Below the pieces are notes generated by a model, which was not told the DNA's origin, did not search any database, and was given only the letters and a program-made list of their open reading frames with translations. From positions 124,001 to 188,000 of IMG/VR virus record IMGVR_UViG_3300020578_000006: a DNA stretch of 64,000 nucleotides; one strand, 5' to 3'. This document shows positions 1 to 64,000 of the stretch, in pieces. How positions within the stretch are numbered: position 1 is the first letter of the stretch; each line of letters opens with the position of its first letter. The translations under genes were made by a program, and so were the position numbers.

Positions 1-1
1 A

Positions 2-403
2 GCTGTAATATACTCCGTTTACCGTAAAATAAGAATATCTTGGTATAGTATAAATTCCTACTGGAAGCGAAGACGGGGCCGATGCTTTAAAGCTTAATAT
101 ACTAGACTGTGCACCTACCGGGTTATAGTTTAATGCCTTAACAATCTTGTTCATATTTTCATATAACTGAGATTGAGAGAACTGACTCTCACTACCTGTC
201 TTGTTCAAGTAAAATAATAAAACGTGATAACTGTAGGCTATAATATCTAGCAAACTATTAAAATTACTTCCTTCAAAAATTTGATCAGTAAACACCCCGC
301 CTTGAGAAAGACGGGATTGCATTAATGTTTTTAAAGATGTAGCATCGAATGCTGCATACGCATTAAACGGCAAGTTAAACTGATTGCTAGTCGTATTGTT
401 CAT
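2..403 (-). CDS. gp6: Baseplate wedge subunit gp6, N-terminal part (runs off the window start; not in the ORF track)
   Basis: Manual translation from ATG at 403 (TAATG overlap with the gp25 stop): MNNTTSNQFNLPFNAYAAFDATSLK...FTDQIFEGSNFNSLLDIIAYSYHVLLFYLN...SE, matching the gp6 N-terminal FEGSN/LLD-LAY motif; follows gp25 as in T4-like phages. Confidence 0.85.
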   Translation of the reverse strand, partial: MNNTTSNQFNLPFNAYAAFDATSLKTLMQSRLSQGGVFTDQIFEGSNFNSLLDIIAYSYHVLLFYLNKTGSESQFSQSQLYENMNKIVKALNYNPVGAQSSILSFKASAPSSLPVGIYTIPRYSYFTVNGVYYS

Positions 404-870
404 TAGTTAAAGTAGTATCCTGACTCAGATAAAACACCCTTTAAGGATACTCCTGTAATATTTAACGTCGGAACATTAATTATCATTATAATATTGTATT
501 GATTATTATCATTATCTAGCTGTATGTTAAGCTTTTGTAGTTGTATTCTAGGTTCAAATTTTTGTATTCCTTTAAGAATAGCCTCTCCTATAATTTGGCC
601 TTGTGTCTCTGAAACAGGTGTGAATAGATATTGTGTTAAATTTAAGCCATATAAAGGTGTAAGAATTTTTTGGCCAGGCATTGTTGTAAATAGATTAAAG
701 AGACTATTCTTTACCGCGCCTATATCTTCTGAAATTTGAATATCTTTTATCTCTCTGCGCTTTAAGAGTTGAGTATTCTTTGTGTAAGCGACTTTAAGAT
801 CTAATAGTAAATCCTTGTAAATAGGTGAAGATAATGGTGCGGAAATAGTATTTAAAACTATGGCTGCCAT
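403..870 (-). CDS. gp25: Baseplate wedge subunit gp25
   Basis: EDIGAVKNSLFNLFTTMPGQKILTPLYG...IQKFEPRI gp25 signature; start moved from 1059 to ATG 870, 5 nt after a TATAAATA box. Confidence 0.9.
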   Translation of the reverse strand: MAAIVLNTISAPLSSPIYKDLLLDLKVAYTKNTQLLKRREIKDIQISEDIGAVKNSLFNLFTTMPGQKILTPLYGLNLTQYLFTPVSETQGQIIGEAILKGIQKFEPRIQLQKLNIQLDNDNNQYNIIMIINVPTLNITGVSLKGVLSESGYYFN

Positions 871-875
871 AGTAT

Positions 876-883
876 TATTTATA
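876..883 (-). promoter_or_regulatory. T4-type late promoter TATAAATA (gp25)
   Basis: Exact TATAAATA, 5 nt before ATG 870. Confidence 0.8.
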
Positions 884-905
884 CGGGGATATTTGTTCCT
901 TGAAA

Positions 906-913
906 CATAAATA
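906..913 (+). promoter_or_regulatory. Late promoter CATAAATA
   Basis: 5 nt before ATG 919; divergent from the gp25 promoter. Confidence 0.7.
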
Positions 914-918
914 TAGAT

Positions 919-1521
919 ATGAATAAATTTACCGCTATCTACGAGTCTGCCATTCAACGCTACACTCGAGGTGGTTTTTTGACAGGAGATTTGGTAAAAT
1001 TTACAGAAAATGCATTTCGTGATGATTTCTTTAAAAAACAAGCGCCTAACTACATTCAAAAGGCTAAATCATTTAGCGAAAGCGGTTTAAACATAAGAGT
1101 TAGTGCTATAAAAGCAATAAGACCTACTATGCATTCTGGAAACATACAGAATGAAGCGGAATCATTTTTGGTGGATATAGTACAAGAGGTTGCACCTGGT
1201 TTATACAGAGAATTCATAACAGTACCTGCCCACGTTCTACAGCCTATCGATACCGGTATTAATCTAGCCCCAGTTCCAGATAGTCTAAAAAGACCCAATG
1301 ATACTTCTATCACACCTCACCCTGTTAGCTTGAAAGATGAAAACGAACTAATGCTTTCCCCTCACCGTCAAACACAAACAAGTGATATGGGCAACCACAA
1401 GGACTCAGAAGGTGATCGTAAGCTTAATAATGTAAATGTAAAAATACCTAGTTCACCGGCTAAAGGTGAGAACAGCCCAAGTGTAGAGAGCGGCACCCAC
1501 AGGTATCTTCCTAAGCGTTAA
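919..1521 (+). CDS. Hypothetical late protein, putative head-packaged (N-terminus MNKFTAIYE)
   Basis: 200-aa ORF with late promoter and an I-x-E site near the N-terminus. Confidence 0.6.
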   Translation: MNKFTAIYESAIQRYTRGGFLTGDLVKFTENAFRDDFFKKQAPNYIQKAKSFSESGLNIRVSAIKAIRPTMHSGNIQNEAESFLVDIVQEVAPGLYREFITVPAHVLQPIDTGINLAPVPDSLKRPNDTSITPHPVSLKDENELMLSPHRQTQTSDMGNHKDSEGDRKLNNVNVKIPSSPAKGENSPSVESGTHRYLPKR

Positions 1522-2443
1522 TTTCAGTTAACGCCAATACAAGACAATAAAAATTAATTTCTTGATCAACAACAAACGCGGATCTATACATATATTCCCC
1601 AATAGTTATCAACCATAGTTTCTTTTGTTGTTCGGATAATGAATAGTTACCCTCACAAACATTATCAAATAACGACTTCATAAGTAGACTGTAATCCCCG
1701 TGAAACGTCTCCTCATTTTCTATAACATGTTTTCTTGCATTAAATACTTTTTTACTAACAATAAACGTTATTAGTTTTATAATAAAGTCGTCCTTTACAT
1801 CAAGGGACGGTATAGTTAATATCCCTATAGTACTAAATTTTTGCAATTCATTAATACACTTTCGTATATCTGGAAAATATTTTCTAATTAACCCAATTAA
1901 CTTAACTTTATTTTCTTCATCAACTTTAATATTCTCAGCCTTTAGAATAGTATAACAACGCTTTACAACCTCTTGTAAGTTAGGCTCTAAATCTATAAAC
2001 TGGCACCTACTTTGAAGAGGTGCAATAACTTTGTGTTTGTAATTGCACGTTAAAATAAATCTACAGTGGCCGGCATATTCTTCCAATACATTTCTTAAGG
2101 AACGTTGCGCTTCAATTGAAGCCATTCCATCTATTTCATCTAGCAATACTATTTTTTTCTTACCGTTAAAACTCTTAGTTCTACTAAAACTAGTTATATC
2201 ATTTCTTACCGCGTCTATGCCTACTTCAGAGCAATTTTGATAGATGTATTCAGCCTCTAGTGTGTTAATAAGAACTTTTGATGTAGTTGTTTTGCCTATT
2301 CCTTGATGACCGCAGAACATTAAGTTAGGTATTTCATCATTCTTAATAAAAGATGTTAGTATTTTTCTAGTTTCTGAAGACAGTATAACCTCGTCTATAG
2401 TTTTAGGTCTGTATTTTTCAACCCAAAATTTATCTACATCCAT
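1511..2443 (-). CDS. gp44: Clamp loader ATPase subunit gp44 (RFC-like AAA+)
   Basis: WVEKYRP, GHQGIGKT Walker A, LLDEID Walker B, LQSRC; start set at MDVDK (2443), directly after the dUTPase stop. Confidence 0.93.
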   Translation of the reverse strand: MDVDKFWVEKYRPKTIDEVILSSETRKILTSFIKNDEIPNLMFCGHQGIGKTTTSKVLINTLEAEYIYQNCSEVGIDAVRNDITSFSRTKSFNGKKKIVLLDEIDGMASIEAQRSLRNVLEEYAGHCRFILTCNYKHKVIAPLQSRCQFIDLEPNLQEVVKRCYTILKAENIKVDEENKVKLIGLIRKYFPDIRKCINELQKFSTIGILTIPSLDVKDDFIIKLITFIVSKKVFNARKHVIENEETFHGDYSLLMKSLFDNVCEGNYSLSEQQKKLWLITIGEYMYRSAFVVDQEINFYCLVLALTEINA

Positions 2444-2444
2444 T

Positions 2445-2891
2445 TTATTTACCGCTACTTCCGAAGCCTTTTTCACCTCTGTCAGTTTGTTCTACTTGAC
2501 CCCACCCCACAACCATGTGAATATTATAATGAACGATTAATTGTGCAATTCTATCGCCTTTCTTCACTTCATATTGCTCTTGACGATGATTGTAAAGTAA
2601 TACCCCAAGATCTCCTCTGTAATTTTGATCTATGATCCCGGGGTGAGCTAAAATACCACTCTTAAAGCTAAGACCGGATCTAGATCCCACTTGCAACCAG
2701 TAGCCTGGCTCTAGATAGGCAAGTTTTAAACCAACTGGCACGACTGCTTGACCAAGCCCCGGTATAACCGTATTTTCTACCGCTGCTAAATCCCACCCAG
2801 AGTCAGTATCAAAGTTCTTTTTTGGTAATTGGGCATCTGGGTGAGTCTTTTCAAATTTAATAGCAGGTAAATAAGGTGGTAATGACGACAT
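2445..2891 (-). CDS. dut: Trimeric dUTPase
   Basis: SGWDL, GSRSGL, GIIDQNYRG, RIAQLI and RGEKGFGSSG motifs I-V. Confidence 0.96.
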   Translation of the reverse strand: MSSLPPYLPAIKFEKTHPDAQLPKKNFDTDSGWDLAAVENTVIPGLGQAVVPVGLKLAYLEPGYWLQVGSRSGLSFKSGILAHPGIIDQNYRGDLGVLLYNHRQEQYEVKKGDRIAQLIVHYNIHMVVGWGQVEQTDRGEKGFGSSGK

Positions 2892-2897
2892 ACCTAA

Positions 2898-2925
2898 ATT
2901 ATAAGGTATGGTATAATATTTTCAA
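2898..2925 (-). promoter_or_regulatory. Sigma70-type promoter TTGAAA-N16-TATAAT (dut)
   Basis: 6 nt before ATG 2891. Confidence 0.75.
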
Positions 2926-2927
2926 CG

Positions 2928-2935
2928 TATAAATA
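2928..2935 (+). promoter_or_regulatory. Late promoter TATAAATA
   Basis: 4 nt before ATG 2940. Confidence 0.8.
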
Positions 2936-2939
2936 TAGA

Positions 2940-3440
2940 ATGGAAGATAATGAATTTAGCGTTAATGACCTTATTAAAGAGCTTAATATAAACACTAAGG
3001 AGAATAAGGATAAGCTTAATAATGAAGAGTTTAATTTACCAAAGGACAAACTAGAAGACTTTGTATTGAGTAGTACTGGGAAGCTCGTTACACAAGGGCT
3101 TGATATTGTCGAAGGGGTAAAGGAATATGTTATGAACAACCCGGAAAGCCGAGAAGTTCAAGCATTAGCAGAGGCATTAAAGGCCGTAGCTAGTGCCTTG
3201 TCGGTTGTTAAGGATATTCACATTACACAGGTAAGAAGAGAAAGTGCAAAGGAATTAAAAACCATGGAAATAGAGGCTAGAAAAGAAATTAAACAGGAAG
3301 AAAATACAACCAAACTTTACATTACACGGGATGAGATTTTTAGGAAAATAATGGAAGATGCAAAGACTATAGAAGCAGAAGCCATTAATATCAATACAGC
3401 TACGCCTTCAGCACTCCCTGAGAAGTCAGAGAACTCGTAA
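2940..3440 (+). CDS. Probable terminase small subunit (gp16-like)
   Basis: Helical LVTQGLDIVEGVKEY...SREVQALAEALKAVAS segment resembles the gp16 core (ESEHPRAYEVAGQLIKTVA type); size and late promoter fit. Confidence 0.5.
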   Translation: MEDNEFSVNDLIKELNINTKENKDKLNNEEFNLPKDKLEDFVLSSTGKLVTQGLDIVEGVKEYVMNNPESREVQALAEALKAVASALSVVKDIHITQVRRESAKELKTMEIEARKEIKQEENTTKLYITRDEIFRKIMEDAKTIEAEAININTATPSALPEKSENS

Positions 3441-4242
3441 CATCTTTTAACTGATTAAACAATAAATCTTGATTTAATTTGTTACCTTCTACGTCAACAG
3501 TAATGTTTACATTAGGAACAAACTGTAAATTATTAGAAGATGATCTAGGATTATAGTTTATGTAATACAAAATTACATTGTAAAGCTCTTTAAATTCTCC
3601 TTGTATTTTTTGTTGTATAGTGGGAGCAAGTTGTTTCATTCTTTTGAAATGCTCTGTATCAGGTATAAGGTTTTCCCCTTGAGCTTTAGTATTACTTTCT
3701 ACTTTGTTCTGAATGCTTTGAATGTTTTTTCTAAACACTAGATTAGTTTTTTTACTTAATTCAGAGTGTAAAAGTAAAGTGGCTGGGCTTATCTTATTTG
3801 ATAAAGTAGCACCATATCTAAAAGGCGAGAGAACAGATTCGCTATTAATATCACTAACAAGTTGTAATGAATCATCGAGATAGTTTTCTATTCTTGCTAA
3901 GCTTCCCATACAATCACTAAAGGATTTGTAGAATGTACCTTCACCTATTTTTATTCTTACTTGATTTTTTACTTCATCTATCGCGGTATCAAAAGTTTTT
4001 ATCCAATTAGCTGCAAATTGAGGAGACATTTTTTTCATCTGACCATCTAAATCTGCAAAAAAATCTCTTTGCGCCGTAATTACATCGTTTTGAACTTTAG
4101 TTAAATTATATTTTATACCAGTTTCTAATTCTTTAGAATAACTTTGAATAGTAGATAAAAAGTTACTTGCTTTGTTGTAAAATTCTTTTTTGTAAAAAAG
4201 ATTAATTTTGGTGAGAAACGGATCGATTGTTTGATTATTCAT
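3400..4242 (-). CDS. Hypothetical baseplate-operon protein
   Basis: 280-aa ORF coupled (ATGA overlap) to the upstream baseplate genes. Confidence 0.55.
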   Translation of the reverse strand: MNNQTIDPFLTKINLFYKKEFYNKASNFLSTIQSYSKELETGIKYNLTKVQNDVITAQRDFFADLDGQMKKMSPQFAANWIKTFDTAIDEVKNQVRIKIGEGTFYKSFSDCMGSLARIENYLDDSLQLVSDINSESVLSPFRYGATLSNKISPATLLLHSELSKKTNLVFRKNIQSIQNKVESNTKAQGENLIPDTEHFKRMKQLAPTIQQKIQGEFKELYNVILYYINYNPRSSSNNLQFVPNVNITVDVEGNKLNQDLLFNQLKDVTSSLTSQGVLKA

Positions 4243-5747
4243 ATGGATTGTTGAGTGTTATTTGATTTGTCGTGTGTATAGGTTTTAACACCTATAATAT
4301 TATTGTAGTAACTACCTGAGGCAAACACATGTTCAACCGTTGTTGTCAAATACATACCTAACGATTTATTATCAAACTTATTGTCTGGGTAATTATCCCC
4401 TCTTGAAATTGTAAAAAATCTTCCTGGAGATCTTGCAACATTGCCTCTACATTTAAAAGATATAGCACTATTTAAAAACAAACTAGATATTAAAAATCTA
4501 TTTCTACCAGAATTAAGCCGTGCGTTAGAGTCTCTATTTGGATTAAATTTATTTACTACCACTTTCTTATCCATAAAAGTTTGATTCATAGGCAAATTCA
4601 TACTCGGTGAGCTATTTAAACCCCCTTTTTGAGTTCTAACAAAAAATTGCTTGTAAATTTGAAGATTTTTTTCAATATTATTTTCTTTAATATCTAAGCT
4701 AAAGGTTTTTTTGTTAACATCATATCCATGCACAATATGAGAAGTTAAATTATTAACTACGTCTGTGGGTGAGGGATCAACAAACTGAAAATTATCAACC
4801 GTAACATAATCAGGCATATCCAAAGAAAAAGGAGAGATAGGGGATCTTCTAATTTTATCTAAAGAAGAAGAACCGGCAGTCATTCTTCCTATTATAAACT
4901 GCTCGGTTAAAAGTGGCCCGCCAAGGTTACTTTCACCTAAATAACTATTTTTAAAAAATTCAGTAATTGGCACTAATGACCATTTATCTCTATCTTTCAT
5001 GAGTAGTGAAGGTGCATACTGATTAGACGCATCACTAACATGGTTGTCGAGCAAATAATGTAAATCATCTATTGCTTTATATTGAGCCGGGCTACTGTAA
5101 AATATCTTGGTTCCTCCTTTATCCCATTTACTTTCTTTGAATTGTAAGTTATAGTCTACTAAAGTAGTTTCAAGGAGCTTTTTTATTGCTTCACCTGTAT
5201 ACATACTACGTTCTTCATTCCCAGTACCTTTAGAGAATTTTCCTGTACTGAAATACGAGCTTTTTTCTTTAAGCATAAAATATGCATAGTCATGAAAATA
5301 TAGCTTTTTTAATTTAGAATTGTTATCGTAAATCAATTCCTCATAGTCATAAACTGAAAATACATAATTTAAGGATAGATCCGTGACCTTATTAGGTAAT
5401 TCATTTTCTATAGAAGGCTGAATACTAACAAGTAAAAAATCTCTTCCATCTCCTCTAAAATTATAACTGTTAAAATTGTTACTTACAGAACCATCTAAAT
5501 CGTTACCAAGGCTGTTAAATCCCTCTAGGGTATTAAGATCATTATTAAAAACTATATGACCTTCTGCATAAAAATTTGTCATTCTTTCTACAATTCTAAA
5601 ATCTGAGATAGCAGAAAAATTTATACGAACCATATCTCCATTTGTATTGAACAGTGTTACGTTAAATTTATAACGGTTATCTGTAATAGTTACTATAGAG
5701 GAATTTTCATTATCGATTCCTAAATTTTGAATTAGTGGGTTAATCAT
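4239..5747 (-). CDS. Putative baseplate hub protein (gp27/VgrG-like)
   Basis: 502 aa, after gp53; C-terminal FKCRGNVARSPGRFF...GMYLTTTVEHVF resembles hub beta-barrel ends. Confidence 0.5.
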   Translation of the reverse strand: MINPLIQNLGIDNENSSIVTITDNRYKFNVTLFNTNGDMVRINFSAISDFRIVERMTNFYAEGHIVFNNDLNTLEGFNSLGNDLDGSVSNNFNSYNFRGDGRDFLLVSIQPSIENELPNKVTDLSLNYVFSVYDYEELIYDNNSKLKKLYFHDYAYFMLKEKSSYFSTGKFSKGTGNEERSMYTGEAIKKLLETTLVDYNLQFKESKWDKGGTKIFYSSPAQYKAIDDLHYLLDNHVSDASNQYAPSLLMKDRDKWSLVPITEFFKNSYLGESNLGGPLLTEQFIIGRMTAGSSSLDKIRRSPISPFSLDMPDYVTVDNFQFVDPSPTDVVNNLTSHIVHGYDVNKKTFSLDIKENNIEKNLQIYKQFFVRTQKGGLNSSPSMNLPMNQTFMDKKVVVNKFNPNRDSNARLNSGRNRFLISSLFLNSAISFKCRGNVARSPGRFFTISRGDNYPDNKFDNKSLGMYLTTTVEHVFASGSYYNNIIGVKTYTHDKSNNTQQSI

Positions 5748-6139
5748 TTTTTAAGCTGTTGAGTGATATCGTCTAGTAATTGTGGAATAAATTTAGGCTT
5801 AATTATATTAATTTTAGATCCAGCAGCGGGAAACTGTATAGGGTTAATTATGTTATTGGCTAATACAATCAACCACCACAAATTCACAGTTTCATACTCA
5901 TCATAACTTATAACTGTCCATGGTACTGATTTAGTCAGAGTAATGGTATAAAAGGTACCAGCGGCTAAAGGAGTAGGAATGTGTATACTATTAAGAATAT
6001 TATAAAATAAAAAATTTTCTGTTTTATCTTCAGTTTCAACAGGGTACATTCTAAAAATATTCTCATACATATAGTTTGATATTTGAGGTAAAACCTCAAG
6101 ATCATTATGAAAAAATCCAATGGTAGATAAACCTATCAT
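5744..6139 (-). CDS. gp53: Baseplate wedge subunit gp53 (LysM-like)
   Basis: PWTVISYDEYETVNLWWLIVLANNIINP...GSKINI signature. Confidence 0.8.
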   Translation of the reverse strand: MIGLSTIGFFHNDLEVLPQISNYMYENIFRMYPVETEDKTENFLFYNILNSIHIPTPLAAGTFYTITLTKSVPWTVISYDEYETVNLWWLIVLANNIINPIQFPAAGSKINIIKPKFIPQLLDDITQQLKK

Positions 6140-7644
6140 TTAGGTGCAGCTCCCGGGGTACCATTAAATAAACCCAAATCTCTTAGTTCAGAGGAAACTC
6201 TATCTGTAAAGATGTCCGGGCTTAACGTATCAAGCATTGATTGCTGAATATTAGTTCCAAAAGACGCCAATGTACCTGCTTCATTAAACTGTCTTACGTT
6301 AGTCACAGAAATAACATTGTATTTGTCATAGAGCATAGAATATAAAAAGTTCTGAGATTCTCTGGTCAATGCTCTCAATCTAATAGTGACATCATACGCT
6401 TCTGGTATCTGTGTAACTATTTTTAAAAGACCAGAACCGTAAGGAACAGGAATTTCCATGGTTCTTACAGATCCTAAAAATGAAACTTTCATCTCTTCTA
6501 TGTAAGCATAAGGGTAATATCTAGTTCCAGGCATACTCACCTCATAAATTACCGGAGGATCAACTAGATCTCTACTTCTCCTGTTAGGTCTATTTTGATA
6601 CATTAGCATGAATAGTAATTGCCAATTCTTACAAACATCGTAGTAATTTGACCACCCGGTGTTAACAAGCGGGAAATTAAAGGATATAGCTTCACCAGTA
6701 TCCGTGCCAAAATCAAAAAATTTAGGTTTTTCTATATAAATGCCAGGTGCAGACATATCAGCATAGGCCCCGAAAGTAGTTGCAAGCTGAGGCAGGGTGT
6801 TAGAAAACATATCGTAAAGATCTCCCAATGGTCCAATAACTTGTTTTGGATCTATCATCGGGGTATTACTAAAAGAATTTTGAATATTATTCCAGTTATT
6901 AACAAAATAAGGAAACCTGTACATTATATTGGTGTCTTGAGTTAAATACAAGCCTTCATAAGCAAGAAGATACTTACTGGCTAAACTATCAACATCTAAG
7001 TTTATTCCAAAGCCTTTTTGAAGAAAATTTAATCCGAAATTTGCAATCCCTGTAATGCCTGATAATACCCCACTACCGCCTACAGCAGCCCCACCAAGCA
7101 TTCCACCTGCTCTCAAAACACCTGTTATTAACTCTGGTGCTGTAACAGCGGTAACAAGTCCCAGAGGACCGGCCCGGGAGACGAGCGCTCTAGCCGCAGG
7201 TGTAGCAGCTTCTGATAAAAACTTTCCTCCAAGCTTATCTACAGCGAAGGCACCCAGTAGTGAATCTGCTACTAACCCCATGAAAGGGTTAGCATCTTTT
7301 AGTCGTTGTAGGCCTGCTGCTGCATCTGCTGTAGAACCCTGCAATGCTAGACCGTAATATGCCGCTTGGGCAATAAACGCATTAGCCCTCAATCTCTTTT
7401 CTTTTAGTCTTATCTCCGGTATGTCTGTTCTGCCTCTTAAGGGGGTTGTTGTCCAGTTAAAATCATTAATAACGTCAAATAGTGAATAACTACTAATATT
7501 ATTTTTTATGTTACCGGCACCGCCTGTTGAAGTTTTTATAGCATAAGAGCTACCAGGTACTAGTCTTGGCGCTCCAGTACCGTTCCCTCTTATACCGGCC
7601 TGATAATTTTCAGAAAAGGAATAAAGTTGTGGTAATTGCTTCAT
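6136..7644 (-). CDS. Baseplate tail-tube cap (gp48-like) with Gly/Ala-rich insert
   Basis: C-terminal tube fold EKPKFF...ISFNFPL...DPPVIYEV...YPYAYIEEMKVSF; synteny with gp53 and gp54. Confidence 0.6.
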   Translation of the reverse strand: MKQLPQLYSFSENYQAGIRGNGTGAPRLVPGSSYAIKTSTGGAGNIKNNISSYSLFDVINDFNWTTTPLRGRTDIPEIRLKEKRLRANAFIAQAAYYGLALQGSTADAAAGLQRLKDANPFMGLVADSLLGAFAVDKLGGKFLSEAATPAARALVSRAGPLGLVTAVTAPELITGVLRAGGMLGGAAVGGSGVLSGITGIANFGLNFLQKGFGINLDVDSLASKYLLAYEGLYLTQDTNIMYRFPYFVNNWNNIQNSFSNTPMIDPKQVIGPLGDLYDMFSNTLPQLATTFGAYADMSAPGIYIEKPKFFDFGTDTGEAISFNFPLVNTGWSNYYDVCKNWQLLFMLMYQNRPNRRSRDLVDPPVIYEVSMPGTRYYPYAYIEEMKVSFLGSVRTMEIPVPYGSGLLKIVTQIPEAYDVTIRLRALTRESQNFLYSMLYDKYNVISVTNVRQFNEAGTLASFGTNIQQSMLDTLSPDIFTDRVSSELRDLGLFNGTPGAAPK

Positions 7645-9143
7645 ATAGTAAATCCTGGGTAAGAACCTCTAGTATTCTTTATATCAATTATATTGCTCCC
7701 TGTCTGGTTTCTAATTTCATTTTTATAGTTATTTATCATACCAGAATTAATGGTATTGGCACCATTACTTTTACCTGCAAGCTGGGTATTAATTGTCGAT
7801 CCTCCTTGAATCCCCGGTATCATAGCAGCTATTTGATCTACAGTACCCTTTACACCTTCCATAGATACTCTAATTTCTTTTAAAACCGTGGTAATAGATT
7901 TTACAACTGCGTCTAAATTAGTATTAATTGCTTTTAATGTTTGTTCTGAAGGAGATGTAATTTCAGCAGGGGCTTGAGTAATTGGAATATTAAATTTTGA
8001 TGCTAATCCTGGTAATGTAGGTTGTTGACTGACATTAAAAATGTTAGATGTGACTGCTCCGGTTTCATTAGCTTGACCTGCAAGACCCTGAGATGTCCCC
8101 GCAGAGGGTTGAGTTGGTAATTCTTTCTTTAACCCAGATAAATTTTTAAAATTATCTATCATAGCTTGAATTACATCTATTTCCCCATTCTTTAAATTTG
8201 CATTAAGAGGAAGACTGGTAGCCGCTTTAGGTTCATTACCTGGTAATACGGGTTGTTCAGGGGCAACAGTATTAGATTCTGAAGCAGGCAAAGTTAAGTT
8301 GTTAGCTTGAGAAATCTCTGGTTTAGGTTGTACAGTTTGATCTGTTACAGGTAAACTCTTAGAAGGCTCTTCAAACGCTTTGTGCATGGGATGTTCTAGT
8401 AAATTATCTACCATTTTATCTATATTCTTCTGTGCCGGTTTGTTGTCTTCTGCTATTTTTAATGGTTCTTTTTTAACTGGTTCCTCTACAATACTTGGTG
8501 GCTCAGCTAAATGAGCCGTTTCCATTTTTAATCTTTTATCCAAATCAGTTATATCAGGGACATCTAGCTTTTTAGGCTCTACAACTACCTGTGGGTTGTT
8601 TTGCTGTTCTATAGGCTTTTCTGCTTGTTTGGTTATTTGCTCTGGCTTTACTTCTACAGCTTCTTTGACTGGCTCTTTTACAGGTTCTACAATTTTTTCT
8701 ATTGTCTTTTCTCTTATTACTTCTGGTTTGTTGGGTTCTACAGGCTTAACAGGCTGTTCTGGTTTAGAGTTCTCTGTAATAGAGGTGGAAGTATTATTAT
8801 TGATGTCTGTGCTTAAAGGTATAGATTTAGCCGCGCTACTGGTTGTAATGTTTAATTCTGATTCTGCAGGTTCTTTTGATACGGGTGCCTGTGGGGTATC
8901 AGCAAGAGGGGGGTTAATTACCTCTTTAGCTCCCGCTTCATCTTTTCTAAGCGCTACATTTACCGGTTCAATTTTTTTAAATTGAACTTTGTTAGCTCTT
9001 TTCTTAAATGCAGTTTCAAACTGTTCTAATTCATCTATACTTACATCTTCTAAATCTTCTCTAGGTACACCATATAATTTAGAATACATATCTTTAAAAG
9101 ATGATTCTGCCTTTTGTAAATTGTCTACTGAATCGTTTTCCAT
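7641..9143 (-). CDS. Low-complexity Pro/Glu-rich baseplate-region protein (position of gp29/tape measure)
   Basis: 500-aa ORF immediately upstream of the gp48-like gene and coupled to it. Confidence 0.45.
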   Translation of the reverse strand: MENDSVDNLQKAESSFKDMYSKLYGVPREDLEDVSIDELEQFETAFKKRANKVQFKKIEPVNVALRKDEAGAKEVINPPLADTPQAPVSKEPAESELNITTSSAAKSIPLSTDINNNTSTSITENSKPEQPVKPVEPNKPEVIREKTIEKIVEPVKEPVKEAVEVKPEQITKQAEKPIEQQNNPQVVVEPKKLDVPDITDLDKRLKMETAHLAEPPSIVEEPVKKEPLKIAEDNKPAQKNIDKMVDNLLEHPMHKAFEEPSKSLPVTDQTVQPKPEISQANNLTLPASESNTVAPEQPVLPGNEPKAATSLPLNANLKNGEIDVIQAMIDNFKNLSGLKKELPTQPSAGTSQGLAGQANETGAVTSNIFNVSQQPTLPGLASKFNIPITQAPAEITSPSEQTLKAINTNLDAVVKSITTVLKEIRVSMEGVKGTVDQIAAMIPGIQGGSTINTQLAGKSNGANTINSGMINNYKNEIRNQTGSNIIDIKNTRGSYPGFTI

Positions 9144-9144
9144 A

Positions 9145-9972
9145 TTACAACGTTACAGCCTCCTTCTCACTATTAAAATTGTTCAAATATATATCACACT
9201 CAAACGGGGTAAGATTATTGATTGAATTAAGATCTATTCCTAATTTAGATAATAAAAAGTATTTTTTCTTATAAAAATTTTGTGCATAAGGAATAAAAAT
9301 TGCTTTTAAAAAATCAAATAATGTGTTATCTATAATATCAAATCTTACTGAATAAAATTCTTTGAGATTCTTATCATTTTTAAGAATATGTAAAGTATTA
9401 TAAAGACTTCTATATTTTTCTAAATGCTCTTTTAATTCATTTACTACATCCACAGGAATACTGTTAAAGAATCTTATTTTTTTATCTGTAGAAAATGCCT
9501 TAGGATAATATTTTTTATTATTCATATATACTCTAAAGATGTTTTCAAAGATATAATTTTCAGTATATAAATCTTTGGATGTTTTAAATTCTATTTTTAA
9601 ATCATCTAATTCTAATGTGGGTATTTCGTCCATTCCAATTTCAGATAAATTTGTTAAAGTATCAAATAAGCTAAAAGAAGCTAAGCATGGATTATTTTGT
9701 TGATCTTTTAAATTATAATGTAACATACTAGAGATAGAACTGGCCCTTAAAAACGTCAATATAAACCATTTATCAAATTTTGTTAATTTAGAATATATTT
9801 CTTTTTGAACTAAATTTTCTAGAACTATTTCATTGAATACAGAATTAATATTCTCATTATCTTCATTTAGCATATATTTGGTTAATACTTCCAATTGATA
9901 CATTTTTAATTCTGCTAATTTAAAATAATTTTTTAAGCTAGGAACCCAGCAATTGAGATAAAAGCTATTCAT
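9145..9972 (-). CDS. Hypothetical baseplate hub assembly protein (gp26/gp51-like position)
   Basis: 275-aa ORF in the tail operon; TAATG overlap with the upstream gene. Confidence 0.45.
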   Translation of the reverse strand: MNSFYLNCWVPSLKNYFKLAELKMYQLEVLTKYMLNEDNENINSVFNEIVLENLVQKEIYSKLTKFDKWFILTFLRASSISSMLHYNLKDQQNNPCLASFSLFDTLTNLSEIGMDEIPTLELDDLKIEFKTSKDLYTENYIFENIFRVYMNNKKYYPKAFSTDKKIRFFNSIPVDVVNELKEHLEKYRSLYNTLHILKNDKNLKEFYSVRFDIIDNTLFDFLKAIFIPYAQNFYKKKYFLLSKLGIDLNSINNLTPFECDIYLNNFNSEKEAVTL

Positions 9973-10910
9973 TAAAAGAATCCAGCAGGGTTAAGAACGC
10001 GAGTGGCAGCGTCTTGTAAAGGTGATACTTGGGGAGTATAGCTACCATTAATAATGCCGCTGACGTTGTTAATAATATCGGCAAGAGGAAAATACATACT
10101 GTTTTCTACTGTATAATTTGTGTACGCAAAATTTACATCATAAATTATTGCTTGGTCTGGCTCTCTGTAATCTAAATTTATATTGTTAATAAGTGTAGGT
10201 ACACAATTATAAAACTTATATACTTTTCTAGGTATTTGGCTTATGTTTTGATAGCTTCTCGTATAGCAAAGCAGTGTAATATTACACTTAATATTTCTGT
10301 AATCCTTTTGACCAGGTATATCGTTTGGGTATGCAACCATTCCTAAATGGCTAGCCAAAATAACCCAAGGCCTGAATACATTATCTACAATACTAGTATT
10401 GGTTTCAAGAAATCCTAATCTTAGTGGCGTTTGCGAATATCCTGTTCTATTTTCTGACATAACACCTTGCACAAACCCTCTGCTTTTACCGGTAGTACCA
10501 ATTGTTATGTCTCGAGTTGTAAAGGTTTCCTGGGGTATCATCGCAGTTTGGGCGAACACACACCCAATAACTTTTTGAAATGGAAAACTTGTTAATAATA
10601 TTTTTGCTTGATCAATATCATACCCTCTCTTACCTCCATCTGTTCGTTCCAATCTTTGTAATAGTTGAGAATTTAGCGCTCTCGGAAAAGAGTCAATAAC
10701 TGCGATCCATTGCGATTGTAAAGGTATACTTGTAAGCCAGCTTTGAAGTTGAAGTAGGAAATAATCTCTTGTACTGATTAGCGGTACACCGGGTATATTA
10801 AAACCCAGTAAATTAGTAATTTGAGGTTCAGATAAAGGGTTAGTACCGCGGCCGATACCTAAAACGTTATTAGTAAGACCTTGAAAGGCATTAGTAATAG
10901 GGTTATTCAT
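9972..10910 (-). CDS. Tail-tube-fold baseplate protein (gp54-like tube initiator)
   Basis: LRLGFLETN...FRPW...YKFYNCVP...YDVNFAY gp19/gp54-family pattern; own late promoter. Confidence 0.6.
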   Translation of the reverse strand: MNNPITNAFQGLTNNVLGIGRGTNPLSEPQITNLLGFNIPGVPLISTRDYFLLQLQSWLTSIPLQSQWIAVIDSFPRALNSQLLQRLERTDGGKRGYDIDQAKILLTSFPFQKVIGCVFAQTAMIPQETFTTRDITIGTTGKSRGFVQGVMSENRTGYSQTPLRLGFLETNTSIVDNVFRPWVILASHLGMVAYPNDIPGQKDYRNIKCNITLLCYTRSYQNISQIPRKVYKFYNCVPTLINNINLDYREPDQAIIYDVNFAYTNYTVENSMYFPLADIINNVSGIINGSYTPQVSPLQDAATRVLNPAGFF

Positions 10911-10916
10911 CCCTAT

Positions 10917-10924
10917 TATTTATA
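10917..10924 (-). promoter_or_regulatory. Late promoter TATAAATA
   Basis: 6 nt before ATG 10910. Confidence 0.8.
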
Positions 10925-10936
10925 ATACAGATTTAA

Positions 10937-11482
10937 TTATGACTTACGAATGAAGTAATGATATGCCAAACCAACATCAAATGTAACGACATCACCCTTA
11001 CCACTAGAGAAATCATACTTAATACCACCAACTTCTCTAATACTAACACCAACAAGCTGATATTGAGCTACTTTTTCCATCTGTGAATCTAGTTGAACTA
11101 AGTCAATAGTGCTAGATTGGGTAGGTGTAAAATAGTTACCAGTGCTGTTAGTATCATTAAATGTATCGCGAGTCCAATCTTCAAACTTCTGTCTAAGATT
11201 GTTTTTAGCATCATTATAGAATGTTAATTGATAGTTTGCACTGTTGGGGTAGTTTACAACACCTGGAATATTGAAATTTAACCCCATGTAAGTTGTTGTA
11301 ACATTATTAATGGCACGCGCAGGTAGAGAAGCAGATCTAGCATACACTAGATCATCTTCACCAAATGTCTGTGTTGTGCCGCCTGGAGATATACTAAGCA
11401 CTCTAAAATGAATATCGCGTTGAAAGTCACGCGCAGAAGCTACTCTGTAAAAATCAGCAATTAATTGTTTTACGGCTGCCAT
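10937..11482 (-). CDS. gp19: Tail tube protein gp19
   Basis: ARSASLP...YMGLNFNIPG...LRQKFEDW...FDVGLAYHYF; directly downstream of gp18. Confidence 0.88.
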   Translation of the reverse strand: MAAVKQLIADFYRVASARDFQRDIHFRVLSISPGGTTQTFGEDDLVYARSASLPARAINNVTTTYMGLNFNIPGVVNYPNSANYQLTFYNDAKNNLRQKFEDWTRDTFNDTNSTGNYFTPTQSSTIDLVQLDSQMEKVAQYQLVGVSIREVGGIKYDFSSGKGDVVTFDVGLAYHYFIRKS

Positions 11483-11489
11483 AATGTAT

Positions 11490-11497
11490 TATTTATT
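11490..11497 (-). promoter_or_regulatory. Late promoter AATAAATA (gp19)
   Basis: 7 nt before ATG 11482. Confidence 0.65.
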
Positions 11498-11509
11498 CTC
11501 CATTATATT

Positions 11510-13900
11510 TTACGCTAGTAACTCCTGGAAGTTTTGACTTGTACGGGTAGCATAGAAGCTTACCAAGATAAACTCTGCTGTGCGTACTGGCTTGAGGTAG
11601 ATGTCCACCTTTAGCTCATTATTGTCAATTACATCAGGTGTATTGTTACGCTCATCACATATGATAAGGTAGTCATAAACACCTTCTGTATTCTTAGCAT
11701 TTTCAAAGATTGGTGTAATTGTATTTACAACTTGGGTACGCGTAAATAGTGTGTTAGGTTCAAACACGAAGTATTTAACCGTATCGCGTGTTGCAATTTC
11801 AAGATTTAAGAACAATCTACGCACATTAATACGATCAAACGCACTAGGTTTCTTTAAAAGTGTTTTCTGACCGTATATTACAAATCCTTCTACAGGGAAG
11901 AAAGCAACTGGATTTAAGCCAATCTTGTAAAGTTGATCTCTTTGCTTCATCTTTGGATATACACCAAGATCATTAACCCCTACTAATACCCCACGAGTAA
12001 ACCCAGCAGGGGCAAACCATGGCTGGAAGTTAGCATCTGTATTCCCCATAGCAGCAGCTGCAAAGCCACTAAATGGTACCCAAACTTGTCTATTTGTTAC
12101 TGGATCTAATACTTGAGCAACATTGGCGTATGTACAAGCATAGCTGGTATCGGTTAGTCCAAACTGATGTCTTAGCGGCCAGTAAATATGTTGACTAAAG
12201 TTAGTATTTGAAAATCCAGCTGCAGATGGATTTGGATCTAAACCAGCATTTGGACCAAATAGCTTAGCTGTATTGATAATCTTATTATTGTCACCCTGGA
12301 CAAAAATGTGTCTTAAGGCATCTAGAATAACCAAGAAATCTTTTCTTTGATTTTGAGCTTGATTAACAAATATACTAGCTACTGCATTGTAGTTAGCTCT
12401 AATAGCCAAGCCTTCTTCAGTAAGATTTTCACTGTTTGTTGTGTAAAACGCGCTTAATGCATTAAATGGTGTATTATCAATGTACGGACCGCACGCAGAA
12501 AGAGGTTTTCCAGCAAGTACTGATTGATTTGCAACATGCGCAAATATACTACCTAAGCCAGCTTCACAAGCAATATTAATTGGATGAAGATCTGGGTTTT
12601 CGACTAATTCAAACACTCTTTCAAGTTTTTGAGGTAGATTGCCGATGTCTTTATTAATAGCAATGGTATCAGTATAAACACCGAGGGGGAACAAGGAGTT
12701 TGTTGCACCGTTATCTGTTAAAGCTTGTTGTGCGTCTGCTGATGCAACACCAACACGGGTAATGTAGCTTGTGTTAGTATCTACAAAGCCAGGTACGTTG
12801 AAAGGTGATACTAGTCTTGGAGAGAGCATTCTTACCTTCTTCGTAGGAATACCATCACCGCCAAGCCATGTTGTACGGTTTTTGTTACTCAAGAAAGGAT
12901 TAACAAGAACTCTGATATTGGGTGAGTTTTGAGTGACGCTACCTAAGAAAAAGCTCTTTGCTGGTCCACCATTAGAATCAGCAATTTGTCTGTGATAGTC
13001 TAGTGAACCGACATAGCTCTCAGTAAGAACATAATCAAGAGCAATTACATCGGGTGAGAATACAGATTGACGTAGTTTAAATATTCCTAATGACAATGTA
13101 TCGTCGTACTCACGGGGGCTTAGATCGTAGTTAGAGATATTTTCCATTACTTCGCTAACGCTTGTACCGTCACCAAACTTAGTTGCACTTAGGGCAAAAT
13201 TTAATCTAGGTCTTGGAATATTTACGTAATTATAAACTGCTGTACTATTTGTACCGATACCCTGTACACCTAAAACACCATCAAAGGGAGTAGCAGGGTT
13301 GTTATTATTGTTATCAGTTAGTGCAACATAATAACCTTCAAACTTGTTGTTAACAGAAGTTTGAGATCTATTTAAAATAATTAGCCCCGCGCCTCCTAGT
13401 TTATCAAAAGTAAACGAAGGGGGTGATGTTAAAACTGTACTCGGATCATCAACCCAATTGATATCATCGTTTAATAAAGCTTGATATTGTTCTATGCTTA
13501 ATTCAAGATGAGTTGGTTTTCCAAACATGTAAACTGTATTTTCTGATAAACTCGTATTGATAGTGCCATAAGGCGCGGCCGGGTAAACTAAAGCACTGTA
13601 TTTCCATTCTGCAAAACCTTCACCTTTAGCAGTGCCGTAAGGTAGTCTGGAAACCTTTAGTTGAACTGGTGACTGTAGAACAGCCTTTACTGTATGGTAG
13701 AAATATCTTTCAGCCGCATTTGTTGGTGTACCGTAAATTTGTTCAAATTCGCTAATACTTGTAGGTTGAAGTACTTCGTCAACAGGTCCTTGATTAGAAA
13801 ACCCTGTGATAAAAACACTTGTACCTTGATTAACAACTGGTCTTAGTGTTAAATCTACTTCTCTAATTTCTACACCTGGACTTTGTATTGTTCTTGCCAT
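11510..13900 (-). CDS. gp18: Tail sheath protein gp18
   Basis: SPGVEIREVDLT N-terminus; PWFAPAG, SAFDRINVRRLF, FEPN and IYLKPVRTAEFI sheath motifs. Confidence 0.96.
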   Translation of the reverse strand: MARTIQSPGVEIREVDLTLRPVVNQGTSVFITGFSNQGPVDEVLQPTSISEFEQIYGTPTNAAERYFYHTVKAVLQSPVQLKVSRLPYGTAKGEGFAEWKYSALVYPAAPYGTINTSLSENTVYMFGKPTHLELSIEQYQALLNDDINWVDDPSTVLTSPPSFTFDKLGGAGLIILNRSQTSVNNKFEGYYVALTDNNNNNPATPFDGVLGVQGIGTNSTAVYNYVNIPRPRLNFALSATKFGDGTSVSEVMENISNYDLSPREYDDTLSLGIFKLRQSVFSPDVIALDYVLTESYVGSLDYHRQIADSNGGPAKSFFLGSVTQNSPNIRVLVNPFLSNKNRTTWLGGDGIPTKKVRMLSPRLVSPFNVPGFVDTNTSYITRVGVASADAQQALTDNGATNSLFPLGVYTDTIAINKDIGNLPQKLERVFELVENPDLHPINIACEAGLGSIFAHVANQSVLAGKPLSACGPYIDNTPFNALSAFYTTNSENLTEEGLAIRANYNAVASIFVNQAQNQRKDFLVILDALRHIFVQGDNNKIINTAKLFGPNAGLDPNPSAAGFSNTNFSQHIYWPLRHQFGLTDTSYACTYANVAQVLDPVTNRQVWVPFSGFAAAAMGNTDANFQPWFAPAGFTRGVLVGVNDLGVYPKMKQRDQLYKIGLNPVAFFPVEGFVIYGQKTLLKKPSAFDRINVRRLFLNLEIATRDTVKYFVFEPNTLFTRTQVVNTITPIFENAKNTEGVYDYLIICDERNNTPDVIDNNELKVDIYLKPVRTAEFILVSFYATRTSQNFQELLA

Positions 13901-13901
13901 A

Positions 13902-13937
13902 TTAGATTAAACCTCCAAGAGAAACTTTTTGACTCAT
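13902..13937 (-). other. 11-aa upstream mini-ORF MSQKVSLGGLI containing GGAGGT, ending 1 nt before the gp18 ATG
   Basis: ATG AGT CAA AAA GTT TCT CTT GGA GGT TTA ATC TAA T ATG read directly; 8 nt after a CATAAATA box. Confidence 0.45.
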
Positions 13938-13945
13938 ATCATTTA

Positions 13946-13953
13946 TATTTATG
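13946..13953 (-). promoter_or_regulatory. Late promoter CATAAATA (gp18 leader)
   Basis: 45 nt upstream of the gp18 ATG. Confidence 0.65.
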
Positions 13954-13991
13954 TGTTGTGCTGCTAACTTTTACAAAATTTTTATTCTTTT

Positions 13992-14576
13992 TTATAAAAG
14001 TGTCATCTTTAACTGATGATAAGCAAACTGAAAGCCACATTCCATTTCATTAGGGTCTCTATCATTATAATTAACACCCTCTAGACCTATAGGAAACGAA
14101 CGAATATAGTCAAATTTTACTGTTCTTTTATTGTATTCGTCCAAGCCATATATAGAGATGTCTGTCATATATTCTGGTGTATTAGAGTCTATATTAGGGT
14201 TTTTTGGGTCAAAAATACCTGTTGTGGCATTATTGAATATATCTAGCCATTTGTAAAGCACCCAATAGTTGTTAAATTGATTATCAACTGTAAAGCTTAC
14301 CTTAAGACTTGGAAAATCTGGTCTTGCATAAGAAGTTACCTTGAGTGTTTGTCCAGAATAAGGAAGTAAGACCGGTGGAACCTCTATAGGAGGTGCAACC
14401 GCACCCCATATACTAAACTGTAAAGTATTAAAATTTACTACGGAATTTCTTCTTGCAATCTCTGCAACTTTATCTTTTAAAATTGTAGGAATGGTTAGAA
14501 CCAAAATAAATTTATCCCTACGCTGCTTGTTAAAAGGGCTTTGAAAAATTGGAGTCTGATTTACAGGGGTCGCCAC
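13992..14576 (-). CDS. Tail completion / tube terminator (gp3-like, gp19 fold)
   Basis: KFILVL...PYSGQTLKV...LKVSFTVDNQFNNYWVLYKWL...FPIGLEGVNY; GTG start. Confidence 0.65.
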   Translation of the reverse strand: MATPVNQTPIFQSPFNKQRRDKFILVLTIPTILKDKVAEIARRNSVVNFNTLQFSIWGAVAPPIEVPPVLLPYSGQTLKVTSYARPDFPSLKVSFTVDNQFNNYWVLYKWLDIFNNATTGIFDPKNPNIDSNTPEYMTDISIYGLDEYNKRTVKFDYIRSFPIGLEGVNYNDRDPNEMECGFQFAYHQLKMTLL

Positions 14577-16306
14577 GGATTATTTATACCTTTACTCGGA
14601 TCTCCCGGAAAATACCACCCCTGTTGTCTTAGGTCTTCTATTTCTGCATCTACAATTGGCATCTTGTCATCCATTACAACAGGTAAAATACTATTGTCGT
14701 TATTTTCTAATTTTTCATTTGAGTATACGCTAAACGGACTTATTACGCCTTTAATACCGTAATCTAGGCTCTTAATAACTTGTGGCCTGTCACAAGCGTC
14801 AAGAGATACAACATCAAAATATCTAACACATATTTCATTTTCCAATGCCATTAACGCCCATATTAATGCCATCACTCTATCATCCCAACTATCGGATCCC
14901 GGTCTTGCACCCCACGTATTATTCGGGTATCTAATAAAACTTTTTAATTCTCTCAAGGTATACGTATCACGAAGCTTTACAGCTTTAAGCTCGTTAACCC
15001 AATATCTCATATTCATTACCCCTCTATATTTGGTATTGGTATGAGAGTATATTCCTAACCGTTTTATTTTTTGAATATTATTTTCACCTGCTTTTGACCC
15101 CCACGATACTATATTTTCATATCTGTGAGTAAATTTTAATTGCTCTACTACTTGTGCACCACAACTATTTCTTTCTATTAATACAGGGGGTCTGCCCCAT
15201 TGATTCAAAACTTCCAGTAATTTGGCCGTAAACGAAAAAGGAATTGTATCTCTAGTATGATATATTGCTACCTGCTCTATAGACGTAAGATCTGTAACAT
15301 CCAAAATTTGAATTACACTTGCTGCCTCTCCGACCCCCTCGCTGATATCAACCCCAACTACATATAATCTTTCTTCTTTAGGTTCTTCCCAAACCAAATA
15401 TCTACCCTCATCAAATATAAATTCTGGCTCTCTTATTTCCCGGCTCAAAACCCCGAAAAGAGCTTCATCTACTGAACTTTCCCCTCCATGCAAAAATTCA
15501 TTTCCAAACTCTTGTGCAAACGCCTCCTGGCTTCCTAATGTCTTAATTGTATCGTTTTTCCATTTTTCATCTCTTCCGGGAATTTCCCACCAATCAATTC
15601 TTTCTGATTTCCAGTTATTATCTCCCGATTGTGCTCCAGCATATAGTTGATAAAATAAATTATCCGTTCCATTTGGAGTACTTGCTATAAAAATTTTAGA
15701 TTTTTTTGAACTTGAAATAATTGGATAGACAGATTCCCAGAATTTTTCTACAATATGATTATCGATAAAAGCCAACTCATCAAGAATAAGACAATTACAA
15801 CTATCACCTCTACCTGCATCACTACTTGTTGTACTAATACCAATACTACTACCATTAGTTAGAGTCATACTTGTCTGCCCATATTCTACAACTCCTGGTT
15901 TTAAAAAGTTAGGTAACATTTCATAAGCCATTCTAACTCTTTTAAAGATGTTTTTTGCAGTTTGTTCTTTATTAGCAACAATCAAAATTCTCTGATCGTC
16001 ATTAAAACATGCATTCCATAAACAATAAATGGTCATTAAAGTTGTTTTACCTATCTGTCTAGAAGCAAGTAATATTACAAACCTACCGTCTCTTAAACTT
16101 CTAAGAATTCTCTTTTGACAAGAATATAGCTTAATTTTTTCTTTTCCTCTATCTAGATTAATAATGTAGAAGTAATTTTCTGCAAAATGTAATAAGTTTT
16201 TCTTACATTTTTTTAATTCACTTATCATTTCTGCCGTATACTCATGCTTAGTATTGACGGTTGGTAATCTTTCATTACCTAGATAAAATTTCTCTTTTTT
16301 CTCCAT
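14561..16306 (-). CDS. gp17: Terminase large subunit gp17
   Basis: ASRQIGKT Walker A, LILDELAF Walker B, STPNG, FAQEF, VGVDISEG and DDRVMAL nuclease motifs. Confidence 0.97.
   Translation of the reverse strand: MEKKEKFYLGNERLPTVNTKHEYTAEMISELKKCKKNLLHFAENYFYIINLDRGKEKIKLYSCQKRILRSLRDGRFVILLASRQIGKTTLMTIYCLWNACFNDDQRILIVANKEQTAKNIFKRVRMAYEMLPNFLKPGVVEYGQTSMTLTNGSSIGISTTSSDAGRGDSCNCLILDELAFIDNHIVEKFWESVYPIISSSKKSKIFIASTPNGTDNLFYQLYAGAQSGDNNWKSERIDWWEIPGRDEKWKNDTIKTLGSQEAFAQEFGNEFLHGGESSVDEALFGVLSREIREPEFIFDEGRYLVWEEPKEERLYVVGVDISEGVGEAASVIQILDVTDLTSIEQVAIYHTRDTIPFSFTAKLLEVLNQWGRPPVLIERNSCGAQVVEQLKFTHRYENIVSWGSKAGENNIQKIKRLGIYSHTNTKYRGVMNMRYWVNELKAVKLRDTYTLRELKSFIRYPNNTWGARPGSDSWDDRVMALIWALMALENEICVRYFDVVSLDACDRPQVIKSLDYGIKGVISPFSVYSNEKLENNDNSILPVVMDDKMPIVDAEIEDLRQQGWYFPGDPSKGINNPWRPL
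14581..14588 (-). promoter_or_regulatory. Late promoter TATAAATA
   Basis: 4 nt before GTG 14576. Confidence 0.8.
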
Positions 16307-16312
16307 TTAATA

Positions 16313-16320
16313 TATTTAGA
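16313..16320 (-). promoter_or_regulatory. Variant late promoter TCTAAATA (gp17)
   Basis: 6 nt before ATG 16306; one mismatch. Confidence 0.45.
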
Positions 16321-16322
16321 GG

Positions 16323-16330
16323 TATAAATA
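16323..16330 (+). promoter_or_regulatory. Late promoter TATAAATA
   Basis: 5 nt before ATG 16336. Confidence 0.8.
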
Positions 16331-16335
16331 GATAT

Positions 16336-17280
16336 ATGACAAGAGTAAAAAGTATCAGCGATATTAGTCAGGTATATGAACAAATGTTAGAATCTAAAAA
16401 GGCTGATCAAACAAATACTCAGGAAGTAGTTGAGGAAAAAGCAGTTAAAAAGCTAGAATCATTTCCAAAAGCTACAGATAAAAAGGTTAACGTGGCAAAG
16501 ATTATGGCCAAGGGGTCTGATAAAAATGCTTTTGCACATAAAGATTCTGGGCCAGAGGCTGTATTAGGTGTTAATAAGAAAATTGTCGATCCAAAGACAG
16601 CAAAAAAGAATAATTACTTTGAACCAGAAAAATTTTCAGATAATACTAGAAAATTAGCTAAAGAGAATATAAATAATCATATGAAGTCAATTTTTGATAA
16701 ACTATATGAAGATGTAATTGGTAGCGACAAGCTCGATATCGGCTTACAAGCCGGTCCAGAAGGTGAAGCTACAGATGCTAAGGACCTCGATCTTAGCGGC
16801 GGTAGTGAAGATACCGTTACAGTAAAGCTTGATAGAGATTTAGCTCAAAAATTACATGATGCTCTTATGGATGTTCTTGGTGGTGAAGAAGAGCACGGTG
16901 ATGAAGATCTTGGTGATGAAGCCGCTCCTCTAGAAGATAAGGAAGAGGCTGAAGAAAAGAAGGAAGATAAGAAAGACGAAGCTGAAGAGGCTGAAGAAAA
17001 GAAGGAAGATAAGAAAGAAGTTGCCGGTGAAGGTACTGATCTTAAAGAAGTCTCCCCTAAGGCTGGTCAGTCTCTAGTAGGCCATGGCACAACACATGCT
17101 GGTAAAGTACCTACTGTTGGTAAGATCCGCGCTTCTGGCGGTAAGGCTAGCGGTGATGTAGCTGGTGTAGTTGATGGTAAGGGCAAAACCTTATCTCCCG
17201 CTGGTGGTCATGGCTTGACAAAGCCTGGTAGCATTAATGTAGGTGCTGCTGGTTACAAAGTTGGCGATTTTTTTAAATAA
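16336..17280 (+). CDS. Acidic, putatively abundant head core/internal protein (long form)
   Basis: Start moved from 16261 to ATG 16336; Glu/Lys-rich centre, Gly-rich C-terminus; followed by a terminator. Confidence 0.65.
   Translation: MTRVKSISDISQVYEQMLESKKADQTNTQEVVEEKAVKKLESFPKATDKKVNVAKIMAKGSDKNAFAHKDSGPEAVLGVNKKIVDPKTAKKNNYFEPEKFSDNTRKLAKENINNHMKSIFDKLYEDVIGSDKLDIGLQAGPEGEATDAKDLDLSGGSEDTVTVKLDRDLAQKLHDALMDVLGGEEEHGDEDLGDEAAPLEDKEEAEEKKEDKKDEAEEAEEKKEDKKEVAGEGTDLKEVSPKAGQSLVGHGTTHAGKVPTVGKIRASGGKASGDVAGVVDGKGKTLSPAGGHGLTKPGSINVGAAGYKVGDFFK
16668..16675 (+). promoter_or_regulatory. Internal late promoter TATAAATA
   Basis: Exact box inside the CDS, 5 nt before in-frame ATG 16681. Confidence 0.7.
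16681..17280 (+). CDS. Nested in-frame short form (199 aa, MKSIFDKLYE...)
   Basis: 16681-16336 = 345 nt (in frame); own late box and L-x-E N-terminus. Confidence 0.5.
   Translation: MKSIFDKLYEDVIGSDKLDIGLQAGPEGEATDAKDLDLSGGSEDTVTVKLDRDLAQKLHDALMDVLGGEEEHGDEDLGDEAAPLEDKEEAEEKKEDKKDEAEEAEEKKEDKKEVAGEGTDLKEVSPKAGQSLVGHGTTHAGKVPTVGKIRASGGKASGDVAGVVDGKGKTLSPAGGHGLTKPGSINVGAAGYKVGDFFK
16942..17018 (+). repeat. 35-nt direct repeat, period 42 nt (EEAEEKKEDKK x2)
   Basis: gaagaggctgaagaaaagaaggaagataagaaaga at 16942 and 16984. Confidence 0.85.
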
Positions 17281-17302
17281 TTTAAAAGTAGCTTAAATAG
17301 AG

Positions 17303-17328
17303 AAGCCGTCAGTAATGACGGCTTTTTT
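17303..17328 (+). terminator. Rho-independent terminator
   Basis: Stem AAGCCGTCA / TGACGGCTT, GTAA loop, T tract. Confidence 0.88.
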
Positions 17329-17330
17329 AT

Positions 17331-17338
17331 TATAAATA
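17331..17338 (+). promoter_or_regulatory. Late promoter TATAAATA
   Basis: 5 nt before GTG 17344. Confidence 0.8.
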
Positions 17339-17343
17339 ACATT

Positions 17344-17745
17344 GTGAGTCTCTTCGAAAAAGTATTTGTATCGCTTCTCGAAAAAGAATTAATAAATTCG
17401 GCCGCTACCTGGAATACCGGTATTATGCCAATTCATTATACCCCTCCACCCAAACCATTTCGACCTATGAATCCAGATAAACCAAGAGAAAGACATAGAA
17501 AAATTATTAAAGATCCTAAATTTAGAAAAAATGTTCAAACAGTACCTGACATGCACAAGGCAGATCCTACAGCAATAAGTGCGGTTACTAACGCAAGAGG
17601 TCAAAAATTATCTGAAGACGAATTAAAGCAAATATGTAGTAAGTATGGTATTTCTAGGCTTAACTCTAATTCACCTAAAAGCTTAGGTAATACAGGTAAA
17701 GTTTTAAAGTTTAGTCCAGAAATACAAGGATATGTAATTCAATGA
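17344..17745 (+). CDS. Hypothetical late protein (MSLFEKVFVSLLE)
   Basis: ORF with late promoter; ATGA-coupled to gp14. Confidence 0.6.
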   Translation: MSLFEKVFVSLLEKELINSAATWNTGIMPIHYTPPPKPFRPMNPDKPRERHRKIIKDPKFRKNVQTVPDMHKADPTAISAVTNARGQKLSEDELKQICSKYGISRLNSNSPKSLGNTGKVLKFSPEIQGYVIQ

Positions 17746-18497
17746 GCATGGACAAATATACGGGGGTAAATTGTATTAGAAAATACCCCCTACAATATAC
17801 TACAAGCACGCTCCGATTTACAGATAAAGAAAACAATGAGTGTGAACGTCAATTATACAGCAATTACTGGAGAGAACAAATTGACCTTTACGGGCAAAAA
17901 GTTTTGTATTATAGACATACATACGACACTTTAAGTGCAGATAATATTTACGGGGAAATGCCATTAGCAAAATTCGAAGAGCCAAAATCCTTTATAATGT
18001 CAATAAGGTTAACAGAAAATGCATTAGTATTAAGTAAATTTGGATTTCAAAGTGACGATCAAGTTACAGCATATGTCCATATAAGTTCTTTTTACGCGGT
18101 TTACCCACCCAACATAGAACCTAAAGCTGGTGATGTTTTCAAGTTAGTAGAATATGGGAGTGATAGACCTGGGGAGCGGGACGGTAAAATGTTTGAAATA
18201 ACTGAACGTGTTGATGAAGATAACTCTCAAATAAACCCATTAATGGGCCATTACGTTTGGATGTTAAAGGCTAAGCGCTTTGATTATTCATTTGAGCCTA
18301 ATATTCAATTTGAAAAAGGAAGCAACCAAGTACAAGACACCCCAAAATATGGCACATTAAGCGCAGCTTTTACAACTCTACCTGGTTCTTTTGTTCAAAG
18401 AACAAGCAGTTACCCCGGTGATGCAAACACCACTAGCAAGGATAGAGTCTTTAATATGGATGTAAACGAAACGCTGGAATACGGCGGTTATTATTAA
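17742..18497 (+). CDS. gp14: Neck / head completion protein gp14
   Basis: EQIDLYGQKVLYY, IYGE...KFE, FGFQSDD, PKAGD, FEITE and YVWMLKAKRFDYS neck-protein pattern. Confidence 0.8.
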   Translation: MSMDKYTGVNCIRKYPLQYTTSTLRFTDKENNECERQLYSNYWREQIDLYGQKVLYYRHTYDTLSADNIYGEMPLAKFEEPKSFIMSIRLTENALVLSKFGFQSDDQVTAYVHISSFYAVYPPNIEPKAGDVFKLVEYGSDRPGERDGKMFEITERVDEDNSQINPLMGHYVWMLKAKRFDYSFEPNIQFEKGSNQVQDTPKYGTLSAAFTTLPGSFVQRTSSYPGDANTTSKDRVFNMDVNETLEYGGYY

Positions 18498-18838
18498 CCA
18501 GTTAAGTCTTCTGGAATTAACTCCGGCTCTACATCCTCTTCTTCAACAGGTTCATCTTTATCAATAAACTTAGGTATCGAAGTAAGGATAATATCTTTTT
18601 TAAATTCTTCTCTCTCTACATCAAGAACCATTGTTTCAAGCCGCTGTTCAATATACTTTTGAAAAGCTAATGGTTTAACCCAAAAGTCATCAGAAACCAT
18701 ATCAGTTTTTAGCTCTACAGCTTTACGTTCGACAAGATCTATAGCCTCAATCAGACAAAGCCATCTTGCATACTCCTCTTTTTTCATCTTAAAAGTCTTA
18801 GTATTGCCCTGTATAGTTATAATTTCTGGTGAATTCAT
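18494..18838 (-). CDS. Hypothetical protein, acidic C-terminus
   Basis: ORF with sigma70-type promoter. Confidence 0.6.
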   Translation of the reverse strand: MNSPEIITIQGNTKTFKMKKEEYARWLCLIEAIDLVERKAVELKTDMVSDDFWVKPLAFQKYIEQRLETMVLDVEREEFKKDIILTSIPKFIDKDEPVEEEDVEPELIPEDLTG

Positions 18839-18844
18839 GTTTAA

Positions 18845-18873
18845 AGTATATAAAGAAATCTAATGAACGTCAA
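18845..18873 (-). promoter_or_regulatory. Sigma70-type promoter TTGACG-N17-TATACT
   Basis: 6 nt before ATG 18838. Confidence 0.75.
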
Positions 18874-18878
18874 GCAAA

Positions 18879-19280
18879 TTATCTCAACTTACCTAATATA
18901 AACCCGGCAACTGCACAATAAAAAGTTACAACGTCAAACCCACACCCCGTCTTATACAATAGTCTAAACGTACTTCTCAATACGTCAAATGCCTCTTTAA
19001 CCAATAATATTTTTTCTGGCGATGTTTTGTCTTTATCATTTTCTTTTAGCTGTAATTTTAAAGACGTCTCTAGAGTGTCAAAAAAAGACTCTACTAACTC
19101 TGCTGTGGTTTTATTAATACCAGTAGAGCCTGCCAAAGCATTTTTATACGTTTTGTAAGGTAGTTGACCTTTTGAGAAAAAGAAATCATTAGCCACATTT
19201 CTTATTTTAGATAACTCTAGTGGGGTTTCTATACCAGATATAGGCATAATTTGACTTGATTGTACTTCTACATAGTTCAT
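18879..19280 (-). CDS. Hypothetical protein
   Basis: 133-aa ORF, ATGA-coupled. Confidence 0.55.
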   Translation of the reverse strand: MNYVEVQSSQIMPISGIETPLELSKIRNVANDFFFSKGQLPYKTYKNALAGSTGINKTTAELVESFFDTLETSLKLQLKENDKDKTSPEKILLVKEAFDVLRSTFRLLYKTGCGFDVVTFYCAVAGFILGKLR

Positions 19281-19705
19281 TTTTCTACCTCACCTATTAA
19301 TTGCTGTTGTAATACTTGCTGTGCATCAGCTACAACAGGGATAGTAGCTATAGCCGTTTTTAAGTTAACATGCACATTAACTTGTTTTTTACACCCGGGG
19401 CACATATAATCATTCTTTTCATTCAATACAATAGGTACAAACGTCTGTACCGCTCTATCGCATGGACAGGTTACTACAGAACCTTGCTTACTTAATTCTG
19501 CTTCCCGGGCTATAGTTAATTTTTCAGCTTCTACAGCAAGTTTTTTTTCCGTTATGTCTCTGTAAAAATAAAAACCTACAAATTGTAATGCAGTAAAAAA
19601 ACCAAGCGCGCTAAAAAAATTAATTCCCAAAAAAGTAAAAGGCCAGGCAAGAACCGACCCAACAAGTATAGTTAACCCAGCGCTGGTTAAAAGCTTAAAT
19701 ACCAT
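19277..19705 (-). CDS. Hypothetical membrane protein with CxC...CxxC zinc ribbon
   Basis: Two N-terminal hydrophobic segments; CPCD and CPGC. Confidence 0.6.
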   Translation of the reverse strand: MVFKLLTSAGLTILVGSVLAWPFTFLGINFFSALGFFTALQFVGFYFYRDITEKKLAVEAEKLTIAREAELSKQGSVVTCPCDRAVQTFVPIVLNEKNDYMCPGCKKQVNVHVNLKTAIATIPVVADAQQVLQQQLIGEVEK

Positions 19706-19711
19706 GATATT

Positions 19712-19739
19712 AGTATAAATTACTCTTCTTTGTTTTCAA
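19712..19739 (-). promoter_or_regulatory. Sigma70-type promoter TTGAAA-N16-TATACT
   Basis: 6 nt before ATG 19705. Confidence 0.75.
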
Positions 19740-20100
19740 CTATTTGATTAAGTTCTTCTGTACACGACACAATTATGTTTTGTATCTCGGCAATTTTTTC
19801 ATTTAACTGTCTTATAGCCTTTATGCTATTTTCGTTTTCTTTAATTACAGGGTAGGAAATACTACTGGCCATAAGACGTCTCATATCAGCGCACTTAACA
19901 AACAAATCGCCAAGAGCGTCTACAGCATTGTTTAAAGGAAACGGTAATTGCTTGGAAGCTTGAGTTCTATTTCTATATCTATTAACAATATCCGCAACTG
20001 TTATTACTTCTGGTTGTAAATCTCTTTTTGCTATTCCGCTAACCCATTGATTATAAAGCTTCATTGAATCTTCATTTAATACACTGGGTCGTTTCTTCAC
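19720..20100 (-). CDS. Hypothetical late protein (MKKRPSVLNE)
   Basis: GTG start 4 nt after AATAAATA. Confidence 0.55.
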   Translation of the reverse strand: MKKRPSVLNEDSMKLYNQWVSGIAKRDLQPEVITVADIVNRYRNRTQASKQLPFPLNNAVDALGDLFVKCADMRRLMASSISYPVIKENENSIKAIRQLNEKIAEIQNIIVSCTEELNQIVENKEE

Positions 20101-20104
20101 ATTA

Positions 20105-20112
20105 TATTTATT
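20105..20112 (-). promoter_or_regulatory. Late promoter AATAAATA
   Basis: 4 nt before GTG 20100. Confidence 0.65.
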
Positions 20113-20126
20113 ATTAGCATAGAATA

Positions 20127-20134
20127 AATAAATA
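20127..20134 (+). promoter_or_regulatory. Late promoter AATAAATA
   Basis: 5 nt before ATG 20140. Confidence 0.65.
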
Positions 20135-20139
20135 ATAAT

Positions 20140-20553
20140 ATGAGTTTATTTGCCAATCATTTTAACAGTATTTTAGAAGCAGACGAAGTAGATGTGAATG
20201 CTGCAGACACAGCAGCTGCCGAACAACAAGCGATGAAGCAGCAGCTTGACCCTACTACAGATCCAAAATCACTTAATGTAAATGTTCCTCCGGATCTAGA
20301 GGCTACTAAAGGTGCTCATACTGCCGCTCAAAAAAAATCATTAAATGAATGGATAGCAAAGATTTCAGAATTTATCAACTTCTTAAATGGTGTGGAAGGT
20401 AGTAGTGTTCAATCGCAGCTGGCTTCTGCAGGCTGTGACTCGTTGTTTGAAAAGGTTGCTTCTAGTGAAAAGAAAAGAATAGCCAGAGTTGCAATGGAGC
20501 TAAGCTCTCTTAACGAATCATTAAAGGGATACGTCATTTCAAACGACAGTTAA
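20140..20553 (+). CDS. Hypothetical late protein (MSLFANHFNSILE)
   Basis: ORF with late promoter and I-x-E site. Confidence 0.6.
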   Translation: MSLFANHFNSILEADEVDVNAADTAAAEQQAMKQQLDPTTDPKSLNVNVPPDLEATKGAHTAAQKKSLNEWIAKISEFINFLNGVEGSSVQSQLASAGCDSLFEKVASSEKKRIARVAMELSSLNESLKGYVISNDS

Positions 20554-21581
20554 TTAAGTTTCGCCAACAACATAGTACCCTTTAATCCGTTGTAAGTATT
20601 GTCAGTAATAAACTTTTCCGATATTTCATATAGCTTGTGGTGAACACAAACATCATTAATATCTTTTAATCTTTTCAACTCAGACGGCCATATAAAAACT
20701 TTACAACCTTGCTTGAGTAAGAAATTAGTCTTCTTCTTACTTGCTTGATCTATACGCTGATTATCTAATACCCAAATTTGCTCTAAACTACTATATGGTT
20801 TAAGTTGTTCTTTTTGTTTGGGTGTAAACAAATCTCCTTTACCTTCATTAATACCTGCGACCGCTATACCATTTTTTATAAAACAAGCATCCAAAGGCCC
20901 TTCAGTAATGAACAAATATTTTTTATTAAGATCTACATTATTAATACCGAATAAAGTTTTTTCGCTATTTTGTTTTGAAAGATATTTTGGAAATGTGTTA
21001 TTAGGCGTTTCAATTAACGTTCGAGTTTGATAGTGTACGATCTTATTGCTTAAGTCATAAAATGGTATTACTAATCTATTCTTATGGATCTTATCTGTTA
21101 GACTAATCCAAAATGATTCTGGACGATTACAGGCTTTTTCTAAGCGCCGATCTGAAATGGTTTTCAATGCAGCCTGTATATATTTGTTAGTTTTGTAAAA
21201 TGATACTTGACTTACATCAGATAAATTAATACTATCTTCTGGTAGGGTATCGGTATTTAAAACTACTTGTGAGTCTTCGGCAATTTCCTGCTCGTATTCA
21301 ATACTAGGGTCAACAAATTGATTATTCTCCCTCATTATCTCAACATAAGATAAATTTGCCACGGTTTGAATCCATTTAACTGGTCTCATACTTAAACCAC
21401 AATTATGACAAAAGATTAAATTCTTTTTAACAATATAATATAATCTTCTTTTCTTTCCCCATGACTTGCCCTCTCTACAAACTGGACACCCACCGTAATA
21501 AGACTTCGTTGCTTTGTTATATTTTGGATAACCAGCGTATTGGTAAAATTTAGATACGATATAGTTCTCGTTTAACAGCAC
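20550..21581 (-). CDS. gp61: DNA primase gp61
   Basis: CPVC...CHNCG zinc finger, LVIPFY, PKYL, TEGPLDA and DNQ...KDIND TOPRIM motifs. Confidence 0.93.
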   Translation of the reverse strand: MLLNENYIVSKFYQYAGYPKYNKATKSYYGGCPVCREGKSWGKKRRLYYIVKKNLIFCHNCGLSMRPVKWIQTVANLSYVEIMRENNQFVDPSIEYEQEIAEDSQVVLNTDTLPEDSINLSDVSQVSFYKTNKYIQAALKTISDRRLEKACNRPESFWISLTDKIHKNRLVIPFYDLSNKIVHYQTRTLIETPNNTFPKYLSKQNSEKTLFGINNVDLNKKYLFITEGPLDACFIKNGIAVAGINEGKGDLFTPKQKEQLKPYSSLEQIWVLDNQRIDQASKKKTNFLLKQGCKVFIWPSELKRLKDINDVCVHHKLYEISEKFITDNTYNGLKGTMLLAKLN

Positions 21582-21586
21582 AACTT

Positions 21587-21614
21587 ATTATAAGATAGGA
21601 ACTTAAAAGATCAA
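21587..21614 (-). promoter_or_regulatory. Sigma70-type promoter TTGATC-N16-TATAAT (gp61)
   Basis: 5 nt before GTG 21581. Confidence 0.75.
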
Positions 21615-21796
21615 TTAGTAGAAGGCTTTACATCTTCAATACTAACAACACCTTTACGAATAAAGGTACCGCTAGCCGGATCATACCAGTGAGCCTCTTT
21701 TACAATCTTATCTCCTACAATACGTTCAACTATCTTAGGCTCTACTGGTTGTCCGCTAATAGGGCTAGCAATCTTGCAAGGTCTGACAAAGTCCAT
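21611..21796 (-). CDS. Small hypothetical late protein
   Basis: 61 aa; ATG 6 nt after TATAAATA. Confidence 0.6.
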   Translation of the reverse strand: MDFVRPCKIASPISGQPVEPKIVERIVGDKIVKEAHWYDPASGTFIRKGVVSIEDVKPSTN

Positions 21797-21802
21797 ATAT
21801 TA

Positions 21803-21810
21803 TATTTATA
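21803..21810 (-). promoter_or_regulatory. Late promoter TATAAATA
   Basis: 6 nt before ATG 21796. Confidence 0.8.
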
Positions 21811-21825
21811 GGTTTATTATTATTT

Positions 21826-22119
21826 TCAACTAGATAAAGGTGCAATAAATGTAGTTGTAGAAGTTTTGCTTTTGTTGTACTGCGCTATACAAACAGAATA
21901 AACATCTGTGGGGAGTTTGGCCACATATGTAATTATGTCATTCTTTAGACCAGTTAAAAATGATTTCTTTGGAACCGCTCTAACTAACATCTTAGGTAAA
22001 CTGAGAAACTCATAATACAATCCATTGTCCTTTGCATAAACAAGGAATTCCCCTACATATAGACCTGTATTTACCGCGTAACACCCTCTATGGTGTGGCT
22101 TTTTACTTTGAAAGAACAT
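21826..22119 (-). CDS. Hypothetical protein
   Basis: ORF track gives 21826..22137; ATG 22119 is the more likely start. Confidence 0.45.
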   Translation of the reverse strand: MFFQSKKPHHRGCYAVNTGLYVGEFLVYAKDNGLYYEFLSLPKMLVRAVPKKSFLTGLKNDIITYVAKLPTDVYSVCIAQYNKSKTSTTTFIAPLSS

Positions 22120-22972
22120 TTCTAGCAAACAACGCAATATCTCGTTCTAAAGATTGCATCGCGGGGGGTAATTCTAAGTTATAAAGTCTTAATTTTTCTG
22201 TACTTAATACACAGTTACTTCTATTAGCGACTGTATTTAAACTACCTATATCAATAAAATTCCACCCCGGGTTTTCTATTCCATTCTTCTTAAGAAGGTC
22301 AACTATTTCTTTGGCTTCAACACCACCCGGGTTTACTACATTTATTGGACCCGCTGGAATAGTCTTAAACAAATACAAGAATTTTGCAATAAATTGATTT
22401 AAATCTAAGGTGCTTGTTAAGCTATTTTTCAAGCTAATTAAATTATTATATTTGTAAATTTTATTGAGATAATTCTTTGATGCTAATGTACCGTCAAATG
22501 GCATTCTGATTCTTAAAATATAACCATAACAATTTTGAAAAATAGTTTCAGATGCATGCTTACATTTGCTGTAAAAACTGCTCACGTCACTATACAATCC
22601 AAAATTAGGCTCATCTTCTTCAGTAAATTCTTTCTCGTGACCTGTATAAATGCACCCGCTACTAATTTGAATAGTGGGTATCATAAACATATTTGTAGAT
22701 AGAACGATATTTCTTGGCACTATAACATTCCAAAACCAGCAGTCCTGTTTATGTTTTTCACAACCGTCAACATTAGGAAACCCCGTATACCCGGAACAGT
22801 TGATTACCGCTTCAAAATTGTTATTTTCTTTTAAGTACTTTTGTAAAGTAGCAGGAGAGGTGTAATCAAGCTGCGCCCTATTAAGAGATGTAACAGTAAA
22901 ATTATTAGATATTAAATGCTGCTCTAATGCGGCCCCTATGTAACCTTTACCAAGCAGAAGAATAGGTTTCAC
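22103..22972 (-). CDS. NAD-dependent sugar epimerase/reductase (RmlD-like extended SDR)
   Basis: LLLGKGYIG Rossmann motif, INCSGYTG, SSGCIY, FYSKCK (YxxxK), LRIRMP. Confidence 0.85.
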   Translation of the reverse strand: MKPILLLGKGYIGAALEQHLISNNFTVTSLNRAQLDYTSPATLQKYLKENNNFEAVINCSGYTGFPNVDGCEKHKQDCWFWNVIVPRNIVLSTNMFMIPTIQISSGCIYTGHEKEFTEEDEPNFGLYSDVSSFYSKCKHASETIFQNCYGYILRIRMPFDGTLASKNYLNKIYKYNNLISLKNSLTSTLDLNQFIAKFLYLFKTIPAGPINVVNPGGVEAKEIVDLLKKNGIENPGWNFIDIGSLNTVANRSNCVLSTEKLRLYNLELPPAMQSLERDIALFARNVLSK

Positions 22973-23265
22973 TTATCTTCTTGCTGATTTATCGCATGAA
23001 ACAGAAACCTGTTAATAGCGGCGGATAATGCATCAGCATCCATCTGATTTTTTGCATGTATAAAACTAACCGGTGCCCCATTCATGTCGTAACCTATAAC
23101 TACAAACGCACTAAGGTACTCAGAAATCACGTTAGCTAAATTTTGAATATTTTTAGACTTTTCCGACTTGCTGAGCGCATGGTGCATCATGTAATCATTC
23201 ATTACAGACCTAATAAGATCCTCCATCTGGCCTTTTTGAATCTTTTTGGAATTATCCGGCTTCAT
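22969..23265 (-). CDS. Hypothetical protein
   Basis: Start placed at MKPDN (GGGGA 5' of ATG) to avoid overlap with the upstream gene. Confidence 0.5.
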   Translation of the reverse strand: MKPDNSKKIQKGQMEDLIRSVMNDYMMHHALSKSEKSKNIQNLANVISEYLSAFVVIGYDMNGAPVSFIHAKNQMDADALSAAINRFLFHAINQQEDK

Positions 23266-23281
23266 ACTATCCCCGTCGCTA

Positions 23282-23644
23282 TTATGTTTGCTTGGGTGCT
23301 TCACATGTATATTTAGGGCGCTCAGCATAATATGGTGTGTTTTTGGCATTGTTGTTAATACCTCTTTCAATAAGATATCTAATAATCACTTCAATACTAT
23401 CGGTTTTAATACAATAATTTTTGTTAATTCGAATACCACCGTCATTTAATTCAAACATTATATCGTTTAAAAAATCCTTATTCTGAAAGCAAGTAATAAA
23501 CAAGCTCGCGCCGCCTGGATCGACCAATACCGTCCATCTTCTTGGGTCGTGTGCACCATATCCATTGAATGTTTTTAAAACAATAAAACCGTTATCCCTA
23601 AGTCTCTTAACGAAATAACCTGGTGTTGTAATTTTGTTTTTCAT
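23282..23644 (-). CDS. Hypothetical protein
   Basis: 120 aa, TAATG-coupled to gp45. Confidence 0.6.
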   Translation of the reverse strand: MKNKITTPGYFVKRLRDNGFIVLKTFNGYGAHDPRRWTVLVDPGGASLFITCFQNKDFLNDIMFELNDGGIRINKNYCIKTDSIEVIIRYLIERGINNNAKNTPYYAERPKYTCEAPKQT

Positions 23645-24372
23645 TATTTTACTAGTGACGAAGCTATGTAACGTGTTTTAACAACTCCGTCTAAAAGTTG
23701 AAACATTATAACTCCTAATTTTGGATTAATTTTACACTCTAACTGCTTTACTCTCACACTACTAATTATTCGGATTAACTCAAAATTCAAGCATAAAGAT
23801 TCTAGCGGACTGCCAGTGTAATCCCCTAAAGGTAAGGAAATATTGTCAACATTATGTCTTGCTTTATCTGTTAAATCGCCATATATTTTACCATCCTGTG
23901 AGTAGATATATAACTTGTTACTTTCAGTTGCAAATGTAGAGCCTCTCAACAGATCAACTAACGACTTGTATTGTATGTTAAATGTTATAGGAAACGATAA
24001 GCTTGCAAGCTTAGAAACGTCGACTTTTGGGGGTATAATAATACCGTCTTCGAGTAGATGGTATTTAAACCTAATTTCTGGCCCTGAATAGCTAATATTA
24101 TTTTTATCAATTGTTAGAGTAAAATTATTATCTTGTACGCATTCTAAAGCCTTAATAACCTTTTTAATATCCGAAATGTTTAATCTTAAGGTTGTTTCGG
24201 TATCAAGCTCGGTATTATATGCAGAGTGCAATATAACGGAAGCGTCGGTTGTACTAACAACACTAGAAAACCCTTCACCGGTAACCGTTATTACGCAACT
24301 ATCATTTATCTTACTAAGAGGGAGTAAGAAGCCATTTAAAAAAAGCTTACGGTCTGGGATATGAACATTCAC
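23644..24372 (-). CDS. gp45: Sliding clamp gp45
   Basis: 242 aa; size, LLPLSKIN, LNISDIKKVIKAL and KYHLLE pattern; replication-module position. Confidence 0.75.
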   Translation of the reverse strand: MNVHIPDRKLFLNGFLLPLSKINDSCVITVTGEGFSSVVSTTDASVILHSAYNTELDTETTLRLNISDIKKVIKALECVQDNNFTLTIDKNNISYSGPEIRFKYHLLEDGIIIPPKVDVSKLASLSFPITFNIQYKSLVDLLRGSTFATESNKLYIYSQDGKIYGDLTDKARHNVDNISLPLGDYTGSPLESLCLNFELIRIISSVRVKQLECKINPKLGVIMFQLLDGVVKTRYIASSLVK

Positions 24373-24378
24373 AGAAAT

Positions 24379-24406
24379 ATTATAACAAGAATATACTAGA
24401 AAGCAA
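24379..24406 (-). promoter_or_regulatory. Sigma70-type promoter TTGCTT-N16-TATAAT (gp45)
   Basis: 6 nt before GTG 24372. Confidence 0.75.
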
Positions 24407-24408
24407 GA

Positions 24409-24819
24409 TTATGATTTGGATAGTTTATCAATAATTCTATCCAATTTATCTAAAATACGATCTAGTTTATTATTAACAATATCAGGAGTAATTTTTTGAT
24501 TAAAATCAAAGACTAATTGATTAGGGTCTTCAACTACTTCAGGTTGTTGTTTTTGCGGAGGCGGCGTAAAGGTAACAGTTACTTGACTATTGGCCGGGGC
24601 AGATACTGTTGCTGGTGATTGAGCCGGCTGTACTGCTGATTCAACCGTGGTTCTAAAAACATTTTCTAAATTAGTTCTATTACCAGAAACAAATTTAGAT
24701 GAACCTATAACGCTTTTATCAATATTTTTTAACTCTGCTAACGTAGTACCCAAAAGATTAATAATAGCCTCTTTTGCTTGAGGGCTATTCGGATCTAATG
24801 GTACAAGTGCATCAGACAT
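24409..24819 (-). CDS. Hypothetical protein with QLVFDF motif and C-terminal coiled segment
   Basis: 136-aa ORF between gp32 and gp45. Confidence 0.55.
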   Translation of the reverse strand: MSDALVPLDPNSPQAKEAIINLLGTTLAELKNIDKSVIGSSKFVSGNRTNLENVFRTTVESAVQPAQSPATVSAPANSQVTVTFTPPPQKQQPEVVEDPNQLVFDFNQKITPDIVNNKLDRILDKLDRIIDKLSKS

Positions 24820-24821
24820 TA

Positions 24822-25646
24822 TTAATTTTCGTCAAGCCCAGCAAGAAGCTTCTGAACGGTCTCATCTTCTAAGACTTCTTGTTCTGCTACTACCGGGGTG
24901 GCAGCTTCTACTCTCTTCGAAGGTGCTGGTGTAGACTCACTCTTGCAATAGTAATGCTCTTCTAGCATAGTCTTTAATTCATCATAACTCTTAACAGGAA
25001 ATACCGTTTCAAGTTCAAATGTATTTTTATAAATCTCGTCAGCTTTTTTCTTATCAACCCCTTCGATAGCCTTGGGCAAAGAGAACTTACTACTAACGTA
25101 AGTAGGAAAATCTCCTTGCTGCTCTACCTTAATCTTCAAACTAGAGCCCTTATCAGTAAGGTCAAAAATTCTAGCGCCAAGATCTTCAGCTCCTTCACCT
25201 TCAATAGCGTCGCTAATAATCTTATGAAGCTGCTTACCATATCGAACAATCATTGTCTTACCAGTATTTGCCTCGTTCACCGGGTCGTTAATAACATAAG
25301 CATTAACTAACCACTTTTCTGTTCTAAGAATTGCTCGGGCCTTGGCCTTATCTTCCTCTGTACCGGTCTTTAAGATGCGATAACGAGCCTCTGCAATAGG
25401 GTCTCTTTCACCGAAAGTGGTAGGGCTAATTGCAGAAACATATTGACCGGTTGCAAAGCTTGTCCACCCAAAAGTATAGTAGTGAAAAAATGTCTTAGCC
25501 GGTTCTTTTACATTAGGTAAAAGTCTGACGGTATAGGTATTCCCTACTTCAAGTTTAAGAATATCTTTATTTCTAGAAGAAGTATTGTTATTTTTTGCCA
25601 GTGCAGTCTTAATGCTCTCAAACATCGTATTGGTAATTGTACTCAT
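24822..25646 (-). CDS. gp32: Single-stranded DNA-binding protein gp32
   Basis: TVRLLP, YVINDP...TGK..IVRYGKQLHKII, FDLT..G..LKIKV, YVSSKF; acidic tail. Confidence 0.88.
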   Translation of the reverse strand: MSTITNTMFESIKTALAKNNNTSSRNKDILKLEVGNTYTVRLLPNVKEPAKTFFHYYTFGWTSFATGQYVSAISPTTFGERDPIAEARYRILKTGTEEDKAKARAILRTEKWLVNAYVINDPVNEANTGKTMIVRYGKQLHKIISDAIEGEGAEDLGARIFDLTDKGSSLKIKVEQQGDFPTYVSSKFSLPKAIEGVDKKKADEIYKNTFELETVFPVKSYDELKTMLEEHYYCKSESTPAPSKRVEAATPVVAEQEVLEDETVQKLLAGLDEN

Positions 25647-25653
25647 ATTAATT

Positions 25654-25681
25654 ATGATAATATGTCCTAACTAGAAATCAA
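25654..25681 (-). promoter_or_regulatory. Sigma70-type promoter TTGATT-N16-TATCAT (gp32)
   Basis: 7 nt before ATG 25646. Confidence 0.72.
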
Positions 25682-26316
25682 GATTTATTTCCTAAAATCT
25701 TTTTCAACCCTTGCATTGCTAAGTATTTGGCAGTTTTACTAGAAAAATATTTTGTACGAAAAACAGGTATATTGTCGTAAATATCACCTAGTGTAAATCT
25801 TAGTAAGTCTGGATCGTTTTGCTGTAAGCACTTATCAAAGTTTTCAAATGCAAACAAATTATAAAGACTAATTTTTCTATCTTTTAAATGAGTTATAAAA
25901 GCATGTTGTACCCCATCTTTGAACAGGGGGTATTCCTGTACCGTTATTGCCTTGTCTTTGCAAAATTGTTTTATAAAAGCTAATCCCTTTGCAATACTGT
26001 TAAGGTGAAATTTGTCATCAGGCGGAAGAAGTAGTTTTTGCTTCATAGCTAAAGTGTATACTTTTATTGCATTTTGTGATGAATAAAACTTTAAATCAAA
26101 CCCGCTCTCACCTGGGTATATAGTATAAGGTGCAATAAAAAATTCGGCTAAATCAACACTATGATTTCTTGAAAAGAAATTTTTTAGTTTTAAAACATAC
26201 GGGTATGCCTCTGACGTTTCAAAATTGTCCCATTGTTTTCTAAACCTAAACGGTAAACCGCTCTTGGTTCTAGAAATTTTTAGAAACGTGTTATAAATTA
26301 TTTTTTCGGAAATCAT
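25678..26316 (-). CDS. Probable helicase loader (gp59-like)
   Basis: 212 aa, next to gp32; FITHLKDRKISLYNL resembles gp59 IFKLLQSNIISFETF. Confidence 0.5.
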   Translation of the reverse strand: MISEKIIYNTFLKISRTKSGLPFRFRKQWDNFETSEAYPYVLKLKNFFSRNHSVDLAEFFIAPYTIYPGESGFDLKFYSSQNAIKVYTLAMKQKLLLPPDDKFHLNSIAKGLAFIKQFCKDKAITVQEYPLFKDGVQHAFITHLKDRKISLYNLFAFENFDKCLQQNDPDLLRFTLGDIYDNIPVFRTKYFSSKTAKYLAMQGLKKILGNKS

Positions 26317-27029
26317 TTAAAATAATCAGCTAAATGCTTTAATTCATTTTCCCTATTCCACGAATTAGCCCCCACAATATTTGTTCTTCTAAAAAACTGC
26401 TTGTCACATATGGGTCTTTGTGAATTAGTTTTGGTAAATTTATGCTTTAAATAGAATTCAGCAGACCATATATCTGGATATGAAAAATACTGATCATCGT
26501 GTATAGTTTCTAATGCATAGTCAATGTCTGCGCAGTATGAAGCATCGTCCCAAGGCCACCAACCCTTTTCTTCAAACCAGCTAGTATTTATATCCAATAC
26601 ATTAAACCCGTTTGCATTGACTAGTGTGGTAGGGTTGCCAGAGCCGTCAAAATGCTCTATACAAAAATACGGTAAGCTTGTTGTTTTAGCAAAGTCCACA
26701 AGTTCATTATAAAGGCTTAAATCTTTTAAACAAGAAAAAGCATCATCTTGAATAAAAAAAAGTTTTCTTACACCTTTTTCCTTAAGCTTGGTTAAAGCTA
26801 GTTTTAAAGCGGCAGGATAATCCCCAGAGATAGTACCAAAAGTAAAATTAAAACCGTCAAGCAGTTTGCTGTTTTTAACATTATCAATGTACTCATTGGG
26901 TGAATTATGAAAAAGATATAAGTTTAAGTCTAGTAAATTTCTAAAATGTTTGTCGGATAAATCTTTAGATTTGTACTCAACTAATTCAAGCCTTTTATCC
27001 CCGTATGTAAAAGTTAAACTGCCAATCAT
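26313..27029 (-). CDS. Hypothetical protein, possible GT-A-fold glycosyltransferase
   Basis: LFFIQDDAF acidic motif after a hydrophobic strand; weak. Confidence 0.35.
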   Translation of the reverse strand: MIGSLTFTYGDKRLELVEYKSKDLSDKHFRNLLDLNLYLFHNSPNEYIDNVKNSKLLDGFNFTFGTISGDYPAALKLALTKLKEKGVRKLFFIQDDAFSCLKDLSLYNELVDFAKTTSLPYFCIEHFDGSGNPTTLVNANGFNVLDINTSWFEEKGWWPWDDASYCADIDYALETIHDDQYFSYPDIWSAEFYLKHKFTKTNSQRPICDKQFFRRTNIVGANSWNRENELKHLADYFK

Positions 27030-27301
27030 TTTTTATGCTTATTCAAATATTTCATAATATATTTGCTTTTGCAAAGAGAAGGGTCAAATTCTAAAAATAT
27101 TCTTACCGCAGATACATCATCCTCTACATCCATCATGCTCTTAAAAAAATTTTTTATTGATGTATTTTGAAGAAAAAGAAGTAATATGTTAGCTAAATTA
27201 TATTTTTTATTGTAGCATATACAAACATAACTACAAAAACATCTAAAAAGGTGATCTGTTTCCTCGTGGTTAATGTTACTAAAATTCATTGATAATAACA
27301 T
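27026..27301 (-). CDS. Hypothetical protein
   Basis: 91-aa ORF in the replication operon. Confidence 0.5.
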   Translation of the reverse strand: MLLSMNFSNINHEETDHLFRCFCSYVCICYNKKYNLANILLLFLQNTSIKNFFKSMMDVEDDVSAVRIFLEFDPSLCKSKYIMKYLNKHKK

Positions 27302-27326
27302 TTATACATCAATTTAACAAAATCCC

Positions 27327-28676
27327 TTATGAATTGTCGCTTAACACTGTCAGAGTCTTAGAAAACTGCATCGCTTCCGCACTTTCATTTACTGTTTCGT
27401 CTTCCGAAATAATTAAAGTATTGTAATCAATCTTTAAAGCAATACTACCAAAATTAGGTCCAAATCTATTTTTTGACATACCTACATTTATTATTCCAAG
27501 CTCCTTATCCTCATCTTTTTGCCATATTGATATAATAGCATCAGATGTTGTGGCTAAACCAATACTCTCAGAAATTGTTTCTAGACCGGGATTGTCTACA
27601 TTATAGCCAGATCTATTTAACTGAGTGGCAGTAACTATAGGACACATAACATCATAGCTAATCGCTCTAACCTGCTGAGCGGAGTATAAAATTCGTTCAT
27701 AACTATTATTACCAACAGGACTATGCAACAGATTTAAATAGTCGAGCACTATTAAATCAATTTTAATACCTTTTTGCATTAGTTTCTTAACATAGCTTTT
27801 CAATTGATGAGGTGTTAGGGTAGATGGAGGGAACTCTTTGATAAAAATTTTTGATTTTTTATCATTATGAATTTCCTTTATTACTTTCTTAAGAGAATCA
27901 GAATCCTCCTTTAAATGACTAAGAGGAATATTAGTAATTGAAGAAGAAAGTCTTCTTGCATACATTATTTCACTCATTTCAAGAGAAACTAACAATACAG
28001 TCTTACCTTGAAGAGCTACGTTAGTAGCTACGTTACCTAGAAAAATACTTTTACCAACATTAGTTTCACCTGCAAAAACATACATTGAGCGTCCATTCTC
28101 TAAAAACCCACCCCCAAGCTTATTATCTAACCATTTCCAACCAGTCTTAATGCAGGGATCTTCTCTATGTAGCTCTTCTATAAACCTATCTACTTCTGTA
28201 AAAATCTCTAAACCTAAATTTTGAGTTAAATTAACACCAACAGCTTTTTCCATTTTAGTTAAAAGATCAGATGTATTAAGTTGTTTATTATCTAGCTTCT
28301 CTGCTGCGTCTAATAAGGTATTGTATACGGCCTTTTCTTTTAAGAAAATTTCTGTATTTTCCACTAGCTCTTGTTTATTAAAATTTTTATCTATGTCAGA
28401 AAAAGAAAGAACAACCCTCTTAAAGCTTTCCTTTAAATCGTCCGAGGTTAGGTAGGCTTTTAACTCTGTATTAGTCGGTACAGTGCCATGTTGCTTAAAG
28501 AAACTTAATATAATTCTGACTACAGTACTAATATCCTTATCTTTAAAAAATTTTACATCCAAAAAATCAATAATAGAAGATAGATAAACCGGGTCCACTA
28601 AGCAGTTATATGCTACGATTTTCTCGTAATAGTCTAAATCTAAGGACCGCTTTTTAATTTCTGTATTCATTTCCAT
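27327..28676 (-). CDS. gp41: Replicative helicase gp41 (DnaB-like)
   Basis: AGETNVGKS, SLEMSE, IKEFPP, LIVLDYLNL, ATQLNRSG, ISESIG, KNRFG. Confidence 0.96.
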   Translation of the reverse strand: MEMNTEIKKRSLDLDYYEKIVAYNCLVDPVYLSSIIDFLDVKFFKDKDISTVVRIILSFFKQHGTVPTNTELKAYLTSDDLKESFKRVVLSFSDIDKNFNKQELVENTEIFLKEKAVYNTLLDAAEKLDNKQLNTSDLLTKMEKAVGVNLTQNLGLEIFTEVDRFIEELHREDPCIKTGWKWLDNKLGGGFLENGRSMYVFAGETNVGKSIFLGNVATNVALQGKTVLLVSLEMSEIMYARRLSSSITNIPLSHLKEDSDSLKKVIKEIHNDKKSKIFIKEFPPSTLTPHQLKSYVKKLMQKGIKIDLIVLDYLNLLHSPVGNNSYERILYSAQQVRAISYDVMCPIVTATQLNRSGYNVDNPGLETISESIGLATTSDAIISIWQKDEDKELGIINVGMSKNRFGPNFGSIALKIDYNTLIISEDETVNESAEAMQFSKTLTVLSDNS

Positions 28677-29323
28677 TTTTCAATAAATTTCTTATTACTC
28701 TCGGTCCAATGTGAGTCATCTATATTTCTTAATCCCGGGCTTTGATGATACAATAAAACAGGCCACACACCTAATTTAAGCTTGTACGTGTTACATGTCA
28801 AGCAAAAATCTATATCGTAATGATGCCACATAAATCTTTCATCAAAGCGGGCCCCGGTCCCTCTTACCTTTTTTATATCTAAAGCTAAAAATACACCATC
28901 TAACAAAGTGACTCTAGCCGGTGAAGGTCCAAATTGTGTTATGTACATCAAATCACTATCATCTGCAAAATGACCTGCAAATCCTCTATAGTAATCTTTA
29001 GTCATCATCCAATGCCATAAATTCTTATCTTTAATAGTAGGGTTAAGGCCACCTGCAACACCAAGCACATCATACTTTCTCAAGCCTTCATGAAGGGTGC
29101 TAAGATTTGCATATTCTAGCGTTATATCATGATGACATAGAACAACAATATCATATTTGCTATTTTCTTTGTTGTTTATAATGCTGTTATAGTACTCCGG
29201 TAATCCGACCTTTTTATTGTTATAGACTATGTGTAAGTCTATATCCTTTAACTTCTTACAACTTTGCTCCAATAAGCAGTTTTCTTCTAATGGACTTACG
29301 GCGAAAATACCTATTTTACTCAC
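28667..29323 (-). CDS. GT2-like glycosyltransferase
   Basis: YNSII...VVLCHHDI, LGVAG, TLLDGVFLA, WHHYDIDFCL. Confidence 0.72.
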   Translation of the reverse strand: MSKIGIFAVSPLEENCLLEQSCKKLKDIDLHIVYNNKKVGLPEYYNSIINNKENSKYDIVVLCHHDITLEYANLSTLHEGLRKYDVLGVAGGLNPTIKDKNLWHWMMTKDYYRGFAGHFADDSDLMYITQFGPSPARVTLLDGVFLALDIKKVRGTGARFDERFMWHHYDIDFCLTCNTYKLKLGVWPVLLYHQSPGLRNIDDSHWTESNKKFIEKWK

Positions 29324-29329
29324 TAATAA

Positions 29330-29357
29330 ATGATAATTTATCGATATAAATAATCAA
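29330..29357 (-). promoter_or_regulatory. Sigma70-type promoter TTGATT-N16-TATCAT
   Basis: 6 nt before GTG 29323. Confidence 0.72.
29345..29352 (+). promoter_or_regulatory. Late promoter TATAAATA (inside the divergent sigma70 promoter)
   Basis: 10 nt before ATG 29363. Confidence 0.75.
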
Positions 29358-29362
29358 GTATT

Positions 29363-30241
29363 ATGGACTTAGATAGTAAGTTAATTTTTGAGGCATACTC
29401 TCAAGCTAAATCAAAAATCTTGACAGAAGCTCCTATAGAGATGTCTGGTGACATTACAACAGAGCCTATAACTCAAAAAACTATGCCTGGGCAAGGAAAA
29501 GCATATGGAGCTGGTGCAATTGCAAAGATTGCCGTAGCTACAAAAAAGACGGAGGAACAAATTGGAGAAGATATGGCAAACTTTATTAAAGGTCATCCTG
29601 AACTTACAAAAAAATTAATAGACAATAAAGAGCAACTATATTACCCTGGTGACCCACAAACTTTTATTAATGAGCTTGTACAGGGGAGAAAAGATTATCC
29701 ATCATTTACTCAAAAATTCGGAGTTGTTCGCTCTCAAGCAGGCTTTACTATAAACTATGTTTTAAACTATCTTTTAGGTGCAAAAAAGACAAAGGGTGGC
29801 CTGGTTATGGATGCAGCAAGAAAAAAAGAAGTAAAAGCCGCTAAAGCAGCAGCTGCTCCAAAAACAGAAACAGTTTTTGAAATTGATAAAGCTGTCAAAT
29901 TAGAAAACAAAGCATTAAGACCAATTGTAATGAGCCTACCTGATGATGATGTACCAGAAAAAGAAATTTTAGGCGTTCTAAAGACCGCTATCAACGAATA
30001 TAATGATCGTCCTGGTATTGAACCTCTAAAAATTAAATCTTTTGATTTGTTTGATATTTTAAAGACAGCTGGTGTAATTAAAGAAAAACAAGTTGAGAAA
30101 AAAGCTAAAGAAGGTGAAGGTTCGGGAGAAGTAGAGACAATAGACGAATACCCAGAAGGGGACGATGTTCATATGGCGGCTAAAGAGCTGTTTAATATTA
30201 GAAGTACCCCTGGGGACCCCAACTACGGAGATTTTAGTTAA
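29363..30241 (+). CDS. Hypothetical late protein (MDLDSKLIFE...KILTE)
   Basis: 292-aa ORF with late promoter. Confidence 0.6.
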   Translation: MDLDSKLIFEAYSQAKSKILTEAPIEMSGDITTEPITQKTMPGQGKAYGAGAIAKIAVATKKTEEQIGEDMANFIKGHPELTKKLIDNKEQLYYPGDPQTFINELVQGRKDYPSFTQKFGVVRSQAGFTINYVLNYLLGAKKTKGGLVMDAARKKEVKAAKAAAAPKTETVFEIDKAVKLENKALRPIVMSLPDDDVPEKEILGVLKTAINEYNDRPGIEPLKIKSFDLFDILKTAGVIKEKQVEKKAKEGEGSGEVETIDEYPEGDDVHMAAKELFNIRSTPGDPNYGDFS

Positions 30242-30927
30242 GTAAAAAACGGACTGTTAAAATCAAAATTTGCCACTGAAGTTAATCCTTCTGTTGTGAG
30301 TTCATAGATCACACCCTCTTCTAAAGGTTCGCTGTTTTTAAATCTAACACTACTAAACTCATTTTCGAGCATATTTGCAAAAACTGTACTACCACATCTT
30401 GCTAAATTAACTTTCCTTTCATTGGTGTTTGCTATCCATAATCCGAAAGTACCTTCTAGTTGTGATAATGTTGAAACGATAACTTGAAGGGGATCAAACT
30501 CTCCTTCACCCGAGGCCTCTATAGTGTGTAGCATATATGGTATAATGCTCGAGTCTACTGGGTTCGGCCATTTAGGATTATATTCTTTTTTAATACTATC
30601 AAAGTTGGAAAGAACACCATTATGTGCCACTACCCAGTTTTCATATACAAATGGATGTGATGTTTCACGGGAGAATTTACGCTTGCTAGATGTAGGAGCT
30701 TGAGTGTGTCCGAGATAAAAATACGGCTGTATCTTTTGTTTTTTAATACTCTCATCCAACTCTTTGCTAGCGTCTTTCAAAGAAATGGATCCATTCCACC
30801 TATGAACAACTAAATCACTTGTTGTTGTAAAAATAACTAATGAAGTGGAAAAGCTACCCCTTTTTCTATTCAAATCATATAAATCGAGAAACGATTCTTT
30901 TTTTACAGCTCCAAATATACCGCACAT
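30238..30927 (-). CDS. Class II glutamine amidotransferase (Ntn), QueC-associated
   Basis: MCGIFG (catalytic Cys2), LGHT, HPF, VAHNG, VDS; abuts queC. Confidence 0.88.
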   Translation of the reverse strand: MCGIFGAVKKESFLDLYDLNRKRGSFSTSLVIFTTTSDLVVHRWNGSISLKDASKELDESIKKQKIQPYFYLGHTQAPTSSKRKFSRETSHPFVYENWVVAHNGVLSNFDSIKKEYNPKWPNPVDSSIIPYMLHTIEASGEGEFDPLQVIVSTLSQLEGTFGLWIANTNERKVNLARCGSTVFANMLENEFSSVRFKNSEPLEEGVIYELTTEGLTSVANFDFNSPFFT

Positions 30928-31671
30928 TTAATTATTATAGGTATCGTAGCTTATTATTCTACAGTTATATTTTTCCCAAACAGGCTTTAAGTCTTGTCTA
31001 TAGGGTAAGGGGTCAATATAACCTGCATTAGCAAAACCTTTAATTCTTAATGCACTACTCGGTGAATTTGCATCACATAAATTTTCACCAGAATAACAAG
31101 TATATGTTTTGCTAAATTTTACTTTTAGTCTTACGCCCTCCTTTACTATTTCAGCCTTATCCATTTCTATCAACGGTGCCTCTATTTTTATTCTTGTTTC
31201 TCGGTTCAACGCCAACACACCATTAATAGTAGGCAAAAATTCAGGACTTGCATCCCAATACCCGGCCAAACTATCTACTTTAGTTGCACCGTGATATACA
31301 ATACAAGCGCCTACAGCTTCTGCATAGGATGCAGCAATACTTAAAAATATCATATTACGATTAGGTACGTATGATTTTGGCTGAGCTTCTCCCGCTATCT
31401 GTCTTATATCAGGGGTCTCTATGTCATTGTTTGTAAGACTACTTGTGGGTGCAAGTTTCTTAATAAAAGACGTATCAATAGTCTGCCACTCTTTTATCTT
31501 AAGCTTTTCAACATGGTATTCAGCTAATTTTAATTCTCTTTTATGTCTTTGACCATAATCATATGAAAGTCCAAAAACGTTTTCTGATCCAAATTGCTCA
31601 ACAGCTTTGTACAGTATTACTGTACTGTCCATTCCTCCAGATATAGGAACTACAACCTTATTCTTTTTCAC
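30928..31671 (-). CDS. queC: 7-cyano-7-deazaguanine synthase QueC
   Basis: ISGGMDST PP-loop, YGQRH, YVPNRNMIFLSIA, TYTCY. Confidence 0.95.
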   Translation of the reverse strand: MKKNKVVVPISGGMDSTVILYKAVEQFGSENVFGLSYDYGQRHKRELKLAEYHVEKLKIKEWQTIDTSFIKKLAPTSSLTNNDIETPDIRQIAGEAQPKSYVPNRNMIFLSIAASYAEAVGACIVYHGATKVDSLAGYWDASPEFLPTINGVLALNRETRIKIEAPLIEMDKAEIVKEGVRLKVKFSKTYTCYSGENLCDANSPSSALRIKGFANAGYIDPLPYRQDLKPVWEKYNCRIISYDTYNN

Positions 31672-32740
31672 CTACATCCTCACCAGATACATTTCCATAC
31701 TTGTATGCAGTTTCAAGCTTTTTATCTAATAGAGGGATAAGCTCTTCATAGAACTTTGGCTCTTTAGTAAAGTTCTTAGCATATCCTAGCTTGGTACCGT
31801 CTGGTTTGGTGTAAGTAGAACCGGTTTGAATAATCAAACCATGGTTAACAGCCATCTCGAGCAACCCACTATATTTGTCGAGACCAGTTAAATAATTTAA
31901 ATTAATACTCGCTTCTAAGAAAGGCGGTACAAATCTATTTTTGACCGTTAGTGCACGAAGAGTGACACCGTTATAATTTTTAGCTTCAGGTAAAATAGCC
32001 TCATCTTCACTTTCTTGTTTTTCGTTCTTTTTAGCCAGCTGAACAATCACACTAGCCATGTATAGCGGGCCGCTTCCACCACTTTGATTTTGTACTAATG
32101 AAGGATATAGAGAGGCAGGATCACTATAAGTGTGATTAGTCATCAAAATAGGAACACCAGCTCTACCTGCCTTGTATGTAAGAAGACGTAACATGCTCTT
32201 AAGCCCCTTTGCTCTAGTGCCCATATCAGCAGCACTCTTGTCCTTCTCTACATCTGTTACTTCTTTACTACCGGCAAGATTACCTAGACTATCTAAACTG
32301 ATAATAAATTTACCCTGTAAATTGTTCTCAACAATACTATCTAAAAATGTACTAATTTGATTACGAGCATTTTCAATAGTATAGACAGGAACATATTTTG
32401 TTTTATCTGGATCCAAGCCTACCCCGGCTGTAGTTGTCTTATCGATAGCAAACTCAGTATCAAATATAACAGGTACAACACCTCTTTTCTGGGCTAAGCC
32501 TAAAATTTTATTAACAAGAAGAGTTTTACCGGTCTGTGAAGGGCCTGCAAAAATTGTTATGCGACCCTTAGGTATACCGCCCCCTCTTAATTTCCCAGAA
32601 ACAATGGCATTTAATGCATAGCAACCTGTATCATACCAAGTGTCTACATTACAAAGCGCATTTTCTGAAAGAAACGTAGCTTCAGGGTTTAAAGCATCTA
32701 GAGCCTTAAATGCTTTTGACAACAGCTCGTCTTGCTTCAT
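31658..32740 (-). CDS. uvsX: RecA-like recombinase UvsX
   Basis: DTGCYALNAIVSG, AGPSQTGKT, DSLGNL, DMGTRAK, TNHTY, SGGSG, KNRF. Confidence 0.95.
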   Translation of the reverse strand: MKQDELLSKAFKALDALNPEATFLSENALCNVDTWYDTGCYALNAIVSGKLRGGGIPKGRITIFAGPSQTGKTLLVNKILGLAQKRGVVPVIFDTEFAIDKTTTAGVGLDPDKTKYVPVYTIENARNQISTFLDSIVENNLQGKFIISLDSLGNLAGSKEVTDVEKDKSAADMGTRAKGLKSMLRLLTYKAGRAGVPILMTNHTYSDPASLYPSLVQNQSGGSGPLYMASVIVQLAKKNEKQESEDEAILPEAKNYNGVTLRALTVKNRFVPPFLEASINLNYLTGLDKYSGLLEMAVNHGLIIQTGSTYTKPDGTKLGYAKNFTKEPKFYEELIPLLDKKLETAYKYGNVSGEDVGEKE

Positions 32741-32742
32741 TA

Positions 32743-33096
32743 TTATTCGTCGAACAGCTTAATAACTGGTGCATCCTTGCCTTTGCCCTCGTTTACAGGC
32801 TTGACAGCTGCAAAAATTCTAGTATACTGCTCGGCAATCTTAGGTTCGAGCTTTACTGAAGAAGTAACAATACTACCCCTATTAAAGGTAAATTGAGCGC
32901 CGTCATTACGGGACTTTTCTTCAATAAATTCCTTAAAGAACATAGGAATCAATTGAACTTGCAATTGACCGGTTTGGCTAGGGCTAACATGCAACACAGC
33001 AGGGTTCTTAACAGTAAGACCGCTGTCATTGTCGCTGACTAGCTCACCTAAAATTGTTTGACCTACATGATTGACAAATACTGTAATATTACTCAT
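32743..33096 (-). CDS. Hypothetical protein (possible Sm-like fold)
   Basis: 117 aa between gp43 and uvsX; own promoter. Confidence 0.6.
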   Translation of the reverse strand: MSNITVFVNHVGQTILGELVSDNDSGLTVKNPAVLHVSPSQTGQLQVQLIPMFFKEFIEEKSRNDGAQFTFNRGSIVTSSVKLEPKIAEQYTRIFAAVKPVNEGKGKDAPVIKLFDE

Positions 33097-33102
33097 ATAG
33101 TT

Positions 33103-33130
33103 AATATAATATAATTTTTTGAAAAATCAA
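33103..33130 (-). promoter_or_regulatory. Sigma70-type promoter TTGATT-N16-TATATT
   Basis: 6 nt before ATG 33096. Confidence 0.7.
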
Positions 33131-35718
33131 GCACCTAAAAGTTGAAATAAATCACACTGTGTGGCTTCGCCCGGTTTACGGGGTGTCCAGTTGACAGACT
33201 CATAAAACCTTTCAACAGCACTAAAGATGATTTTATCAAACATTAATTCACTATCTGGTTGAAATATTTTACTAAATTCTTCTGGATAGTAATATTTGTA
33301 TGCAATTGCGTTTATACCATATCTATTAGGTTGCTTGACATAGAAGTATCTAATCTTATCACCGCTGGCAATCTGTTCGTACTTCTTTTCAATACCAAAT
33401 GTTCTAAGTAACAAATTATGATAATAAGCCGCCTTAACATGTAATGGCATGGACTTAACAGTTTTGAATCCATCACATCTGCCTGAATATTTTTCATATC
33501 CCTTCAAACCCATAACAAATGATATATCGCTTATTGGTAGCGTTTTGAACAAATCGTAAGTTTCAGCTATAATTTCATTTGTTTTTTGTTGGTTCTGAGT
33601 AAGTAGCATTGTTTCAACAATTTTCTTGGCTAAGGGTTTAATTGGATCTGGCATCGTGGTCCTAGCAATTTCAACACCGGTATATTTAAATTTTTTACAC
33701 GCTATACCCTCTTCGTCAAGCACATGAATTACATATCTCTTCTTCTGTAAGAACATTCCTACGTCACAGATAGCCTCTCTCTTAAACGTAATTCTACTGT
33801 CTATACTATTAAGATTCTTTTCACACCATGTTTTAATTTCAATATTAAGATGATGTTCAATTTCATCTACGAGTTTATAAAAATCTTGAGTTACTTTGAA
33901 ATTATTGTCAATGGCCGTAATACCTAGTTTTTTTACCAATGGTTCAAGTGAAATATAGCTTGAATCAGTATCATTATAAATAATAGGAGTATTTTGTGAA
34001 ATTTCTTCTTTTGTGAGATTGCCTTTTCTTTGTATAAAATCTTCTAGAATTTTATTACCCTGCTTAATAACAGCTTGACCTGTTAAAGTAATACTCCTTG
34101 CCAAGTCATCATCGCCAAGAGGAAAGACTTTATTGCCGAGCGCGCCATATACAGTATTAATAAAAATCTTAAATGTATGTTGCTTAATGTTTAATCTCGA
34201 TAATTCATCTTTTAAGGCTCTGTATGTTGGGTCTTTTTTATCGAGTGTGCTAAGTTGTTTTTTAATTTTTTTGTGTTCTTTTCTAACTAGAACTCTCAAT
34301 TTATAGTATTGATCAACCATCTCTGGAATAATACCTTTGTGCTTCTGACTAAAAAGTACTTTAGCCTTACTAATAGCTAGTTTTTCTGTTGTGACGAGCT
34401 TTGCAAATTTTGTCTTTGGTATTGTTACTGTTTTTCCGTTTACTTCTCTAATAGTAATATCTGTTTCTGTTTGCTGCTCTATAACCCCCATCTTAGTTTC
34501 TGGAGAAAGGTTTAATGTTATCATTACTGAGGGATATAGACTGTTTGCATCAAAACTAACTATGTATTTCTGAAACCCTCTTTTTGGGTCCCCTACATAT
34601 GCTCCCTCATTTTGCTTTCCGTCATCTTCACCTCTTACAAACGTAGGAATTTTACGATTTCTATATCTTGCACGAATAGCACAGGCTCCAATAATAACGC
34701 TCATACTACCCATAGCCGCTTCCATTGTCGTGAGCCCGGTATAACTTAACATTCTAAGTAGCTGAAAGTATTGTAATTTTTCTTCTAACTTAACAAGCAG
34801 ACGAACGTCCTGAACGTTATATTCAACAAACTTATCCCAATCCACATCTGCTAACTCACTTAAGTTTGAATTACCATAGTCTATTTTTGATTCTCCTAGC
34901 TCTGTGCGCGCTATGTTATCTAGTTTGTAATTTTCTCTTAATACTAAGCAGAACCGTTTATAGATGTCTAGGTAATCAAGACAAGATATTCCATCTATAA
35001 ACCAACGGGTCTGCTCTCTACCAAATTGACCTCTTAATGTTTTGCTATATACTCTTCCCATTGGGCTGAGTCGCCCTACAGTTTCATCATCAAATAACAC
35101 TCTTATACGATTAACTAGATAGGGTAAATCAAATAGAACTGAGTTCCAGCCCATTATTACATCTGGATAATCACTTTCAATAAACCCAATAAATTTGCTA
35201 AGCATTTCTTTTTCCGTTTTACAAAAAATAAATTTATGATCTGGTGTAATTTTTGCGTACGGTTTTGTGCCCCAAGTAACATATTTGTTGGAGAGACTGT
35301 CATGTATGGTAATTACATTGATACAGTGGTTGGCCTGTTCTACGATAGGAAAATCATCAACAGAATAAGTTTCAATATCTAAGAAGAATGTCTTTAGCTG
35401 ATTTTTAGAGAAATCCGCAGTCTCGTTGTGCTCCCAGAAATTATCAATTAAGAATTGTTGTGCAGGTGAAAGGTTTTCAAATACCCTAGTAATGCCTGAT
35501 TCTTTGAGATATTTTGATTTTTCAAATTGATTTTTAAATACTTTTTTCTTTAAGTTGGTATTAAAAATGCTAATAGCATCTTTAGCATTGTTAGACTCTA
35601 GATATATGTAGGGTTTATAAGTGGAATCTATAGCAATTCTATTACCGTTTGTATCCCAAGTAAATAGTCGTATTAACTCCTGTCTGGGGTCGTATGCTAT
35701 GTTTCTATACCCAATCAC
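33127..35718 (-). CDS. gp43: Family B DNA polymerase gp43
   Basis: LDIET, GWNSVLFDLPY, YNVQD exonuclease motifs; SFDANSLYPS, KIFINTVYG, YNDTDS, KKRY; uninterrupted. Confidence 0.97.
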   Translation of the reverse strand: MIGYRNIAYDPRQELIRLFTWDTNGNRIAIDSTYKPYIYLESNNAKDAISIFNTNLKKKVFKNQFEKSKYLKESGITRVFENLSPAQQFLIDNFWEHNETADFSKNQLKTFFLDIETYSVDDFPIVEQANHCINVITIHDSLSNKYVTWGTKPYAKITPDHKFIFCKTEKEMLSKFIGFIESDYPDVIMGWNSVLFDLPYLVNRIRVLFDDETVGRLSPMGRVYSKTLRGQFGREQTRWFIDGISCLDYLDIYKRFCLVLRENYKLDNIARTELGESKIDYGNSNLSELADVDWDKFVEYNVQDVRLLVKLEEKLQYFQLLRMLSYTGLTTMEAAMGSMSVIIGACAIRARYRNRKIPTFVRGEDDGKQNEGAYVGDPKRGFQKYIVSFDANSLYPSVMITLNLSPETKMGVIEQQTETDITIREVNGKTVTIPKTKFAKLVTTEKLAISKAKVLFSQKHKGIIPEMVDQYYKLRVLVRKEHKKIKKQLSTLDKKDPTYRALKDELSRLNIKQHTFKIFINTVYGALGNKVFPLGDDDLARSITLTGQAVIKQGNKILEDFIQRKGNLTKEEISQNTPIIYNDTDSSYISLEPLVKKLGITAIDNNFKVTQDFYKLVDEIEHHLNIEIKTWCEKNLNSIDSRITFKREAICDVGMFLQKKRYVIHVLDEEGIACKKFKYTGVEIARTTMPDPIKPLAKKIVETMLLTQNQQKTNEIIAETYDLFKTLPISDISFVMGLKGYEKYSGRCDGFKTVKSMPLHVKAAYYHNLLLRTFGIEKKYEQIASGDKIRYFYVKQPNRYGINAIAYKYYYPEEFSKIFQPDSELMFDKIIFSAVERFYESVNWTPRKPGEATQCDLFQLLGA

Positions 35719-35724
35719 CTTAGT

Positions 35725-35752
35725 ATTATAATTGCAATTATGTACTTAGCAA
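35725..35752 (-). promoter_or_regulatory. Sigma70-type promoter TTGCTA-N16-TATAAT (gp43)
   Basis: 6 nt before GTG 35718. Confidence 0.72.
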
Positions 35753-35763
35753 TAAATTATTAT

Positions 35764-35967
35764 ATGGAGAAAATAATTCAATTCTTTGACCACAATTTAC
35801 CTTGTCCGAGTGAAATTCCTGATTGTGAAAAGAGAAGAGTTGAATATACAGAAAAATTAGATGCATTAAAGAGAAGTGGTGGGTGTACAAAGTGTGCAGA
35901 AAATAGAATTAAAAACGAGTTTATTCTTCAATTACAACACTTAATAAATACTAACCAACTCCGTTGA
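35764..35967 (+). CDS. Small Cys-containing hypothetical protein
   Basis: Probable start MEKIIQFF, 5 nt after AATAAATT; CPSEIPDC...GCTKC. Confidence 0.5.
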   Translation: MEKIIQFFDHNLPCPSEIPDCEKRRVEYTEKLDALKRSGGCTKCAENRIKNEFILQLQHLINTNQLR

Positions 35968-37177
35968 TTTTATTTAAAATTTTTCGTTCAGGGCTTCCGT
36001 ACGGGTGATTAAACAGTTCGTAATAAGTTTCAATATTATCCTCTAACCATCTTTGATCTGCATTTTTACGAGCCGCAGAACAAACATTCATGTATCTACC
36101 CTTCTTACTCAACACATCCCTAACCACCTTTATCATCTCGTCGCCTGTCTTAAATTTAAATTCGGCGTCTTTGTATGTGCAGAGATCTTGGCAAGCAATG
36201 GGAAGACCCAAGCAATTTGCCTCAATCCATTTTAAATCGGATTTGCTTTTATTAAACGTATTATCCTGTAGAGGCGCAACAAGCATATTCACTTTAAGAT
36301 TTTTTAGCTTTTCACCATAATTATACAGATTAACCCAAGGGTGAAACTCCACTAGGCCCCTCTCGACTAGAGGTCTTAGCGGTAGCGGAAACGCGCCTAA
36401 GAACACCCACTGAAATTCATTGTAAGTATCATATATTGCCTTAATAACGTGAGCAAAATCGTCATTTTGCTCTACTCTATTCTCAACATCAAAATGTGCG
36501 CCTGATCCTGCATATAAAATTCTTGGCTTGTTTTTATAGGTATCATAGTTCGAGCTGATACTCTTTTCATCATAAAACCTGCCTAGCCAGAACTTAGGAG
36601 GAAAGTTAGGAATAATTGTAATGTTTTTATGACCTGTTTTTTCCGCATAATAGTCTTTCATGAATTGACATGTAACAGTAATCTCATTGCAAAGAGACAT
36701 AATCTCCTGTGCATTTTTACGAATTTCGGGATCTACGAAAGCTGTTTTAAATTTATTGTAATCAGGTATGTCTTCATGAAATACTAAATCATCAATCTCA
36801 TATATAATTCTGAAACCGTGGTGTTGCGACACCTCTTTTAAGAATTTAACAAACTGCAGCTGTGAAGATGTAGCTTGTCTTTGAACTCTAACCACCTTAA
36901 CATTCTGGTACCATCTTGGGTCTAGAACCATCACTGTACTACCATGAACAGTCATCCGGCCAAAAGCATTAAGCAAATGCTCTGGCCAAAGCATTCTCCA
37001 AAATCCACAACCTGAATAATCTGCATAATATTGTATTGCTCTAGGTAAATTAACATCCGGAGGCGGTGAGTTATCTGGCTGTAGAACAGGCTTTTGTGGT
37101 GAGCTAGGTATGTTTAATGTACCGGCAAGACCAGATTGACGTAGTATTGGGGGTGTAAATTCTCCGGTGAAAAACAT
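35951..37177 (-). CDS. GT-B-fold glycosyltransferase (GT4-like)
   Basis: SGCGFWRM, YEIDD, ITVTC, VAPLQDNTFNKSKSDLKWIEA. Confidence 0.8.
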   Translation of the reverse strand: MFFTGEFTPPILRQSGLAGTLNIPSSPQKPVLQPDNSPPPDVNLPRAIQYYADYSGCGFWRMLWPEHLLNAFGRMTVHGSTVMVLDPRWYQNVKVVRVQRQATSSQLQFVKFLKEVSQHHGFRIIYEIDDLVFHEDIPDYNKFKTAFVDPEIRKNAQEIMSLCNEITVTCQFMKDYYAEKTGHKNITIIPNFPPKFWLGRFYDEKSISSNYDTYKNKPRILYAGSGAHFDVENRVEQNDDFAHVIKAIYDTYNEFQWVFLGAFPLPLRPLVERGLVEFHPWVNLYNYGEKLKNLKVNMLVAPLQDNTFNKSKSDLKWIEANCLGLPIACQDLCTYKDAEFKFKTGDEMIKVVRDVLSKKGRYMNVCSAARKNADQRWLEDNIETYYELFNHPYGSPERKILNKINGVG

Positions 37178-37207
37178 TTGAATTAGATATTCCTTTTTTT
37201 ACAGAAA

Positions 37208-39016
37208 TCAAGTCCCTCGCGATAATAAAGTCGTTATACCGTTTCTTTTCTCCAATGTAATCAAATCCCCATTTACAAACTTGACACACTCTTTTCTATG
37301 GGAGATTATATAAATACCAAACGTATTTTTCGTAACAAACTCATTTAGCAAATTTAAAACTAACTCTACCCCGGTTTCATCTAAGCTAGTATCAAGCAAT
37401 TCATCATAAAATTGAATATTATAAAAGATATTTCCCTGAAGGCGAAGCATATCAATAAACGTAAACATTATTGCTAAATCTATAGCTTTTCTTTCTGCAC
37501 CGCTAAAATTAAAATAGCTTGTTAGTTTGCCCTTCTCATTAATAATTTGTTCTTCAAAATATTCATTAAAGGTTATAATAGCGGTTGAGTTTAGTTTTTT
37601 AAGATAATATGTTAGCTTGTTATTAAAGAGATCTAATATTCTTTTTACAATCAAGCTCTTAACACCTTCCTCGCTTACAATAAACTTAACCGTATCCATC
37701 AGATTTAACACGTGTTTTAGGCCTGTTACTTTATCTGTAAGGTCTTTTAATTTTTGATTAGCTTCAGTTATTGTTGATGTAAGAGATAAACTAGTGTCCG
37801 TTAGATGCTGCAAGTCTTGTGCTACCTGCTCGTTGTATTGGAGTAACTGAGCAATTCTCTTGGCGTCATGCTCTTTTTGCTGCTTCTGTAATTTGCCTTG
37901 ATGAATATTATTTTGCCCTGTCTTGATCGCATCGTTTATTTTTGTTTTTAAAATATTAAGCTCATTTATCTTTGTATCAAATGCCTTGATTTCTTTTTCT
38001 CTAGAAGAAATTTCATTCTTTAAGGTTGCTTTACTACTTTTGATATTGTCATGATCGAGGCGTGTAATATGTCTCAGGCATGTAGGACAAACATCTTTAT
38101 CTGTACCAATCTTACTCATCGTAGTAAAACAGATGTCATTAGTCGTTTCAAGAGCAGTCATTTGTTTACCTAATTCTTGAATTTGCTTATCACAATTTTC
38201 TAGCTTTGTAGTCAATAGCGATACATTTTTGGTTATCTCCTCTACATTTAATTCTTTCTCTGTATTATTTTTTGTATTAAGAACATTTAGTTCATTTGTA
38301 TTATCTACCTGTCTTTTTTCCAAAAGTACCTTTCTGGTAATATAATCATCGTGAGACTTTTTCTGTTGCTCGAGAAGCGTGTCTATTGATTTTTTAACTT
38401 CATCCTCTCTAGCACTTTCAATTTCATAATTTGATTTTATTTCTGATTGTTCATCTCTTAATTGAGAGAGCATTTTACTAAAAATTTCTAAATTAAAAAT
38501 ACTTTCTATAAATTTTCTTTTTTCTAGTTTCTTTTTAGCCATGAACGGTGTAGTGTTGTTAACTGTCATTACTACGCAATTTTGAAACAATTCAGAATTA
38601 CATCCAATTAAAGAAATAATATATTCTGTAGTATTAGCTATACTATCTCTTGTCACATCTCGTTGATTGTGAAAAAGATAACATCTGCTTGGCTCTAACG
38701 TTCTAACTATCTCATATTGATCAGTTTTCTTGCCGCTTGTTATATGAAAAGAAAGCGATACCTCGCAGGTTTGACCGGTGATATTATTAATAATAAACTC
38801 TTTTCTCAGCTCTCTAATTGTTGTACCAAACAAAGCAAAATGCATCGCATCAGGTACTGTACTCTTACCTACACCGTTTCTTCTATCTATTTGATCTCGG
38901 TTTATTCCTGTAATGCCATGTAGACCAGGTCTAAAATCAATTACAACAGGTGTATTACCCACACTTAAGAAGTTTTTTATTATTAATTTTTCAAAAATTA
39001 CTTTTTTCATTTGCAA
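37208..39016 (-). CDS. gp46: Recombination ATPase gp46 (SbcC/Rad50-like)
   Basis: KNFLSVGN, NGVGKS, CPTC zinc hook, FSGAE, FYDELLD, IISH. Confidence 0.96.
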   Translation of the reverse strand: MQMKKVIFEKLIIKNFLSVGNTPVVIDFRPGLHGITGINRDQIDRRNGVGKSTVPDAMHFALFGTTIRELRKEFIINNITGQTCEVSLSFHITSGKKTDQYEIVRTLEPSRCYLFHNQRDVTRDSIANTTEYIISLIGCNSELFQNCVVMTVNNTTPFMAKKKLEKRKFIESIFNLEIFSKMLSQLRDEQSEIKSNYEIESAREDEVKKSIDTLLEQQKKSHDDYITRKVLLEKRQVDNTNELNVLNTKNNTEKELNVEEITKNVSLLTTKLENCDKQIQELGKQMTALETTNDICFTTMSKIGTDKDVCPTCLRHITRLDHDNIKSSKATLKNEISSREKEIKAFDTKINELNILKTKINDAIKTGQNNIHQGKLQKQQKEHDAKRIAQLLQYNEQVAQDLQHLTDTSLSLTSTITEANQKLKDLTDKVTGLKHVLNLMDTVKFIVSEEGVKSLIVKRILDLFNNKLTYYLKKLNSTAIITFNEYFEEQIINEKGKLTSYFNFSGAERKAIDLAIMFTFIDMLRLQGNIFYNIQFYDELLDTSLDETGVELVLNLLNEFVTKNTFGIYIISHRKECVKFVNGDLITLEKRNGITTLLSRGT

Positions 39017-40050
39017 TTACTGTAAAGGGCTATTGTGTAATCTATTACTTCTTTTTTATTTTGTATATCAAGCATATTAACAAAATCAGTTATTGCTTGG
39101 GTTATATCTACACCACTTAAATCTACATCAGTTTGCCCAGCGTTACCAAATTTATCAAATACGGCTGACTGGTCTACAACTAGGCTTTGCGGTTTAAAGC
39201 CGCCTAGTTTAACAGTTATTTTTTCTAAATCATTATTATCAATAATCTTGTCTACAGCTAATTTAATAATATTATTTTTAAATAAATCTTTACCCCTTTG
39301 ATTGAAGTTATCTATCTTAATAAGTTCAGATAAATTCATCTTAATGTGTTTTGGGGATATTTCATTAGGGTAAAAAGTGTATGACGAATCTTTTAAATCA
39401 AGAATATAATAGCCCTTCGTTGTTTGTGTGTCACCGAAATCTAATTCAAACGGACAGCCAACATATAAGATAGTCCCATTATCATATTTTCTTTCCTCTC
39501 TTAAGTGAAAATGACCGGAGATAATTAAAGGGGCATAATTAAGCAATTCTTTTGACTTTATACCATCTTCACACATTTTATACGCATTCATTTTAAAACT
39601 TTCTATTTCAAAATGACCGAAAATAATATCGCACTGCTGTAATTCTTGTACTGTTGTACCCCAAGGGGCAAAGAACAATTCTTTGCCGCCAATTTGTTTT
39701 AAGCAAGGCTTATCAATTATTTCTATATTCTTTCTTCCATTTAATATACTAATACTATTCACCCTACTATCGTGCTTGTAAAAACAATCATGATTACCAG
39801 TTATCATTATAATATTAAAATCTTTAAATACGTCTAATATACTAGAAGCATGGTGAAGAGTGTTGACAGTGATTTCGCTTCTACTATGAAAAAAGTCACC
39901 ACAAAAAATAATATCAGTAATATCCTTATCAATCAATTCATTCTTTATCCAATTAGCCCAAGCTAAAGAAACGTCGTGCCACGTTGAGCTATTTAAATGA
40001 ACGCCCAGGTGTAAATCGGAAAATACAGCTATCTTAGAATTCTGCTTCAT
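39007..40050 (-). CDS. gp47: Recombination nuclease gp47 (SbcD/Mre11-like)
   Basis: FSDLHLG, GDFFH, GNHD, GHFE, SGHFH metallophosphoesterase motifs. Confidence 0.95.
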   Translation of the reverse strand: MKQNSKIAVFSDLHLGVHLNSSTWHDVSLAWANWIKNELIDKDITDIIFCGDFFHSRSEITVNTLHHASSILDVFKDFNIIMITGNHDCFYKHDSRVNSISILNGRKNIEIIDKPCLKQIGGKELFFAPWGTTVQELQQCDIIFGHFEIESFKMNAYKMCEDGIKSKELLNYAPLIISGHFHLREERKYDNGTILYVGCPFELDFGDTQTTKGYYILDLKDSSYTFYPNEISPKHIKMNLSELIKIDNFNQRGKDLFKNNIIKLAVDKIIDNNDLEKITVKLGGFKPQSLVVDQSAVFDKFGNAGQTDVDLSGVDITQAITDFVNMLDIQNKKEVIDYTIALYSNCK

Positions 40051-40059
40051 TAATAACGC

Positions 40060-40677
40060 TTAAGCGTTACTTTGATTATATACACTATTATCTAAAACTC
40101 CATGGTCTTTTGTAAAGACCCTAATTCCTGTCTCTTCTTCATCTCTATTAATAAGACTATCATAATTACGCTCTCTGAAGTCGGCAATTATTTGATGATG
40201 CTTCTTTTCTTTTTTAATTCTGCTAATAAATGCGTGAAAAGCAATAGTTGTAAAATAACTAAAAGGACTAAAGCCGTGGTCAAGTTTAAACTTTTTATAT
40301 TTTAAAGCCTGATACATTTTGACTATAGCGTCGCCCATCATTTCATCTCTATAGCTATAATTAATAAAATTAGGGGCAAACGATAGCCCGTAAGCAATTC
40401 TTTTTATTGCATCAGCAAGATAATCTGTAAGGTTATTAGATTTATAGTACTTACGAATTTCGTCCTCGAACTGCTTACTATTTACATAGTGCGGCTTCTC
40501 AGAAGGTTTTAGTTTTTTAGTAGTATTTTTAGTAGCGGAAGGCTCTACTTCACCGGTAATAGAGGCTACTACTGTCTTAATTAACTTATCATCAGGTACT
40601 GTATCATCTAGTTCAATCTTTTTAGACTTTGCTAGTTGTTTATCTTTTTTAAGCTTCTGAGGTTTTTTCTTTATCAT
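40060..40677 (-). CDS. gp55: Late transcription sigma factor gp55
   Basis: HYVN...IAYGLSFAPNFINYSYRDEMMGDAI...PFSYFTTIAFHAFISRIKKEKK. Confidence 0.95.
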   Translation of the reverse strand: MIKKKPQKLKKDKQLAKSKKIELDDTVPDDKLIKTVVASITGEVEPSATKNTTKKLKPSEKPHYVNSKQFEDEIRKYYKSNNLTDYLADAIKRIAYGLSFAPNFINYSYRDEMMGDAIVKMYQALKYKKFKLDHGFSPFSYFTTIAFHAFISRIKKEKKHHQIIADFRERNYDSLINRDEEETGIRVFTKDHGVLDNSVYNQSNA

Positions 40678-40693
40678 AAATCGTATTCTTTAC

Positions 40694-42163
40694 TTATACT
40701 TTTTCGGTCAACGTTTTTATAACGAAAGGTATTTTTTCCTGTGAATATAACGCTTGCCTCTTTAATTCATGGCGTTTACCGTATGTAAATTGATCTGCTA
40801 AGTCTATAATGTGTAATTTTTCCTTATTAGCATGTAATCTTAAGCCTCTACCTATACTTTGAATAATACGAACTTTAGCTTTGCCGCCACCTGCAAACAC
40901 AATATAATGTAGGTTCTTTATATTAATACCAGTACTAAAGATTTTACTAATAGCCACGCACACAATATTATTATTACGTTCCATTAAATCCCTTATTTTT
41001 TCTCTGTCATCTACTTCAACATCCCCCCTGATAAAGAAAATTTTCTTTCTTGAACAAATAGCTGTCAAAGTGTTGTATAGCTCTTCACCATGTCTTATGT
41101 AGTCGATTAACACTAACACATTATTTGGCGCATTGTTACATATAGAACCAATTGTATTGTTCCTAAAAGTGTTGGTAAACAAAAACTCAAGCTCTGTTCT
41201 ATATTTTTCTGATGGATTAGAGCTCTCTATATCATAGTTAGGTCGGTTATTATAATTTAATTGAATGGCAGTCACTAGAACGTTCGATACAAATCTTTCT
41301 TCGCGAAGCTGAAAACTATTTTTTTCATATATAATGGGCCCAATTTTACCTATAATATTCCATTGATCTAATTTTTCTTCTGGTAGCGTACCGGTAAATC
41401 CAAATCTAATATTAGTTTTAATATTTTTTAAAATTTTATTAATTTGATTTCCTCTTCTCGCTTTATGAATCTCATCAAACAACAATACATCAATATTACT
41501 AAGCCAACTTAAATCTGATTTTTCCGATTGTAAGATACCCAAATTAGCTATGATTACATTTGCACCTAAATCTAAATTATCATTACCTGTCCACTTGCTA
41601 CAGAAAAAAGGAACATTGTAGTTTTTAAAATCACTATAGGTTTGTGAGACTAATCCCAAGTCAGGTACAATTAAAAGACATTTAAAATTTTTATTAAAAT
41701 TAAAAAAGTTTGACAACAAAGAGGCCATAATGAGTGTTTTACCGCCTGCAGTCGCTAAAACCACCACGCCTCTACCTGAATCTAAACATTTAGTAACAAT
41801 AGCCTTTTGATAATTTCTTAGTTGCAGAGACAGATTATCATAAGGCTGATTAGTATAATGAATACTCTTTTGATAAGTGGTTGGACCGGGAATAATACTA
41901 TCTAAAAAAGTTTTTGAAGCTTTTATCTGATCCTTCGTACAAAAATTATTTTGTAGTAAAAATTTAGCTATTTCAAAAAATAAACATGGATCTACCTTGC
42001 CAGCGGGAGTTATAGCATACGTTCGTGAAGGAATAAACCGCCCTCTCATTCTTGCAAACCTAGCACCTTCATTTTTAACAGAGAAATGCTCTCTTATATC
42101 GTTAAAAAAATCACCAGAAAGCACCCCATACTCACCTCCCTTATTCAAGTCAAAATATACCAT
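40694..42163 (-). CDS. uvsW: SF2 helicase UvsW
   Basis: LRNYQ, ATAGGKT, DEIH, GFTGTL, FSTGINIKNLH, QSIGRGLR. Confidence 0.95.
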   Translation of the reverse strand: MVYFDLNKGGEYGVLSGDFFNDIREHFSVKNEGARFARMRGRFIPSRTYAITPAGKVDPCLFFEIAKFLLQNNFCTKDQIKASKTFLDSIIPGPTTYQKSIHYTNQPYDNLSLQLRNYQKAIVTKCLDSGRGVVVLATAGGKTLIMASLLSNFFNFNKNFKCLLIVPDLGLVSQTYSDFKNYNVPFFCSKWTGNDNLDLGANVIIANLGILQSEKSDLSWLSNIDVLLFDEIHKARRGNQINKILKNIKTNIRFGFTGTLPEEKLDQWNIIGKIGPIIYEKNSFQLREERFVSNVLVTAIQLNYNNRPNYDIESSNPSEKYRTELEFLFTNTFRNNTIGSICNNAPNNVLVLIDYIRHGEELYNTLTAICSRKKIFFIRGDVEVDDREKIRDLMERNNNIVCVAISKIFSTGINIKNLHYIVFAGGGKAKVRIIQSIGRGLRLHANKEKLHIIDLADQFTYGKRHELKRQALYSQEKIPFVIKTLTEKV

Positions 42164-42558
42164 TACATGGTCTCCATCTTTAATAACTCTATTAGATTCT
42201 TTATATCAAAACCAATACTATGAATAGTCTTCTCAACACGTTCTAGAAATTCAACAACACTCTCTCTTTCCTTAATCTCTAAGTTAAGATCTGCAACAGC
42301 TGAGTGTCGTTCCGCAGCCTCTTTAAGAGAGGGGTATGTCATTTTTACAGGAGACTCTGCCTTTACCGCTTCGATTACGGAAGACACTAAAATGTTTTTT
42401 TTCTTAGTTAGCTCTATAAGCTCACTTTTCTCTAACATCAAGCGAGACACCCATTTTGCTTTTTTACCGGGTAGTGTTAATGCTGCCTCTTTGAGGTTAA
42501 GCTCATCTAGCTTTACATCTTCTTCTAGCTCTGCTACATATTTTTGCAGTAAAGTCAT
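42163..42558 (-). CDS. uvsY: Recombination mediator UvsY
   Basis: EDVKLDELNLKEAALTLPGKKAKW; C-terminal GFDIKNLIE; upstream of uvsW. Confidence 0.8.
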   Translation of the reverse strand: MTLLQKYVAELEEDVKLDELNLKEAALTLPGKKAKWVSRLMLEKSELIELTKKKNILVSSVIEAVKAESPVKMTYPSLKEAAERHSAVADLNLEIKERESVVEFLERVEKTIHSIGFDIKNLIELLKMETM

Positions 42559-42565
42559 AAATATG

Positions 42566-42593
42566 ATTGTAATACCTTATAGTGAAAAATCAA
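42566..42593 (-). promoter_or_regulatory. Sigma70-type promoter TTGATT-N16-TACAAT (uvsY operon)
   Basis: 7 nt before ATG 42558. Confidence 0.72.
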
Positions 42594-42595
42594 TC

Positions 42596-42811
42596 ATGAT
42601 AACATTTAAACAATTTGTAATGAATGAAGAAAATGTAGCCGGGGACGGAGGTGTTTTTGGATCAGCTGCTAGTATGGGACATGGAGGTGATGTCGGCAAT
42701 ACTGATTTTTACGCACCCGGTGCAGCATTTTTGGCCAAACCTCTTTTTAAAGTAAAAGGCAAAAAAAATAAAATACTTGTACAAAGAAGAAATAAGTTTA
42801 AATACTTCTGA
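42596..42811 (+). CDS. Small putative head-packaged protein (MITFKQFVMNE)
   Basis: True start probably ATG 42596 (in frame with track ORF 42392); capsid-targeting-like N-terminus. Confidence 0.55.
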   Translation: MITFKQFVMNEENVAGDGGVFGSAASMGHGGDVGNTDFYAPGAAFLAKPLFKVKGKKNKILVQRRNKFKYF

Positions 42812-43227
42812 TGGACCTAGGTCATTGGATTTTAAAAGAGGGTATATCTTTTAATGAATCGTCATTTGGATTCATTTATGAGATATGCAATACAGTTACA
42901 GGTAGAAAATATGTAGGTAAAAAGCAATGTCAGAGTAAACTAAAGCGTAAACCCTTAAAGGGCAAGAAAAATAAAAGAATAGAAATAAAAGAGTCTGATT
43001 GGAAAAGCTATACAGGGTCGTCAAAAGAGCTTAATGAAGATATTGAAAAGTACGGTAAAGACAAATTTACTTTTACTATATTACATGCATGTGGGTCTAA
43101 ATGGGAATTAGGATATAGAGAAATAAAAGAGCAGATAGAAAGAGATGTAATCTTAAGAGATGATTATTATAATGGCATTCTAAATGTCAGGATAGGGACG
43201 CCGCCTAAGAATTTTAGTATTGACTAG
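42811..43227 (+). CDS. denA: GIY-YIG endonuclease (T4 EndoII/DenA-like)
   Basis: GFIYEICN...RKYVGKK...SDWKSYTGSS...YYN. Confidence 0.8.
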   Translation: MDLGHWILKEGISFNESSFGFIYEICNTVTGRKYVGKKQCQSKLKRKPLKGKKNKRIEIKESDWKSYTGSSKELNEDIEKYGKDKFTFTILHACGSKWELGYREIKEQIERDVILRDDYYNGILNVRIGTPPKNFSID

Positions 43228-43247
43228 TACTAAAATTCTTTTATAAT
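43220..43247 (+). promoter_or_regulatory. Sigma70-type promoter TTGACT-N16-TATAAT
   Basis: 6 nt before ATG 43254. Confidence 0.8.
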
Positions 43248-43253
43248 TTAAAG

Positions 43254-43787
43254 ATGAGAGGAGTTTATTTTGAAGATAAAAACCTTGGCATACGATTTGC
43301 AAGTTGTCAAGTTATTTTTGATAGGGAAATAGAGCCACAATTGACAGAGGATGTTATTAAGTATGGGCTTGAAAAGAATAATCGTTTAAAAAGACAGTTT
43401 ATAGTATACAGGGTGGCCTCGTTTTTTACAGATTCTCTTGGTAATAGTATCAATGTTAAGACTGTTTTCTTGCTTCCAACAAAAATAATCTCTCAACATT
43501 TTAGCGGAGAAGATATTTTTATATACAACAGTTTTAGAAATATTTTTAATATTTTATCAATTAATTTTCTTAATACAGATTTATCTCAAGCAGACTTTCA
43601 GAACATACTTGGCAAGAATACGGGAGAAAGTAAAGAACTTAAAGCAAGAATAACTAATAATTTATATAAGCGCGGTACACCTAACCTTACAAAACTCTAT
43701 TCTTATCTTAAGAAATACAAAATACATAAGCTACAAGAGGATATATCTCAAAACATTAAGATCAAATTAGGGTTGTTTGTAGCATAA
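43254..43787 (+). CDS. Hypothetical protein
   Basis: 177-aa ORF with sigma70-type promoter. Confidence 0.6.
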   Translation: MRGVYFEDKNLGIRFASCQVIFDREIEPQLTEDVIKYGLEKNNRLKRQFIVYRVASFFTDSLGNSINVKTVFLLPTKIISQHFSGEDIFIYNSFRNIFNILSINFLNTDLSQADFQNILGKNTGESKELKARITNNLYKRGTPNLTKLYSYLKKYKIHKLQEDISQNIKIKLGLFVA

Positions 43788-43790
43788 ATA
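43783..43790 (+). promoter_or_regulatory. Late promoter CATAAATA
   Basis: 7 nt before ATG 43798. Confidence 0.65.
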
Positions 43791-43797
43791 TAATATA

Positions 43798-44154
43798 ATG
43801 AAGTTTTTAGCTAAGCTAGCAGAAGAATATAATAAACTAGAAGTTGAAAAGCCTCAATGGGTGGAAGAATATGTTACACCCACAACACCATCTTCAACAG
43901 TTGCAACCACACCCTCTACATCAATAACAGGTACTAAGCCAGGTAGTAATCTAGGTAAAGCCATACAAGACACTCTTGATGTTCAAATTGACCCGGAATT
44001 GGCTAAGAAAAAAGAAGAATTAGATAATGTTTATAAGCAAGTAGCGGATGCCCTTAAGAAAAAGGCAATGGACGCAACAAATAAGCTTAAACAAACATCG
44101 AGTGAATTAGCCGCTACCCCAACGACAGCAGTGCCGTCGGTTCCAGCGGTATGA
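43798..44154 (+). CDS. Hypothetical late protein (MKFLAKLAE), Thr/Pro-rich
   Basis: ORF with late promoter. Confidence 0.6.
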   Translation: MKFLAKLAEEYNKLEVEKPQWVEEYVTPTTPSSTVATTPSTSITGTKPGSNLGKAIQDTLDVQIDPELAKKKEELDNVYKQVADALKKKAMDATNKLKQTSSELAATPTTAVPSVPAV

Positions 44155-44495
44155 AATTTAATAAATTACTAGAAACAAAATATAGAGAGCTTTTCGAGCA
44201 AGTACCTCCTCAAGATTTAAACATACCTGCTCCGGAAGCTCCTGTAGCTGCACCGGCGCCGGCTGCTGCTGTTCCTCCAGCTGAACCGCCTCAGCAGAAG
44301 CCATTAACACCTGAAGGCGAAGTATTTTTAATTAATCTTATCCGTAAAGCCTTGTTTATGAACCCTGATGATCTAGGATTAAAGACAATTAAGGAGTTAC
44401 CAGAAGTAAATGCAAAAAACGCGTCTGAGATTTTAGATAAGATTGTCAAGTTAATGCAAGTAGAAGCTATTGATTTGGATGTAAATACGAAATAA
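44151..44495 (+). CDS. Hypothetical late protein (MKFNKLLE), Pro/Ala-rich
   Basis: ATGA-coupled ORF. Confidence 0.6.
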   Translation: MKFNKLLETKYRELFEQVPPQDLNIPAPEAPVAAPAPAAAVPPAEPPQQKPLTPEGEVFLINLIRKALFMNPDDLGLKTIKELPEVNAKNASEILDKIVKLMQVEAIDLDVNTK

Positions 44496-44549
44496 TTAAA
44501 AAGTATTCTAATACTATTGACGTTATTACTAATAAGGAAGTTGGTGGTC

Positions 44550-44557
44550 AATAAATA
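44550..44557 (+). promoter_or_regulatory. Late promoter AATAAATA
   Basis: 5 nt before ATG 44563. Confidence 0.65.
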
Positions 44558-44562
44558 ATATT

Positions 44563-45447
44563 ATGAATAGGGACATTAAGTTATTGTTTGAGGCTTATAA
44601 TAGTATTAAAGAGGCAGAAGATACTAACATAGACACCTTTCATAAAGAATTGGCCAAACAATGGGCTAGTTTATTCTTAGATAAATTACATGAGTATCCT
44701 ATTACCAGTAGATCGGCACACTTAGAAAGATTGCTTGATGGTTCATTAGAAGTTTTTAAGAAGTATATTCTAGATGATATTAAATCTAAAAAACTATCTT
44801 ATTTAAAGGCAGACGCTTTTTCAAAAAGCGAAGATGCTCAAAGCATTGTAAAAAAATTCACAGTAGTAAGTGGAGGTGTAGATAACACCAGTGATGTAGG
44901 TTTTGATTTGAGTGAAGTGGACCACGAGCAAGCCCAGAGCTTGCAAGATGTAGTAGACAGAACAATTGAAGACATGGAGAATGATGAAGATTTTGCAGAT
45001 ACTTTTCCTCAAGAATACAGAGAATTTAAGAACAATATGTTTATTATGTCCACCGATAGTGGTGATTTTGTGGCTGTACTTCCAGGGCATTTAGACGAGA
45101 AGCAAGTATTTGCAAAATTGGCATCAGCTTTCAGTGAAGATAAAAAAGGCCTATCAGATCAAGAATATCACCAAGCCCGTAAATTTGGGCTTGAAAGCGC
45201 AGGAGAAGTGGTCGGTAAAGGCCCTATAAAGATTCAGCTGACTAAAGACCAGACTTTATTATGCACAAGAGATGGACGGGAGCAAGAAGTAAAGTTCGTT
45301 AAAGGTGTTATATTTAATTGTGATGAATGGGTAGGGGATTATTATCATTGTGAATCAAAGAAATATGGTGGTGTTGCCGTATTTCCTCCAGACATTAAGC
45401 TATTAAGCGCCCCAGAGGGCACAATTACTCATCTAACTCCAGAGTAA
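44563..45447 (+). CDS. Hypothetical acidic late protein (MNRDIKLLFE)
   Basis: 294-aa ORF with late promoter. Confidence 0.6.
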   Translation: MNRDIKLLFEAYNSIKEAEDTNIDTFHKELAKQWASLFLDKLHEYPITSRSAHLERLLDGSLEVFKKYILDDIKSKKLSYLKADAFSKSEDAQSIVKKFTVVSGGVDNTSDVGFDLSEVDHEQAQSLQDVVDRTIEDMENDEDFADTFPQEYREFKNNMFIMSTDSGDFVAVLPGHLDEKQVFAKLASAFSEDKKGLSDQEYHQARKFGLESAGEVVGKGPIKIQLTKDQTLLCTRDGREQEVKFVKGVIFNCDEWVGDYYHCESKKYGGVAVFPPDIKLLSAPEGTITHLTPE

Positions 45448-45483
45448 ATGTAAAGGTTTACCTGTTTACTTAGTTTATTAACA

Positions 45484-45491
45484 TATAAATA
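45484..45491 (+). promoter_or_regulatory. Late promoter TATAAATA
   Basis: 4 nt before GTG 45496. Confidence 0.8.
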
Positions 45492-45495
45492 ACAA

Positions 45496-46665
45496 GTGGC
45501 TTACATATCCCTAAAAGACCTATATTTTGAAGACGTAGCCGGCATAACTGTGCCTCCGCTGCCTAGACAACAGGTAAATACACCCCCGGTCAAAGTTTTT
45601 GTGCCGGGTGATGAATATGTACCTCAAACACCGTGGACAGAATACGATATATCTCCAGATTTATTTCAAAAAACAGCAGGTGGGGATAAGGAAGGTACTG
45701 GTAGAGGAGAATACAGTATAGCATGTATATTGTATGGGTTCAAGACTAAGGAACAAGTGGATAAAGCATCTGGTAGAATTATACAAGGCGGGGGAGCTTC
45801 TTTTGACGTGGTAGGACCAGATAAACGCAAGTATGAGGTAAAAGAATTAACTAAAGCTGTACGTACAGGAACGGAAGGAACCGGGGTTTTTACAGATATC
45901 CTTAATTCGACAATAGAATTGTTAGATGCTATACTAAAGGAATTTAATACGCTAGACGCCCAGGGTAAGCAGACCATAAACAATATGATTCTAAATAGCA
46001 ATACAGTAAAAAGCACTATTCTTAACAGAAAAAGTCAAAAGGGACATTTTGACGCTATTAAAGACAGGTGGAGCTTAGATGAATATTTAAATGACATAAA
46101 GCGTAAAGCCCCAAGAGAGCTCTCTAAAGGTATTCTTATTTCTCCTATTTTAAATTTAGGTCAATATAAAGAAGAGCGCCCTTACGTAATTTTTTCCTTA
46201 AAACAATTAGTTGATGTATTAAACGAGATTGCCTCTACACAAGTCGCAACAGGCAATGAAGAAGGTACACCTAATCCAGCTGTAAGGGATATCGCCGATA
46301 CTATCAATAAACATTACAGCGTACAAGGTGATGAGAAAGAAAAAGAATTTTTCAAAAAAGAGGCAGAGAAAATTGATAGGGCATTAATTCAAAAGAGATG
46401 TAAGGAATTTAAAAAATGTACTGATGAATTATCTTTTAGAAAGCAAATAATAGCACTTAATTTGTCAGGAATGCTTAAGCTAATTCAAGATAAAACTCAA
46501 GATATTGTTGAGAATTTATTTCCAAATGATGGGTTATTTGCAGTAAACAGCCAAGGCTTTCAATACATTCCGCATAGTAAGTTAAATACCTATCTTGCTT
46601 TTGATACAATAAGTTCAGGAAGTGTAAAGATCAAGCAAAAAATAGCTAGTAATGAAACCATTTAA
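45496..46665 (+). CDS. Hypothetical late protein with PD-(D/E)xK-like nuclease motif
   Basis: GRGEY...FDVVGPDKRKYEVK pattern. Confidence 0.5.
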   Translation: MAYISLKDLYFEDVAGITVPPLPRQQVNTPPVKVFVPGDEYVPQTPWTEYDISPDLFQKTAGGDKEGTGRGEYSIACILYGFKTKEQVDKASGRIIQGGGASFDVVGPDKRKYEVKELTKAVRTGTEGTGVFTDILNSTIELLDAILKEFNTLDAQGKQTINNMILNSNTVKSTILNRKSQKGHFDAIKDRWSLDEYLNDIKRKAPRELSKGILISPILNLGQYKEERPYVIFSLKQLVDVLNEIASTQVATGNEEGTPNPAVRDIADTINKHYSVQGDEKEKEFFKKEAEKIDRALIQKRCKEFKKCTDELSFRKQIIALNLSGMLKLIQDKTQDIVENLFPNDGLFAVNSQGFQYIPHSKLNTYLAFDTISSGSVKIKQKIASNETI

Positions 46666-47278
46666 ACAATTTCTTACAGAACAAAATGGTAGTAGTATAG
46701 GTTTTTTTCCTGGAGCATTTAAACCGCCTCACAAAGGCCATTTTGATACTGCAAAACAAGCTGCAACAATTAATGATGCAGCAGTAATTTTAGTTTCAAA
46801 AATAGATAGAGATAACATATCAGCCGACGACTCAATGTTTGTCTGGGAGACTTATAAACAGTATCTACCAAAAAACTTGTATGTGTTTTCAGTTCAAGGG
46901 TCCCCTGTTTTAACTATATATCAAATTACAGACATCCTTAACAATGGTGTTTTTACCCCCACACCTAGAGCCCCTACCCCTCTACCTGCGGCAACAGAAA
47001 TAGCAGATTTGTTAAGAAAGTTTAACCCACCTTACAGTGTTAACCTTTATGCAAGTCAAGAAGATACAGAAAGATTTAAATCATTCTATGGACCAAGTAA
47101 AGAGATTTTCCAAGGAAAAAACGTACAAAGTATTGCTATGAAAGATATTTCTCGACTAGCGTCTGCGACAGATGCACGTGCAGCATTGTTAAAAAATAAT
47201 GCAAAGGGGTTTCATTCTTTATTACCAAATATTGCAGATCAAAGTAAAGAGGCTATCTTTAATCGATTAAAAAAATGA
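46652..47278 (+). CDS. HIGH-motif nucleotidyltransferase (NMNAT/PPAT/cytidylyltransferase-like)
   Basis: FPGAFKPPHKGH (HxGH) and C-terminal SATDAR (SSTxxR-like). Confidence 0.82.
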   Translation: MKPFKQFLTEQNGSSIGFFPGAFKPPHKGHFDTAKQAATINDAAVILVSKIDRDNISADDSMFVWETYKQYLPKNLYVFSVQGSPVLTIYQITDILNNGVFTPTPRAPTPLPAATEIADLLRKFNPPYSVNLYASQEDTERFKSFYGPSKEIFQGKNVQSIAMKDISRLASATDARAALLKNNAKGFHSLLPNIADQSKEAIFNRLKK

Positions 47279-48636
47279 AATCTTTTAAACAATTCTTGCT
47301 CAAAGAGCAAATTATAAAAGAAGAGCGTACTTCTTATTTTTCACCACATCTCTCACATTTAGAAGACTTAGCTGTAGAGAACGGTAAAGCAGGATTTAAA
47401 GATTTTCTGACACATGTAAATTTAATTTCTAAAAAGATTCAAGGCTACGAATCAGAGCAAGAAATTAATGCAAAAATAGATGGAAGCCCTGCTATTTTGT
47501 TTGGTATTGATCCAAAAACTAAGACTTTTTTTATATCATTAAAATATGTAGTGGATGAATCTACCGATACAATAAAAGAAAATGCAAAACTCTTTCATAC
47601 ATCAGAAGAGATAGATCAAGCTATGTCGGATAGACCAGATTTTGCATCTAGGCTTAAAAATTTATTAGAGCAGTTAACACCAGCTTATGATAATTCTGGG
47701 TTAATATATCAAGGTGATGTTTTATACGCTAGTCAAGAAGATAAAAAAAGAGTGAAAATAGGTACAGAAGAGTTTATTACTTTTGAACCAAACACTATAA
47801 TGTATGCTATTCCTATGGATGATAAATCAGAACTATTTCATAAAGTATTAAACTCTTCAGTGGGGGTAGTTGTTCATGATAGTTTTAAAGGGGTAGTAGA
47901 TAAAGAATCGGGGATAATAAAACTTGTACCGGCGTCTAAAAACATTGACAGTTTGATTGCTAGTAGTACAAATTCAAAAGCATTCATAAAAGGTAGCAAT
48001 TATCGTACTTTTGCTTTTGATATACCCGATAAATTTTTTGATAATCTTAATACACTTATAGTGGACGCTAGTAAGCATATAAACTCTATTTCTGATGAAT
48101 TTAATAATGAATATGTGTCGCCTGGTAGGGGGGCGCCTTCTAGCCAAATCCTAGATATGTTAAAGCGCTATTTAAATAAGCAACTTGACCTAGAGGACTC
48201 AGGACTGTTTGGGGCAGCAAAGACTAGCGGTAGATTAAACTTTAATGCATTTTACAAGGGGTTTCAACAATATGTTGAGTCGCAGATAACAAAAGGTATA
48301 GAAGGACTTGGACCTAAGGGTCAAGCCCAACGCCAGCAAAGACTTAGTATTGTTCAAAGCTTTTTACAGAACAACGCAGCTAATTTTGAGCATCTATTAA
48401 CAGCTACCTTTGAGATGGTAAAAATTAAGTACCTTATTTTTAATATACTGTCTCAACTAGATACTAAGCTAACACAGCATGCTTTTTACAGACTTCCCGA
48501 TGGCTCGTATGTTAAAACAAAAGATGAAGGCTATGTTTTGTTTGCTGGTAATAATCAAGTAAAGATTGTAGATAGAGTAGATTTTTCTAAGATGAACCGC
48601 TTAGTTGGCGGTAGGCGCAGAACCCTTATTACCTGA
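47275..48636 (+). CDS. Ligase-like covalent nucleotidyltransferase (KxDG; probably DUF6267-type)
   Basis: HLEDL, AKIDGSPA (motif I), YQGD, DEGYVL (motif IV), QVKIVDR (motif V). Confidence 0.62.
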   Translation: MKSFKQFLLKEQIIKEERTSYFSPHLSHLEDLAVENGKAGFKDFLTHVNLISKKIQGYESEQEINAKIDGSPAILFGIDPKTKTFFISLKYVVDESTDTIKENAKLFHTSEEIDQAMSDRPDFASRLKNLLEQLTPAYDNSGLIYQGDVLYASQEDKKRVKIGTEEFITFEPNTIMYAIPMDDKSELFHKVLNSSVGVVVHDSFKGVVDKESGIIKLVPASKNIDSLIASSTNSKAFIKGSNYRTFAFDIPDKFFDNLNTLIVDASKHINSISDEFNNEYVSPGRGAPSSQILDMLKRYLNKQLDLEDSGLFGAAKTSGRLNFNAFYKGFQQYVESQITKGIEGLGPKGQAQRQQRLSIVQSFLQNNAANFEHLLTATFEMVKIKYLIFNILSQLDTKLTQHAFYRLPDGSYVKTKDEGYVLFAGNNQVKIVDRVDFSKMNRLVGGRRRTLIT

Positions 48637-49215
48637 TTCGTTAATAGCATTTAATGCTTCAAGATTAAAAATTGTTTGGCGTAATACAGATTCTAGAACT
48701 TCTTTACCCTCACCGTACAGCATATCTCTTATTTTAGATACTATTTTTAATTCATGTGAATTTTCATCTGCATCAAACTCACCGTCTTTTCTAAATTTGT
48801 TATATTCAAGATAGTTTTTAACACTCTCAATATAGCTTGCAGCTAATGTAATTTTACTGAATACCCAAGGTTCTAAATCTTGATTGTCTTTTAGTAGATT
48901 GTAAAGAGCTTTTGACCCGTTATGAATTTTATATAGTTCGTTCTTTGCCATATCAGCTTCAGATTCACCAGAACCGGTAGAGGGTTCAACAGGGGTAATT
49001 TTTGAAGAATCTTCACAATTTTCACTATTTTTACACTGTAAACAATCTTCACCATCTTCACACCCACAAGATTTTTTATTAAGCTTTATTACTGTTGATG
49101 TGTTATTGGAAGGTACCATATTCGTGGTTTCGGCCGCGGGGCCCAGGTTTAATTCATTAACTACAATCTGGGTATAAGCTTCGGAAATTTTTTCTAATTC
49201 ACCTTTTCTGCTCAT
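48601..49215 (-). CDS. Hypothetical late protein (MSRKGELEKISE) with Cys cluster
   Basis: ORF with late promoter; EADMAKNEL...PWVFSKIT helical segment. Confidence 0.6.
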   Translation of the reverse strand: MSRKGELEKISEAYTQIVVNELNLGPAAETTNMVPSNNTSTVIKLNKKSCGCEDGEDCLQCKNSENCEDSSKITPVEPSTGSGESEADMAKNELYKIHNGSKALYNLLKDNQDLEPWVFSKITLAASYIESVKNYLEYNKFRKDGEFDADENSHELKIVSKIRDMLYGEGKEVLESVLRQTIFNLEALNAINESGNKGSAPTAN

Positions 49216-49221
49216 TTTATA

Positions 49222-49229
49222 TATTTATT
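49222..49229 (-). promoter_or_regulatory. Late promoter AATAAATA
   Basis: 6 nt before ATG 49215. Confidence 0.65.
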
Positions 49230-49231
49230 CA

Positions 49232-49239
49232 AATAAATA
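49232..49239 (+). promoter_or_regulatory. Late promoter AATAAATA
   Basis: 8 nt before ATG 49248. Confidence 0.6.
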
Positions 49240-49247
49240 CATAATAT

Positions 49248-49664
49248 ATGCGTAGTTACAAAGAATTTTTCTATGAACAAATACTAGGGGCTACGGAAGG
49301 TATTACTATTCAACATGTTGGAAACGTTAGAGCCACTGTAGACACTGGTAACAGCGGTTATAATGTACTTCATGCAGAAATAATTGATGGTGCAAAAGAG
49401 GGACATGTAAAATTTAAAACAGTAAACGACAAAGTGTTAGAATTGCCTGTAAAAGAGTTTATAACGGTATCCGGAAATAATAATACCAACGATAGACCAG
49501 TAGTAGAGTTAGACTGTAGCTTGGGCCAAGAACAATTTAATAAAGTTCCTTTCAGCCTTGCGGACAGAAGTCAGCAAGATACCCCTGTTCTCTTAAGTAA
49601 AGATTTTATAAAATTAAATGGCGGTGTTGTTAATGTTAATATTAACAGCGAAATTAAAAAATAA
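49248..49664 (+). CDS. Retropepsin-like aspartic protease (RimB/'ATP-dependent Zn protease' family-like)
   Basis: ATVDTG catalytic motif, RPVVEL, FSLADRS...PVLL; N-terminus MRSYKEFFYE. Confidence 0.75.
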   Translation: MRSYKEFFYEQILGATEGITIQHVGNVRATVDTGNSGYNVLHAEIIDGAKEGHVKFKTVNDKVLELPVKEFITVSGNNNTNDRPVVELDCSLGQEQFNKVPFSLADRSQQDTPVLLSKDFIKLNGGVVNVNINSEIKK

Positions 49665-49950
49665 CATTGCTTACCCCTATACAACTTAAGACATATCTTA
49701 AATTGTATGCGTTAATTTTATCTACCACACACACGGTAGGTGAGTAAACAAATTCACTATCAACCCTCATTCCGATCTCTTCCCCAGGTAACAAAATATC
49801 ATCCACATAGTCCATAGCCCCTCTTCTTTTTAAAAAAGAATAATATGGGTCTTTCGGCTCACCTTCTACAATTACATTATAATGACAAAACTCGTGTGCA
49901 TAAAAGGTAAGATCTCTAAAACAAGAAATACTGGAAGGAGGATTAACCAA
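49654..49950 (-). CDS. Hypothetical protein
   Basis: 98-aa ORF downstream of folE; start uncertain. Confidence 0.45.
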   Translation of the reverse strand: MVNPPSSISCFRDLTFYAHEFCHYNVIVEGEPKDPYYSFLKRRGAMDYVDDILLPGEEIGMRVDSEFVYSPTVCVVDKINAYNLRYVLSCIGVSNVIF

Positions 49951-49991
49951 CTCCCCGCGTATAATTAAATTACACTAATTATTTAGTCAAA

Positions 49992-50648
49992 TTAGATTAA
50001 TTTTCGGTTTTGTGCGAACTCAATAAACTTGTAAAATTCGTTTCTAGAATTATCTTTATCATCTAGAAAAGCACCAGACATTCTTGCGGTACGCATAGTT
50101 GAATCATGTCTAATGCCACGGTTAGAGCAGCATGTGTGAGCGGCCTCAATCATAACAGCTACTCCTTTATTCTTAATACAAACTTCATCAATATACTTGT
50201 GAATTTGCATTGTAAGGTTTTCTTGTACTTGAGGGCGACGAGAAAACCAATCCACAATACGATTTAATTTACTCAATCCAATCACCTTACCGTCCTTTGC
50301 AGGAATATAAGCAACGTGGGCAAACCCCATAAAAGGTGCGTGGTGGTGTGAGCAGAGCGATGTAACTTTAATATTGGTTTGAGATACAATACCATCATAC
50401 TTATCTACATTATCAAACGCGGTAATCTTAGGCGGCTCACTATAACATCCCCAGGCAAAGTCTTCTACAAATGCCTTAGCAACCCTAAAGGGGGTGTTGG
50501 CACTATTTGGATCGTTTCTCCAATCATAACCCAAAGCGTCCATGTATGCTTCATACGCGGCCGCGGCCTTTAGTATAATTTGATTTCTCTCTTCCTCGGA
50601 ATGTGGATGGTTATGATTGGCAAAAGCTAGCTTTTTCTTATTAAACAT
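49992..50648 (-). CDS. folE: GTP cyclohydrolase I FolE
   Basis: TPFRVAK, SLCSHHHAPF, GLSKLNR, RPQVQENLT, HTCCSNRG. Confidence 0.96.
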   Translation of the reverse strand: MFNKKKLAFANHNHPHSEEERNQIILKAAAAYEAYMDALGYDWRNDPNSANTPFRVAKAFVEDFAWGCYSEPPKITAFDNVDKYDGIVSQTNIKVTSLCSHHHAPFMGFAHVAYIPAKDGKVIGLSKLNRIVDWFSRRPQVQENLTMQIHKYIDEVCIKNKGVAVMIEAAHTCCSNRGIRHDSTMRTARMSGAFLDDKDNSRNEFYKFIEFAQNRKLI

Positions 50649-50654
50649 ATTATT

Positions 50655-50681
50655 ATTATATCAATAATGTTAGATAATCAA
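50655..50681 (-). promoter_or_regulatory. Sigma70-type promoter TTGATT-N15-TATAAT (folE)
   Basis: 6 nt before ATG 50648; 15-nt spacer. Confidence 0.6.
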
Positions 50682-50689
50682 GATAAATA
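50682..50689 (+). promoter_or_regulatory. Late promoter GATAAATA
   Basis: 12 nt before ATG 50702. Confidence 0.5.
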
Positions 50690-50701
50690 ATCAAACATTC
50701 T

Positions 50702-52027
50702 ATGTTAAACAAATTAATAGAAAATACCTTTAAGAACACACGTTTAAAGCGAGTTAGGGTAAAGTCTGATCCGTCAATACCGCCTGTGTTTGGATATGAA
50801 AATGTAAGCTGTTTTGAAGGTTATGTACTTGAGGAATGTGGTGAAGGTATGGTGAACGTTTATATTATAAATGCTCCACCAGCAGCAGATCCTATCCAGC
50901 AAGTAAGTGTAGCGCAATTAGAGCCGGTTGAAACAATATCTGCTACTCCTCAAATTTCAGATATAAAAACAGCACTTTTAAGAGCCTTAATCAAAGCAGG
51001 TCATGGAGAAGAGACCCCTGTCTATAATCAGATTAGAAATACTAGTAGTATAGATTTTATAAAAGCTTTTTTAGCCCAAGCCAATATTAGTATAGAGGAT
51101 TTAATGGCAATTAATAATGAAAGCACTCTTCTGCCTTCTCCTTCAGCTGATGAAGATGTAAAAATTAAAAATAAAGCAGAAGATATATTTGGAACCCGCG
51201 AAGGTAAATTTGATAGGTTATTAAAGGCTACGGGTAAAGGTTTAAATCTTTTAACTAAAACAGTAGGTGCAGGTGCAGAGCTGGTCCTAGGAAAGGATAA
51301 TATAGTTGCAAGAGTTAACAGGTTTTTAAAATCTTTTGAAATAGGTGATCTTGTTGATATTAAAAAAGTAACCGATAGGGCTAGAACAAAGGACTATTCA
51401 CATTTACCTTACAATAATGAACCTGTTGTAATAACAGGCTTACCAAAGTTATCTTATCAGAAATATAATGAGGTTAAATACCAATTAATGGGTAGAATAA
51501 AAAATGTAAAGCTTTCCACCGACGGTATAATGTATGTTGTTGGGGATATACAACCAGAGTTAAATAAGATAAAAAAAATATTGTTAGATTTTACCTATCT
51601 TGATAACCCTTCTAAGGTAGGCAAAATTATTTTTGAAGATGTTGAGGGGGCAAGATTTTACAATAGGGGTACTATTGTATATTCTAATAGTGTGTGGTTG
51701 GTCAAGTTAGGTTCTCTAAACATTAACGATAAAACATCGGAGAATAAGAAAGATAATGCTTTCATAGCGGCCTCAATAAATCTTCTTAAAGAATCTTTAG
51801 GCACTAATTATGACGATTTGGCTAGAAGACCAGATTACAGTCTTATAGTAATTGAGGTTGCTATAGAGCTTAAGAAGCATAACCCGGAGACTATGGCGCA
51901 AATTGGAAAGTTTTTTAAGGAATATCTCCCCAAACAAGAAGAATATTTTAAATTATCAACAGATGAAAAGATAAATAGTATTAGAGGTTATTTAAAAAAG
52001 TTTAAGGAAACAACAAATGCCATCTAA
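50702..52027 (+). CDS. Hypothetical late protein (MLNKLIE)
   Basis: 441-aa ORF. Confidence 0.6.
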   Translation: MLNKLIENTFKNTRLKRVRVKSDPSIPPVFGYENVSCFEGYVLEECGEGMVNVYIINAPPAADPIQQVSVAQLEPVETISATPQISDIKTALLRALIKAGHGEETPVYNQIRNTSSIDFIKAFLAQANISIEDLMAINNESTLLPSPSADEDVKIKNKAEDIFGTREGKFDRLLKATGKGLNLLTKTVGAGAELVLGKDNIVARVNRFLKSFEIGDLVDIKKVTDRARTKDYSHLPYNNEPVVITGLPKLSYQKYNEVKYQLMGRIKNVKLSTDGIMYVVGDIQPELNKIKKILLDFTYLDNPSKVGKIIFEDVEGARFYNRGTIVYSNSVWLVKLGSLNINDKTSENKKDNAFIAASINLLKESLGTNYDDLARRPDYSLIVIEVAIELKKHNPETMAQIGKFFKEYLPKQEEYFKLSTDEKINSIRGYLKKFKETTNAI

Positions 52028-52244
52028 AACAGAAAAACAGAAGAGATTTTTTGGTGCCGTTATGGGGGCGAAGAAGGGTCAGTCTAAAGTTTCCGGTAAA
52101 GCAAGAGAAGTTGCCAAAGAAATGCCTAAAAAAGAAATTAAAAAGTACTTAAAAAAAGAAAATTTTGATAATGTGGTTAATCATTTACTAGAGAAATTCT
52201 TTAAAGAAGGTATGACATTAGAAAAGAATTACACCTGTAAATAG
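52017..52244 (+). CDS. Small basic phage protein (MPSKTEKQKRFFG type); possible C-terminal extension past TAG
   Basis: Basic N-terminus; frame stays open for 21 codons after the TAG. Confidence 0.6.
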   Translation: MPSKTEKQKRFFGAVMGAKKGQSKVSGKAREVAKEMPKKEIKKYLKKENFDNVVNHLLEKFFKEGMTLEKNYTCK

Positions 52245-52306
52245 GCTAAAGAAAAGAATTGTGATTGTGATGGTTGTTCAGATTGTATCGAAAATCAGTC
52301 TAGCGC

Positions 52307-52334
52307 TTGATTTATCACTATAAGTTAATATACT
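52307..52334 (+). promoter_or_regulatory. Sigma70-type promoter TTGATT-N16-TATACT (queD)
   Basis: 6 nt before ATG 52341. Confidence 0.78.
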
Positions 52335-52340
52335 ATATAG

Positions 52341-52994
52341 ATGTCATTTCAATTTGAAAGTACAAAAATTATTGATTTAGGTAGTTGTGCGTTTAGACAA
52401 TGGAGAGCTGATAGTCATTGTAAGTTTATTCATGGCTACAGGCTGCAAGCTAAATTCTGGTTTGGTTGTAACAATTTAGACGAAAAGAATTGGGTTGTAG
52501 ATTTTGGAGGTTTAAAGCAATTAAAATTAACTTTAGAGAAACAGTTTGATCACACATTATGCATTGCTGGTGATGATCCTTTATTAGAAGATTTTAAAAA
52601 CCTACATAACAAAGGTGCTGTTGATTTAAGAATTATGCCAACAGGTGTAGGTATAGAGCGTACAGCACAATGGTGTTTTATAAATGCTGACATTATTATA
52701 AGATCCCAGACAAATAATAGATGTTGGGTTGAAAGAGTAGAGGTATGGGAGCATGATAAAAATTCTGCTATTGTAACGCGAGACTATGTTACAGTACCAC
52801 AACATGATCCTTATGTTTCAGAGAAACATAATGCAGAACAATTTGAACTACCTTTTCAACCACAGGCTACCACGGTTGCTGCTCCTGCTCCAGAGATACA
52901 AAACGCAGTTACAAGGAGTAATGCAGCTGCGGTCGGTAATGAAATGTCTACCGGTTGGGGCAATCCATTTGGTGGTACTAGCTGGGGTTCTTAA
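52341..52994 (+). CDS. queD: 6-carboxytetrahydropterin synthase QueD with long C-terminal tail
   Basis: SHCKFIHGY, WVVDFGGLK, FDHT, VEVWEHDKN. Confidence 0.92.
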   Translation: MSFQFESTKIIDLGSCAFRQWRADSHCKFIHGYRLQAKFWFGCNNLDEKNWVVDFGGLKQLKLTLEKQFDHTLCIAGDDPLLEDFKNLHNKGAVDLRIMPTGVGIERTAQWCFINADIIIRSQTNNRCWVERVEVWEHDKNSAIVTRDYVTVPQHDPYVSEKHNAEQFELPFQPQATTVAAPAPEIQNAVTRSNAAAVGNEMSTGWGNPFGGTSWGS

Positions 52995-53715
52995 TAGTCT
53001 TAACTATAGAAACTATAAACTTTAGTAGCTTGCTCCTGGTAATATCGTCTTCGGTAAAGTGAAACGTTTCAATACCATGTTCCTTGCTGTTTTCACAACT
53101 GAAAGCTTTCATAAAACTCTGAAAGCCAGATTTAGGAATATCAGATTGCAAGGAATCACCAATAACAAATAACTTACAACCCTTACCAAATCTAGTTAGA
53201 ATTGTTGTTAATTCATTATGCTCTAGATTTTGTGCCTCATCAACAATTACCACATTGTTGGAAAACGTTGCTCCTCGTAAAAAATTAACAGGTATACATT
53301 TTAAATATTCATTCTCAAAGAGTATATTAGCTATTTGCTTACCCACAAGCTCATCACATTTTTCTACTAATGGTATGCTCCATGGCTTAAACTTATCGTC
53401 TACCTCCCCCGGTAAACTACCTAGTTTTCTAGAAGCTGATTCAACAATACTCCGTATATACACAATTTCATCTGCCTTTCGCTCTTTAAGTAATGTTAAG
53501 GCAACATACACAGCAAGATATGTTTTTGAGCTTCCTGCTGGTCCATCTGCAAAAATGATGTTTGTTTTATCATCAAAAGCCTTCTCTGCAAAAGCTTTGT
53601 GATGTTCATTTAAATGAAACTTTTGATCAATTTTAAAATTTAGAAGAATATCAGACTTAATGAGTTTTTCTTCAAATTTAGCAGCCTTTCTGGCTGCTCT
53701 AGCCATCTTAGACAT
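52978..53715 (-). CDS. phoH: PhoH-family ATPase
   Basis: GPAGSSKT, LGSLPG, FLRGATF, VDEAQN, GDSLQSD, EDDITRS. Confidence 0.95.
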   Translation of the reverse strand: MSKMARAARKAAKFEEKLIKSDILLNFKIDQKFHLNEHHKAFAEKAFDDKTNIIFADGPAGSSKTYLAVYVALTLLKERKADEIVYIRSIVESASRKLGSLPGEVDDKFKPWSIPLVEKCDELVGKQIANILFENEYLKCIPVNFLRGATFSNNVVIVDEAQNLEHNELTTILTRFGKGCKLFVIGDSLQSDIPKSGFQSFMKAFSCENSKEHGIETFHFTEDDITRSKLLKFIVSIVKTIKNPS

Positions 53716-53721
53716 CTGTAT

Positions 53722-53729
53722 TATTTATT
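53722..53729 (-). promoter_or_regulatory. Late promoter AATAAATA (phoH)
   Basis: 6 nt before ATG 53715. Confidence 0.62.
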
Positions 53730-53740
53730 CAAAATCTACA

Positions 53741-53768
53741 TTGATTAATGCAAAGTTAACCTTATAAT
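53741..53768 (+). promoter_or_regulatory. Sigma70-type promoter TTGATT-N16-TATAAT (queE)
   Basis: 6 nt before ATG 53775. Confidence 0.8.
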
Positions 53769-53774
53769 AATACT

Positions 53775-54521
53775 ATGTCTTTAGATACAACAATATTTTT
53801 AAGTGATGATAAGGTTTTTTATACAATAGAAGGGGAAGGCGAATATGTAGGTCACCCATCGGTGTTTATGAGATTATCGATGTGTAATTTAACGTGTAAA
53901 GGGTTTGCTTCTGCTGATTCACCTCACGGGTGCGATAGCTTTATAAGTTGGTCAGTAAAAAATCATTTTAAAATTAAAGACATTTTAGATTTACTGGATA
54001 ATGAGGGGTATACAAAGCATTTACGTGAAGGGGCCATCTGGAAGATTACAGGGGGTGAGCCTCTAATTCAACAGAAAAACCTATTAGAACTGGTTAGAGA
54101 GTTTGCTAAGCGTAATGGGTTTATACCAAAAATAGATTTTGAGACTAATGCAACTATTCAACCTTTAGATGACTGGACAGCATACCGGGTAACATATACA
54201 ACCTCTCCAAAGCTATCTAATAACGGTGACCCAGAAGAAAAGCGCTATAAACCTGCCGTACTTAAATGGCACGTTAGTGCCGGTTCCGGATTCAAATTTG
54301 TAATTAACGAGCAAAAAGACTTAGACGAAGTATATGAGAAGTATATCAACCACCCAGATATATTGTTGCCAAGACATAGAGTATGGTTAATGCCGTGTTG
54401 TGGTAGTAGGCAAGAGCATACAGAAAAAGCTTCTATGGTAGCAGAATTATGTAAAACACATGATATGAAATTTAGTCCAAGGTTGCAGCTAGTAATTTGG
54501 GATAAAGCATTAAAAGTATAG
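53775..54521 (+). CDS. queE: 7-carboxy-7-deazaguanine synthase QueE (radical SAM)
   Basis: FYTIEGEG, RLSMCNLTC...CD, ITGGEPL, FETNAT, TSPKL, SPRLQ. Confidence 0.94.
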   Translation: MSLDTTIFLSDDKVFYTIEGEGEYVGHPSVFMRLSMCNLTCKGFASADSPHGCDSFISWSVKNHFKIKDILDLLDNEGYTKHLREGAIWKITGGEPLIQQKNLLELVREFAKRNGFIPKIDFETNATIQPLDDWTAYRVTYTTSPKLSNNGDPEEKRYKPAVLKWHVSAGSGFKFVINEQKDLDEVYEKYINHPDILLPRHRVWLMPCCGSRQEHTEKASMVAELCKTHDMKFSPRLQLVIWDKALKV

Positions 54522-54549
54522 TTGATTTTTTATACTCTTTATTTAAATT
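54522..54549 (+). promoter_or_regulatory. Sigma70-type promoter TTGATT-N16-TAAATT
   Basis: 5 nt before ATG 54555. Confidence 0.6.
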
Positions 54550-54554
54550 AACTT

Positions 54555-54752
54555 ATGAACGTAAACATCGATGTAACTATTTCTGGTGAAAATGGTGGTG
54601 ATGAATCATTTAGAGTACTATTAAATCAGGATGAACTTACCAATATTATTAAAACTGAAGGTCTAGAAGCTGGTAATAAGGCATTAGATACTTTTGTAGA
54701 TAAGTTTGTATTGCAGTTTAAGTCTAAGCTTGCTTCTGTTATCAATCGCTAA
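54555..54752 (+). CDS. Small hypothetical protein
   Basis: 65-aa ORF with promoter. Confidence 0.55.
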   Translation: MNVNIDVTISGENGGDESFRVLLNQDELTNIIKTEGLEAGNKALDTFVDKFVLQFKSKLASVINR

Positions 54753-54756
54753 TTAT

Positions 54757-54764
54757 AATAAATA
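54757..54764 (+). promoter_or_regulatory. Late promoter AATAAATA
   Basis: 4 nt before GTG 54769. Confidence 0.62.
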
Positions 54765-54768
54765 ATTG

Positions 54769-55638
54769 GTGATTCTTAATAAGTTTGATAAGAAAGCAAA
54801 CGAAATTTTACAAATTTTACAAGAGAACCCTGCGGCCGCAGCGGTTGCTATACCCGCATTAACTAAAGTGGCCCCGTGGGTAGCAGGTCTTTTTTCTGTA
54901 TTAGTAGGAACCCTGGTCGGTGTGGGGGGTGGTGCTTGGGCGCCTCCATTACCGACTCCAACAGAAACAGATGTAAAACCTGAAATAGATAAAAATAAGC
55001 CTAAAACATATCCACCCTTAGTTCCTCCAATACCTTCAACTAATGCACCAGATGTAGTTGGTGGTAGTACCCCTGGGGTTTCTCCAGCACCAGATGTAGT
55101 CGGGGGTACGCCTGAAATTTCTGCACCGGCGCCAGCAGGTGTAAAAACACCTGATGCAGCACAACCAGTACCAGTAGATCAAGCAGTGCCAGTAGATCAA
55201 GCAGTTCCTGTTGATCGATCAATTACTAATACTGCACAAAATGTTGGTGCTAAAGAAAAAGAAATTGCTGTAGCCAAAGATGCTGTACAAGATAAAACGG
55301 CTGGTCAAGCACCTATCGTAGCCCCACCACCACAATTAAAATTTTCTAAAACAGGCAATTTTAAATTAGAACGTCCAGAAGAAGGGTTTCCTAACTACCA
55401 ATCACTAACACCTTATGCTATGGGACAATCCTATACTGACAACTCTAATCTATCACCTAATAGTGTGTGGAAGCAAGTTATGAAAGGTAAGCAGCCCATA
55501 GAAGAGCTTCCCGCTGATATGCAGTCCCCTGAAGAAGTGGCCCAAAGATTTAAGAAGTGGAAAGCAGATCAAAAGAAAAGAAAATACGAGGCCCCTGGTG
55601 CTTTTGGTGGTTTAGTCGGGGAACCCAATCTAGATTAA
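54769..55638 (+). CDS. Pro-rich late protein with N-terminal hydrophobic segment
   Basis: VAPWVAGLFSVLVGTLVGVGGG segment; APDVVGG and VPVDQA repeats. Confidence 0.6.
   Translation: MILNKFDKKANEILQILQENPAAAAVAIPALTKVAPWVAGLFSVLVGTLVGVGGGAWAPPLPTPTETDVKPEIDKNKPKTYPPLVPPIPSTNAPDVVGGSTPGVSPAPDVVGGTPEISAPAPAGVKTPDAAQPVPVDQAVPVDQAVPVDRSITNTAQNVGAKEKEIAVAKDAVQDKTAGQAPIVAPPPQLKFSKTGNFKLERPEEGFPNYQSLTPYAMGQSYTDNSNLSPNSVWKQVMKGKQPIEELPADMQSPEEVAQRFKKWKADQKKRKYEAPGAFGGLVGEPNLD
55171..55205 (+). repeat. Tandem 18-nt repeat (PVDQAV)
   Basis: ccagtagatcaagcagt at 55171 and 55189, followed by a degenerate third copy. Confidence 0.8.
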
Positions 55639-55658
55639 TTACAATTATATTATAAAAT
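55631..55658 (+). promoter_or_regulatory. Sigma70-type promoter TAGATT-N16-TAAAAT
   Basis: 5 nt before ATG 55664. Confidence 0.6.
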
Positions 55659-55663
55659 AAGAT

Positions 55664-56359
55664 ATGCGTATAGCTTTTAGCGGAGCCGCTTGTACAGGTA
55701 AAACAACAACAATTAGCGCCTTTTTAGCCAAATGGCCAAATTACAAGTCTCCAGAAACTTCATACAGAACATTAATATCAAATAATAAGCATAGTAAGAG
55801 AACAGATAAAAAGATTCAACGTAGTATTTTGCAGTTTATGGTAGATCAACAAAAAGGATATACCTTACATGATAATATTGTTTATGATAGGTGTGGGCTT
55901 GATAACGTAGTATATTCGCTATGGTGCCATGATAAGGGTATAAAAGGGTTTAACAAGCAATATATAGATGAATCAATAGAACTTGTAAAAGAGAGTATGA
56001 GAACCTTGGATATTATATTTCTATCAACCAGAGATTTAATGGGACCTATAGTCAATAATAATATAAGAGAAGTTGACCCAGAGTTTGTTATGGAAACTGA
56101 TAATATTTTTAGGGCTATTTACAGTCAGCTTCTATCAACAGGTGCTTCACCCTTCTTTCCTCCTCACGATAGCCCGGGGCTAATTGAACTTAAAGGGACA
56201 ACAGAAGAAAGAATAGATCTTATTAGTATGTATATTACCCCAGAAGGTAGTATGTATGGTGAAGAACAAAGCCTAGTAAATATGGATGAAATCGCCAAAA
56301 TGGAAAGCCTTCTAAGAGAACAAAAAGGGTTAGCTGCTAAAGAAAAAGGTATTTTGTAA
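55664..56359 (+). CDS. P-loop nucleotide kinase (dNMP/thymidylate kinase or NadR-type AAA_28)
   Basis: IAFSGAACTGKTT, IVYDRCGLD. Confidence 0.75.
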   Translation: MRIAFSGAACTGKTTTISAFLAKWPNYKSPETSYRTLISNNKHSKRTDKKIQRSILQFMVDQQKGYTLHDNIVYDRCGLDNVVYSLWCHDKGIKGFNKQYIDESIELVKESMRTLDIIFLSTRDLMGPIVNNNIREVDPEFVMETDNIFRAIYSQLLSTGASPFFPPHDSPGLIELKGTTEERIDLISMYITPEGSMYGEEQSLVNMDEIAKMESLLREQKGLAAKEKGIL

Positions 56360-56365
56360 TAAATA
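56358..56365 (+). promoter_or_regulatory. Late promoter AATAAATA
   Basis: 5 nt before ATG 56371. Confidence 0.62.
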
Positions 56366-56370
56366 TCTTA

Positions 56371-56601
56371 ATGTTATTTGATAAAAATTACAATTTTATA
56401 ATGGAAAGTTTTAAGTCAATTAAAACCATTCATAGACTGTTTTATCCAAGAAACTTTAATCTATCTGAAGAATTTATAAATTCTTTTCGAAAAGAATATG
56501 CAAGGTTAAAGTCAATGAATATTGATGATAGAAGAATTTTACAGAAAATGATTAAGGCGCTACCCTTTCATAAGGATAACGTAAATATTAATACTCTATA
56601 A
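56371..56601 (+). CDS. Small hypothetical late protein (MLFDKNYNFIME)
   Basis: 76-aa ORF with late promoter. Confidence 0.55.
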   Translation: MLFDKNYNFIMESFKSIKTIHRLFYPRNFNLSEEFINSFRKEYARLKSMNIDDRRILQKMIKALPFHKDNVNINTL

Positions 56602-57415
56602 TAACAACCCCGGCTGCTCCACTACCACCAGCACCGCTTGCAGAACCTCCACCACCGCCGGCTCCCGTATTATCTGAACCGTTTTGACCGCTCACGTTAC
56701 TACCATTACCACCGCGACCGGCTCCTGAGCCCATAAACCCTGGTCCGCCTCGTCCGCCTGCAGCAAACGCCGCAGTACTCCCCGCAATACCATTTTCACC
56801 AGAAGAGCCTGCTAAAGGTATATCACCACCAGACCCTGCTAATCCCCCTGCCCCACCGGCGACCGCACCTCCAGCAGACCCAACAGTGCCACCAGAACCT
56901 CCCGGTGCTATAACCTGTGTTTCTCCTGTAACCGTAAAGGTGGACTGACCGCCTGCTGCAGCTGCAGCACCACCGGCGCCAACCACATAAGAATATGTTT
57001 TACCTCTTACATTTGTAAAATATTTTATGTTTGTACTGCCCCCGCCACCACCACCTCCAGCTCCTGAGCTGCTGGAGCCGCCTCCACCTCCCCCGCCACC
57101 TACTATAGTCACCTTAATATTGTTAACACCGGCGGGAAATGTTACACCGGATGCTGACCCCCCACCAGTAGGTGCGTATCTAATAACAGTGGTAAACCCT
57201 GGTTGGCGAGACTCTACCGTAGCACTCAAGGTATTAACCCGACTACTAATAGTGGCTACAGATGTATAAAAACTAGTATTGTTTGGCCCTATTACAAAAT
57301 CTTTAAAATCTATAATGTTTGTGCCTGTACTATTTTCAACAATAAGATAATTGCCGTTGACAATTTCCTCTATTTGGTTTAACTCTTTAATATTAACCTT
57401 GTTAAACGTCGACAT
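56588..57415 (-). CDS. Glycine-rich tail fibre/baseplate appendage protein
   Basis: VTIVGGGGGGG...YSYVVGAGG...GGSGAAGVVIIEY glycine-rich domain; late promoter. Confidence 0.75.
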   Translation of the reverse strand: MSTFNKVNIKELNQIEEIVNGNYLIVENSTGTNIIDFKDFVIGPNNTSFYTSVATISSRVNTLSATVESRQPGFTTVIRYAPTGGGSASGVTFPAGVNNIKVTIVGGGGGGGGSSSSGAGGGGGGGSTNIKYFTNVRGKTYSYVVGAGGAAAAAGGQSTFTVTGETQVIAPGGSGGTVGSAGGAVAGGAGGLAGSGGDIPLAGSSGENGIAGSTAAFAAGGRGGPGFMGSGAGRGGNGSNVSGQNGSDNTGAGGGGGSASGAGGSGAAGVVIIEY

Positions 57416-57421
57416 ATCAGT

Positions 57422-57429
57422 TATTTATT
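57422..57429 (-). promoter_or_regulatory. Late promoter AATAAATA
   Basis: 6 nt before ATG 57415. Confidence 0.62.
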
Positions 57430-57475
57430 ACTTTAGATATAGTTGCAATACAATTATTTTTAATATAATAAACGT

Positions 57476-58285
57476 ATGACGGGTGTAGGAATTGTAACAT
57501 GTAATCGACCGAAATTTTTTCTTAAATGCTTTAGAACTATTCCCAAAGATGTTGAGCTTGTTGTAGTTAATGACGGTTCGAAATTTGAAGATTGGGAGAG
57601 ACTATTAAACGAAAGACCTTTTAAATTTATACAAAACGAACAAAATCTAGGCGTAGGCAAATCAAAAAATAAGCTGCTTAAAGCGTTGCTTGAAAAGGGT
57701 TGCACAGATCTTTTTTTAATTGAGGATGATATTATAGTTAAAGATCCAGAGGTATTCAATGAATATATTAGAGCCAAAGACATAACAGGTATACAGCACT
57801 TTAATTTTGGATATCATGGCCCGGCTAATAAGGGAAATATATCCGGTGGTGCACCAACACCTCGATATATTATAGATTACGGTGATATAAAGATAGCATT
57901 TAATGCACACAGTGTTGGTGCTTTTTGTTATTATTCGAAAGCATGTTTAGATAAAGCAGGCTTAATAGATGAAGACTATACAAATGCTTTTGAACATGTT
58001 GATCATGATTATAGAATTTTTAAAGTTGGTATGGGGGCACCCTACTGGCATTTTCCGGATATAGCAAATAGTATGGATTATTTAGATGAAATAGAATGTT
58101 CAGAAAAAAGTAGTGCAATAAGACCGAGAACAGATTGGCGGTCAAATATAGAGCACGGGGTAAAGCTTTTCAAAGAGAAGCATGGTTATTTACCCGCTTG
58201 GCAAGGTGCAGTTCCAGATATGGATGAAAAGAAAGTTAGAAGAATTTTAAAAGACCTGCAACGCTTTTACGCAAAGAGAGATTAA
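57476..58285 (+). CDS. GT2 glycosyltransferase
   Basis: IVTCNRP, VVNDGS, NLGVGKSKN, LIEDDI, FEHVD. Confidence 0.88.
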   Translation: MTGVGIVTCNRPKFFLKCFRTIPKDVELVVVNDGSKFEDWERLLNERPFKFIQNEQNLGVGKSKNKLLKALLEKGCTDLFLIEDDIIVKDPEVFNEYIRAKDITGIQHFNFGYHGPANKGNISGGAPTPRYIIDYGDIKIAFNAHSVGAFCYYSKACLDKAGLIDEDYTNAFEHVDHDYRIFKVGMGAPYWHFPDIANSMDYLDEIECSEKSSAIRPRTDWRSNIEHGVKLFKEKHGYLPAWQGAVPDMDEKKVRRILKDLQRFYAKRD

Positions 58286-59170
58286 ATGCCAGCTAATAAA
58301 AAGATTGCTTTCGGGGTAAATTTGTTCGGTAAATCAGTTCGAACTGATTTATGTATAGAATCACTTCTTGTAGTAAAAAGCAAATATCCAGATATTATAG
58401 ACTTATACAATATTCAATTTGAAGACAAAGCTATCAAAGGTAGAGAGCATCCGGGTATAAAAACCCTATTTGTATTAAAAGAATCTAATAAAGACTATGT
58501 AAAAGAATCAACACGGACTATACCTATGTTGAGAGAAGTTTTTGATAAATTAGCTGATTTAAATTATGAATATTTTGCATTTACTAATGATGATATTATA
58601 ATTTCGGACAGACTAATAAAAGTTTTCTTAGAGACAGACTACGATTCATGGCCAGCGAGTAGGCTGGCCATTGAGCCTATTTTTACTTTATCTGAACCAA
58701 TTTCAGGCGATCATTATCAGGTTGCAGGTTTTGATACATTTATTTTTAAGACTTCTTGGTGGAAAAAGAAACGATTAGAGTTTCCGAATTATATCCTAGG
58801 CCATCCTTGTTGGGATGTACATTACGCTACATTATGCTTAAGGCATGGAAAATCTAAATTCTGTAACGACTGGCCACCACCCACCTTTCATATAAAACAC
58901 GGCGGGGGAGATCAATACTCCACACTGGAAGTAGATTATAATAATAGTTTATACTGGGTACCCTGTAGATTTGATGTTGATATGTGGCATCACTACCTCT
59001 TTAATGTCTTACTAGTGAGACCAGGTATAAATTATTGGACGCCGCATAAAAATGAAGCTGAATTAGAGAAGGTCTGTTTCAATGATACTTGGTTTAAAAC
59101 GAATTATTGGTCTTATTCGGGTGCGCAAGCAGCTGCACAAGCACAACTTTTAAAAAGTTTCTACCAATAA
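58286..59170 (+). CDS. Putative GT-A glycosyltransferase
   Basis: YEYFAFTNDDIII (DD motif), GHPCWD; cluster context. Confidence 0.55.
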   Translation: MPANKKIAFGVNLFGKSVRTDLCIESLLVVKSKYPDIIDLYNIQFEDKAIKGREHPGIKTLFVLKESNKDYVKESTRTIPMLREVFDKLADLNYEYFAFTNDDIIISDRLIKVFLETDYDSWPASRLAIEPIFTLSEPISGDHYQVAGFDTFIFKTSWWKKKRLEFPNYILGHPCWDVHYATLCLRHGKSKFCNDWPPPTFHIKHGGGDQYSTLEVDYNNSLYWVPCRFDVDMWHHYLFNVLLVRPGINYWTPHKNEAELEKVCFNDTWFKTNYWSYSGAQAAAQAQLLKSFYQ

Positions 59171-60027
59171 GTTCCACCCTCAATCTTCATATAACCCTCC
59201 GGCGTCTCTTCAGCAGAAGGCCTTACCCAGGCATTATTATAAAAATGATTAAAAATTCTCATTTGTTCCCATCTTTTACCTTTTATACCAAATAACATTT
59301 GAAGTGCCCCGCCTAAATGTACTGCTTGTTTATTCATATTTTTGGCAAAAGCTGCTAGCGGTAATGATGATGCGCCTGTACCTATCAATGCTACATCGTA
59401 ATCAGCTTGAAACATTTGATATTTGATATCATCGATCATTTCTTTCCATGTTAGATATTTGTTCTTATCACCAGTAATAGCCTTACTTGTCGGGTGAAAA
59501 ATTGTTTTTAAATCAAATTGCGGGAGTACTTCCGGATTTCGCCAGATACTCAATCTATTTGAATATTGTTTTTTTATCGTTTCGGTAAAAGGGCTTATAA
59601 CCAAAACTCGCTTATCCTTTAGAAGACTAGTCCAAGGCAATCCATGATAAAAAGATTCTAATGATTGAAGATCAACCAATACACTGGAAGGATTTCTGCT
59701 TTTTATAAATCTTAGTTCAAAATCCCCTAATCCATTATTCCAAGGTGAAATAATATCTGTAGCTGTTACCGCGTCGGATAGTTGTTCACAAAAATATATT
59801 CTAGCCTCTTCTGTCTGAGGAAAGACCCCAGCATTAACAAAAATTTCATTTACAACTGTCGGGTTCCAGGAAATTGGGCTTTGATTGTGATGTTTGGCAA
59901 AAAAATAATTGTACGCACACATTAATTCGGCATTACCTATCTTACCTATACACAACGGTTTACCAGTTTTTAAAGCCTCATATATTTCCACACCGCCTTC
60001 CAAAAAGTTTAACACTTTAAAATCCAT
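59161..60027 (-). CDS. Polysaccharide-locus-type protein (GT-D-like)
   Basis: KIGNAE, LKDKRVLVISPF, DVALIG...PLA...KQAVHLGG. Confidence 0.55.
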   Translation of the reverse strand: MDFKVLNFLEGGVEIYEALKTGKPLCIGKIGNAELMCAYNYFFAKHHNQSPISWNPTVVNEIFVNAGVFPQTEEARIYFCEQLSDAVTATDIISPWNNGLGDFELRFIKSRNPSSVLVDLQSLESFYHGLPWTSLLKDKRVLVISPFTETIKKQYSNRLSIWRNPEVLPQFDLKTIFHPTSKAITGDKNKYLTWKEMIDDIKYQMFQADYDVALIGTGASSLPLAAFAKNMNKQAVHLGGALQMLFGIKGKRWEQMRIFNHFYNNAWVRPSAEETPEGYMKIEGGTYW

Positions 60028-60032
60028 ACTTT

Positions 60033-60060
60033 ATTTTAATGTATATATCATTGAAATCCA
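60033..60060 (-). promoter_or_regulatory. Sigma70-type promoter TGGATT-N16-TAAAAT
   Basis: 5 nt before ATG 60027. Confidence 0.5.
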
Positions 60061-60078
60061 TTGATTATGATATAAAAT
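60051..60078 (+). promoter_or_regulatory. Sigma70-type promoter TTGAAA-N16-TAAAAT
   Basis: 6 nt before GTG 60085. Confidence 0.7.
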
Positions 60079-60084
60079 TAATAA

Positions 60085-60816
60085 GTGAAGACTGTACTGG
60101 TAAGCTTTGCAAACGAGCGTTTTTTTCGCAGTCAAGGCATGTTAGTTGAATCTGGTAAAAAGTATTTTTCCGGACATGCCTCTTATACAATAGACTTGCT
60201 CAATAATGAATTTAAGGACAAAAATAAGCATATCTTACAGCAACCTAGAGGGTGTGGTTATTGGCTATGGAAACCATATATTATACTCAATACATTAAAC
60301 CTTCTCAAAGACGGTGATTTGGTGTTTTATGTAGATAGTGGTAATTTAATAATAAATGATCCAAAGCCTGTAATAGATCTTTGTTTAAAAGAAGAAACCG
60401 GTATTTTATTATTTGAGAATAGAGATGGTGCACCCCCAGGGACAATATGGAAAAATTACATGTGGACAAAATATGATTGTTTTGAACGTATGGGCTGTAC
60501 AGGTGAAAAATATACAGAGGGCAATCAAATAGATGGTTCATACATCATAGTGCAGAAGAATAAGTTTTCTGTTAAGTTTTTTAACGAATATTTAAAATGG
60601 TGTGAAACTGATGAAATTATTACCGATTTGCCAAGCAAAAAGCCAAACCACAAAGATTACAAAGACCACAGGCACGATCAATCCATTCTTTCGCTTTTGG
60701 CTATTAAGTATAATATTACTTTAGCAAGAGAACCATCTGAGTGGGGTAATTCTTATATAACTGAAAAATATGATTACCCTCAATTATTTCAACATCATAG
60801 AGGTTTAATATGTTAG
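60085..60816 (+). CDS. Putative glycosyltransferase
   Basis: GYWLWKPYII, FYVDSG, HRHDQSILSLL. Confidence 0.6.
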   Translation: MKTVLVSFANERFFRSQGMLVESGKKYFSGHASYTIDLLNNEFKDKNKHILQQPRGCGYWLWKPYIILNTLNLLKDGDLVFYVDSGNLIINDPKPVIDLCLKEETGILLFENRDGAPPGTIWKNYMWTKYDCFERMGCTGEKYTEGNQIDGSYIIVQKNKFSVKFFNEYLKWCETDEIITDLPSKKPNHKDYKDHRHDQSILSLLAIKYNITLAREPSEWGNSYITEKYDYPQLFQHHRGLIC

Positions 60817-61499
60817 AAGAAAAATTTTATGTAAGGTCACATATGGGTCTAGGTGACATGATATTATGTAACGCTATCGTACGTAATATATGTAAAAAAT
60901 ATAAAAACGTTGTCACTTTCGTAAAGCCTGAATATGAAAAAAGTATTAAGTTTATGTATAGGGACATACCTAACCTAGAATTGATTGTGATTAATGAGTG
61001 TGATATTGATAAACTTTTAGATACAGTAGATGTAAAAAATAAAATATGGCTTGGTTTTGGTAATATAGAGCATCTATTAGAAAAATATAGGTTTGATGAA
61101 TGTTTTTATAGGCAGGTTGGCTTAAAATACGAGCGCAGATGGACAGATTTTTATGTAGAGAGAGATAAAATATCAGAAGAAAATCTTTTTAGTAAAAGCG
61201 GCCTAGTGAAAGGAGAATATATTTTTATTCATGATGACAAGGAGAGGGGGCTCTTGATACCTGACAAGATGCTACCTCAAGGGATTACACATTACAGGCC
61301 AGATAGAGCGGTTGAAAATATATTTGATTACTGTACTATAATTGAAAATGCCAAGCAAATCCATGTTATGGATAGTTGTTTTAAGCATATTGCAGATTCT
61401 CTTGACTTAACTAATGAGTTGTACTATCATGTTTATTTACGAAGTAATCGTAATCACAACGTTACCAATAGTAGATTGAGCTGGAATTATATTATATGA
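60810..61499 (+). CDS. Putative GT-B (GT9-like) glycosyltransferase
   Basis: HMGLGDMIL...IFDYCTIIENAKQIHVMDS. Confidence 0.55.
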   Translation: MLEEKFYVRSHMGLGDMILCNAIVRNICKKYKNVVTFVKPEYEKSIKFMYRDIPNLELIVINECDIDKLLDTVDVKNKIWLGFGNIEHLLEKYRFDECFYRQVGLKYERRWTDFYVERDKISEENLFSKSGLVKGEYIFIHDDKERGLLIPDKMLPQGITHYRPDRAVENIFDYCTIIENAKQIHVMDSCFKHIADSLDLTNELYYHVYLRSNRNHNVTNSRLSWNYII

Positions 61500-62323
61500 A
61501 AATTACAGCTGGTATGATTGTTTTTAATGCAGAAAAATTTGCTCCAGTTGGTATGCTTCAGGCTCAGTTGGAACAGTTATATTTTCTTGCAGATCAAATA
61601 GTTATCGTAGAAGGTGCAACAAAATCAGATAATAAAACCCATTATTTTGATGGTGATGCAACCTGGTGTACTGAGGATGGTAAGTCTAATGATAGTACTG
61701 TTAGTATTATCAAGAATTTTCCAGATCCTCAAAATAAGATTATTTTAGTAGAAGCAAAAGGATTCTGGAATGGTAAAACACAAATGTGTAATGAGTGGAG
61801 CAAAGTAGCCAATGGTGATTACATCTGGCAAATCGATGTAGATGAATTTTATCACAAAAAAGATATATTGAAAATAAAAAATATATTGCAAAAGTATGAG
61901 CCTAATGCAGTACATTTTTTTGCAAATCATTTTTGGGGAGATTATTTTAATTGTATAGATGAATCCTGCCCCTACACATGGGGAAACAATTTACCTTGGA
62001 GACGTATTTTTAGACACAAACCAGGAAGCAAGTGGCAGAGCCACGAACCACCTGTATATTTGTTACCAGATGGAACAGATTGCAATACCTTGCAATTGAT
62101 ACCAAGAGAGGAAACACTAAAGGTTGGATTGAAAATGTTTCACTATTCTTATGTAACACCAGAGCAAATTAGTTTTAAAGCCCGTTTCTATAAGCAATCT
62201 TGGACGGAGCAAACATATAAAGATTGGTTAGTAGATAAAGCTACACCTGTTAATGGTTCTTCTACAAAACCTTTTACAGGTCAGCACCCTGAGTGGCTTA
62301 CCAAAATTATACCTATAAAATAA
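61496..62323 (+). CDS. GT2-like glycosyltransferase
   Basis: MIVFN, IVIVEG..S.DST, DYIWQIDVDEF (DxD). Confidence 0.75.
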   Translation: MKITAGMIVFNAEKFAPVGMLQAQLEQLYFLADQIVIVEGATKSDNKTHYFDGDATWCTEDGKSNDSTVSIIKNFPDPQNKIILVEAKGFWNGKTQMCNEWSKVANGDYIWQIDVDEFYHKKDILKIKNILQKYEPNAVHFFANHFWGDYFNCIDESCPYTWGNNLPWRRIFRHKPGSKWQSHEPPVYLLPDGTDCNTLQLIPREETLKVGLKMFHYSYVTPEQISFKARFYKQSWTEQTYKDWLVDKATPVNGSSTKPFTGQHPEWLTKIIPIK

Positions 62324-62326
62324 TTT

Positions 62327-62935
62327 ATGACCGATTTAACAACTTTTGTAATGCATCATTCTCCTTTAGGTTATAGAAAAGAAGCTCTTCTAAATGATCT
62401 AAAAGCTGTTTCTTTTCCATACAAAACTGTATGGGTAGAAAGCTTTCCACCATCTCTTTTTCAAGGTACTAATAAAATTACGGCTGGGGAAATGTCTCTT
62501 TCGTTTAAACATTATCATTCATTTTGTACCCAATTAGAAAATAATATAGATGTCGCGCTTTATATTGAAGATGATGTTGCGTTACTAAGTGTGCCTAACG
62601 CTATAGAATTTATAGAGACATGTATTAAGGAAATGAAAGAAACTGATGGAGATATTTGTTGGGTAGGTGGTGTGCATTACCTAGGCATTAGAGAGCCTGA
62701 GATAAGCGGTAAACACCTATATTATAGAGAGGATTATACTACAAGATGTACTCATGCGTTTCTAGTAAATAAAAAATGTATCCCAACTATACTTTCAAAT
62801 TATCATTTTCAAAACCAGGTTGATATAATGTTAAATACAATAATATCTACACAAAAACTAAAAAATAGTTGGACTAGTCCGTTTTTTGATCAAAAAAGTC
62901 ATTATGATTCGAATTGGAAATGCTCAGTTAAATGA
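62327..62935 (+). CDS. GT25-like glycosyltransferase
   Basis: GEMSLSFKH, ALYIEDDV, RCTHAFLV, QVD. Confidence 0.72.
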   Translation: MTDLTTFVMHHSPLGYRKEALLNDLKAVSFPYKTVWVESFPPSLFQGTNKITAGEMSLSFKHYHSFCTQLENNIDVALYIEDDVALLSVPNAIEFIETCIKEMKETDGDICWVGGVHYLGIREPEISGKHLYYREDYTTRCTHAFLVNKKCIPTILSNYHFQNQVDIMLNTIISTQKLKNSWTSPFFDQKSHYDSNWKCSVK

Positions 62936-63549
62936 CCCCATCCTTTCGAGCTGTCTCTTATACATACGGTAATATTCCTTCAGAAGTTGTTGAATATCAA
63001 AAAAAAGTTTTTGATTTTCTAAATTTGCCTATCGATCAATATATAGGTGGGTACGATCATGGTCAGTTTTTAGAAAAAATCTTAACAGAGGCGAAAACAG
63101 ATTATACTATATTTTTTGACATAGACTGTATTCCATTAGTACCTAATTTTGATTCTATTATACAAGAGGAATTATTAAAAGAAGAATGTTTAATTGGTAT
63201 TGAGCAGACGGGCCATCCGAGATATCATATATATGCCGGGCCAGGGTGTATGGGATTATCTTCTAATTTGTATAAAAAATTAGAATCCCCTCAGTTAAAT
63301 CAAAACTTTAGAAGTGATGTTGCTGAAGAGTTGACTTGGCGATGTGAAGAGAGGGCAATTAAAGTAAAGTTTTTTAAGGTGTCAAGTATTGAGCAACCTA
63401 AATGGCGATTAGGTTATGATAGAGAGTTTGGAATAGGGACTACTTACAAATATAGTAATATAGACGTATTATATCATCAGTTTGAAATTAGATACAATTA
63501 CGGCAATTTTATAGAAAAATGTAAGTCAATACTAGGGACAAGTACTTAA
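62932..63549 (+). CDS. Putative GT-A glycosyltransferase
   Basis: TIFFDIDCIPL (DxD), DVAEE; cluster context. Confidence 0.5.
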   Translation: MTPSFRAVSYTYGNIPSEVVEYQKKVFDFLNLPIDQYIGGYDHGQFLEKILTEAKTDYTIFFDIDCIPLVPNFDSIIQEELLKEECLIGIEQTGHPRYHIYAGPGCMGLSSNLYKKLESPQLNQNFRSDVAEELTWRCEERAIKVKFFKVSSIEQPKWRLGYDREFGIGTTYKYSNIDVLYHQFEIRYNYGNFIEKCKSILGTST

Positions 63550-63553
63550 TATT

Positions 63554-64000
63554 TTAAATTACTTGAAATTCTATTGTGTAATTTGTATTTGCCCCTAATT
63601 GCTGCACTCGCATAGTATAAGAGCCTTGATTATAGGGAGCAGAAGCGGTAAGAATTTCTTGATTTATGTTACCGGGTCCAAAGTGTTGTTGTGCTAGCAT
63701 TTGATCTGGATTATCTCCTGCTGTCCATTGAGACCCTGATTGAATTCCCAACCATGCTACATTATCTACTGAATTGTAATTCCTAAGTATAATTTTATTT
63801 AATATCTTATTATTCCCTACATTAAAGGTAAAATAATCACTATTTCCAGCTACAGAAGCAACAACTAAGCCATTACCAGTGTTTAAAGTTACAGGTGTAG
63901 GAACAAGTGCTATGTTTGAAAAAGGACCATTAATATTTTCTGCCCATATTGTATAACTAGGAGGCTCGGGGGAAGGTGATGGAGGGCAAGCACTTAAGAA
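63554..64000 (-). CDS. C-terminal part of a virion/surface protein with a beta-sandwich (PPC-like) domain; starts outside the window
   Basis: Frame open from 64000: FLSACPPSPSPEPPSYTIW...SDYFTFNV...GSYTMRVQQLGANTNYTIEFQVI; the TTG start in the ORF track is internal. Confidence 0.6.
   Translation of the reverse strand, partial: FLSACPPSPSPEPPSYTIWAENINGPFSNIALVPTPVTLNTGNGLVVASVAGNSDYFTFNVGNNKILNKIILRNYNSVDNVAWLGIQSGSQWTAGDNPDQMLAQQHFGPGNINQEILTASAPYNQGSYTMRVQQLGANTNYTIEFQVI

What the first reader, a model, noticed from the sequence alone, without database searches (positions are those of the whole stretch)
16323..17328. Nested in-frame late gene producing two isoforms of an acidic core protein
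The gene has a perfect TATAAATA 5 nt before ATG 16336. A second perfect TATAAATA lies inside the coding sequence, 5 nt before in-frame ATG 16681. Both starts give (hydrophobic)-x-E N-termini (ISQVYE; DKLYE). The shared C-terminal part has a duplicated EEAEEKKEDKK repeat and a Gly-rich tail, and is followed by the only strong terminator seen in the window. This suggests 314-aa and 199-aa isoforms of an abundant scaffold or internal protein, set by dual promoters.
Basis: partly seen in the sequence, partly recalled or inferred. Interest (0 to 1): 0.65.

Follow-up and report, generated by a model that had tools for sequence, protein, structure and literature searches.

The report
Nested late gene with internal promoter
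An uncultured T4-like giant phage carries a head-protein-like gene with a second, deeply conserved promoter-plus-start signal inside its coding sequence, so it probably makes a long and a short protein; this works because the phage's late genes appear to start translation right at the 5' end of their mRNAs.

Summary
TATAAATA lies at 16323-16330 and 16668-16675, each exactly 5 nt before an in-frame ATG (16336, 16681) of one ORF (314 and 199 aa). The strongest terminator in the window follows.

The genome is a complete 229.7-kb uncultured T4-like phage with a gp55-like late sigma, clamp, gp21 protease and gp23 capsid protein. Of its 102 ATAAATA heptamers, 45 lie 4-6 nt before the first start codon of a long ORF. 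In T4 and cyanophage controls the spacing is 24-46 nt. Late mRNAs are therefore predicted to be leaderless, and box + 5 nt + ATG is a complete expression signal.

The internal signal is kept in 69 of 70 distinct homologues (31-100% identity). Ile is always ATA, Asn always AAT and the spacer always 5 nt. Neighbouring conserved codons show about 7 independent synonymous changes each.

The short form begins M-KSIFDKLYE, a leader ending L-x-E like T4 capsid-targeting sequences. At least eight other late genes here have similar leaders.

Best reading: two nested late isoforms of a disordered basic-acidic-basic head-internal protein, trimmed by the prohead protease. No RNA or protein data could be obtained. 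The family is unannotated and has no cultured representative.

The parts
16323..16330 (+). Late-promoter box P1 (TATAAATA), 5 nt before ATG 16336
   Evidence: The same format occurs at 45 gene starts genome-wide. Homologues carry N-ATAAATA or TTAAATA 4-7 nt before their first ATG/GTG.
16336..17280 (+). Long ORF, 314 aa (P0001), stop included
   Evidence: More than 134 metagenomic homologues of about 300 aa; 293 loci in IMG/VR. No Pfam, PHROG or NCBIfam family.
16336..16380 (+). N-terminal leader M1-E15 (M..KSISDISQVYE), a predicted helix and putative propeptide ending V-Y-E
   Evidence: Y14 is at least 90% conserved; E15 is less conserved.
16668..16675 (+). Internal late-promoter box P2 (TATAAATA), encoded as codons N111-I112-N113-N114
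   Evidence: ATAAATA is invariant in 69 of 70 distinct homologues. Ile is ATA in 67/67 and Asn is AAT in 67/67. The base at -13 is T 35, A 26, G 3, C 3. There are zero synonymous changes on the tree, against a mean of 7.4 at comparable codons.
16681..17280 (+). Nested short ORF, 199 aa, same frame and same C-terminus
   Evidence: M116 is at least 90% conserved. The ATG is always exactly 5 nt after the box, and indels occur only after the Met.
16681..16710 (+). Leader of the short form, MKSIFDKLYE: 10 residues ending L-Y-E, the most conserved block of the protein and a predicted helix
   Evidence: I119, F120, D121, K122, L123, E125 and V127 are invariant. The M-to-E distance is 10-13 residues and L-[YF]-E-[DE] is invariant. 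T4 IPII/IPIII begin MKTYQEFIAE.
16942..17016 (+). Duplicated EEAEEKKEDKK (period 42 nt) inside the acidic low-complexity middle region
   Evidence: Variable among homologues.
17303..17328 (+). Intrinsic terminator: 9-bp GC-rich stem, GTAA loop, T-run
   Evidence: dG -22 kcal/mol with A/U extension; strongest in the window. A hairpin plus T-run is conserved in 59 of 60 homologues, with different stem sequences.
17331..17338 (+). Box of the next gene (TATAAATA, 5 nt before GTG 17344), which shows that the target gene is its own transcription unit
   Evidence: A next-gene box directly after the terminator is conserved in homologues.
16313..16319 (-). Variant box CTAAATA, 6 nt before the divergent large-terminase ATG (16306)
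   Evidence: CTAAATA precedes a start at 4-6 nt in 16 of 62 occurrences genome-wide. The terminase is identified.
40060..40677 (-). gp55-like late sigma factor (trans-acting)
   Evidence: E 8e-8 to T4 gp55; phrog_234, E 2e-24.
23644..24372 (-). gp45-like sliding clamp (trans-acting co-activator in T4)
   Evidence: phrog_223, E 8e-12. Not found with T4 or S-RIM8 gp45 or with PF02916.

Best explanation
The gene is a self-contained late transcription unit with two promoters of the T4 late type ([A/T]ATAAATA).

1. Transcription (inferred). Late in infection, host RNA polymerase carrying the phage's gp55-like sigma starts about 6 nt after each box, on the A of the ATG. This gives two 3'-coterminal leaderless mRNAs that end at the hairpin at 17303-17328. 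The long one (from 16336) encodes 314 aa. The short one (from 16681) encodes the C-terminal 199 aa.
2. Isoform ratio (inferred). The internal AUG has no Shine-Dalgarno sequence and is not at a 5' end in the long mRNA. The short protein should therefore come only from the internal promoter, and the ratio of the two forms is set by transcription.
3. The products (charge layout and disorder are computed/predicted from the sequence; targeting and cleavage are inferred). Both are largely disordered. The long form has a basic N-domain (1-115), a very acidic middle (116-235) and a basic Gly-rich tail (236-314). The short form lacks only the basic N-domain. Each form begins with a short helix ending in [V/L]-Y-E, like T4 capsid-targeting propeptides. 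I infer that both are taken into the prohead core and trimmed by the gp21-like protease after E15 and E125.

The motifs, the conservation and the genome-wide promoter grammar are shown directly. The transcription starts, the translation of the short form, head targeting and cleavage are all inferred.
For: (1) Genome grammar. Of 102 ATAAATA, 45 are followed at 4-6 nt by a start codon opening at least 60 codons, nearly always the first possible start of the ORF. 16681 is the only deeply nested case. The reverse-complement control gives 0/102 and ATAAACA gives 0/87. There is no upstream promoter element, as in T4 late promoters.

(2) Published positions. The T4 late box spans -13 to -6 and -13 is often A or T in T4-like phages (PMC1524935). 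NATAAATA is reported for cyanophages (PMC2984593). With a 5-nt spacer, +1 is the A of ATG.

(3) Controls. The box-to-start spacing peaks at 24-28 nt in T4 and 27-46 nt in S-RIM8, against 4-6 nt here and in 77 related loci.

(4) Trans-acting factors. A gp55-like sigma and a clamp are present.

(5) Conservation of the internal signal. It is kept in 69/70 distinct homologues with a fixed 5-nt spacer. Only 4 of 46 conserved degenerate codons have no codon variation, and two of these are the box codons. The tree-aware count is 0 changes at the box codons against a mean of 7.4.

(6) SD use. A strict SD occurs in 1 of 34 box genes.

(7) Terminator. It is conserved with covarying stems, and the next gene has its own box.

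(8) Head targeting. A T4-type prohead protease is present. gp21 cuts after L/I-x-E and CTSs are 10-19-residue N-terminal propeptides (PMC9026906). T4 IPII/IPIII begin MKTYQEFIAE. Eight other box-driven genes here begin with 10-residue leaders ending [LIF]-x-E.

(9) Structure. The model is disordered, with helices exactly at 2-26 and 119-129.
Against:
- Two other codons upstream (K99 and K106, both AAA) are also invariant without explanation. Site-to-site rate heterogeneity therefore exists, and the Poisson figure (3.5e-7) is optimistic. An empirical estimate for both box codons falling among the four invariant columns is about 0.006.
- One low-coverage contig (L093) has the box mutated to ATAAACA together with a premature stop in the N-domain.
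- Thirteen box-driven genes start with GTG. Leaderless GUG initiation is poor in E. coli (my knowledge), so the true 5' ends or the host's initiation rules may differ.
- The protein has no detectable homology to T4 internal or core proteins. It lies next to terminase and neck genes rather than in the gp20-gp23 block.
- P1' after the putative sites is D/E or Q, not the Ala usual in T4.
- V-Y-E at the first site departs from L/I-x-E, and E15 is not invariant.
Confidence: 0.72

Rival explanations
1. The internal promoter and short isoform are real, but the protein is not a head-internal or core component. It might instead act in DNA packaging or neck assembly (its neighbours are the large terminase and a gp14-like neck protein), or be an acidic DNA-mimic or anti-defence protein. 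The [VL]-Y-E leaders would then be ordinary helices rather than targeting or cleavage signals.
For: - The synteny TerL(-) | target | 133-aa ORF | Hc2 neck protein is conserved.
- There is no homology to T4 gp22 or IPIII.
- A separate gp22-like scaffold gene exists.
- The middle region is extremely acidic (net -27).
- L/I-x-E is a very short motif.
Against: - L-[YF]-E is invariant and sits 10-13 residues after the internal Met in all homologues.
- The same leader format recurs on at least eight other late genes, some near-identical in pattern to T4's MKTYQEFIAE.
- A T4-type protease is present.
- Disorder plus charge blocks are typical of core and internal proteins (my knowledge).
Confidence: 0.2
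2. Only the 314-aa protein is made. The internal ATAAATA-N5-ATG is conserved for another DNA- or RNA-level reason, such as a transcription pause or entry site, a packaging or recombination signal next to the terminase gene, or a promoter that merely boosts 3' RNA. M116 is conserved for protein reasons, and the two segments are simply two protease sites in one polypeptide.
For: - No expression data exist.
- T4 core proteins are cut at several internal L/I-x-E sites (PMC5694885).
- K99 and K106 also show unexplained codon invariance.
- The gene abuts the terminase gene.
Against: - The conserved string is identical in sequence, spacing and frame logic to the signal that precedes 45 real gene starts.
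- Indels are tolerated immediately after the Met but never between box and Met.
- A transcript starting there would begin with AUG in frame, so translation would be hard to avoid if the other late mRNAs are translated that way.
Confidence: 0.06
3. The internal box is a by-product of a conserved N-I-N-N peptide in an AT-rich genome with biased codon use, and has no nucleotide-level function.
For: I112 and N113 are invariant residues. AAT is the majority Asn codon (0.69) and ATA is common (0.33-0.39).
Against: - ATA in 67/67 against a background of about 0.35. The other invariant Ile (I119) is ATT 49 / ATA 5.
- Conserved two-fold codons changed 3-16 times on the same tree while the box codons changed 0 times.
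- The residue before the box varies (N, S, G, D, T, R, K), and -13 is A or T in 61 of 67 sequences, as in the promoter consensus.
Confidence: 0.02

Closest known systems
T4 gene 17 (large terminase) nested products, plus T4 gene 21/21s and gene 26/26'
   Same: These are in-frame nested late products sharing a C-terminus. The T4 record annotates gene 17 forms as 'internal transcription and in-frame translation', and gene 21 as having an internal start that yields a smaller protein. The short gp21 is described as essential for T4 head assembly (PMC9026906).
   Different: The proteins are unrelated. T4 late mRNAs have leaders of roughly 24-28 nt in my control, so in T4 an internal start needs its own ribosome-binding site. 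Here promoter and start are one 16-nt element written into the codons N-I-N-N-x-M.
Herpesvirus UL26 / UL26.5 (protease-scaffold and scaffold) and phage lambda C / Nu3
   Same: These are head-assembly genes in which a shorter, 3'-coterminal, in-frame product is made in addition to the long one. In HSV the short form comes from a promoter inside the long ORF (my knowledge, not checked here). The arrangement sets the stoichiometry of two forms that share a C-terminal assembly domain.
   Different: The N-terminal extension here (115 aa, basic) shows no protease signature. There is no homology. Lambda's Nu3 is made by internal translation initiation rather than from a separate promoter (my knowledge).
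T4 internal proteins IPI/IPII/IPIII and their capsid-targeting sequence
   Same: Both have a short N-terminal propeptide of 10-19 residues ending in L/I-x-E that is removed by gp21 (PMC9026906). T4 IPII/IPIII begin MKTYQEFIAE. The short form here begins MKSIFDKLYE, and other late genes begin MKSFKEFILE, MVSYRQFIKE and MDLDSKLIFE.
   Different: There is no sequence homology beyond the leader format. T4 IPs are small, basic and hypervariable, whereas this family is acidic, about 300 aa and conserved across a large clade. Targeting and cleavage are untested.
T4-type late promoters (gp55/gp33/gp45-dependent; TATAAATA or NATAAATA)
   Same: Both have the same box, the same tolerance at -13 and no upstream element, and both precede structural genes. 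gp55-like and clamp genes are present.
   Different: The box lies 4-6 nt from the start codon rather than tens of nt away, which predicts leaderless mRNAs. CTAAATA and TTAAATA variants are also used.

Membership tests
T4-type late promoter | Consensus TATAAATA (N-ATAAATA in relatives) as the only sequence element, with no -35 or upstream element | tested here: met
   Both boxes are perfect. A profile of 44 box promoters shows information only in [A/T]ATAAATA[A/T]. Consensus and -13 variability are from PMC1524935 and PMC2984593.
T4-type late promoter | Phage-encoded gp55 sigma factor | tested here: met
   Window 40060-40677(-): E 8e-8 to T4 gp55; phrog_234 late sigma, E 2e-24.
T4-type late promoter | Sliding clamp gp45 and co-activator gp33 | tested here: inconclusive
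   A clamp-like ORF at 23644-24372(-) matches phrog_223 but is not found with T4 or S-RIM8 gp45 or with PF02916. gp33 was not searched.
T4-type late promoter | Transcription starts about 6 nt downstream of the box, late in infection | not testable with these tools
Leaderless mRNA | The mRNA 5' end coincides with the start codon, or lies within 1-2 nt of it | not testable with these tools
   Inferred only, from the box position (-13 to -6 in T4, PMC1524935) and the 4-6 nt spacing.
Leaderless mRNA | No Shine-Dalgarno sequence, and an AUG start | tested here: inconclusive
   There is no room for an SD, and a strict SD occurs in 1 of 34 box genes. However, 13 of 45 box-driven starts are GTG/TTG.
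Nested in-frame gene pair with an internal promoter (T4 gene 17 type, HSV UL26/UL26.5 type) | A second start codon in the same frame giving a C-terminally identical shorter product | tested here: met
   ATG 16681 is in frame and gives 199 aa. M116 is at least 90% conserved.
Nested in-frame gene pair with an internal promoter (T4 gene 17 type, HSV UL26/UL26.5 type) | An independent promoter inside the long ORF | tested here: met
   Met at sequence level only. The box is identical to the genome's gene-start boxes and is conserved at synonymous sites in 69/70 homologues.
Nested in-frame gene pair with an internal promoter (T4 gene 17 type, HSV UL26/UL26.5 type) | Both proteins are actually produced | not testable with these tools
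   No proteomic or RNA data.
T4 CTS-bearing internal/core head protein | An N-terminal propeptide of 10-19 residues ending in L/I-x-E | tested here: met
   Short form: L-Y-E at residues 8-10, invariant in the family. Long form: V-Y-E at 13-15, which departs from L/I and is less conserved. The rule is from PMC9026906.
T4 CTS-bearing internal/core head protein | A gp21-type prohead protease in the same genome | tested here: met
   PF03420, E 5.5e-36, at G000 100315-100989(-).
T4 CTS-bearing internal/core head protein | Sequence homology to T4 IPs, gp22, gp67 or gp68 | tested here: not met
   hhalign probability is below 1% against gp22 and IPIII. No PHROG or Pfam hit. gp67 and gp68 were not compared.
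T4 CTS-bearing internal/core head protein | Present in proheads or virions and cleaved there | not testable with these tools
   The phage is uncultured and no proteome exists.
gp22 prohead scaffold | Homology to gp22, and position between gp21 and gp23 | tested here: not met
   A different 290-aa ORF occupies that position (G000 99242-100114). hhalign finds no relation.
gp13 neck adaptor (considered because of position and size) | Homology to gp13/Ad2 | tested here: not met
   hhalign probability is below 1%. An Ad2-like match lies elsewhere (G000 101523-101795).

The most novel reading that the evidence does not exclude
A whole, widespread, uncultured (largely lake-metagenome, judging from my recollection of the sample identifiers) clade of T4-like jumbo phages has fused its late promoter to the start codon. 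The box at -13 to -6 is followed by 4-6 nt and then ATG or GTG, so essentially all late proteins would be translated from leaderless mRNAs, some from a 5'-terminal GUG. That would make a 16-nt string a portable promoter-plus-start cassette that can be written into a coding sequence, here as N-I-N-N-x-M, to create nested isoforms. It would also imply that late in infection translation in the unknown host is geared to leaderless mRNAs, either natively or through a phage factor.
Probability: 0.55. Interest if true: 0.75.

Novelty: new variant of a known kind. Interest (0 to 1): 0.62.

Why it matters
Nested in-frame isoforms of head-assembly genes are a recurring way for phages and herpesviruses to fix the stoichiometry of assembly proteins. 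This case adds an unannotated protein family found in hundreds of metagenomic phage contigs, and shows the internal signal to be under purifying selection at synonymous sites.

The wider point is the genome-wide grammar behind it. In this clade the T4 late box sits 4-6 nt from the start codon, unlike in T4 and a T4-like cyanophage. That predicts leaderless late mRNAs, including GUG starts.

If confirmed, this would:
- improve start-codon and promoter annotation for these phages;
- say something about the translation biology of their unknown host;
- give a minimal late expression cassette;
- provide a catalogue of probable capsid-targeted proteins through their leaders ending in (L/I/F)-x-E.

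Tried and rejected
- **RNA evidence.** I did not try another route.
- **Naming the protein.** PHROGs, Pfam and NCBIfam gave nothing. tblastn of P0001, P0065 and P0089 against 50,697 phage records gave nothing. Megablast of the locus gave nothing. The PDB profile search gave nothing meaningful. The Atlas returned only hypothetical viral clusters. Cluster names were 'hypothetical protein' apart from one automatic 'CobT' label, which I disregard.
- **Fold.** The AlphaFold2 model is disordered (pLDDT 54, pTM 0.17), so I did not run fold search.
- **Rejected identities.** gp22 scaffold, IPIII and the gp13/Ad2 neck adaptor were all rejected.
- **Natural gene fission.** I looked for lineages where the short form is a separate gene. 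The three database proteins that start at the internal Met turn out to be a contig-edge truncation (L094), a premature stop plus a mutated box in a 5x-coverage contig (L093), and a 1-nt frameshift seen in two records that are probably the same data (L095/L096). I do not count these as evidence either way.
- **Upstream promoter element.** I looked for one that could explain the invariant AAA codons K99 and K106 and found none.
- **Big representative-protein search.** Not used, because the library has no annotation and would not have named the family.
- **Complex prediction.** Not used. A peptide-protease or peptide-scaffold prediction would not have changed my odds much.
Full report
**What is there.** The + strand has TATAAATA at 16323-16330, then 5 nt, then ATG 16336. 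This opens a 314-codon frame that ends at 17280. A second perfect TATAAATA lies at 16668-16675, again 5 nt before an ATG (16681) in the same frame, which gives a nested 199-aa product. The two N-termini read M..KSISDISQVYE and MKSIFDKLYE. EEAEEKKEDKK occurs twice (16942-16974 and 16984-17016). The last 79 residues are 23% Gly. A 9-bp GC-rich hairpin with a T-run (17303-17328, dG about -22 kcal/mol with its A/U extension) follows. It is the strongest intrinsic terminator candidate in the 64-kb window. The next gene has its own TATAAATA (17331-17338), 5 nt before GTG 17344.

**Chance.** TATAAATA is not enriched in the window (13 found, about 15 expected). One in-frame internal box+ATG in one genome is not significant by itself. 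The case rests on position and conservation.

**Genome context.** The window is bases 124001-188000 of a single 229,717-bp viral contig (GC 0.35, CheckV 100% complete). It is a T4-like myovirus with these genes:
- large terminase (14561-16306, - strand, divergent from the target), tail sheath and tail tubes;
- a gp14-like neck protein (17742-18497) and primase;
- gp43 polymerase, gp41-like helicase, gp46/47, UvsX, gp32 and a clamp;
- gp23 major capsid protein, gp21 prohead protease and gp20 portal elsewhere in the genome;
- a gp22-like 290-aa ORF between gp21 and gp23;
- a gp55-like late sigma factor at window 40060-40677.

The terminase is only about 32% identical to that of any deposited phage, the best hits being T4-like cyanophages. 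This is a deep, uncultured lineage.

**Promoter grammar of the genome.**
- Of 102 ATAAATA heptamers on both strands, 45 are followed at exactly 4-6 nt by ATG, GTG or TTG opening at least 60 codons. Other spacings give 0-3 each.
- In nearly all cases that start is the first possible one in its ORF. ATG 16681, with 141 open codons upstream, is the only deeply nested case.
- Controls: the reverse complement gives 0/102 and ATAAACA gives 0/87. The variants CTAAATA (16/62) and TTAAATA (9/151) are also used, for example CTAAATA 6 nt before the terminase ATG at 16306.
- A profile of 44 such promoters shows information only in [A/T]ATAAATA[A/T], with no upstream element. That matches T4 late promoters.

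The literature places the T4 box at -13 to -6 and notes that -13 is often A or T in relatives (PMC1524935). NATAAATA is reported for cyanomyoviruses (PMC2984593). With a 5-nt spacer the predicted +1 is the A of the ATG, so these late mRNAs should be leaderless or have leaders of 1-2 nt.

The same analysis gives spacing peaks of 24-28 nt in the T4 late region and 27-46 nt in cyanophage S-RIM8. In 77 loci related to this phage the peak is at 4-6 nt. Shine-Dalgarno use is weak in the whole genome: a strict SD occurs in 1 of 34 box genes and 26 of 192 others, against a 3.4% background.

**Conservation of the internal signal.** The protein has more than 134 metagenomic homologues of about 300 aa, and 293 IMG/VR loci encode relatives. 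None is annotated.
- The most conserved block of the family is E-N-I-N-N-x-M-(x)-K-S-I-F-D-K-L-Y-E-D-V.
- The internal box is the codon string aaT-ATA-AAT-Aat (N111-I112-N113-N114).
- In 67 unique ORFs (33-100% identity) the Ile is ATA in 67/67, against an in-gene background of 0.33-0.39. The Asn is AAT in 67/67, against a background of 0.69.
- The base at -13 is T 35, A 26, G 3, C 3. The ATG is always exactly 5 nt after the box.
- Insertions occur only after the Met (M-KS, MS-KS, MNN-KS, MKD-KS).
- Two still more divergent members (31-35% identity) keep the same string.
- Neighbouring invariant residues vary freely at synonymous sites: I119 is ATT 49 / ATA 5, D121 is GAT 39 / GAC 18, and L123 uses six codons. 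Only 4 of 46 conserved degenerate codons show no codon variation: I112, N113, K99 and K106.
- On a maximum-likelihood tree, conserved two-fold codons underwent a mean of 7.4 independent synonymous changes (range 0-16). The two box codons underwent none.
- K99 and K106 (AAA) are unexplained. They show that site heterogeneity exists, so I treat the Poisson value (3.5e-7) as optimistic. An empirical estimate for both box codons being among the four invariant columns is about 0.006.

The one exception is a 5x-coverage contig (L093). There the box reads ATAAACA and the N-domain carries a premature TAA.

**The transcription unit.** Most homologues also carry N-ATAAATA or TTAAATA 4-7 nt before their first ATG or GTG. 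In 59 of 60 homologues a GC-rich hairpin with a T-run follows the stop codon and is itself followed by the next gene's box. The stems differ in sequence between sub-clades while the pairing is kept. The gene is thus a conserved, monocistronic, two-promoter late unit.

**The protein.** AlphaFold2 with the family alignment gives a disordered model (pLDDT 54, pTM 0.17). Confident helices lie only at 2-26, 119-129 and 167-181, and the first two are the two leaders. The charge layout has three parts:
- residues 1-115 are basic (pI 9.4);
- residues 116-235 have net charge -27;
- residues 236-314 are basic and Gly-rich (pI 10.1).

The short form lacks only the basic N-domain. No homology was found to T4 gp22, IPIII or gp13, to the cyanophage Ad2, or to any PDB chain. 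A gp13-like gene lies elsewhere.

**Why a head-internal role is the best guess.**
- The genome has a T4-type prohead protease.
- T4 gp21 cuts after L/I-x-E, and T4 internal proteins carry 10-19-residue N-terminal capsid-targeting propeptides whose residues 8 and 10 are needed for processing (PMC9026906).
- T4 IPII and IPIII begin MKTYQEFIAE.
- The short form begins MKSIFDKLYE, and L-[YF]-E-[DE] is invariant 10-13 residues after the internal Met.
- At least eight other box-driven genes of this genome begin with 10-residue leaders ending [LIF]-x-E: MDNDSRLIFE, MRNDIGLIFE, MDLDSKLIFE, MNRDIKLLFE, MNADSHLIFE, MVSYRQFIKE, MKSFKEFILE and MRSYKEFFYE.
- The long form's leader (V-Y-E at 13-15) resembles the internal one (KSI-x-D...[VL]YE) but is less conserved.

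Targeting and cleavage remain inference. The gene's position next to terminase and neck genes leaves room for another role.

**Mechanism proposed.** gp55-directed transcription starts at both boxes and ends at the shared terminator. The two leaderless mRNAs give the 314-aa and 199-aa proteins. The internal AUG is not expected to be used on the long mRNA, because it has no SD and is not at a 5' end, so the isoform ratio is set by promoter strength. If both [VL]-Y-E sites are cut, the long form yields a basic fragment (16-125) plus the acidic-basic fragment (126-314), and the short form yields only the latter. The internal promoter would then raise the dose of the C-terminal fragment relative to the N-domain.

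**Comparison with known systems.** Nested in-frame late products are known in T4 itself: gene 17 'internal transcription and in-frame translation', gene 21/21s and gene 26/26' (PMC9026906). From my own knowledge they are also known in herpesvirus UL26/UL26.5 and lambda C/Nu3. Two things differ here. Promoter and start codon form one 16-nt element inside the codons N-I-N-N-x-M. And this follows from a clade-wide leaderless late-gene grammar, for which I found no description in the searchable literature. I therefore rate it a new variant of a known kind.

**Limits.** The host is unknown. GTG starts directly after boxes (13 genes) are unusual for leaderless translation as known from E. coli. gp33 was not searched, and the clamp is supported only by a PHROG match.

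Noticed in passing
whole genome G000; in the window e.g. 2928-2942(+), 10910-10924(-), 14576-14588(-), 17331-17346(+), 20100/20140 divergent pair, 21796-21810(-), 44563(+), 45496(+): The late box ([A/T]ATAAATA, with CTAAATA and TTAAATA variants) sits 4-6 nt before the first start codon of about 45-70 genes. This predicts leaderless late mRNAs. T4 and cyanophage S-RIM8 controls show spacings of 24-46 nt, while 77 related metagenomic loci share the 4-6 nt grammar.
   Followed up: yes
window 29363-30241(+), 44563-45447(+), 49248-49664(+); genome 15636(+), 17426(-), 18284(-), 214671(-), 215683(+): A set of box-driven genes have products that begin with a 10-residue leader ending [LIF]-x-E (MDLDSKLIFE, MNRDIKLLFE, MRSYKEFFYE, MVSYRQFIKE, MKSFKEFILE and others). 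These resemble the T4 IPII/IPIII capsid-targeting sequence MKTYQEFIAE and are candidate capsid-packaged proteins. The two tested against PHROGs had no hit.
   Followed up: partly
window 14576(-), 17344(+), 20100(-), 45496(+), 54769(+) and 8 more in the genome: Thirteen box-driven genes start with GTG (or TTG) only 4-5 nt after the box. They would be leaderless GUG-initiated mRNAs, which is unusual by E. coli rules and may hint at the host's initiation biology.
   Followed up: no
window 16630-16653 (codons K99 and K106 of the target gene): Two Lys codons upstream of the internal box are AAA in all 56-57 unique homologues, with zero changes on the tree. Other conserved Lys codons vary. The promoter profile does not explain this, since it shows no upstream element.
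   Followed up: partly
L093:651-1610; L095 and L096:1-785: Metagenomic variants in which the N-terminal domain is interrupted while the short ORF stays open. L093 has a premature TAA at about codon 96, with the box changed to ATAAACA. L095/L096 have a 1-nt frameshift with the box intact. All are low-coverage or duplicate data, so they may be errors or defective variants.
   Followed up: partly
window 16307-16335: Only 29 nt separate the divergent terminase ATG (16306, - strand) from the target ATG (16336). The interval holds two back-to-back boxes: CTAAATA at 16313-16319(-) and TATAAATA at 16323-16330(+).
   Followed up: partly
window 30238-31671(-): A QueC-like queuosine-biosynthesis gene sits next to a glutamine amidotransferase-like gene. 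This suggests a 7-deazaguanine DNA or nucleotide modification pathway in this phage.
   Followed up: no
whole genome: Shine-Dalgarno use is weak overall (a strict SD before 13.5% of non-box genes, against a 3.4% background), and the regions before starts are A-rich. This is consistent with a host that depends little on SD pairing.
   Followed up: partly
L029-L066 and others, downstream of the homologous gene: In several sub-clades the gene after the terminator carries gcTTAAATA rather than ATAAATA. The internal box of the target gene is nevertheless always ATAAATA.
   Followed up: no

Follow-up and report, generated by a model that had tools for sequence, protein, structure and literature searches.

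A T4-like phage from lake water carries two overlapping genes, here named ORF A and ORF B, whose products are predicted to be a HIGH-motif nucleotidyltransferase (NTase) and an enzyme with a polynucleotide-ligase fold, respectively. Both proteins begin with a peptide resembling the capsid-targeting sequence (CTS) of T4 internal proteins. We propose that the two genes form a coupled late pair, that the tags deliver the ligase-fold enzyme and the adenylyltransferase, and that the chemistries of the two enzymes are linked, a reading to which we assign a probability of about 0.55. The window analyzed was a stretch of 64,000 nt (positions 124,001 to 188,000 of IMG/VR record IMGVR_UViG_3300020578_000006) from a phage contig of about 230 kb; all coordinates below are those of the window.

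A trio of overlapping genes follows a T4-type late promoter element

ORF A (46652–47278, 208 aa) and ORF B (47275–48636, 453 aa) are encoded on the + strand, and both reading frames, with their N-termini and motifs, were found where a preliminary description made from the sequence had placed them. The ATGA at 47275–47278 comprises the stop codon of ORF A and the start codon of ORF B. Upstream, ORF X (45496–46665, +; 389 aa, GTG start) extends with its 3′ end 14 nt into ORF A and is translationally coupled to it. ORF X is an orphan that had no match in families, phages or PDB and is missing from the closest relatives, although those retain the ORF A/ORF B pair.

The T4-type late-promoter element TATAAATA (45484–45491, +) lies 4 nt upstream of this trio. 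The window contains 13 late-promoter sites, six of them intergenic and positioned 4–10 nt ahead of start codons; the intergenic sites include those ahead of structural-module genes. A gp55-like sigma gene, recognized by a weak Sigma70_r2 match, is located at 40060–40677. Based on the promoter sequence, we propose that ORF X, ORF A and ORF B are expressed late from this element.

ORF B is predicted to have a polynucleotide-ligase fold

The Pfam scan of ORF B returned DUF6267 (PF19782; residues 25–441, 166.4 bits against a cutoff of 27, E 1.6e-48) and nothing besides. When the AF2 model of the protein (pLDDT 93.9, pTM 0.91) was used in a fold search with VIA-align, the first 50 PDB entries were all RNA/DNA ligases, and among 48,161 PDB representatives the 21 best were exclusively polynucleotide ligases. 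The scores were Z 8.2–8.7 for NgrRnl, which according to the tool's own note is at the edge of the range reached by unrelated models, the ranking nonetheless being exclusive, and Z 7.6 for both REL1 and T4 Rnl2. DNA ligases matched at Z about 6 and capping enzymes further down, at Z 4.8–5.3. About 185 residues, scattered over model residues 21–445, align to ligase NTase domains (about 172–192 for NgrRnl (Rnl5), T4 Rnl2 and Trypanosoma REL1). Foldseek also favored ligases, weakly; 86 of 100 language-model neighbors, with DUF6267 excluded, came from RNA-ligase families; and the AFDB clusters include an 'RNA ligase domain-containing protein'. The structure prediction suggested in the preliminary description thus returned ligase folds, T4 Rnl2 among them, for the second enzyme that it had called RNA/DNA-ligase-like.

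Sequence and profile methods found no link between DUF6267 and any ligase, and hhalign of DUF6267 against a 20-sequence T4 Rnl2-family profile gave a probability of ≤0.12%. Membership in the Rnl2-type RNA ligases (PF09414 plus PF18043) was rejected, as there is neither profile similarity nor an Rnl2 C-terminal domain.

Conservation was analyzed in 109 diverse homologues, mostly 22–30% identical to the query. Residues K67, D69, G70, E418, G419 and K430 are invariant in this set, and Q146, D148, V421, D433 and R434 are at least 90% conserved; across these aligned sequences, the conservation of the motifs is above chance. Motif I, K67-I-D-G70 (47473–47484, +), contains the candidate nucleotidyl-lysine. 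Candidate motif III, Y145-Q-G-D148 (47707–47718, +), follows at a spacing of 81 aa, comparable to K35–E99 in the T4 Rnl2 family alignment. By sequence conservation only, candidate motifs III, IIIa, IV and V occur in ligase order at D148, F170/P172/N173, E418-G419 and K430, with motif IV (E418-G-Y-V421) and the motif V-like V429-K430-I-V432-D-R434 both within 48526–48570 (+). The four motifs listed in the preliminary description are all present, and K67, D69, G70, E418-G and K430 in them are invariant, but the candidate motif V departs from the usual K-x-K of ligases: the family pattern is V-K430-(I/L)-V432-D-R434, with a single conserved lysine against K225-x-K227 in T4 Rnl2.

Like nick-sealing RNA ligases, ORF B has a KxDG-type lysine motif and an EG(Y)V motif IV followed by a lysine-containing strand. 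Its EGYV is identical to that of T4 Rnl2 (EGYVLK), and the spacings from motif I to Lys90, D148 and F170 are similar to those of Rnl2. Unlike these ligases, it shows no detectable sequence or profile similarity, has a conserved N-terminal H-L-x-H-L-E-D segment and carries a helical insertion of about 155 residues (roughly 245–400; 48007–48474, +) between motif IIIa and the motif IV/V strands. In the predicted secondary structure, the helices of this insertion span residues 252–392, after the N-terminal beta core. ORF B lacks an OB domain as well as the Rnl2 C-terminal and Rnl5 N-terminal domains. The model and the motifs support the assignment of ORF B to the ATP-dependent polynucleotide-ligase (lysine nucleotidyltransferase) fold, as a divergent member with an insertion; this fold was previously unrecognized for DUF6267.

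DUF6267 is recurrently linked to a HIGH nucleotidyltransferase

The order of ORF A and ORF B is the same in relatives. Gene-neighborhood analysis covered 45 loci with sufficient flanking sequence: in 26 of them a HIGH NTase adjoins or is fused to DUF6267, and in the other 19 none was detected nearby. Of 147 family representatives, 14 are single-chain fusions of the two, as is S-PM2 d138, and both orders occur. The coupling claimed in the preliminary description from the ATGA overlap extends to conserved adjacency and fusion, and the similar pair that it mentions for T4-like cyanophages was located as T4-GC 71, which adjoins a 'cytitidyltransferase'. We propose that ORF A and ORF B constitute one functional unit.

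T4 Pnkp and Rnl1 are early cytoplasmic proteins that are not known to be packaged. Like this pair and the neighborhoods described by Iyer et al. 2021, some loci place the ligase fold together with other domains of the RNA-repair type. These comprise a P-loop kinase domain, HAD-like (phosphatase) neighbors and a Pol-beta NTase, the last fused to the HIGH NTase, and they correspond to the partners reported for phage RNA ligases (PMC7824862). Unlike T4 Pnkp and Rnl1, the constant partner of DUF6267 is the HIGH NTase, which does not belong to known repair sets, and no kinase-phosphatase gene lies beside the ORF A/ORF B pair in the window.

The distribution of the family raises a second reading, in which DUF6267 would be the 'missing' nick-sealing replication or repair ligase of T4-like phages without gp30, cytoplasmic or acting on DNA during packaging. 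The NTase would then supply an adenylate donor such as NAD+, and the tag would merely add a virion-associated copy. In cyanomyoviruses, the DUF6267 gene sits in the replication module after gp43-UvsX-gp41-MazG, and homologues of g30 and rnh have been reported absent from these phages, with undetected distant homologues raised as a possibility (PMC2984593). DUF6267 was found in cyanophages and in Pelagibacter, Methylophilales and Stenotrophomonas phages and in no Escherichia-type T4 relative, and a tblastn search with gp30 returned no Synechococcus phages among the ten commonest organism names. DNA ligases also fit the fold, but RNA ligases are the closer structures, the OB domain is absent and the promoter motif of the operon in the source phage is late rather than middle, so that we regard this reading as unlikely.

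ORF A is a HIGH-signature nucleotidyltransferase of the NMNAT/PPAT class

Motifs and predicted fold confirmed that ORF A belongs to the HIGH-signature nucleotidyltransferases of the NMNAT/PPAT class, with adenylyltransferase- and cytidylyltransferase-like features, in agreement with the preliminary description. The HxGH signature H27-K-G-H30 (46730–46741, +) and the ISxTxxR-like second signature S171-A-T-D-A-R176 (47162–47179, +) are both present. H27, G29, H30 and R176 are invariant across 61 NTase sequences, and S171 and T173 are at least 90% conserved. The protein passed the TIGR00125 cutoff (30.9 bits, cutoff 27.7) and scored just below that of PF01467 (20.1 bits, cutoff 21). With the AF2 model (pLDDT 93.9), the top Foldseek matches were NadM NMNAT (E 4e-7) and archaeal NMNAT, and the VIA fold search returned PPAT at Z 12.9 and NMNAT at Z 12.6. 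PPAT, NMNAT and citrate-lyase ligase tie as fold matches; as PPAT and NMNAT fit the fold equally well, the acceptor is not separable and the substrate not assignable from the fold. ORF A shares the Rossmann-type HIGH fold, HxGH and an SxTxxR-like motif with NadM, NadR, archaeal NMNAT, NadD and CoaD. Unlike NMNATs and CoaD, it is only 10–20% identical to them, has an extra segment at about residues 99–127 and belongs to a purely viral family that falls under all equivalog cutoffs.

These matches bear on a further possibility, namely that ORF A is a genuine NMNAT and acts together with the NadR-type AAA_28 kinase encoded at 55664–56359 in the window to rebuild NAD+ on entry as a counter-defense, DUF6267 being an accessory nucleotidyl-lysine enzyme of the same pathway and no polynucleotide joiner. 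Besides the Foldseek ranking and the AAA_28 gene, it is favored by NadR as the best PDB profile match of ORF A, by one NTase homologue fused to a P-loop kinase in a NadR-like arrangement, by known phage NMNAT fusions with Nudix or kinase domains (PMC7824862) and by the authors of the cyanophage proteomes, who proposed NAD synthesis upon entry. We nevertheless consider it improbable, given that PPAT is an equally good fold match, that the NCBIfam NMNAT models scored 14–20 bits against cutoffs of 127–449, missing every equivalog cutoff widely, and that neither a Nampt nor a Nudix partner turned up in the portion of the window that was searched. The ligase fold and the recurrent fusion in both orders would also go unexplained.

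Both proteins begin with a capsid-targeting-like peptide

The pattern M-K-x-F-K-x-F-L-x-E opens both proteins. The ORF A tag (residues 1–10, MKPFKQFLTE; 46652–46681, +) resembles a T4 CTS propeptide ending in L-T-E and provides F4, F7, L8 and E10. The CTS-like propeptide of ORF B (residues 1–11, MKSFKQFLLKE; 47275–47307, +) provides F4, F7, L8 and E11, unlike the T4 tag with its glutamate at position 10, and is followed by a disordered linker to about residue 20–25 that holds a further I-K-E site (I14-K-E16). Both tags lie outside the folded domains. In the ORF A model, residues 4–10 form a helix at pLDDT of about 60 and structural alignments start at residues 13–15; in the ORF B model, pLDDT is 65 and 57 over residues 1–20, residues 4–10 are helical and alignments start from residue 21–22.

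Among T4 internal proteins, IPI starts with MKTFKEF and IPII and IPIII with MKTYQEFIAE; a close ORF A homologue starts with MKTFKEFLTE. The decapeptide thus occurs in the same register, M-K-x-(F/Y)-x-x-F-(L/I)-x-E. Unlike the small basic internal proteins of T4, the tagged proteins here are enzymes of 200–450 residues or more. Positions 4 and 7 of the T4 tag determine targeting, and positions 8 and 10 processing (PMC9026906). These four positions are conserved in the ORF A and ORF B families; in the ORF A family logo, F4 and F7 each reach 86%, with L/V at position 8 and E at position 9 or 10.

In 80 related IMG/VR loci, the tag pattern is present at the starts of 86 of 1051 genes (8.2%) and at 0.19% of internal methionines, a 44-fold enrichment at gene starts. 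It is carried by DUF6267, the NTases and at least 18 other neighbor families, indicating that it is portable among unrelated proteins. Four genes of the window carry it from residue 1 onward, all of them inside 44151–49664. A RimB-like retropepsin (49248–49664, +; 138 aa) starts with MRSYKEFFYE and matched PF05618 (E 6e-8) and NCBIfam retropepsin models; its gene is kept beside the ORF A/ORF B pair in relatives. A Pro/Ala-rich protein of 114 aa (44151–44495, +), which starts with MKFNKLLE, is possibly an internal-protein-like member of the tagged set. No prohead protease gene was found within the window.

Published mass spectrometry detected tagged ORF A homologues in CsCl-purified virions of three cyanophages, lending weight to the capsid-targeting peptides of the preliminary description. 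These are S-CREM2 gp154 (MKNFSSFLTE), S-SZBM1_140 (MRFRQFIIE) and S-SCSM1 ORF91 (MKSFLQFLKE), which with a protein of S-CBWM1 are virion-associated and 'NMNAT-like/cytidylyltransferase'. The three share the tag with ORF A and match the cyanophage-type NTase profile at E 1e-46 to 1e-62; they are longer (286–409 aa) and distant to ORF A (E 5e-7 to 8e-9 with the ORF A profile). S-SZBM1_140 adjoins a DUF6267 gene, and the untagged product of this neighbor, S-SZBM1_141, is absent from the S-SZBM1 virion list. No virion is known to contain a tagged DUF6267 protein, and the cyanophage virion papers did not remark on the tag or the ligase-like partner and describe no processing of the N-termini.

The decapeptide might instead be a docking tag that brings the proteins to one shared hub, for example the sliding clamp or the replisome, or be a translation-start feature of AT-rich genes. 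Many tagged enzymes do occur in one neighborhood, itself also within replication modules, the tag codons are AT-rich and we take the core F-x-x-F-L to resemble clamp-binding peptides loosely. Both variants are very improbable in our view: the register does not vary relative to Met1 and agrees with the experimentally mapped T4 determinants, it is the amino acids that are conserved, F/Y and L/I/V replacing one another, the three tagged homologues are in purified virions and one untagged neighbor is not, and the operon lies behind a late promoter motif. The sequence comparisons support a T4-type head-loading signal on both proteins, and ORF A and ORF B therefore probably enter the host together with the phage DNA.

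Discussion

In the proposed mechanism of a delivered, chemically linked pair, the CTS propeptide would carry each protein into the prohead core, where the prohead protease would cut it off after the (L/I)-x-E site, and the mature enzymes would be ejected into the host along with the DNA. ORF B would then seal 5′-phosphate/3′-OH breaks in RNA or RNA/DNA duplexes via Lys67-AMP. ORF A would form a 5′-5′ pyrophosphate-linked adenylate, by default presumed to be NAD+ made from NMN and ATP; this adenylate would supply or regenerate both the nucleotide donor of the ligase and the host NAD pool. We infer that both proteins are packaged and lose their tags, that both are active on the substrates named, and that their reactions are linked.

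That ORF B is a capping-type or protein-modifying enzyme, guanylylating or adenylylating RNA 5′ ends or a host protein, seems highly implausible: capping enzymes have the same fold, and the single-lysine motif V and unusual insertion would allow a different acceptor, but the best matches are ligases throughout, a methyltransferase or triphosphatase partner was not seen, and the kinase, HAD-like and Pol-beta NTase partners of other loci are of the end-repair type.

Because the cyanophage DUF6267 orthologues have no N-terminal extension and are encoded in the replication module, the core function of DUF6267 would need no packaging, and the family might supply the ligase that seems to be missing from cyanomyoviruses.

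Gene organization and predicted timing of expression

ORF A (46652-47278, 208 aa), the HIGH-motif nucleotidyltransferase (NTase), and ORF B (47275-48636, 453 aa), the DUF6267 protein, were both found to be genuine open frames, and the ATGA coupling claimed in the preliminary description was confirmed, with nucleotides 47275-47278 common to the stop of ORF A and the start of ORF B. The orphan gene directly upstream, ORF X (45496-46665), runs 14 nt into the start of ORF A. The window contains 13 copies of the motif TATAAATA, a number not above chance overall; six of them fall between genes, 4-10 nt ahead of a start codon (2928-2935, 10917-10924, 14581-14588, 17331-17338, 29345-29352 and 45484-45491). 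One of the start codons is that of ORF X (45496), and the others include those of structural-module genes. The placement of TATAAATA before start codons, together with the gene overlaps, indicated that X-A-B is probably transcribed as a late operon, which would suit proteins that are loaded into the prohead. Because TATAAATA lies only 4-10 nt from the start codons, late transcripts of this phage may be leaderless or nearly so, with no space for a Shine-Dalgarno sequence. A gp55-like late sigma factor is encoded in the window (weak match).

ORF X was considered as a third conserved member and rejected. The nearest relatives lack it, BLAST did not relate it to the genes at the upstream position in cyanophages, Melnitz or DLP_6, and no match was obtained in phages or the PDB. 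Pfam scans of the families occupying the upstream position in other loci gave nothing useful. The last 36 nt of ORF B are shared with a conserved gene on the opposite strand (48601-49215, -) for a 204-aa protein with Cys-rich and acidic stretches; this protein matched no family, and relatives have the gene too.

Phage background

The source of the window is a T4-like myovirus of ~34% G+C, for which ~230 kb is the longest contig on record and whose sequence is contained in at least 20 lake-water metagenome runs; a DNA-level search of the phage collection gave no match. T4-like genes in the window encode a gp44-like clamp loader, tail sheath, large terminase, gp41-like helicase, UvsX, gp43 polymerase, gp46/gp47, UvsW-like helicase and primase. 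Three successive ORFs of ~500 aa in the structural region (4239-9143, -) had no PHROG match at E<=1e-5, although the genes around them are readily identified as T4-like tail and packaging genes. A SegE-type GIY-YIG homing endonuclease gene (42811-43227, +) lies between the UvsY-side genes and the tagged cluster, with a similar gene at the same site in one relative.

The window also encodes 7-deazaguanine synthesis proteins (amidotransferase, QueC, FolE, QueD and QueE) and a 408-aa protein (30238-31671, -; 49992-50648, -; 52341-52994, +; 53775-54521, +; 35951-37177, -), which suggests a modified phage genome. The 408-aa protein gave a weak 'glycosyltransferase' PHROG match and might be the DNA transglycosylase. 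A link between the pair and the 7-deazaguanine genes, which lie around it here, was rejected, because the pair of cyanophages sits in a different gene context.

Capsid-targeting-like N-termini

The T4 capsid-targeting sequence (CTS) comprises ten residues (PMC8442874), of which residues 4 and 7 were assigned to targeting and residues 8 and 10 to processing by amber-suppressor mapping (PMC9026906). T4 IPII and IPIII start with MKTYQEFIAE and IPI with MKTFKEFTST. The proposal that ORF A and ORF B carry CTS-like starts was borne out: both match T4 positions 4, 7 and 8 (F4, F7 and L8), followed by E10 in ORF A and E11 in ORF B, and ORF B has a second I-K-E at residues 14-16. The pattern was conserved among relatives of ORF A (n = 61) and ORF B (n = 63), with F/Y at position 4 in 95% and 93%, F/Y at position 7 in 97% and 94%, and, at position 8, L/V in 63% and F in 11% of the former and L/I in 86% of the latter. 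ORF A relatives mostly carry E at position 9 (65%) or 10 (27%), ORF B relatives have a hydrophobic-hydrophobic-E site at 14-17, and one ORF A homologue starts with MKTFKEFLTE. Both protein models show residues 4-10 as a short helix of low confidence that leads into a disordered linker; the aligned folds start at residues 13-22.

Across 80 loci, the tag was found at the start of 86 of 1051 genes (8.2%) versus 0.19% at internal methionines. Its bearers were 35 DUF6267 proteins, 16 NTases and many unrelated neighbours, one of them with a DxDxT (HAD-type) motif; the tag is portable between unrelated proteins. In one relative it stands at the start of small Gly-rich proteins that resemble internal proteins, and cyanophage DUF6267 proteins lack it. 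Other tagged genes in the window encode a small Pro/Ala-rich protein (44151) and a RimB/RloA-like retropepsin aspartic peptidase (49248-49664, +; start MRSYKEFFYE), which adjoins the pair in relatives too; a packaged protease, if the retropepsin is packaged, would be unusual. A second N-terminal pattern, M-D/N-x-D-x-K-(L/I)-(L/I)-F-E-(A/N)-Y, was observed on unrelated proteins of ~290 aa (29363-30241, + and 44563-45447, + in the window; 17730-18500 in comparison locus L005) and may be another sorting tag. The gene at 29363 is preceded by its own TATAAATA.

Tagged NTases in cyanophage virions

Proteins named 'NMNAT-like' or 'cytidylyltransferase' are reported by four papers from T4-like cyanophage virions purified on CsCl, and the authors suggest that the virions carry them into the host (PMC10665884, PMC9146016, PMC9602691). 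The tag and the ligase-like neighbour are mentioned in none of these virion-proteome papers. S-CREM2 gp154 (start MKNFSSFLTE), S-SZBM1_140 (MRFRQFIIE) and S-SCSM1 ORF91 (MKSFLQFLKE) matched the cyanophage-type NTase profile with E values of 1e-46 to 1e-62. The adjoining DUF6267 protein S-SZBM1_141 starts at the conserved HLEHLED segment without a tag, and the tagged _140 is named among the S-SZBM1 virion proteins whereas the untagged _141 is not, which makes the two a weak but telling natural control for the tag. No proteome covering a tagged DUF6267 protein was found in the literature search. In S-SCSM1, five consecutive genes (ORFs 89-93; comparison locus L093, 1733-7211) are annotated as virion proteins and only ORF91 starts with the tag; other routes of virion entry, or co-packaging as a complex, may operate there.

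ORF A is a predicted NMNAT/PPAT-type nucleotidyltransferase

The HxGH and SATDAR motifs quoted for ORF A were present (H27-K-G-H30 and S171-R176). Sequence models recognized only the N-terminal HxGH region: ORF A scored 20.1 bits against PF01467 (cutoff 21) and 30.9 bits against TIGR00125 (cutoff 27.7), and was far under the cutoffs of all NMNAT, NadD and CoaD equivalog models. A 17-sequence profile matched NadR, PPAT and archaeal NMNAT over the first 50 residues (E 6e-5 to 2e-4). The AlphaFold model built from 61 sequences (pLDDT 93.9, pTM 0.89) placed NadM and archaeal NMNAT on top in Foldseek (E 4e-7 to 2e-6) with NadD and PPAT adjacent; NMNAT, citrate-lyase ligase and PPAT tied among Swiss-Prot models, and VIA-align gave Z scores of 12.9 for PPAT and 12.6 for NMNAT. 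On account of these sequence-model and fold matches, ORF A is assigned as a putative HIGH-signature adenylyl/cytidylyl-transferase of NMNAT/PPAT type, with neither sequence nor fold revealing the acceptor. The usual database name, glycerol-3-phosphate cytidylyltransferase, was disfavoured, since TagD reached only E 0.41 in the PDB profile search, far behind NMNAT/PPAT. The nearest relatives of ORF A form a clade made up of viral sequences only. DUF5824 is a regular component of the long NTase proteins and also exists as small tagged proteins that follow the NTase (sources include comparison loci L022, L014, L039 and L012, and Melnitz gp18).

ORF B has a predicted ligase fold

ORF B belongs to Pfam DUF6267 (E 1.6e-48) and phrog_455. 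A profile search of 1.84 billion representatives gave 2,779 clusters (50% identity) at E<=0.001, and members with a taxonomic record were nearly all viral; DUF6267 is among the larger uncharacterised phage families, and the literature search found no paper naming it. The nucleotidyltransferase motifs read from ORF B were likewise present (K67-G70, Y145-D148, E418-V421 and V429-V432). Across 109 sequences, most of which share 22-30% identity with ORF B, K67, D69, G70, Y177, G197, E418, G419, K430 and F437 were invariant, and near-invariant residues included K90, Q146, D148, F170, P172, N173, H201, V421, D433 and R434. DUF6267 proteins fused to Cu/Zn superoxide dismutase were also found (sources include an ESM Atlas cluster).

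None of the sequence methods tied DUF6267 to ligases. PDB profile searches with the whole of ORF B or its first 196 residues returned noise only, and hhalign of the DUF6267 profile against T4 Rnl2, T4 gp30 and a T4 Rnl2-family profile gave probabilities <=1.5%, the homologue search for T4 Rnl2 having yielded close relatives only. The structural model (pLDDT 93.9, pTM 0.91) had no Foldseek match at E<=0.001; the best hits, all at E>0.001, included T4 Rnl1, REL1, archaeal RNA ligase, Rnl2 and Lig IV. When the model was aligned by VIA-align to Foldseek's top 1000 chains, all 50 listed entries were polynucleotide ligases, led by NgrRnl (Z 8.3-8.7 over 185 residues) and followed by REL1 (7.6), T4 Rnl2 (7.6), T4 Rnl1 (7.3), Trl1 (6.6) and DNA ligases (~6). 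An independent search of 48,161 PDB representatives gave the identical order, with ligases at ranks 1-21. Since Z scores near 8 can be reached by unrelated models according to the tool's note, the case for a ligase fold rests on the exclusive ranking, not solely on the Z value. The alignment covers model residues 21-445 and leaves out a helical insertion at ~245-400, so that the EGYV and VKIVDR strands come back to the N-terminal core. The ligase fold agrees with two independent leads: 86 of the 100 nearest language-model neighbours outside the DUF6267 clusters were RNA-ligase families, with low scores of 0.69-0.74, and AlphaFold DB clusters beyond DUF6267 itself include an 'RNA ligase domain-containing protein'.

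From the model, we conclude that ORF B has a predicted ligase nucleotidyltransferase fold with a conserved KxDG lysine, nearest to nick-sealing RNA ligases; D148 and K430 would be the equivalents of motifs III and V, respectively. Unlike all described RNA-ligase families, ORF B has an internal helical domain in place of the usual N- or C-terminal appendage, a conserved H-L-x-H-L-E-D segment ahead of motif I, and a motif V with a single lysine.

Pairing and fusion across phages

In close relatives (43-62% identity), the NTase again comes first and its stop overlaps the start of DUF6267, within the same neighbourhood. DUF6267 was found in 110 cultured-phage records; carriers are Synechococcus and Prochlorococcus myoviruses, a Pelagibacter phage, Methylophilales phage Melnitz, Stenotrophomonas DLP_6 and a Pseudoalteromonas phage. 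The family (T4-GC 71) is very widespread in cyanomyoviruses, with 100 cyanophage records. The order there is X, DUF6267, 'cytitidyltransferase', straight after gp43-UvsX-gp41-MazG, which confirms the gene pair of T4-like cyanophages mentioned in the preliminary description. Among 45 IMG/VR loci with enough flanking DNA, the HIGH NTase adjoins or is fused to DUF6267 in 26, nearly always downstream on the same strand. Single-chain fusions exist in both orders, DUF6267-NTase (S-PM2 d138 and the family proteins P0140, P0154, P0191 and P0261) and NTase-DUF6267 (P0156). A strict motif test classed 14 of the 147 family representatives as fusions, eight in one order and six in the other. Fusion partners include both window-type and cyanophage-type NTases. 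The association is strong, not universal. To our knowledge, no earlier work describes a ligase-fold enzyme that pairs, and repeatedly fuses, with a HIGH adenylyltransferase.

Possible functions of the pair

We propose that the pair are late-made, head-loaded enzymes, in which ORF B would form Lys67-AMP and then join 5'-phosphate/3'-OH ends, and ORF A would make a 5'-5' pyrophosphate-linked adenylate. In other phages, partners found with the NTase or near DUF6267 include a Pol-beta-type NTase (comparison locus L031), a Zeta/AAA_33 P-loop kinase (L079) and HAD-like proteins. Pol-beta NTase, P-loop kinase and HAD-like classes accompany RNA ligases in phage RNA-repair sets (PMC7824862). This match of partner classes favours, by analogy, a role in nucleic-acid end repair. 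Cofactor recycling could be the simple link between the enzymes, the ligase consuming an adenylate donor that the NTase remakes.

The A(5')pp(5')N end made by ligases on nucleic acid is the same linkage as in NAD+, so an NMNAT-like enzyme could act on ligase chemistry in two ways. It could remake NAD+ from NMN released by an NAD+-using DUF6267 ligase, or it could add AMP to, or strip AMP from, polynucleotide 5'-phosphates, with DUF6267, with its single motif-V lysine, performing the sealing step. The pair might then work as a ligation system of two enzymes between which adenylate chemistry is divided or recycled, a system that in cyanomyoviruses would be the long-missing replacement of the gp30 DNA ligase and in tagged lineages would be injected or active inside the filling head; we give this full reading a probability of only about 15%.

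Alternatively, ORF B could be a cytoplasmic replication ligase, as g30 and rnh homologues are reported absent from cyanomyoviruses (PMC2984593) and the replication module is where DUF6267 lies in these phages. As for the NTase, it could just as well be a true NMNAT. In a further rival reading, the pair would serve pure NAD+ supply, with ORF A rebuilding NAD+ and DUF6267 not being a joining enzyme. A NadR-type (ribosylnicotinamide-kinase-like) AAA_28 P-loop gene in the window (55664-56359, +), kept in relatives, bears on such NAD salvage, and phage NMNATs fused to kinases are on record (PMC7824862). The tag could also be a docking peptide that recruits enzymes to a hub instead of the head. Lastly, ORF B could be a capping or protein-modifying enzyme that alters an RNA 5' end or a host protein with no strand joining; capping enzymes scored near Z 5 in the independent structural search.

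Implications

Both folds are of known kinds, and the virion association of NMNAT-like proteins in cyanophages was reported before. What appears to be new is the placement of DUF6267 in the ligase fold, the unusual architecture of the family, the systematic way in which it is paired and fused with a HIGH NTase, and the recognition of a T4-type CTS on the pair and neighbouring enzymes across many aquatic phages. The ligase-fold placement gives DUF6267 a testable activity and makes it a concrete candidate for the DNA- and RNA-ligase functions apparently missing in marine and freshwater T4-like phages, and its pairing with a HIGH adenylyltransferase may reveal a new way in which ligase chemistry is supplied or divided. 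Conservation of the T4 capsid-targeting decapeptide extends far beyond the T-even phages, on enzymes and not small internal proteins, which explains the earlier puzzling 'NMNAT-like' matches in virion proteomes. The tag also offers a simple sequence criterion by which injected proteins could be predicted in uncultured phages.
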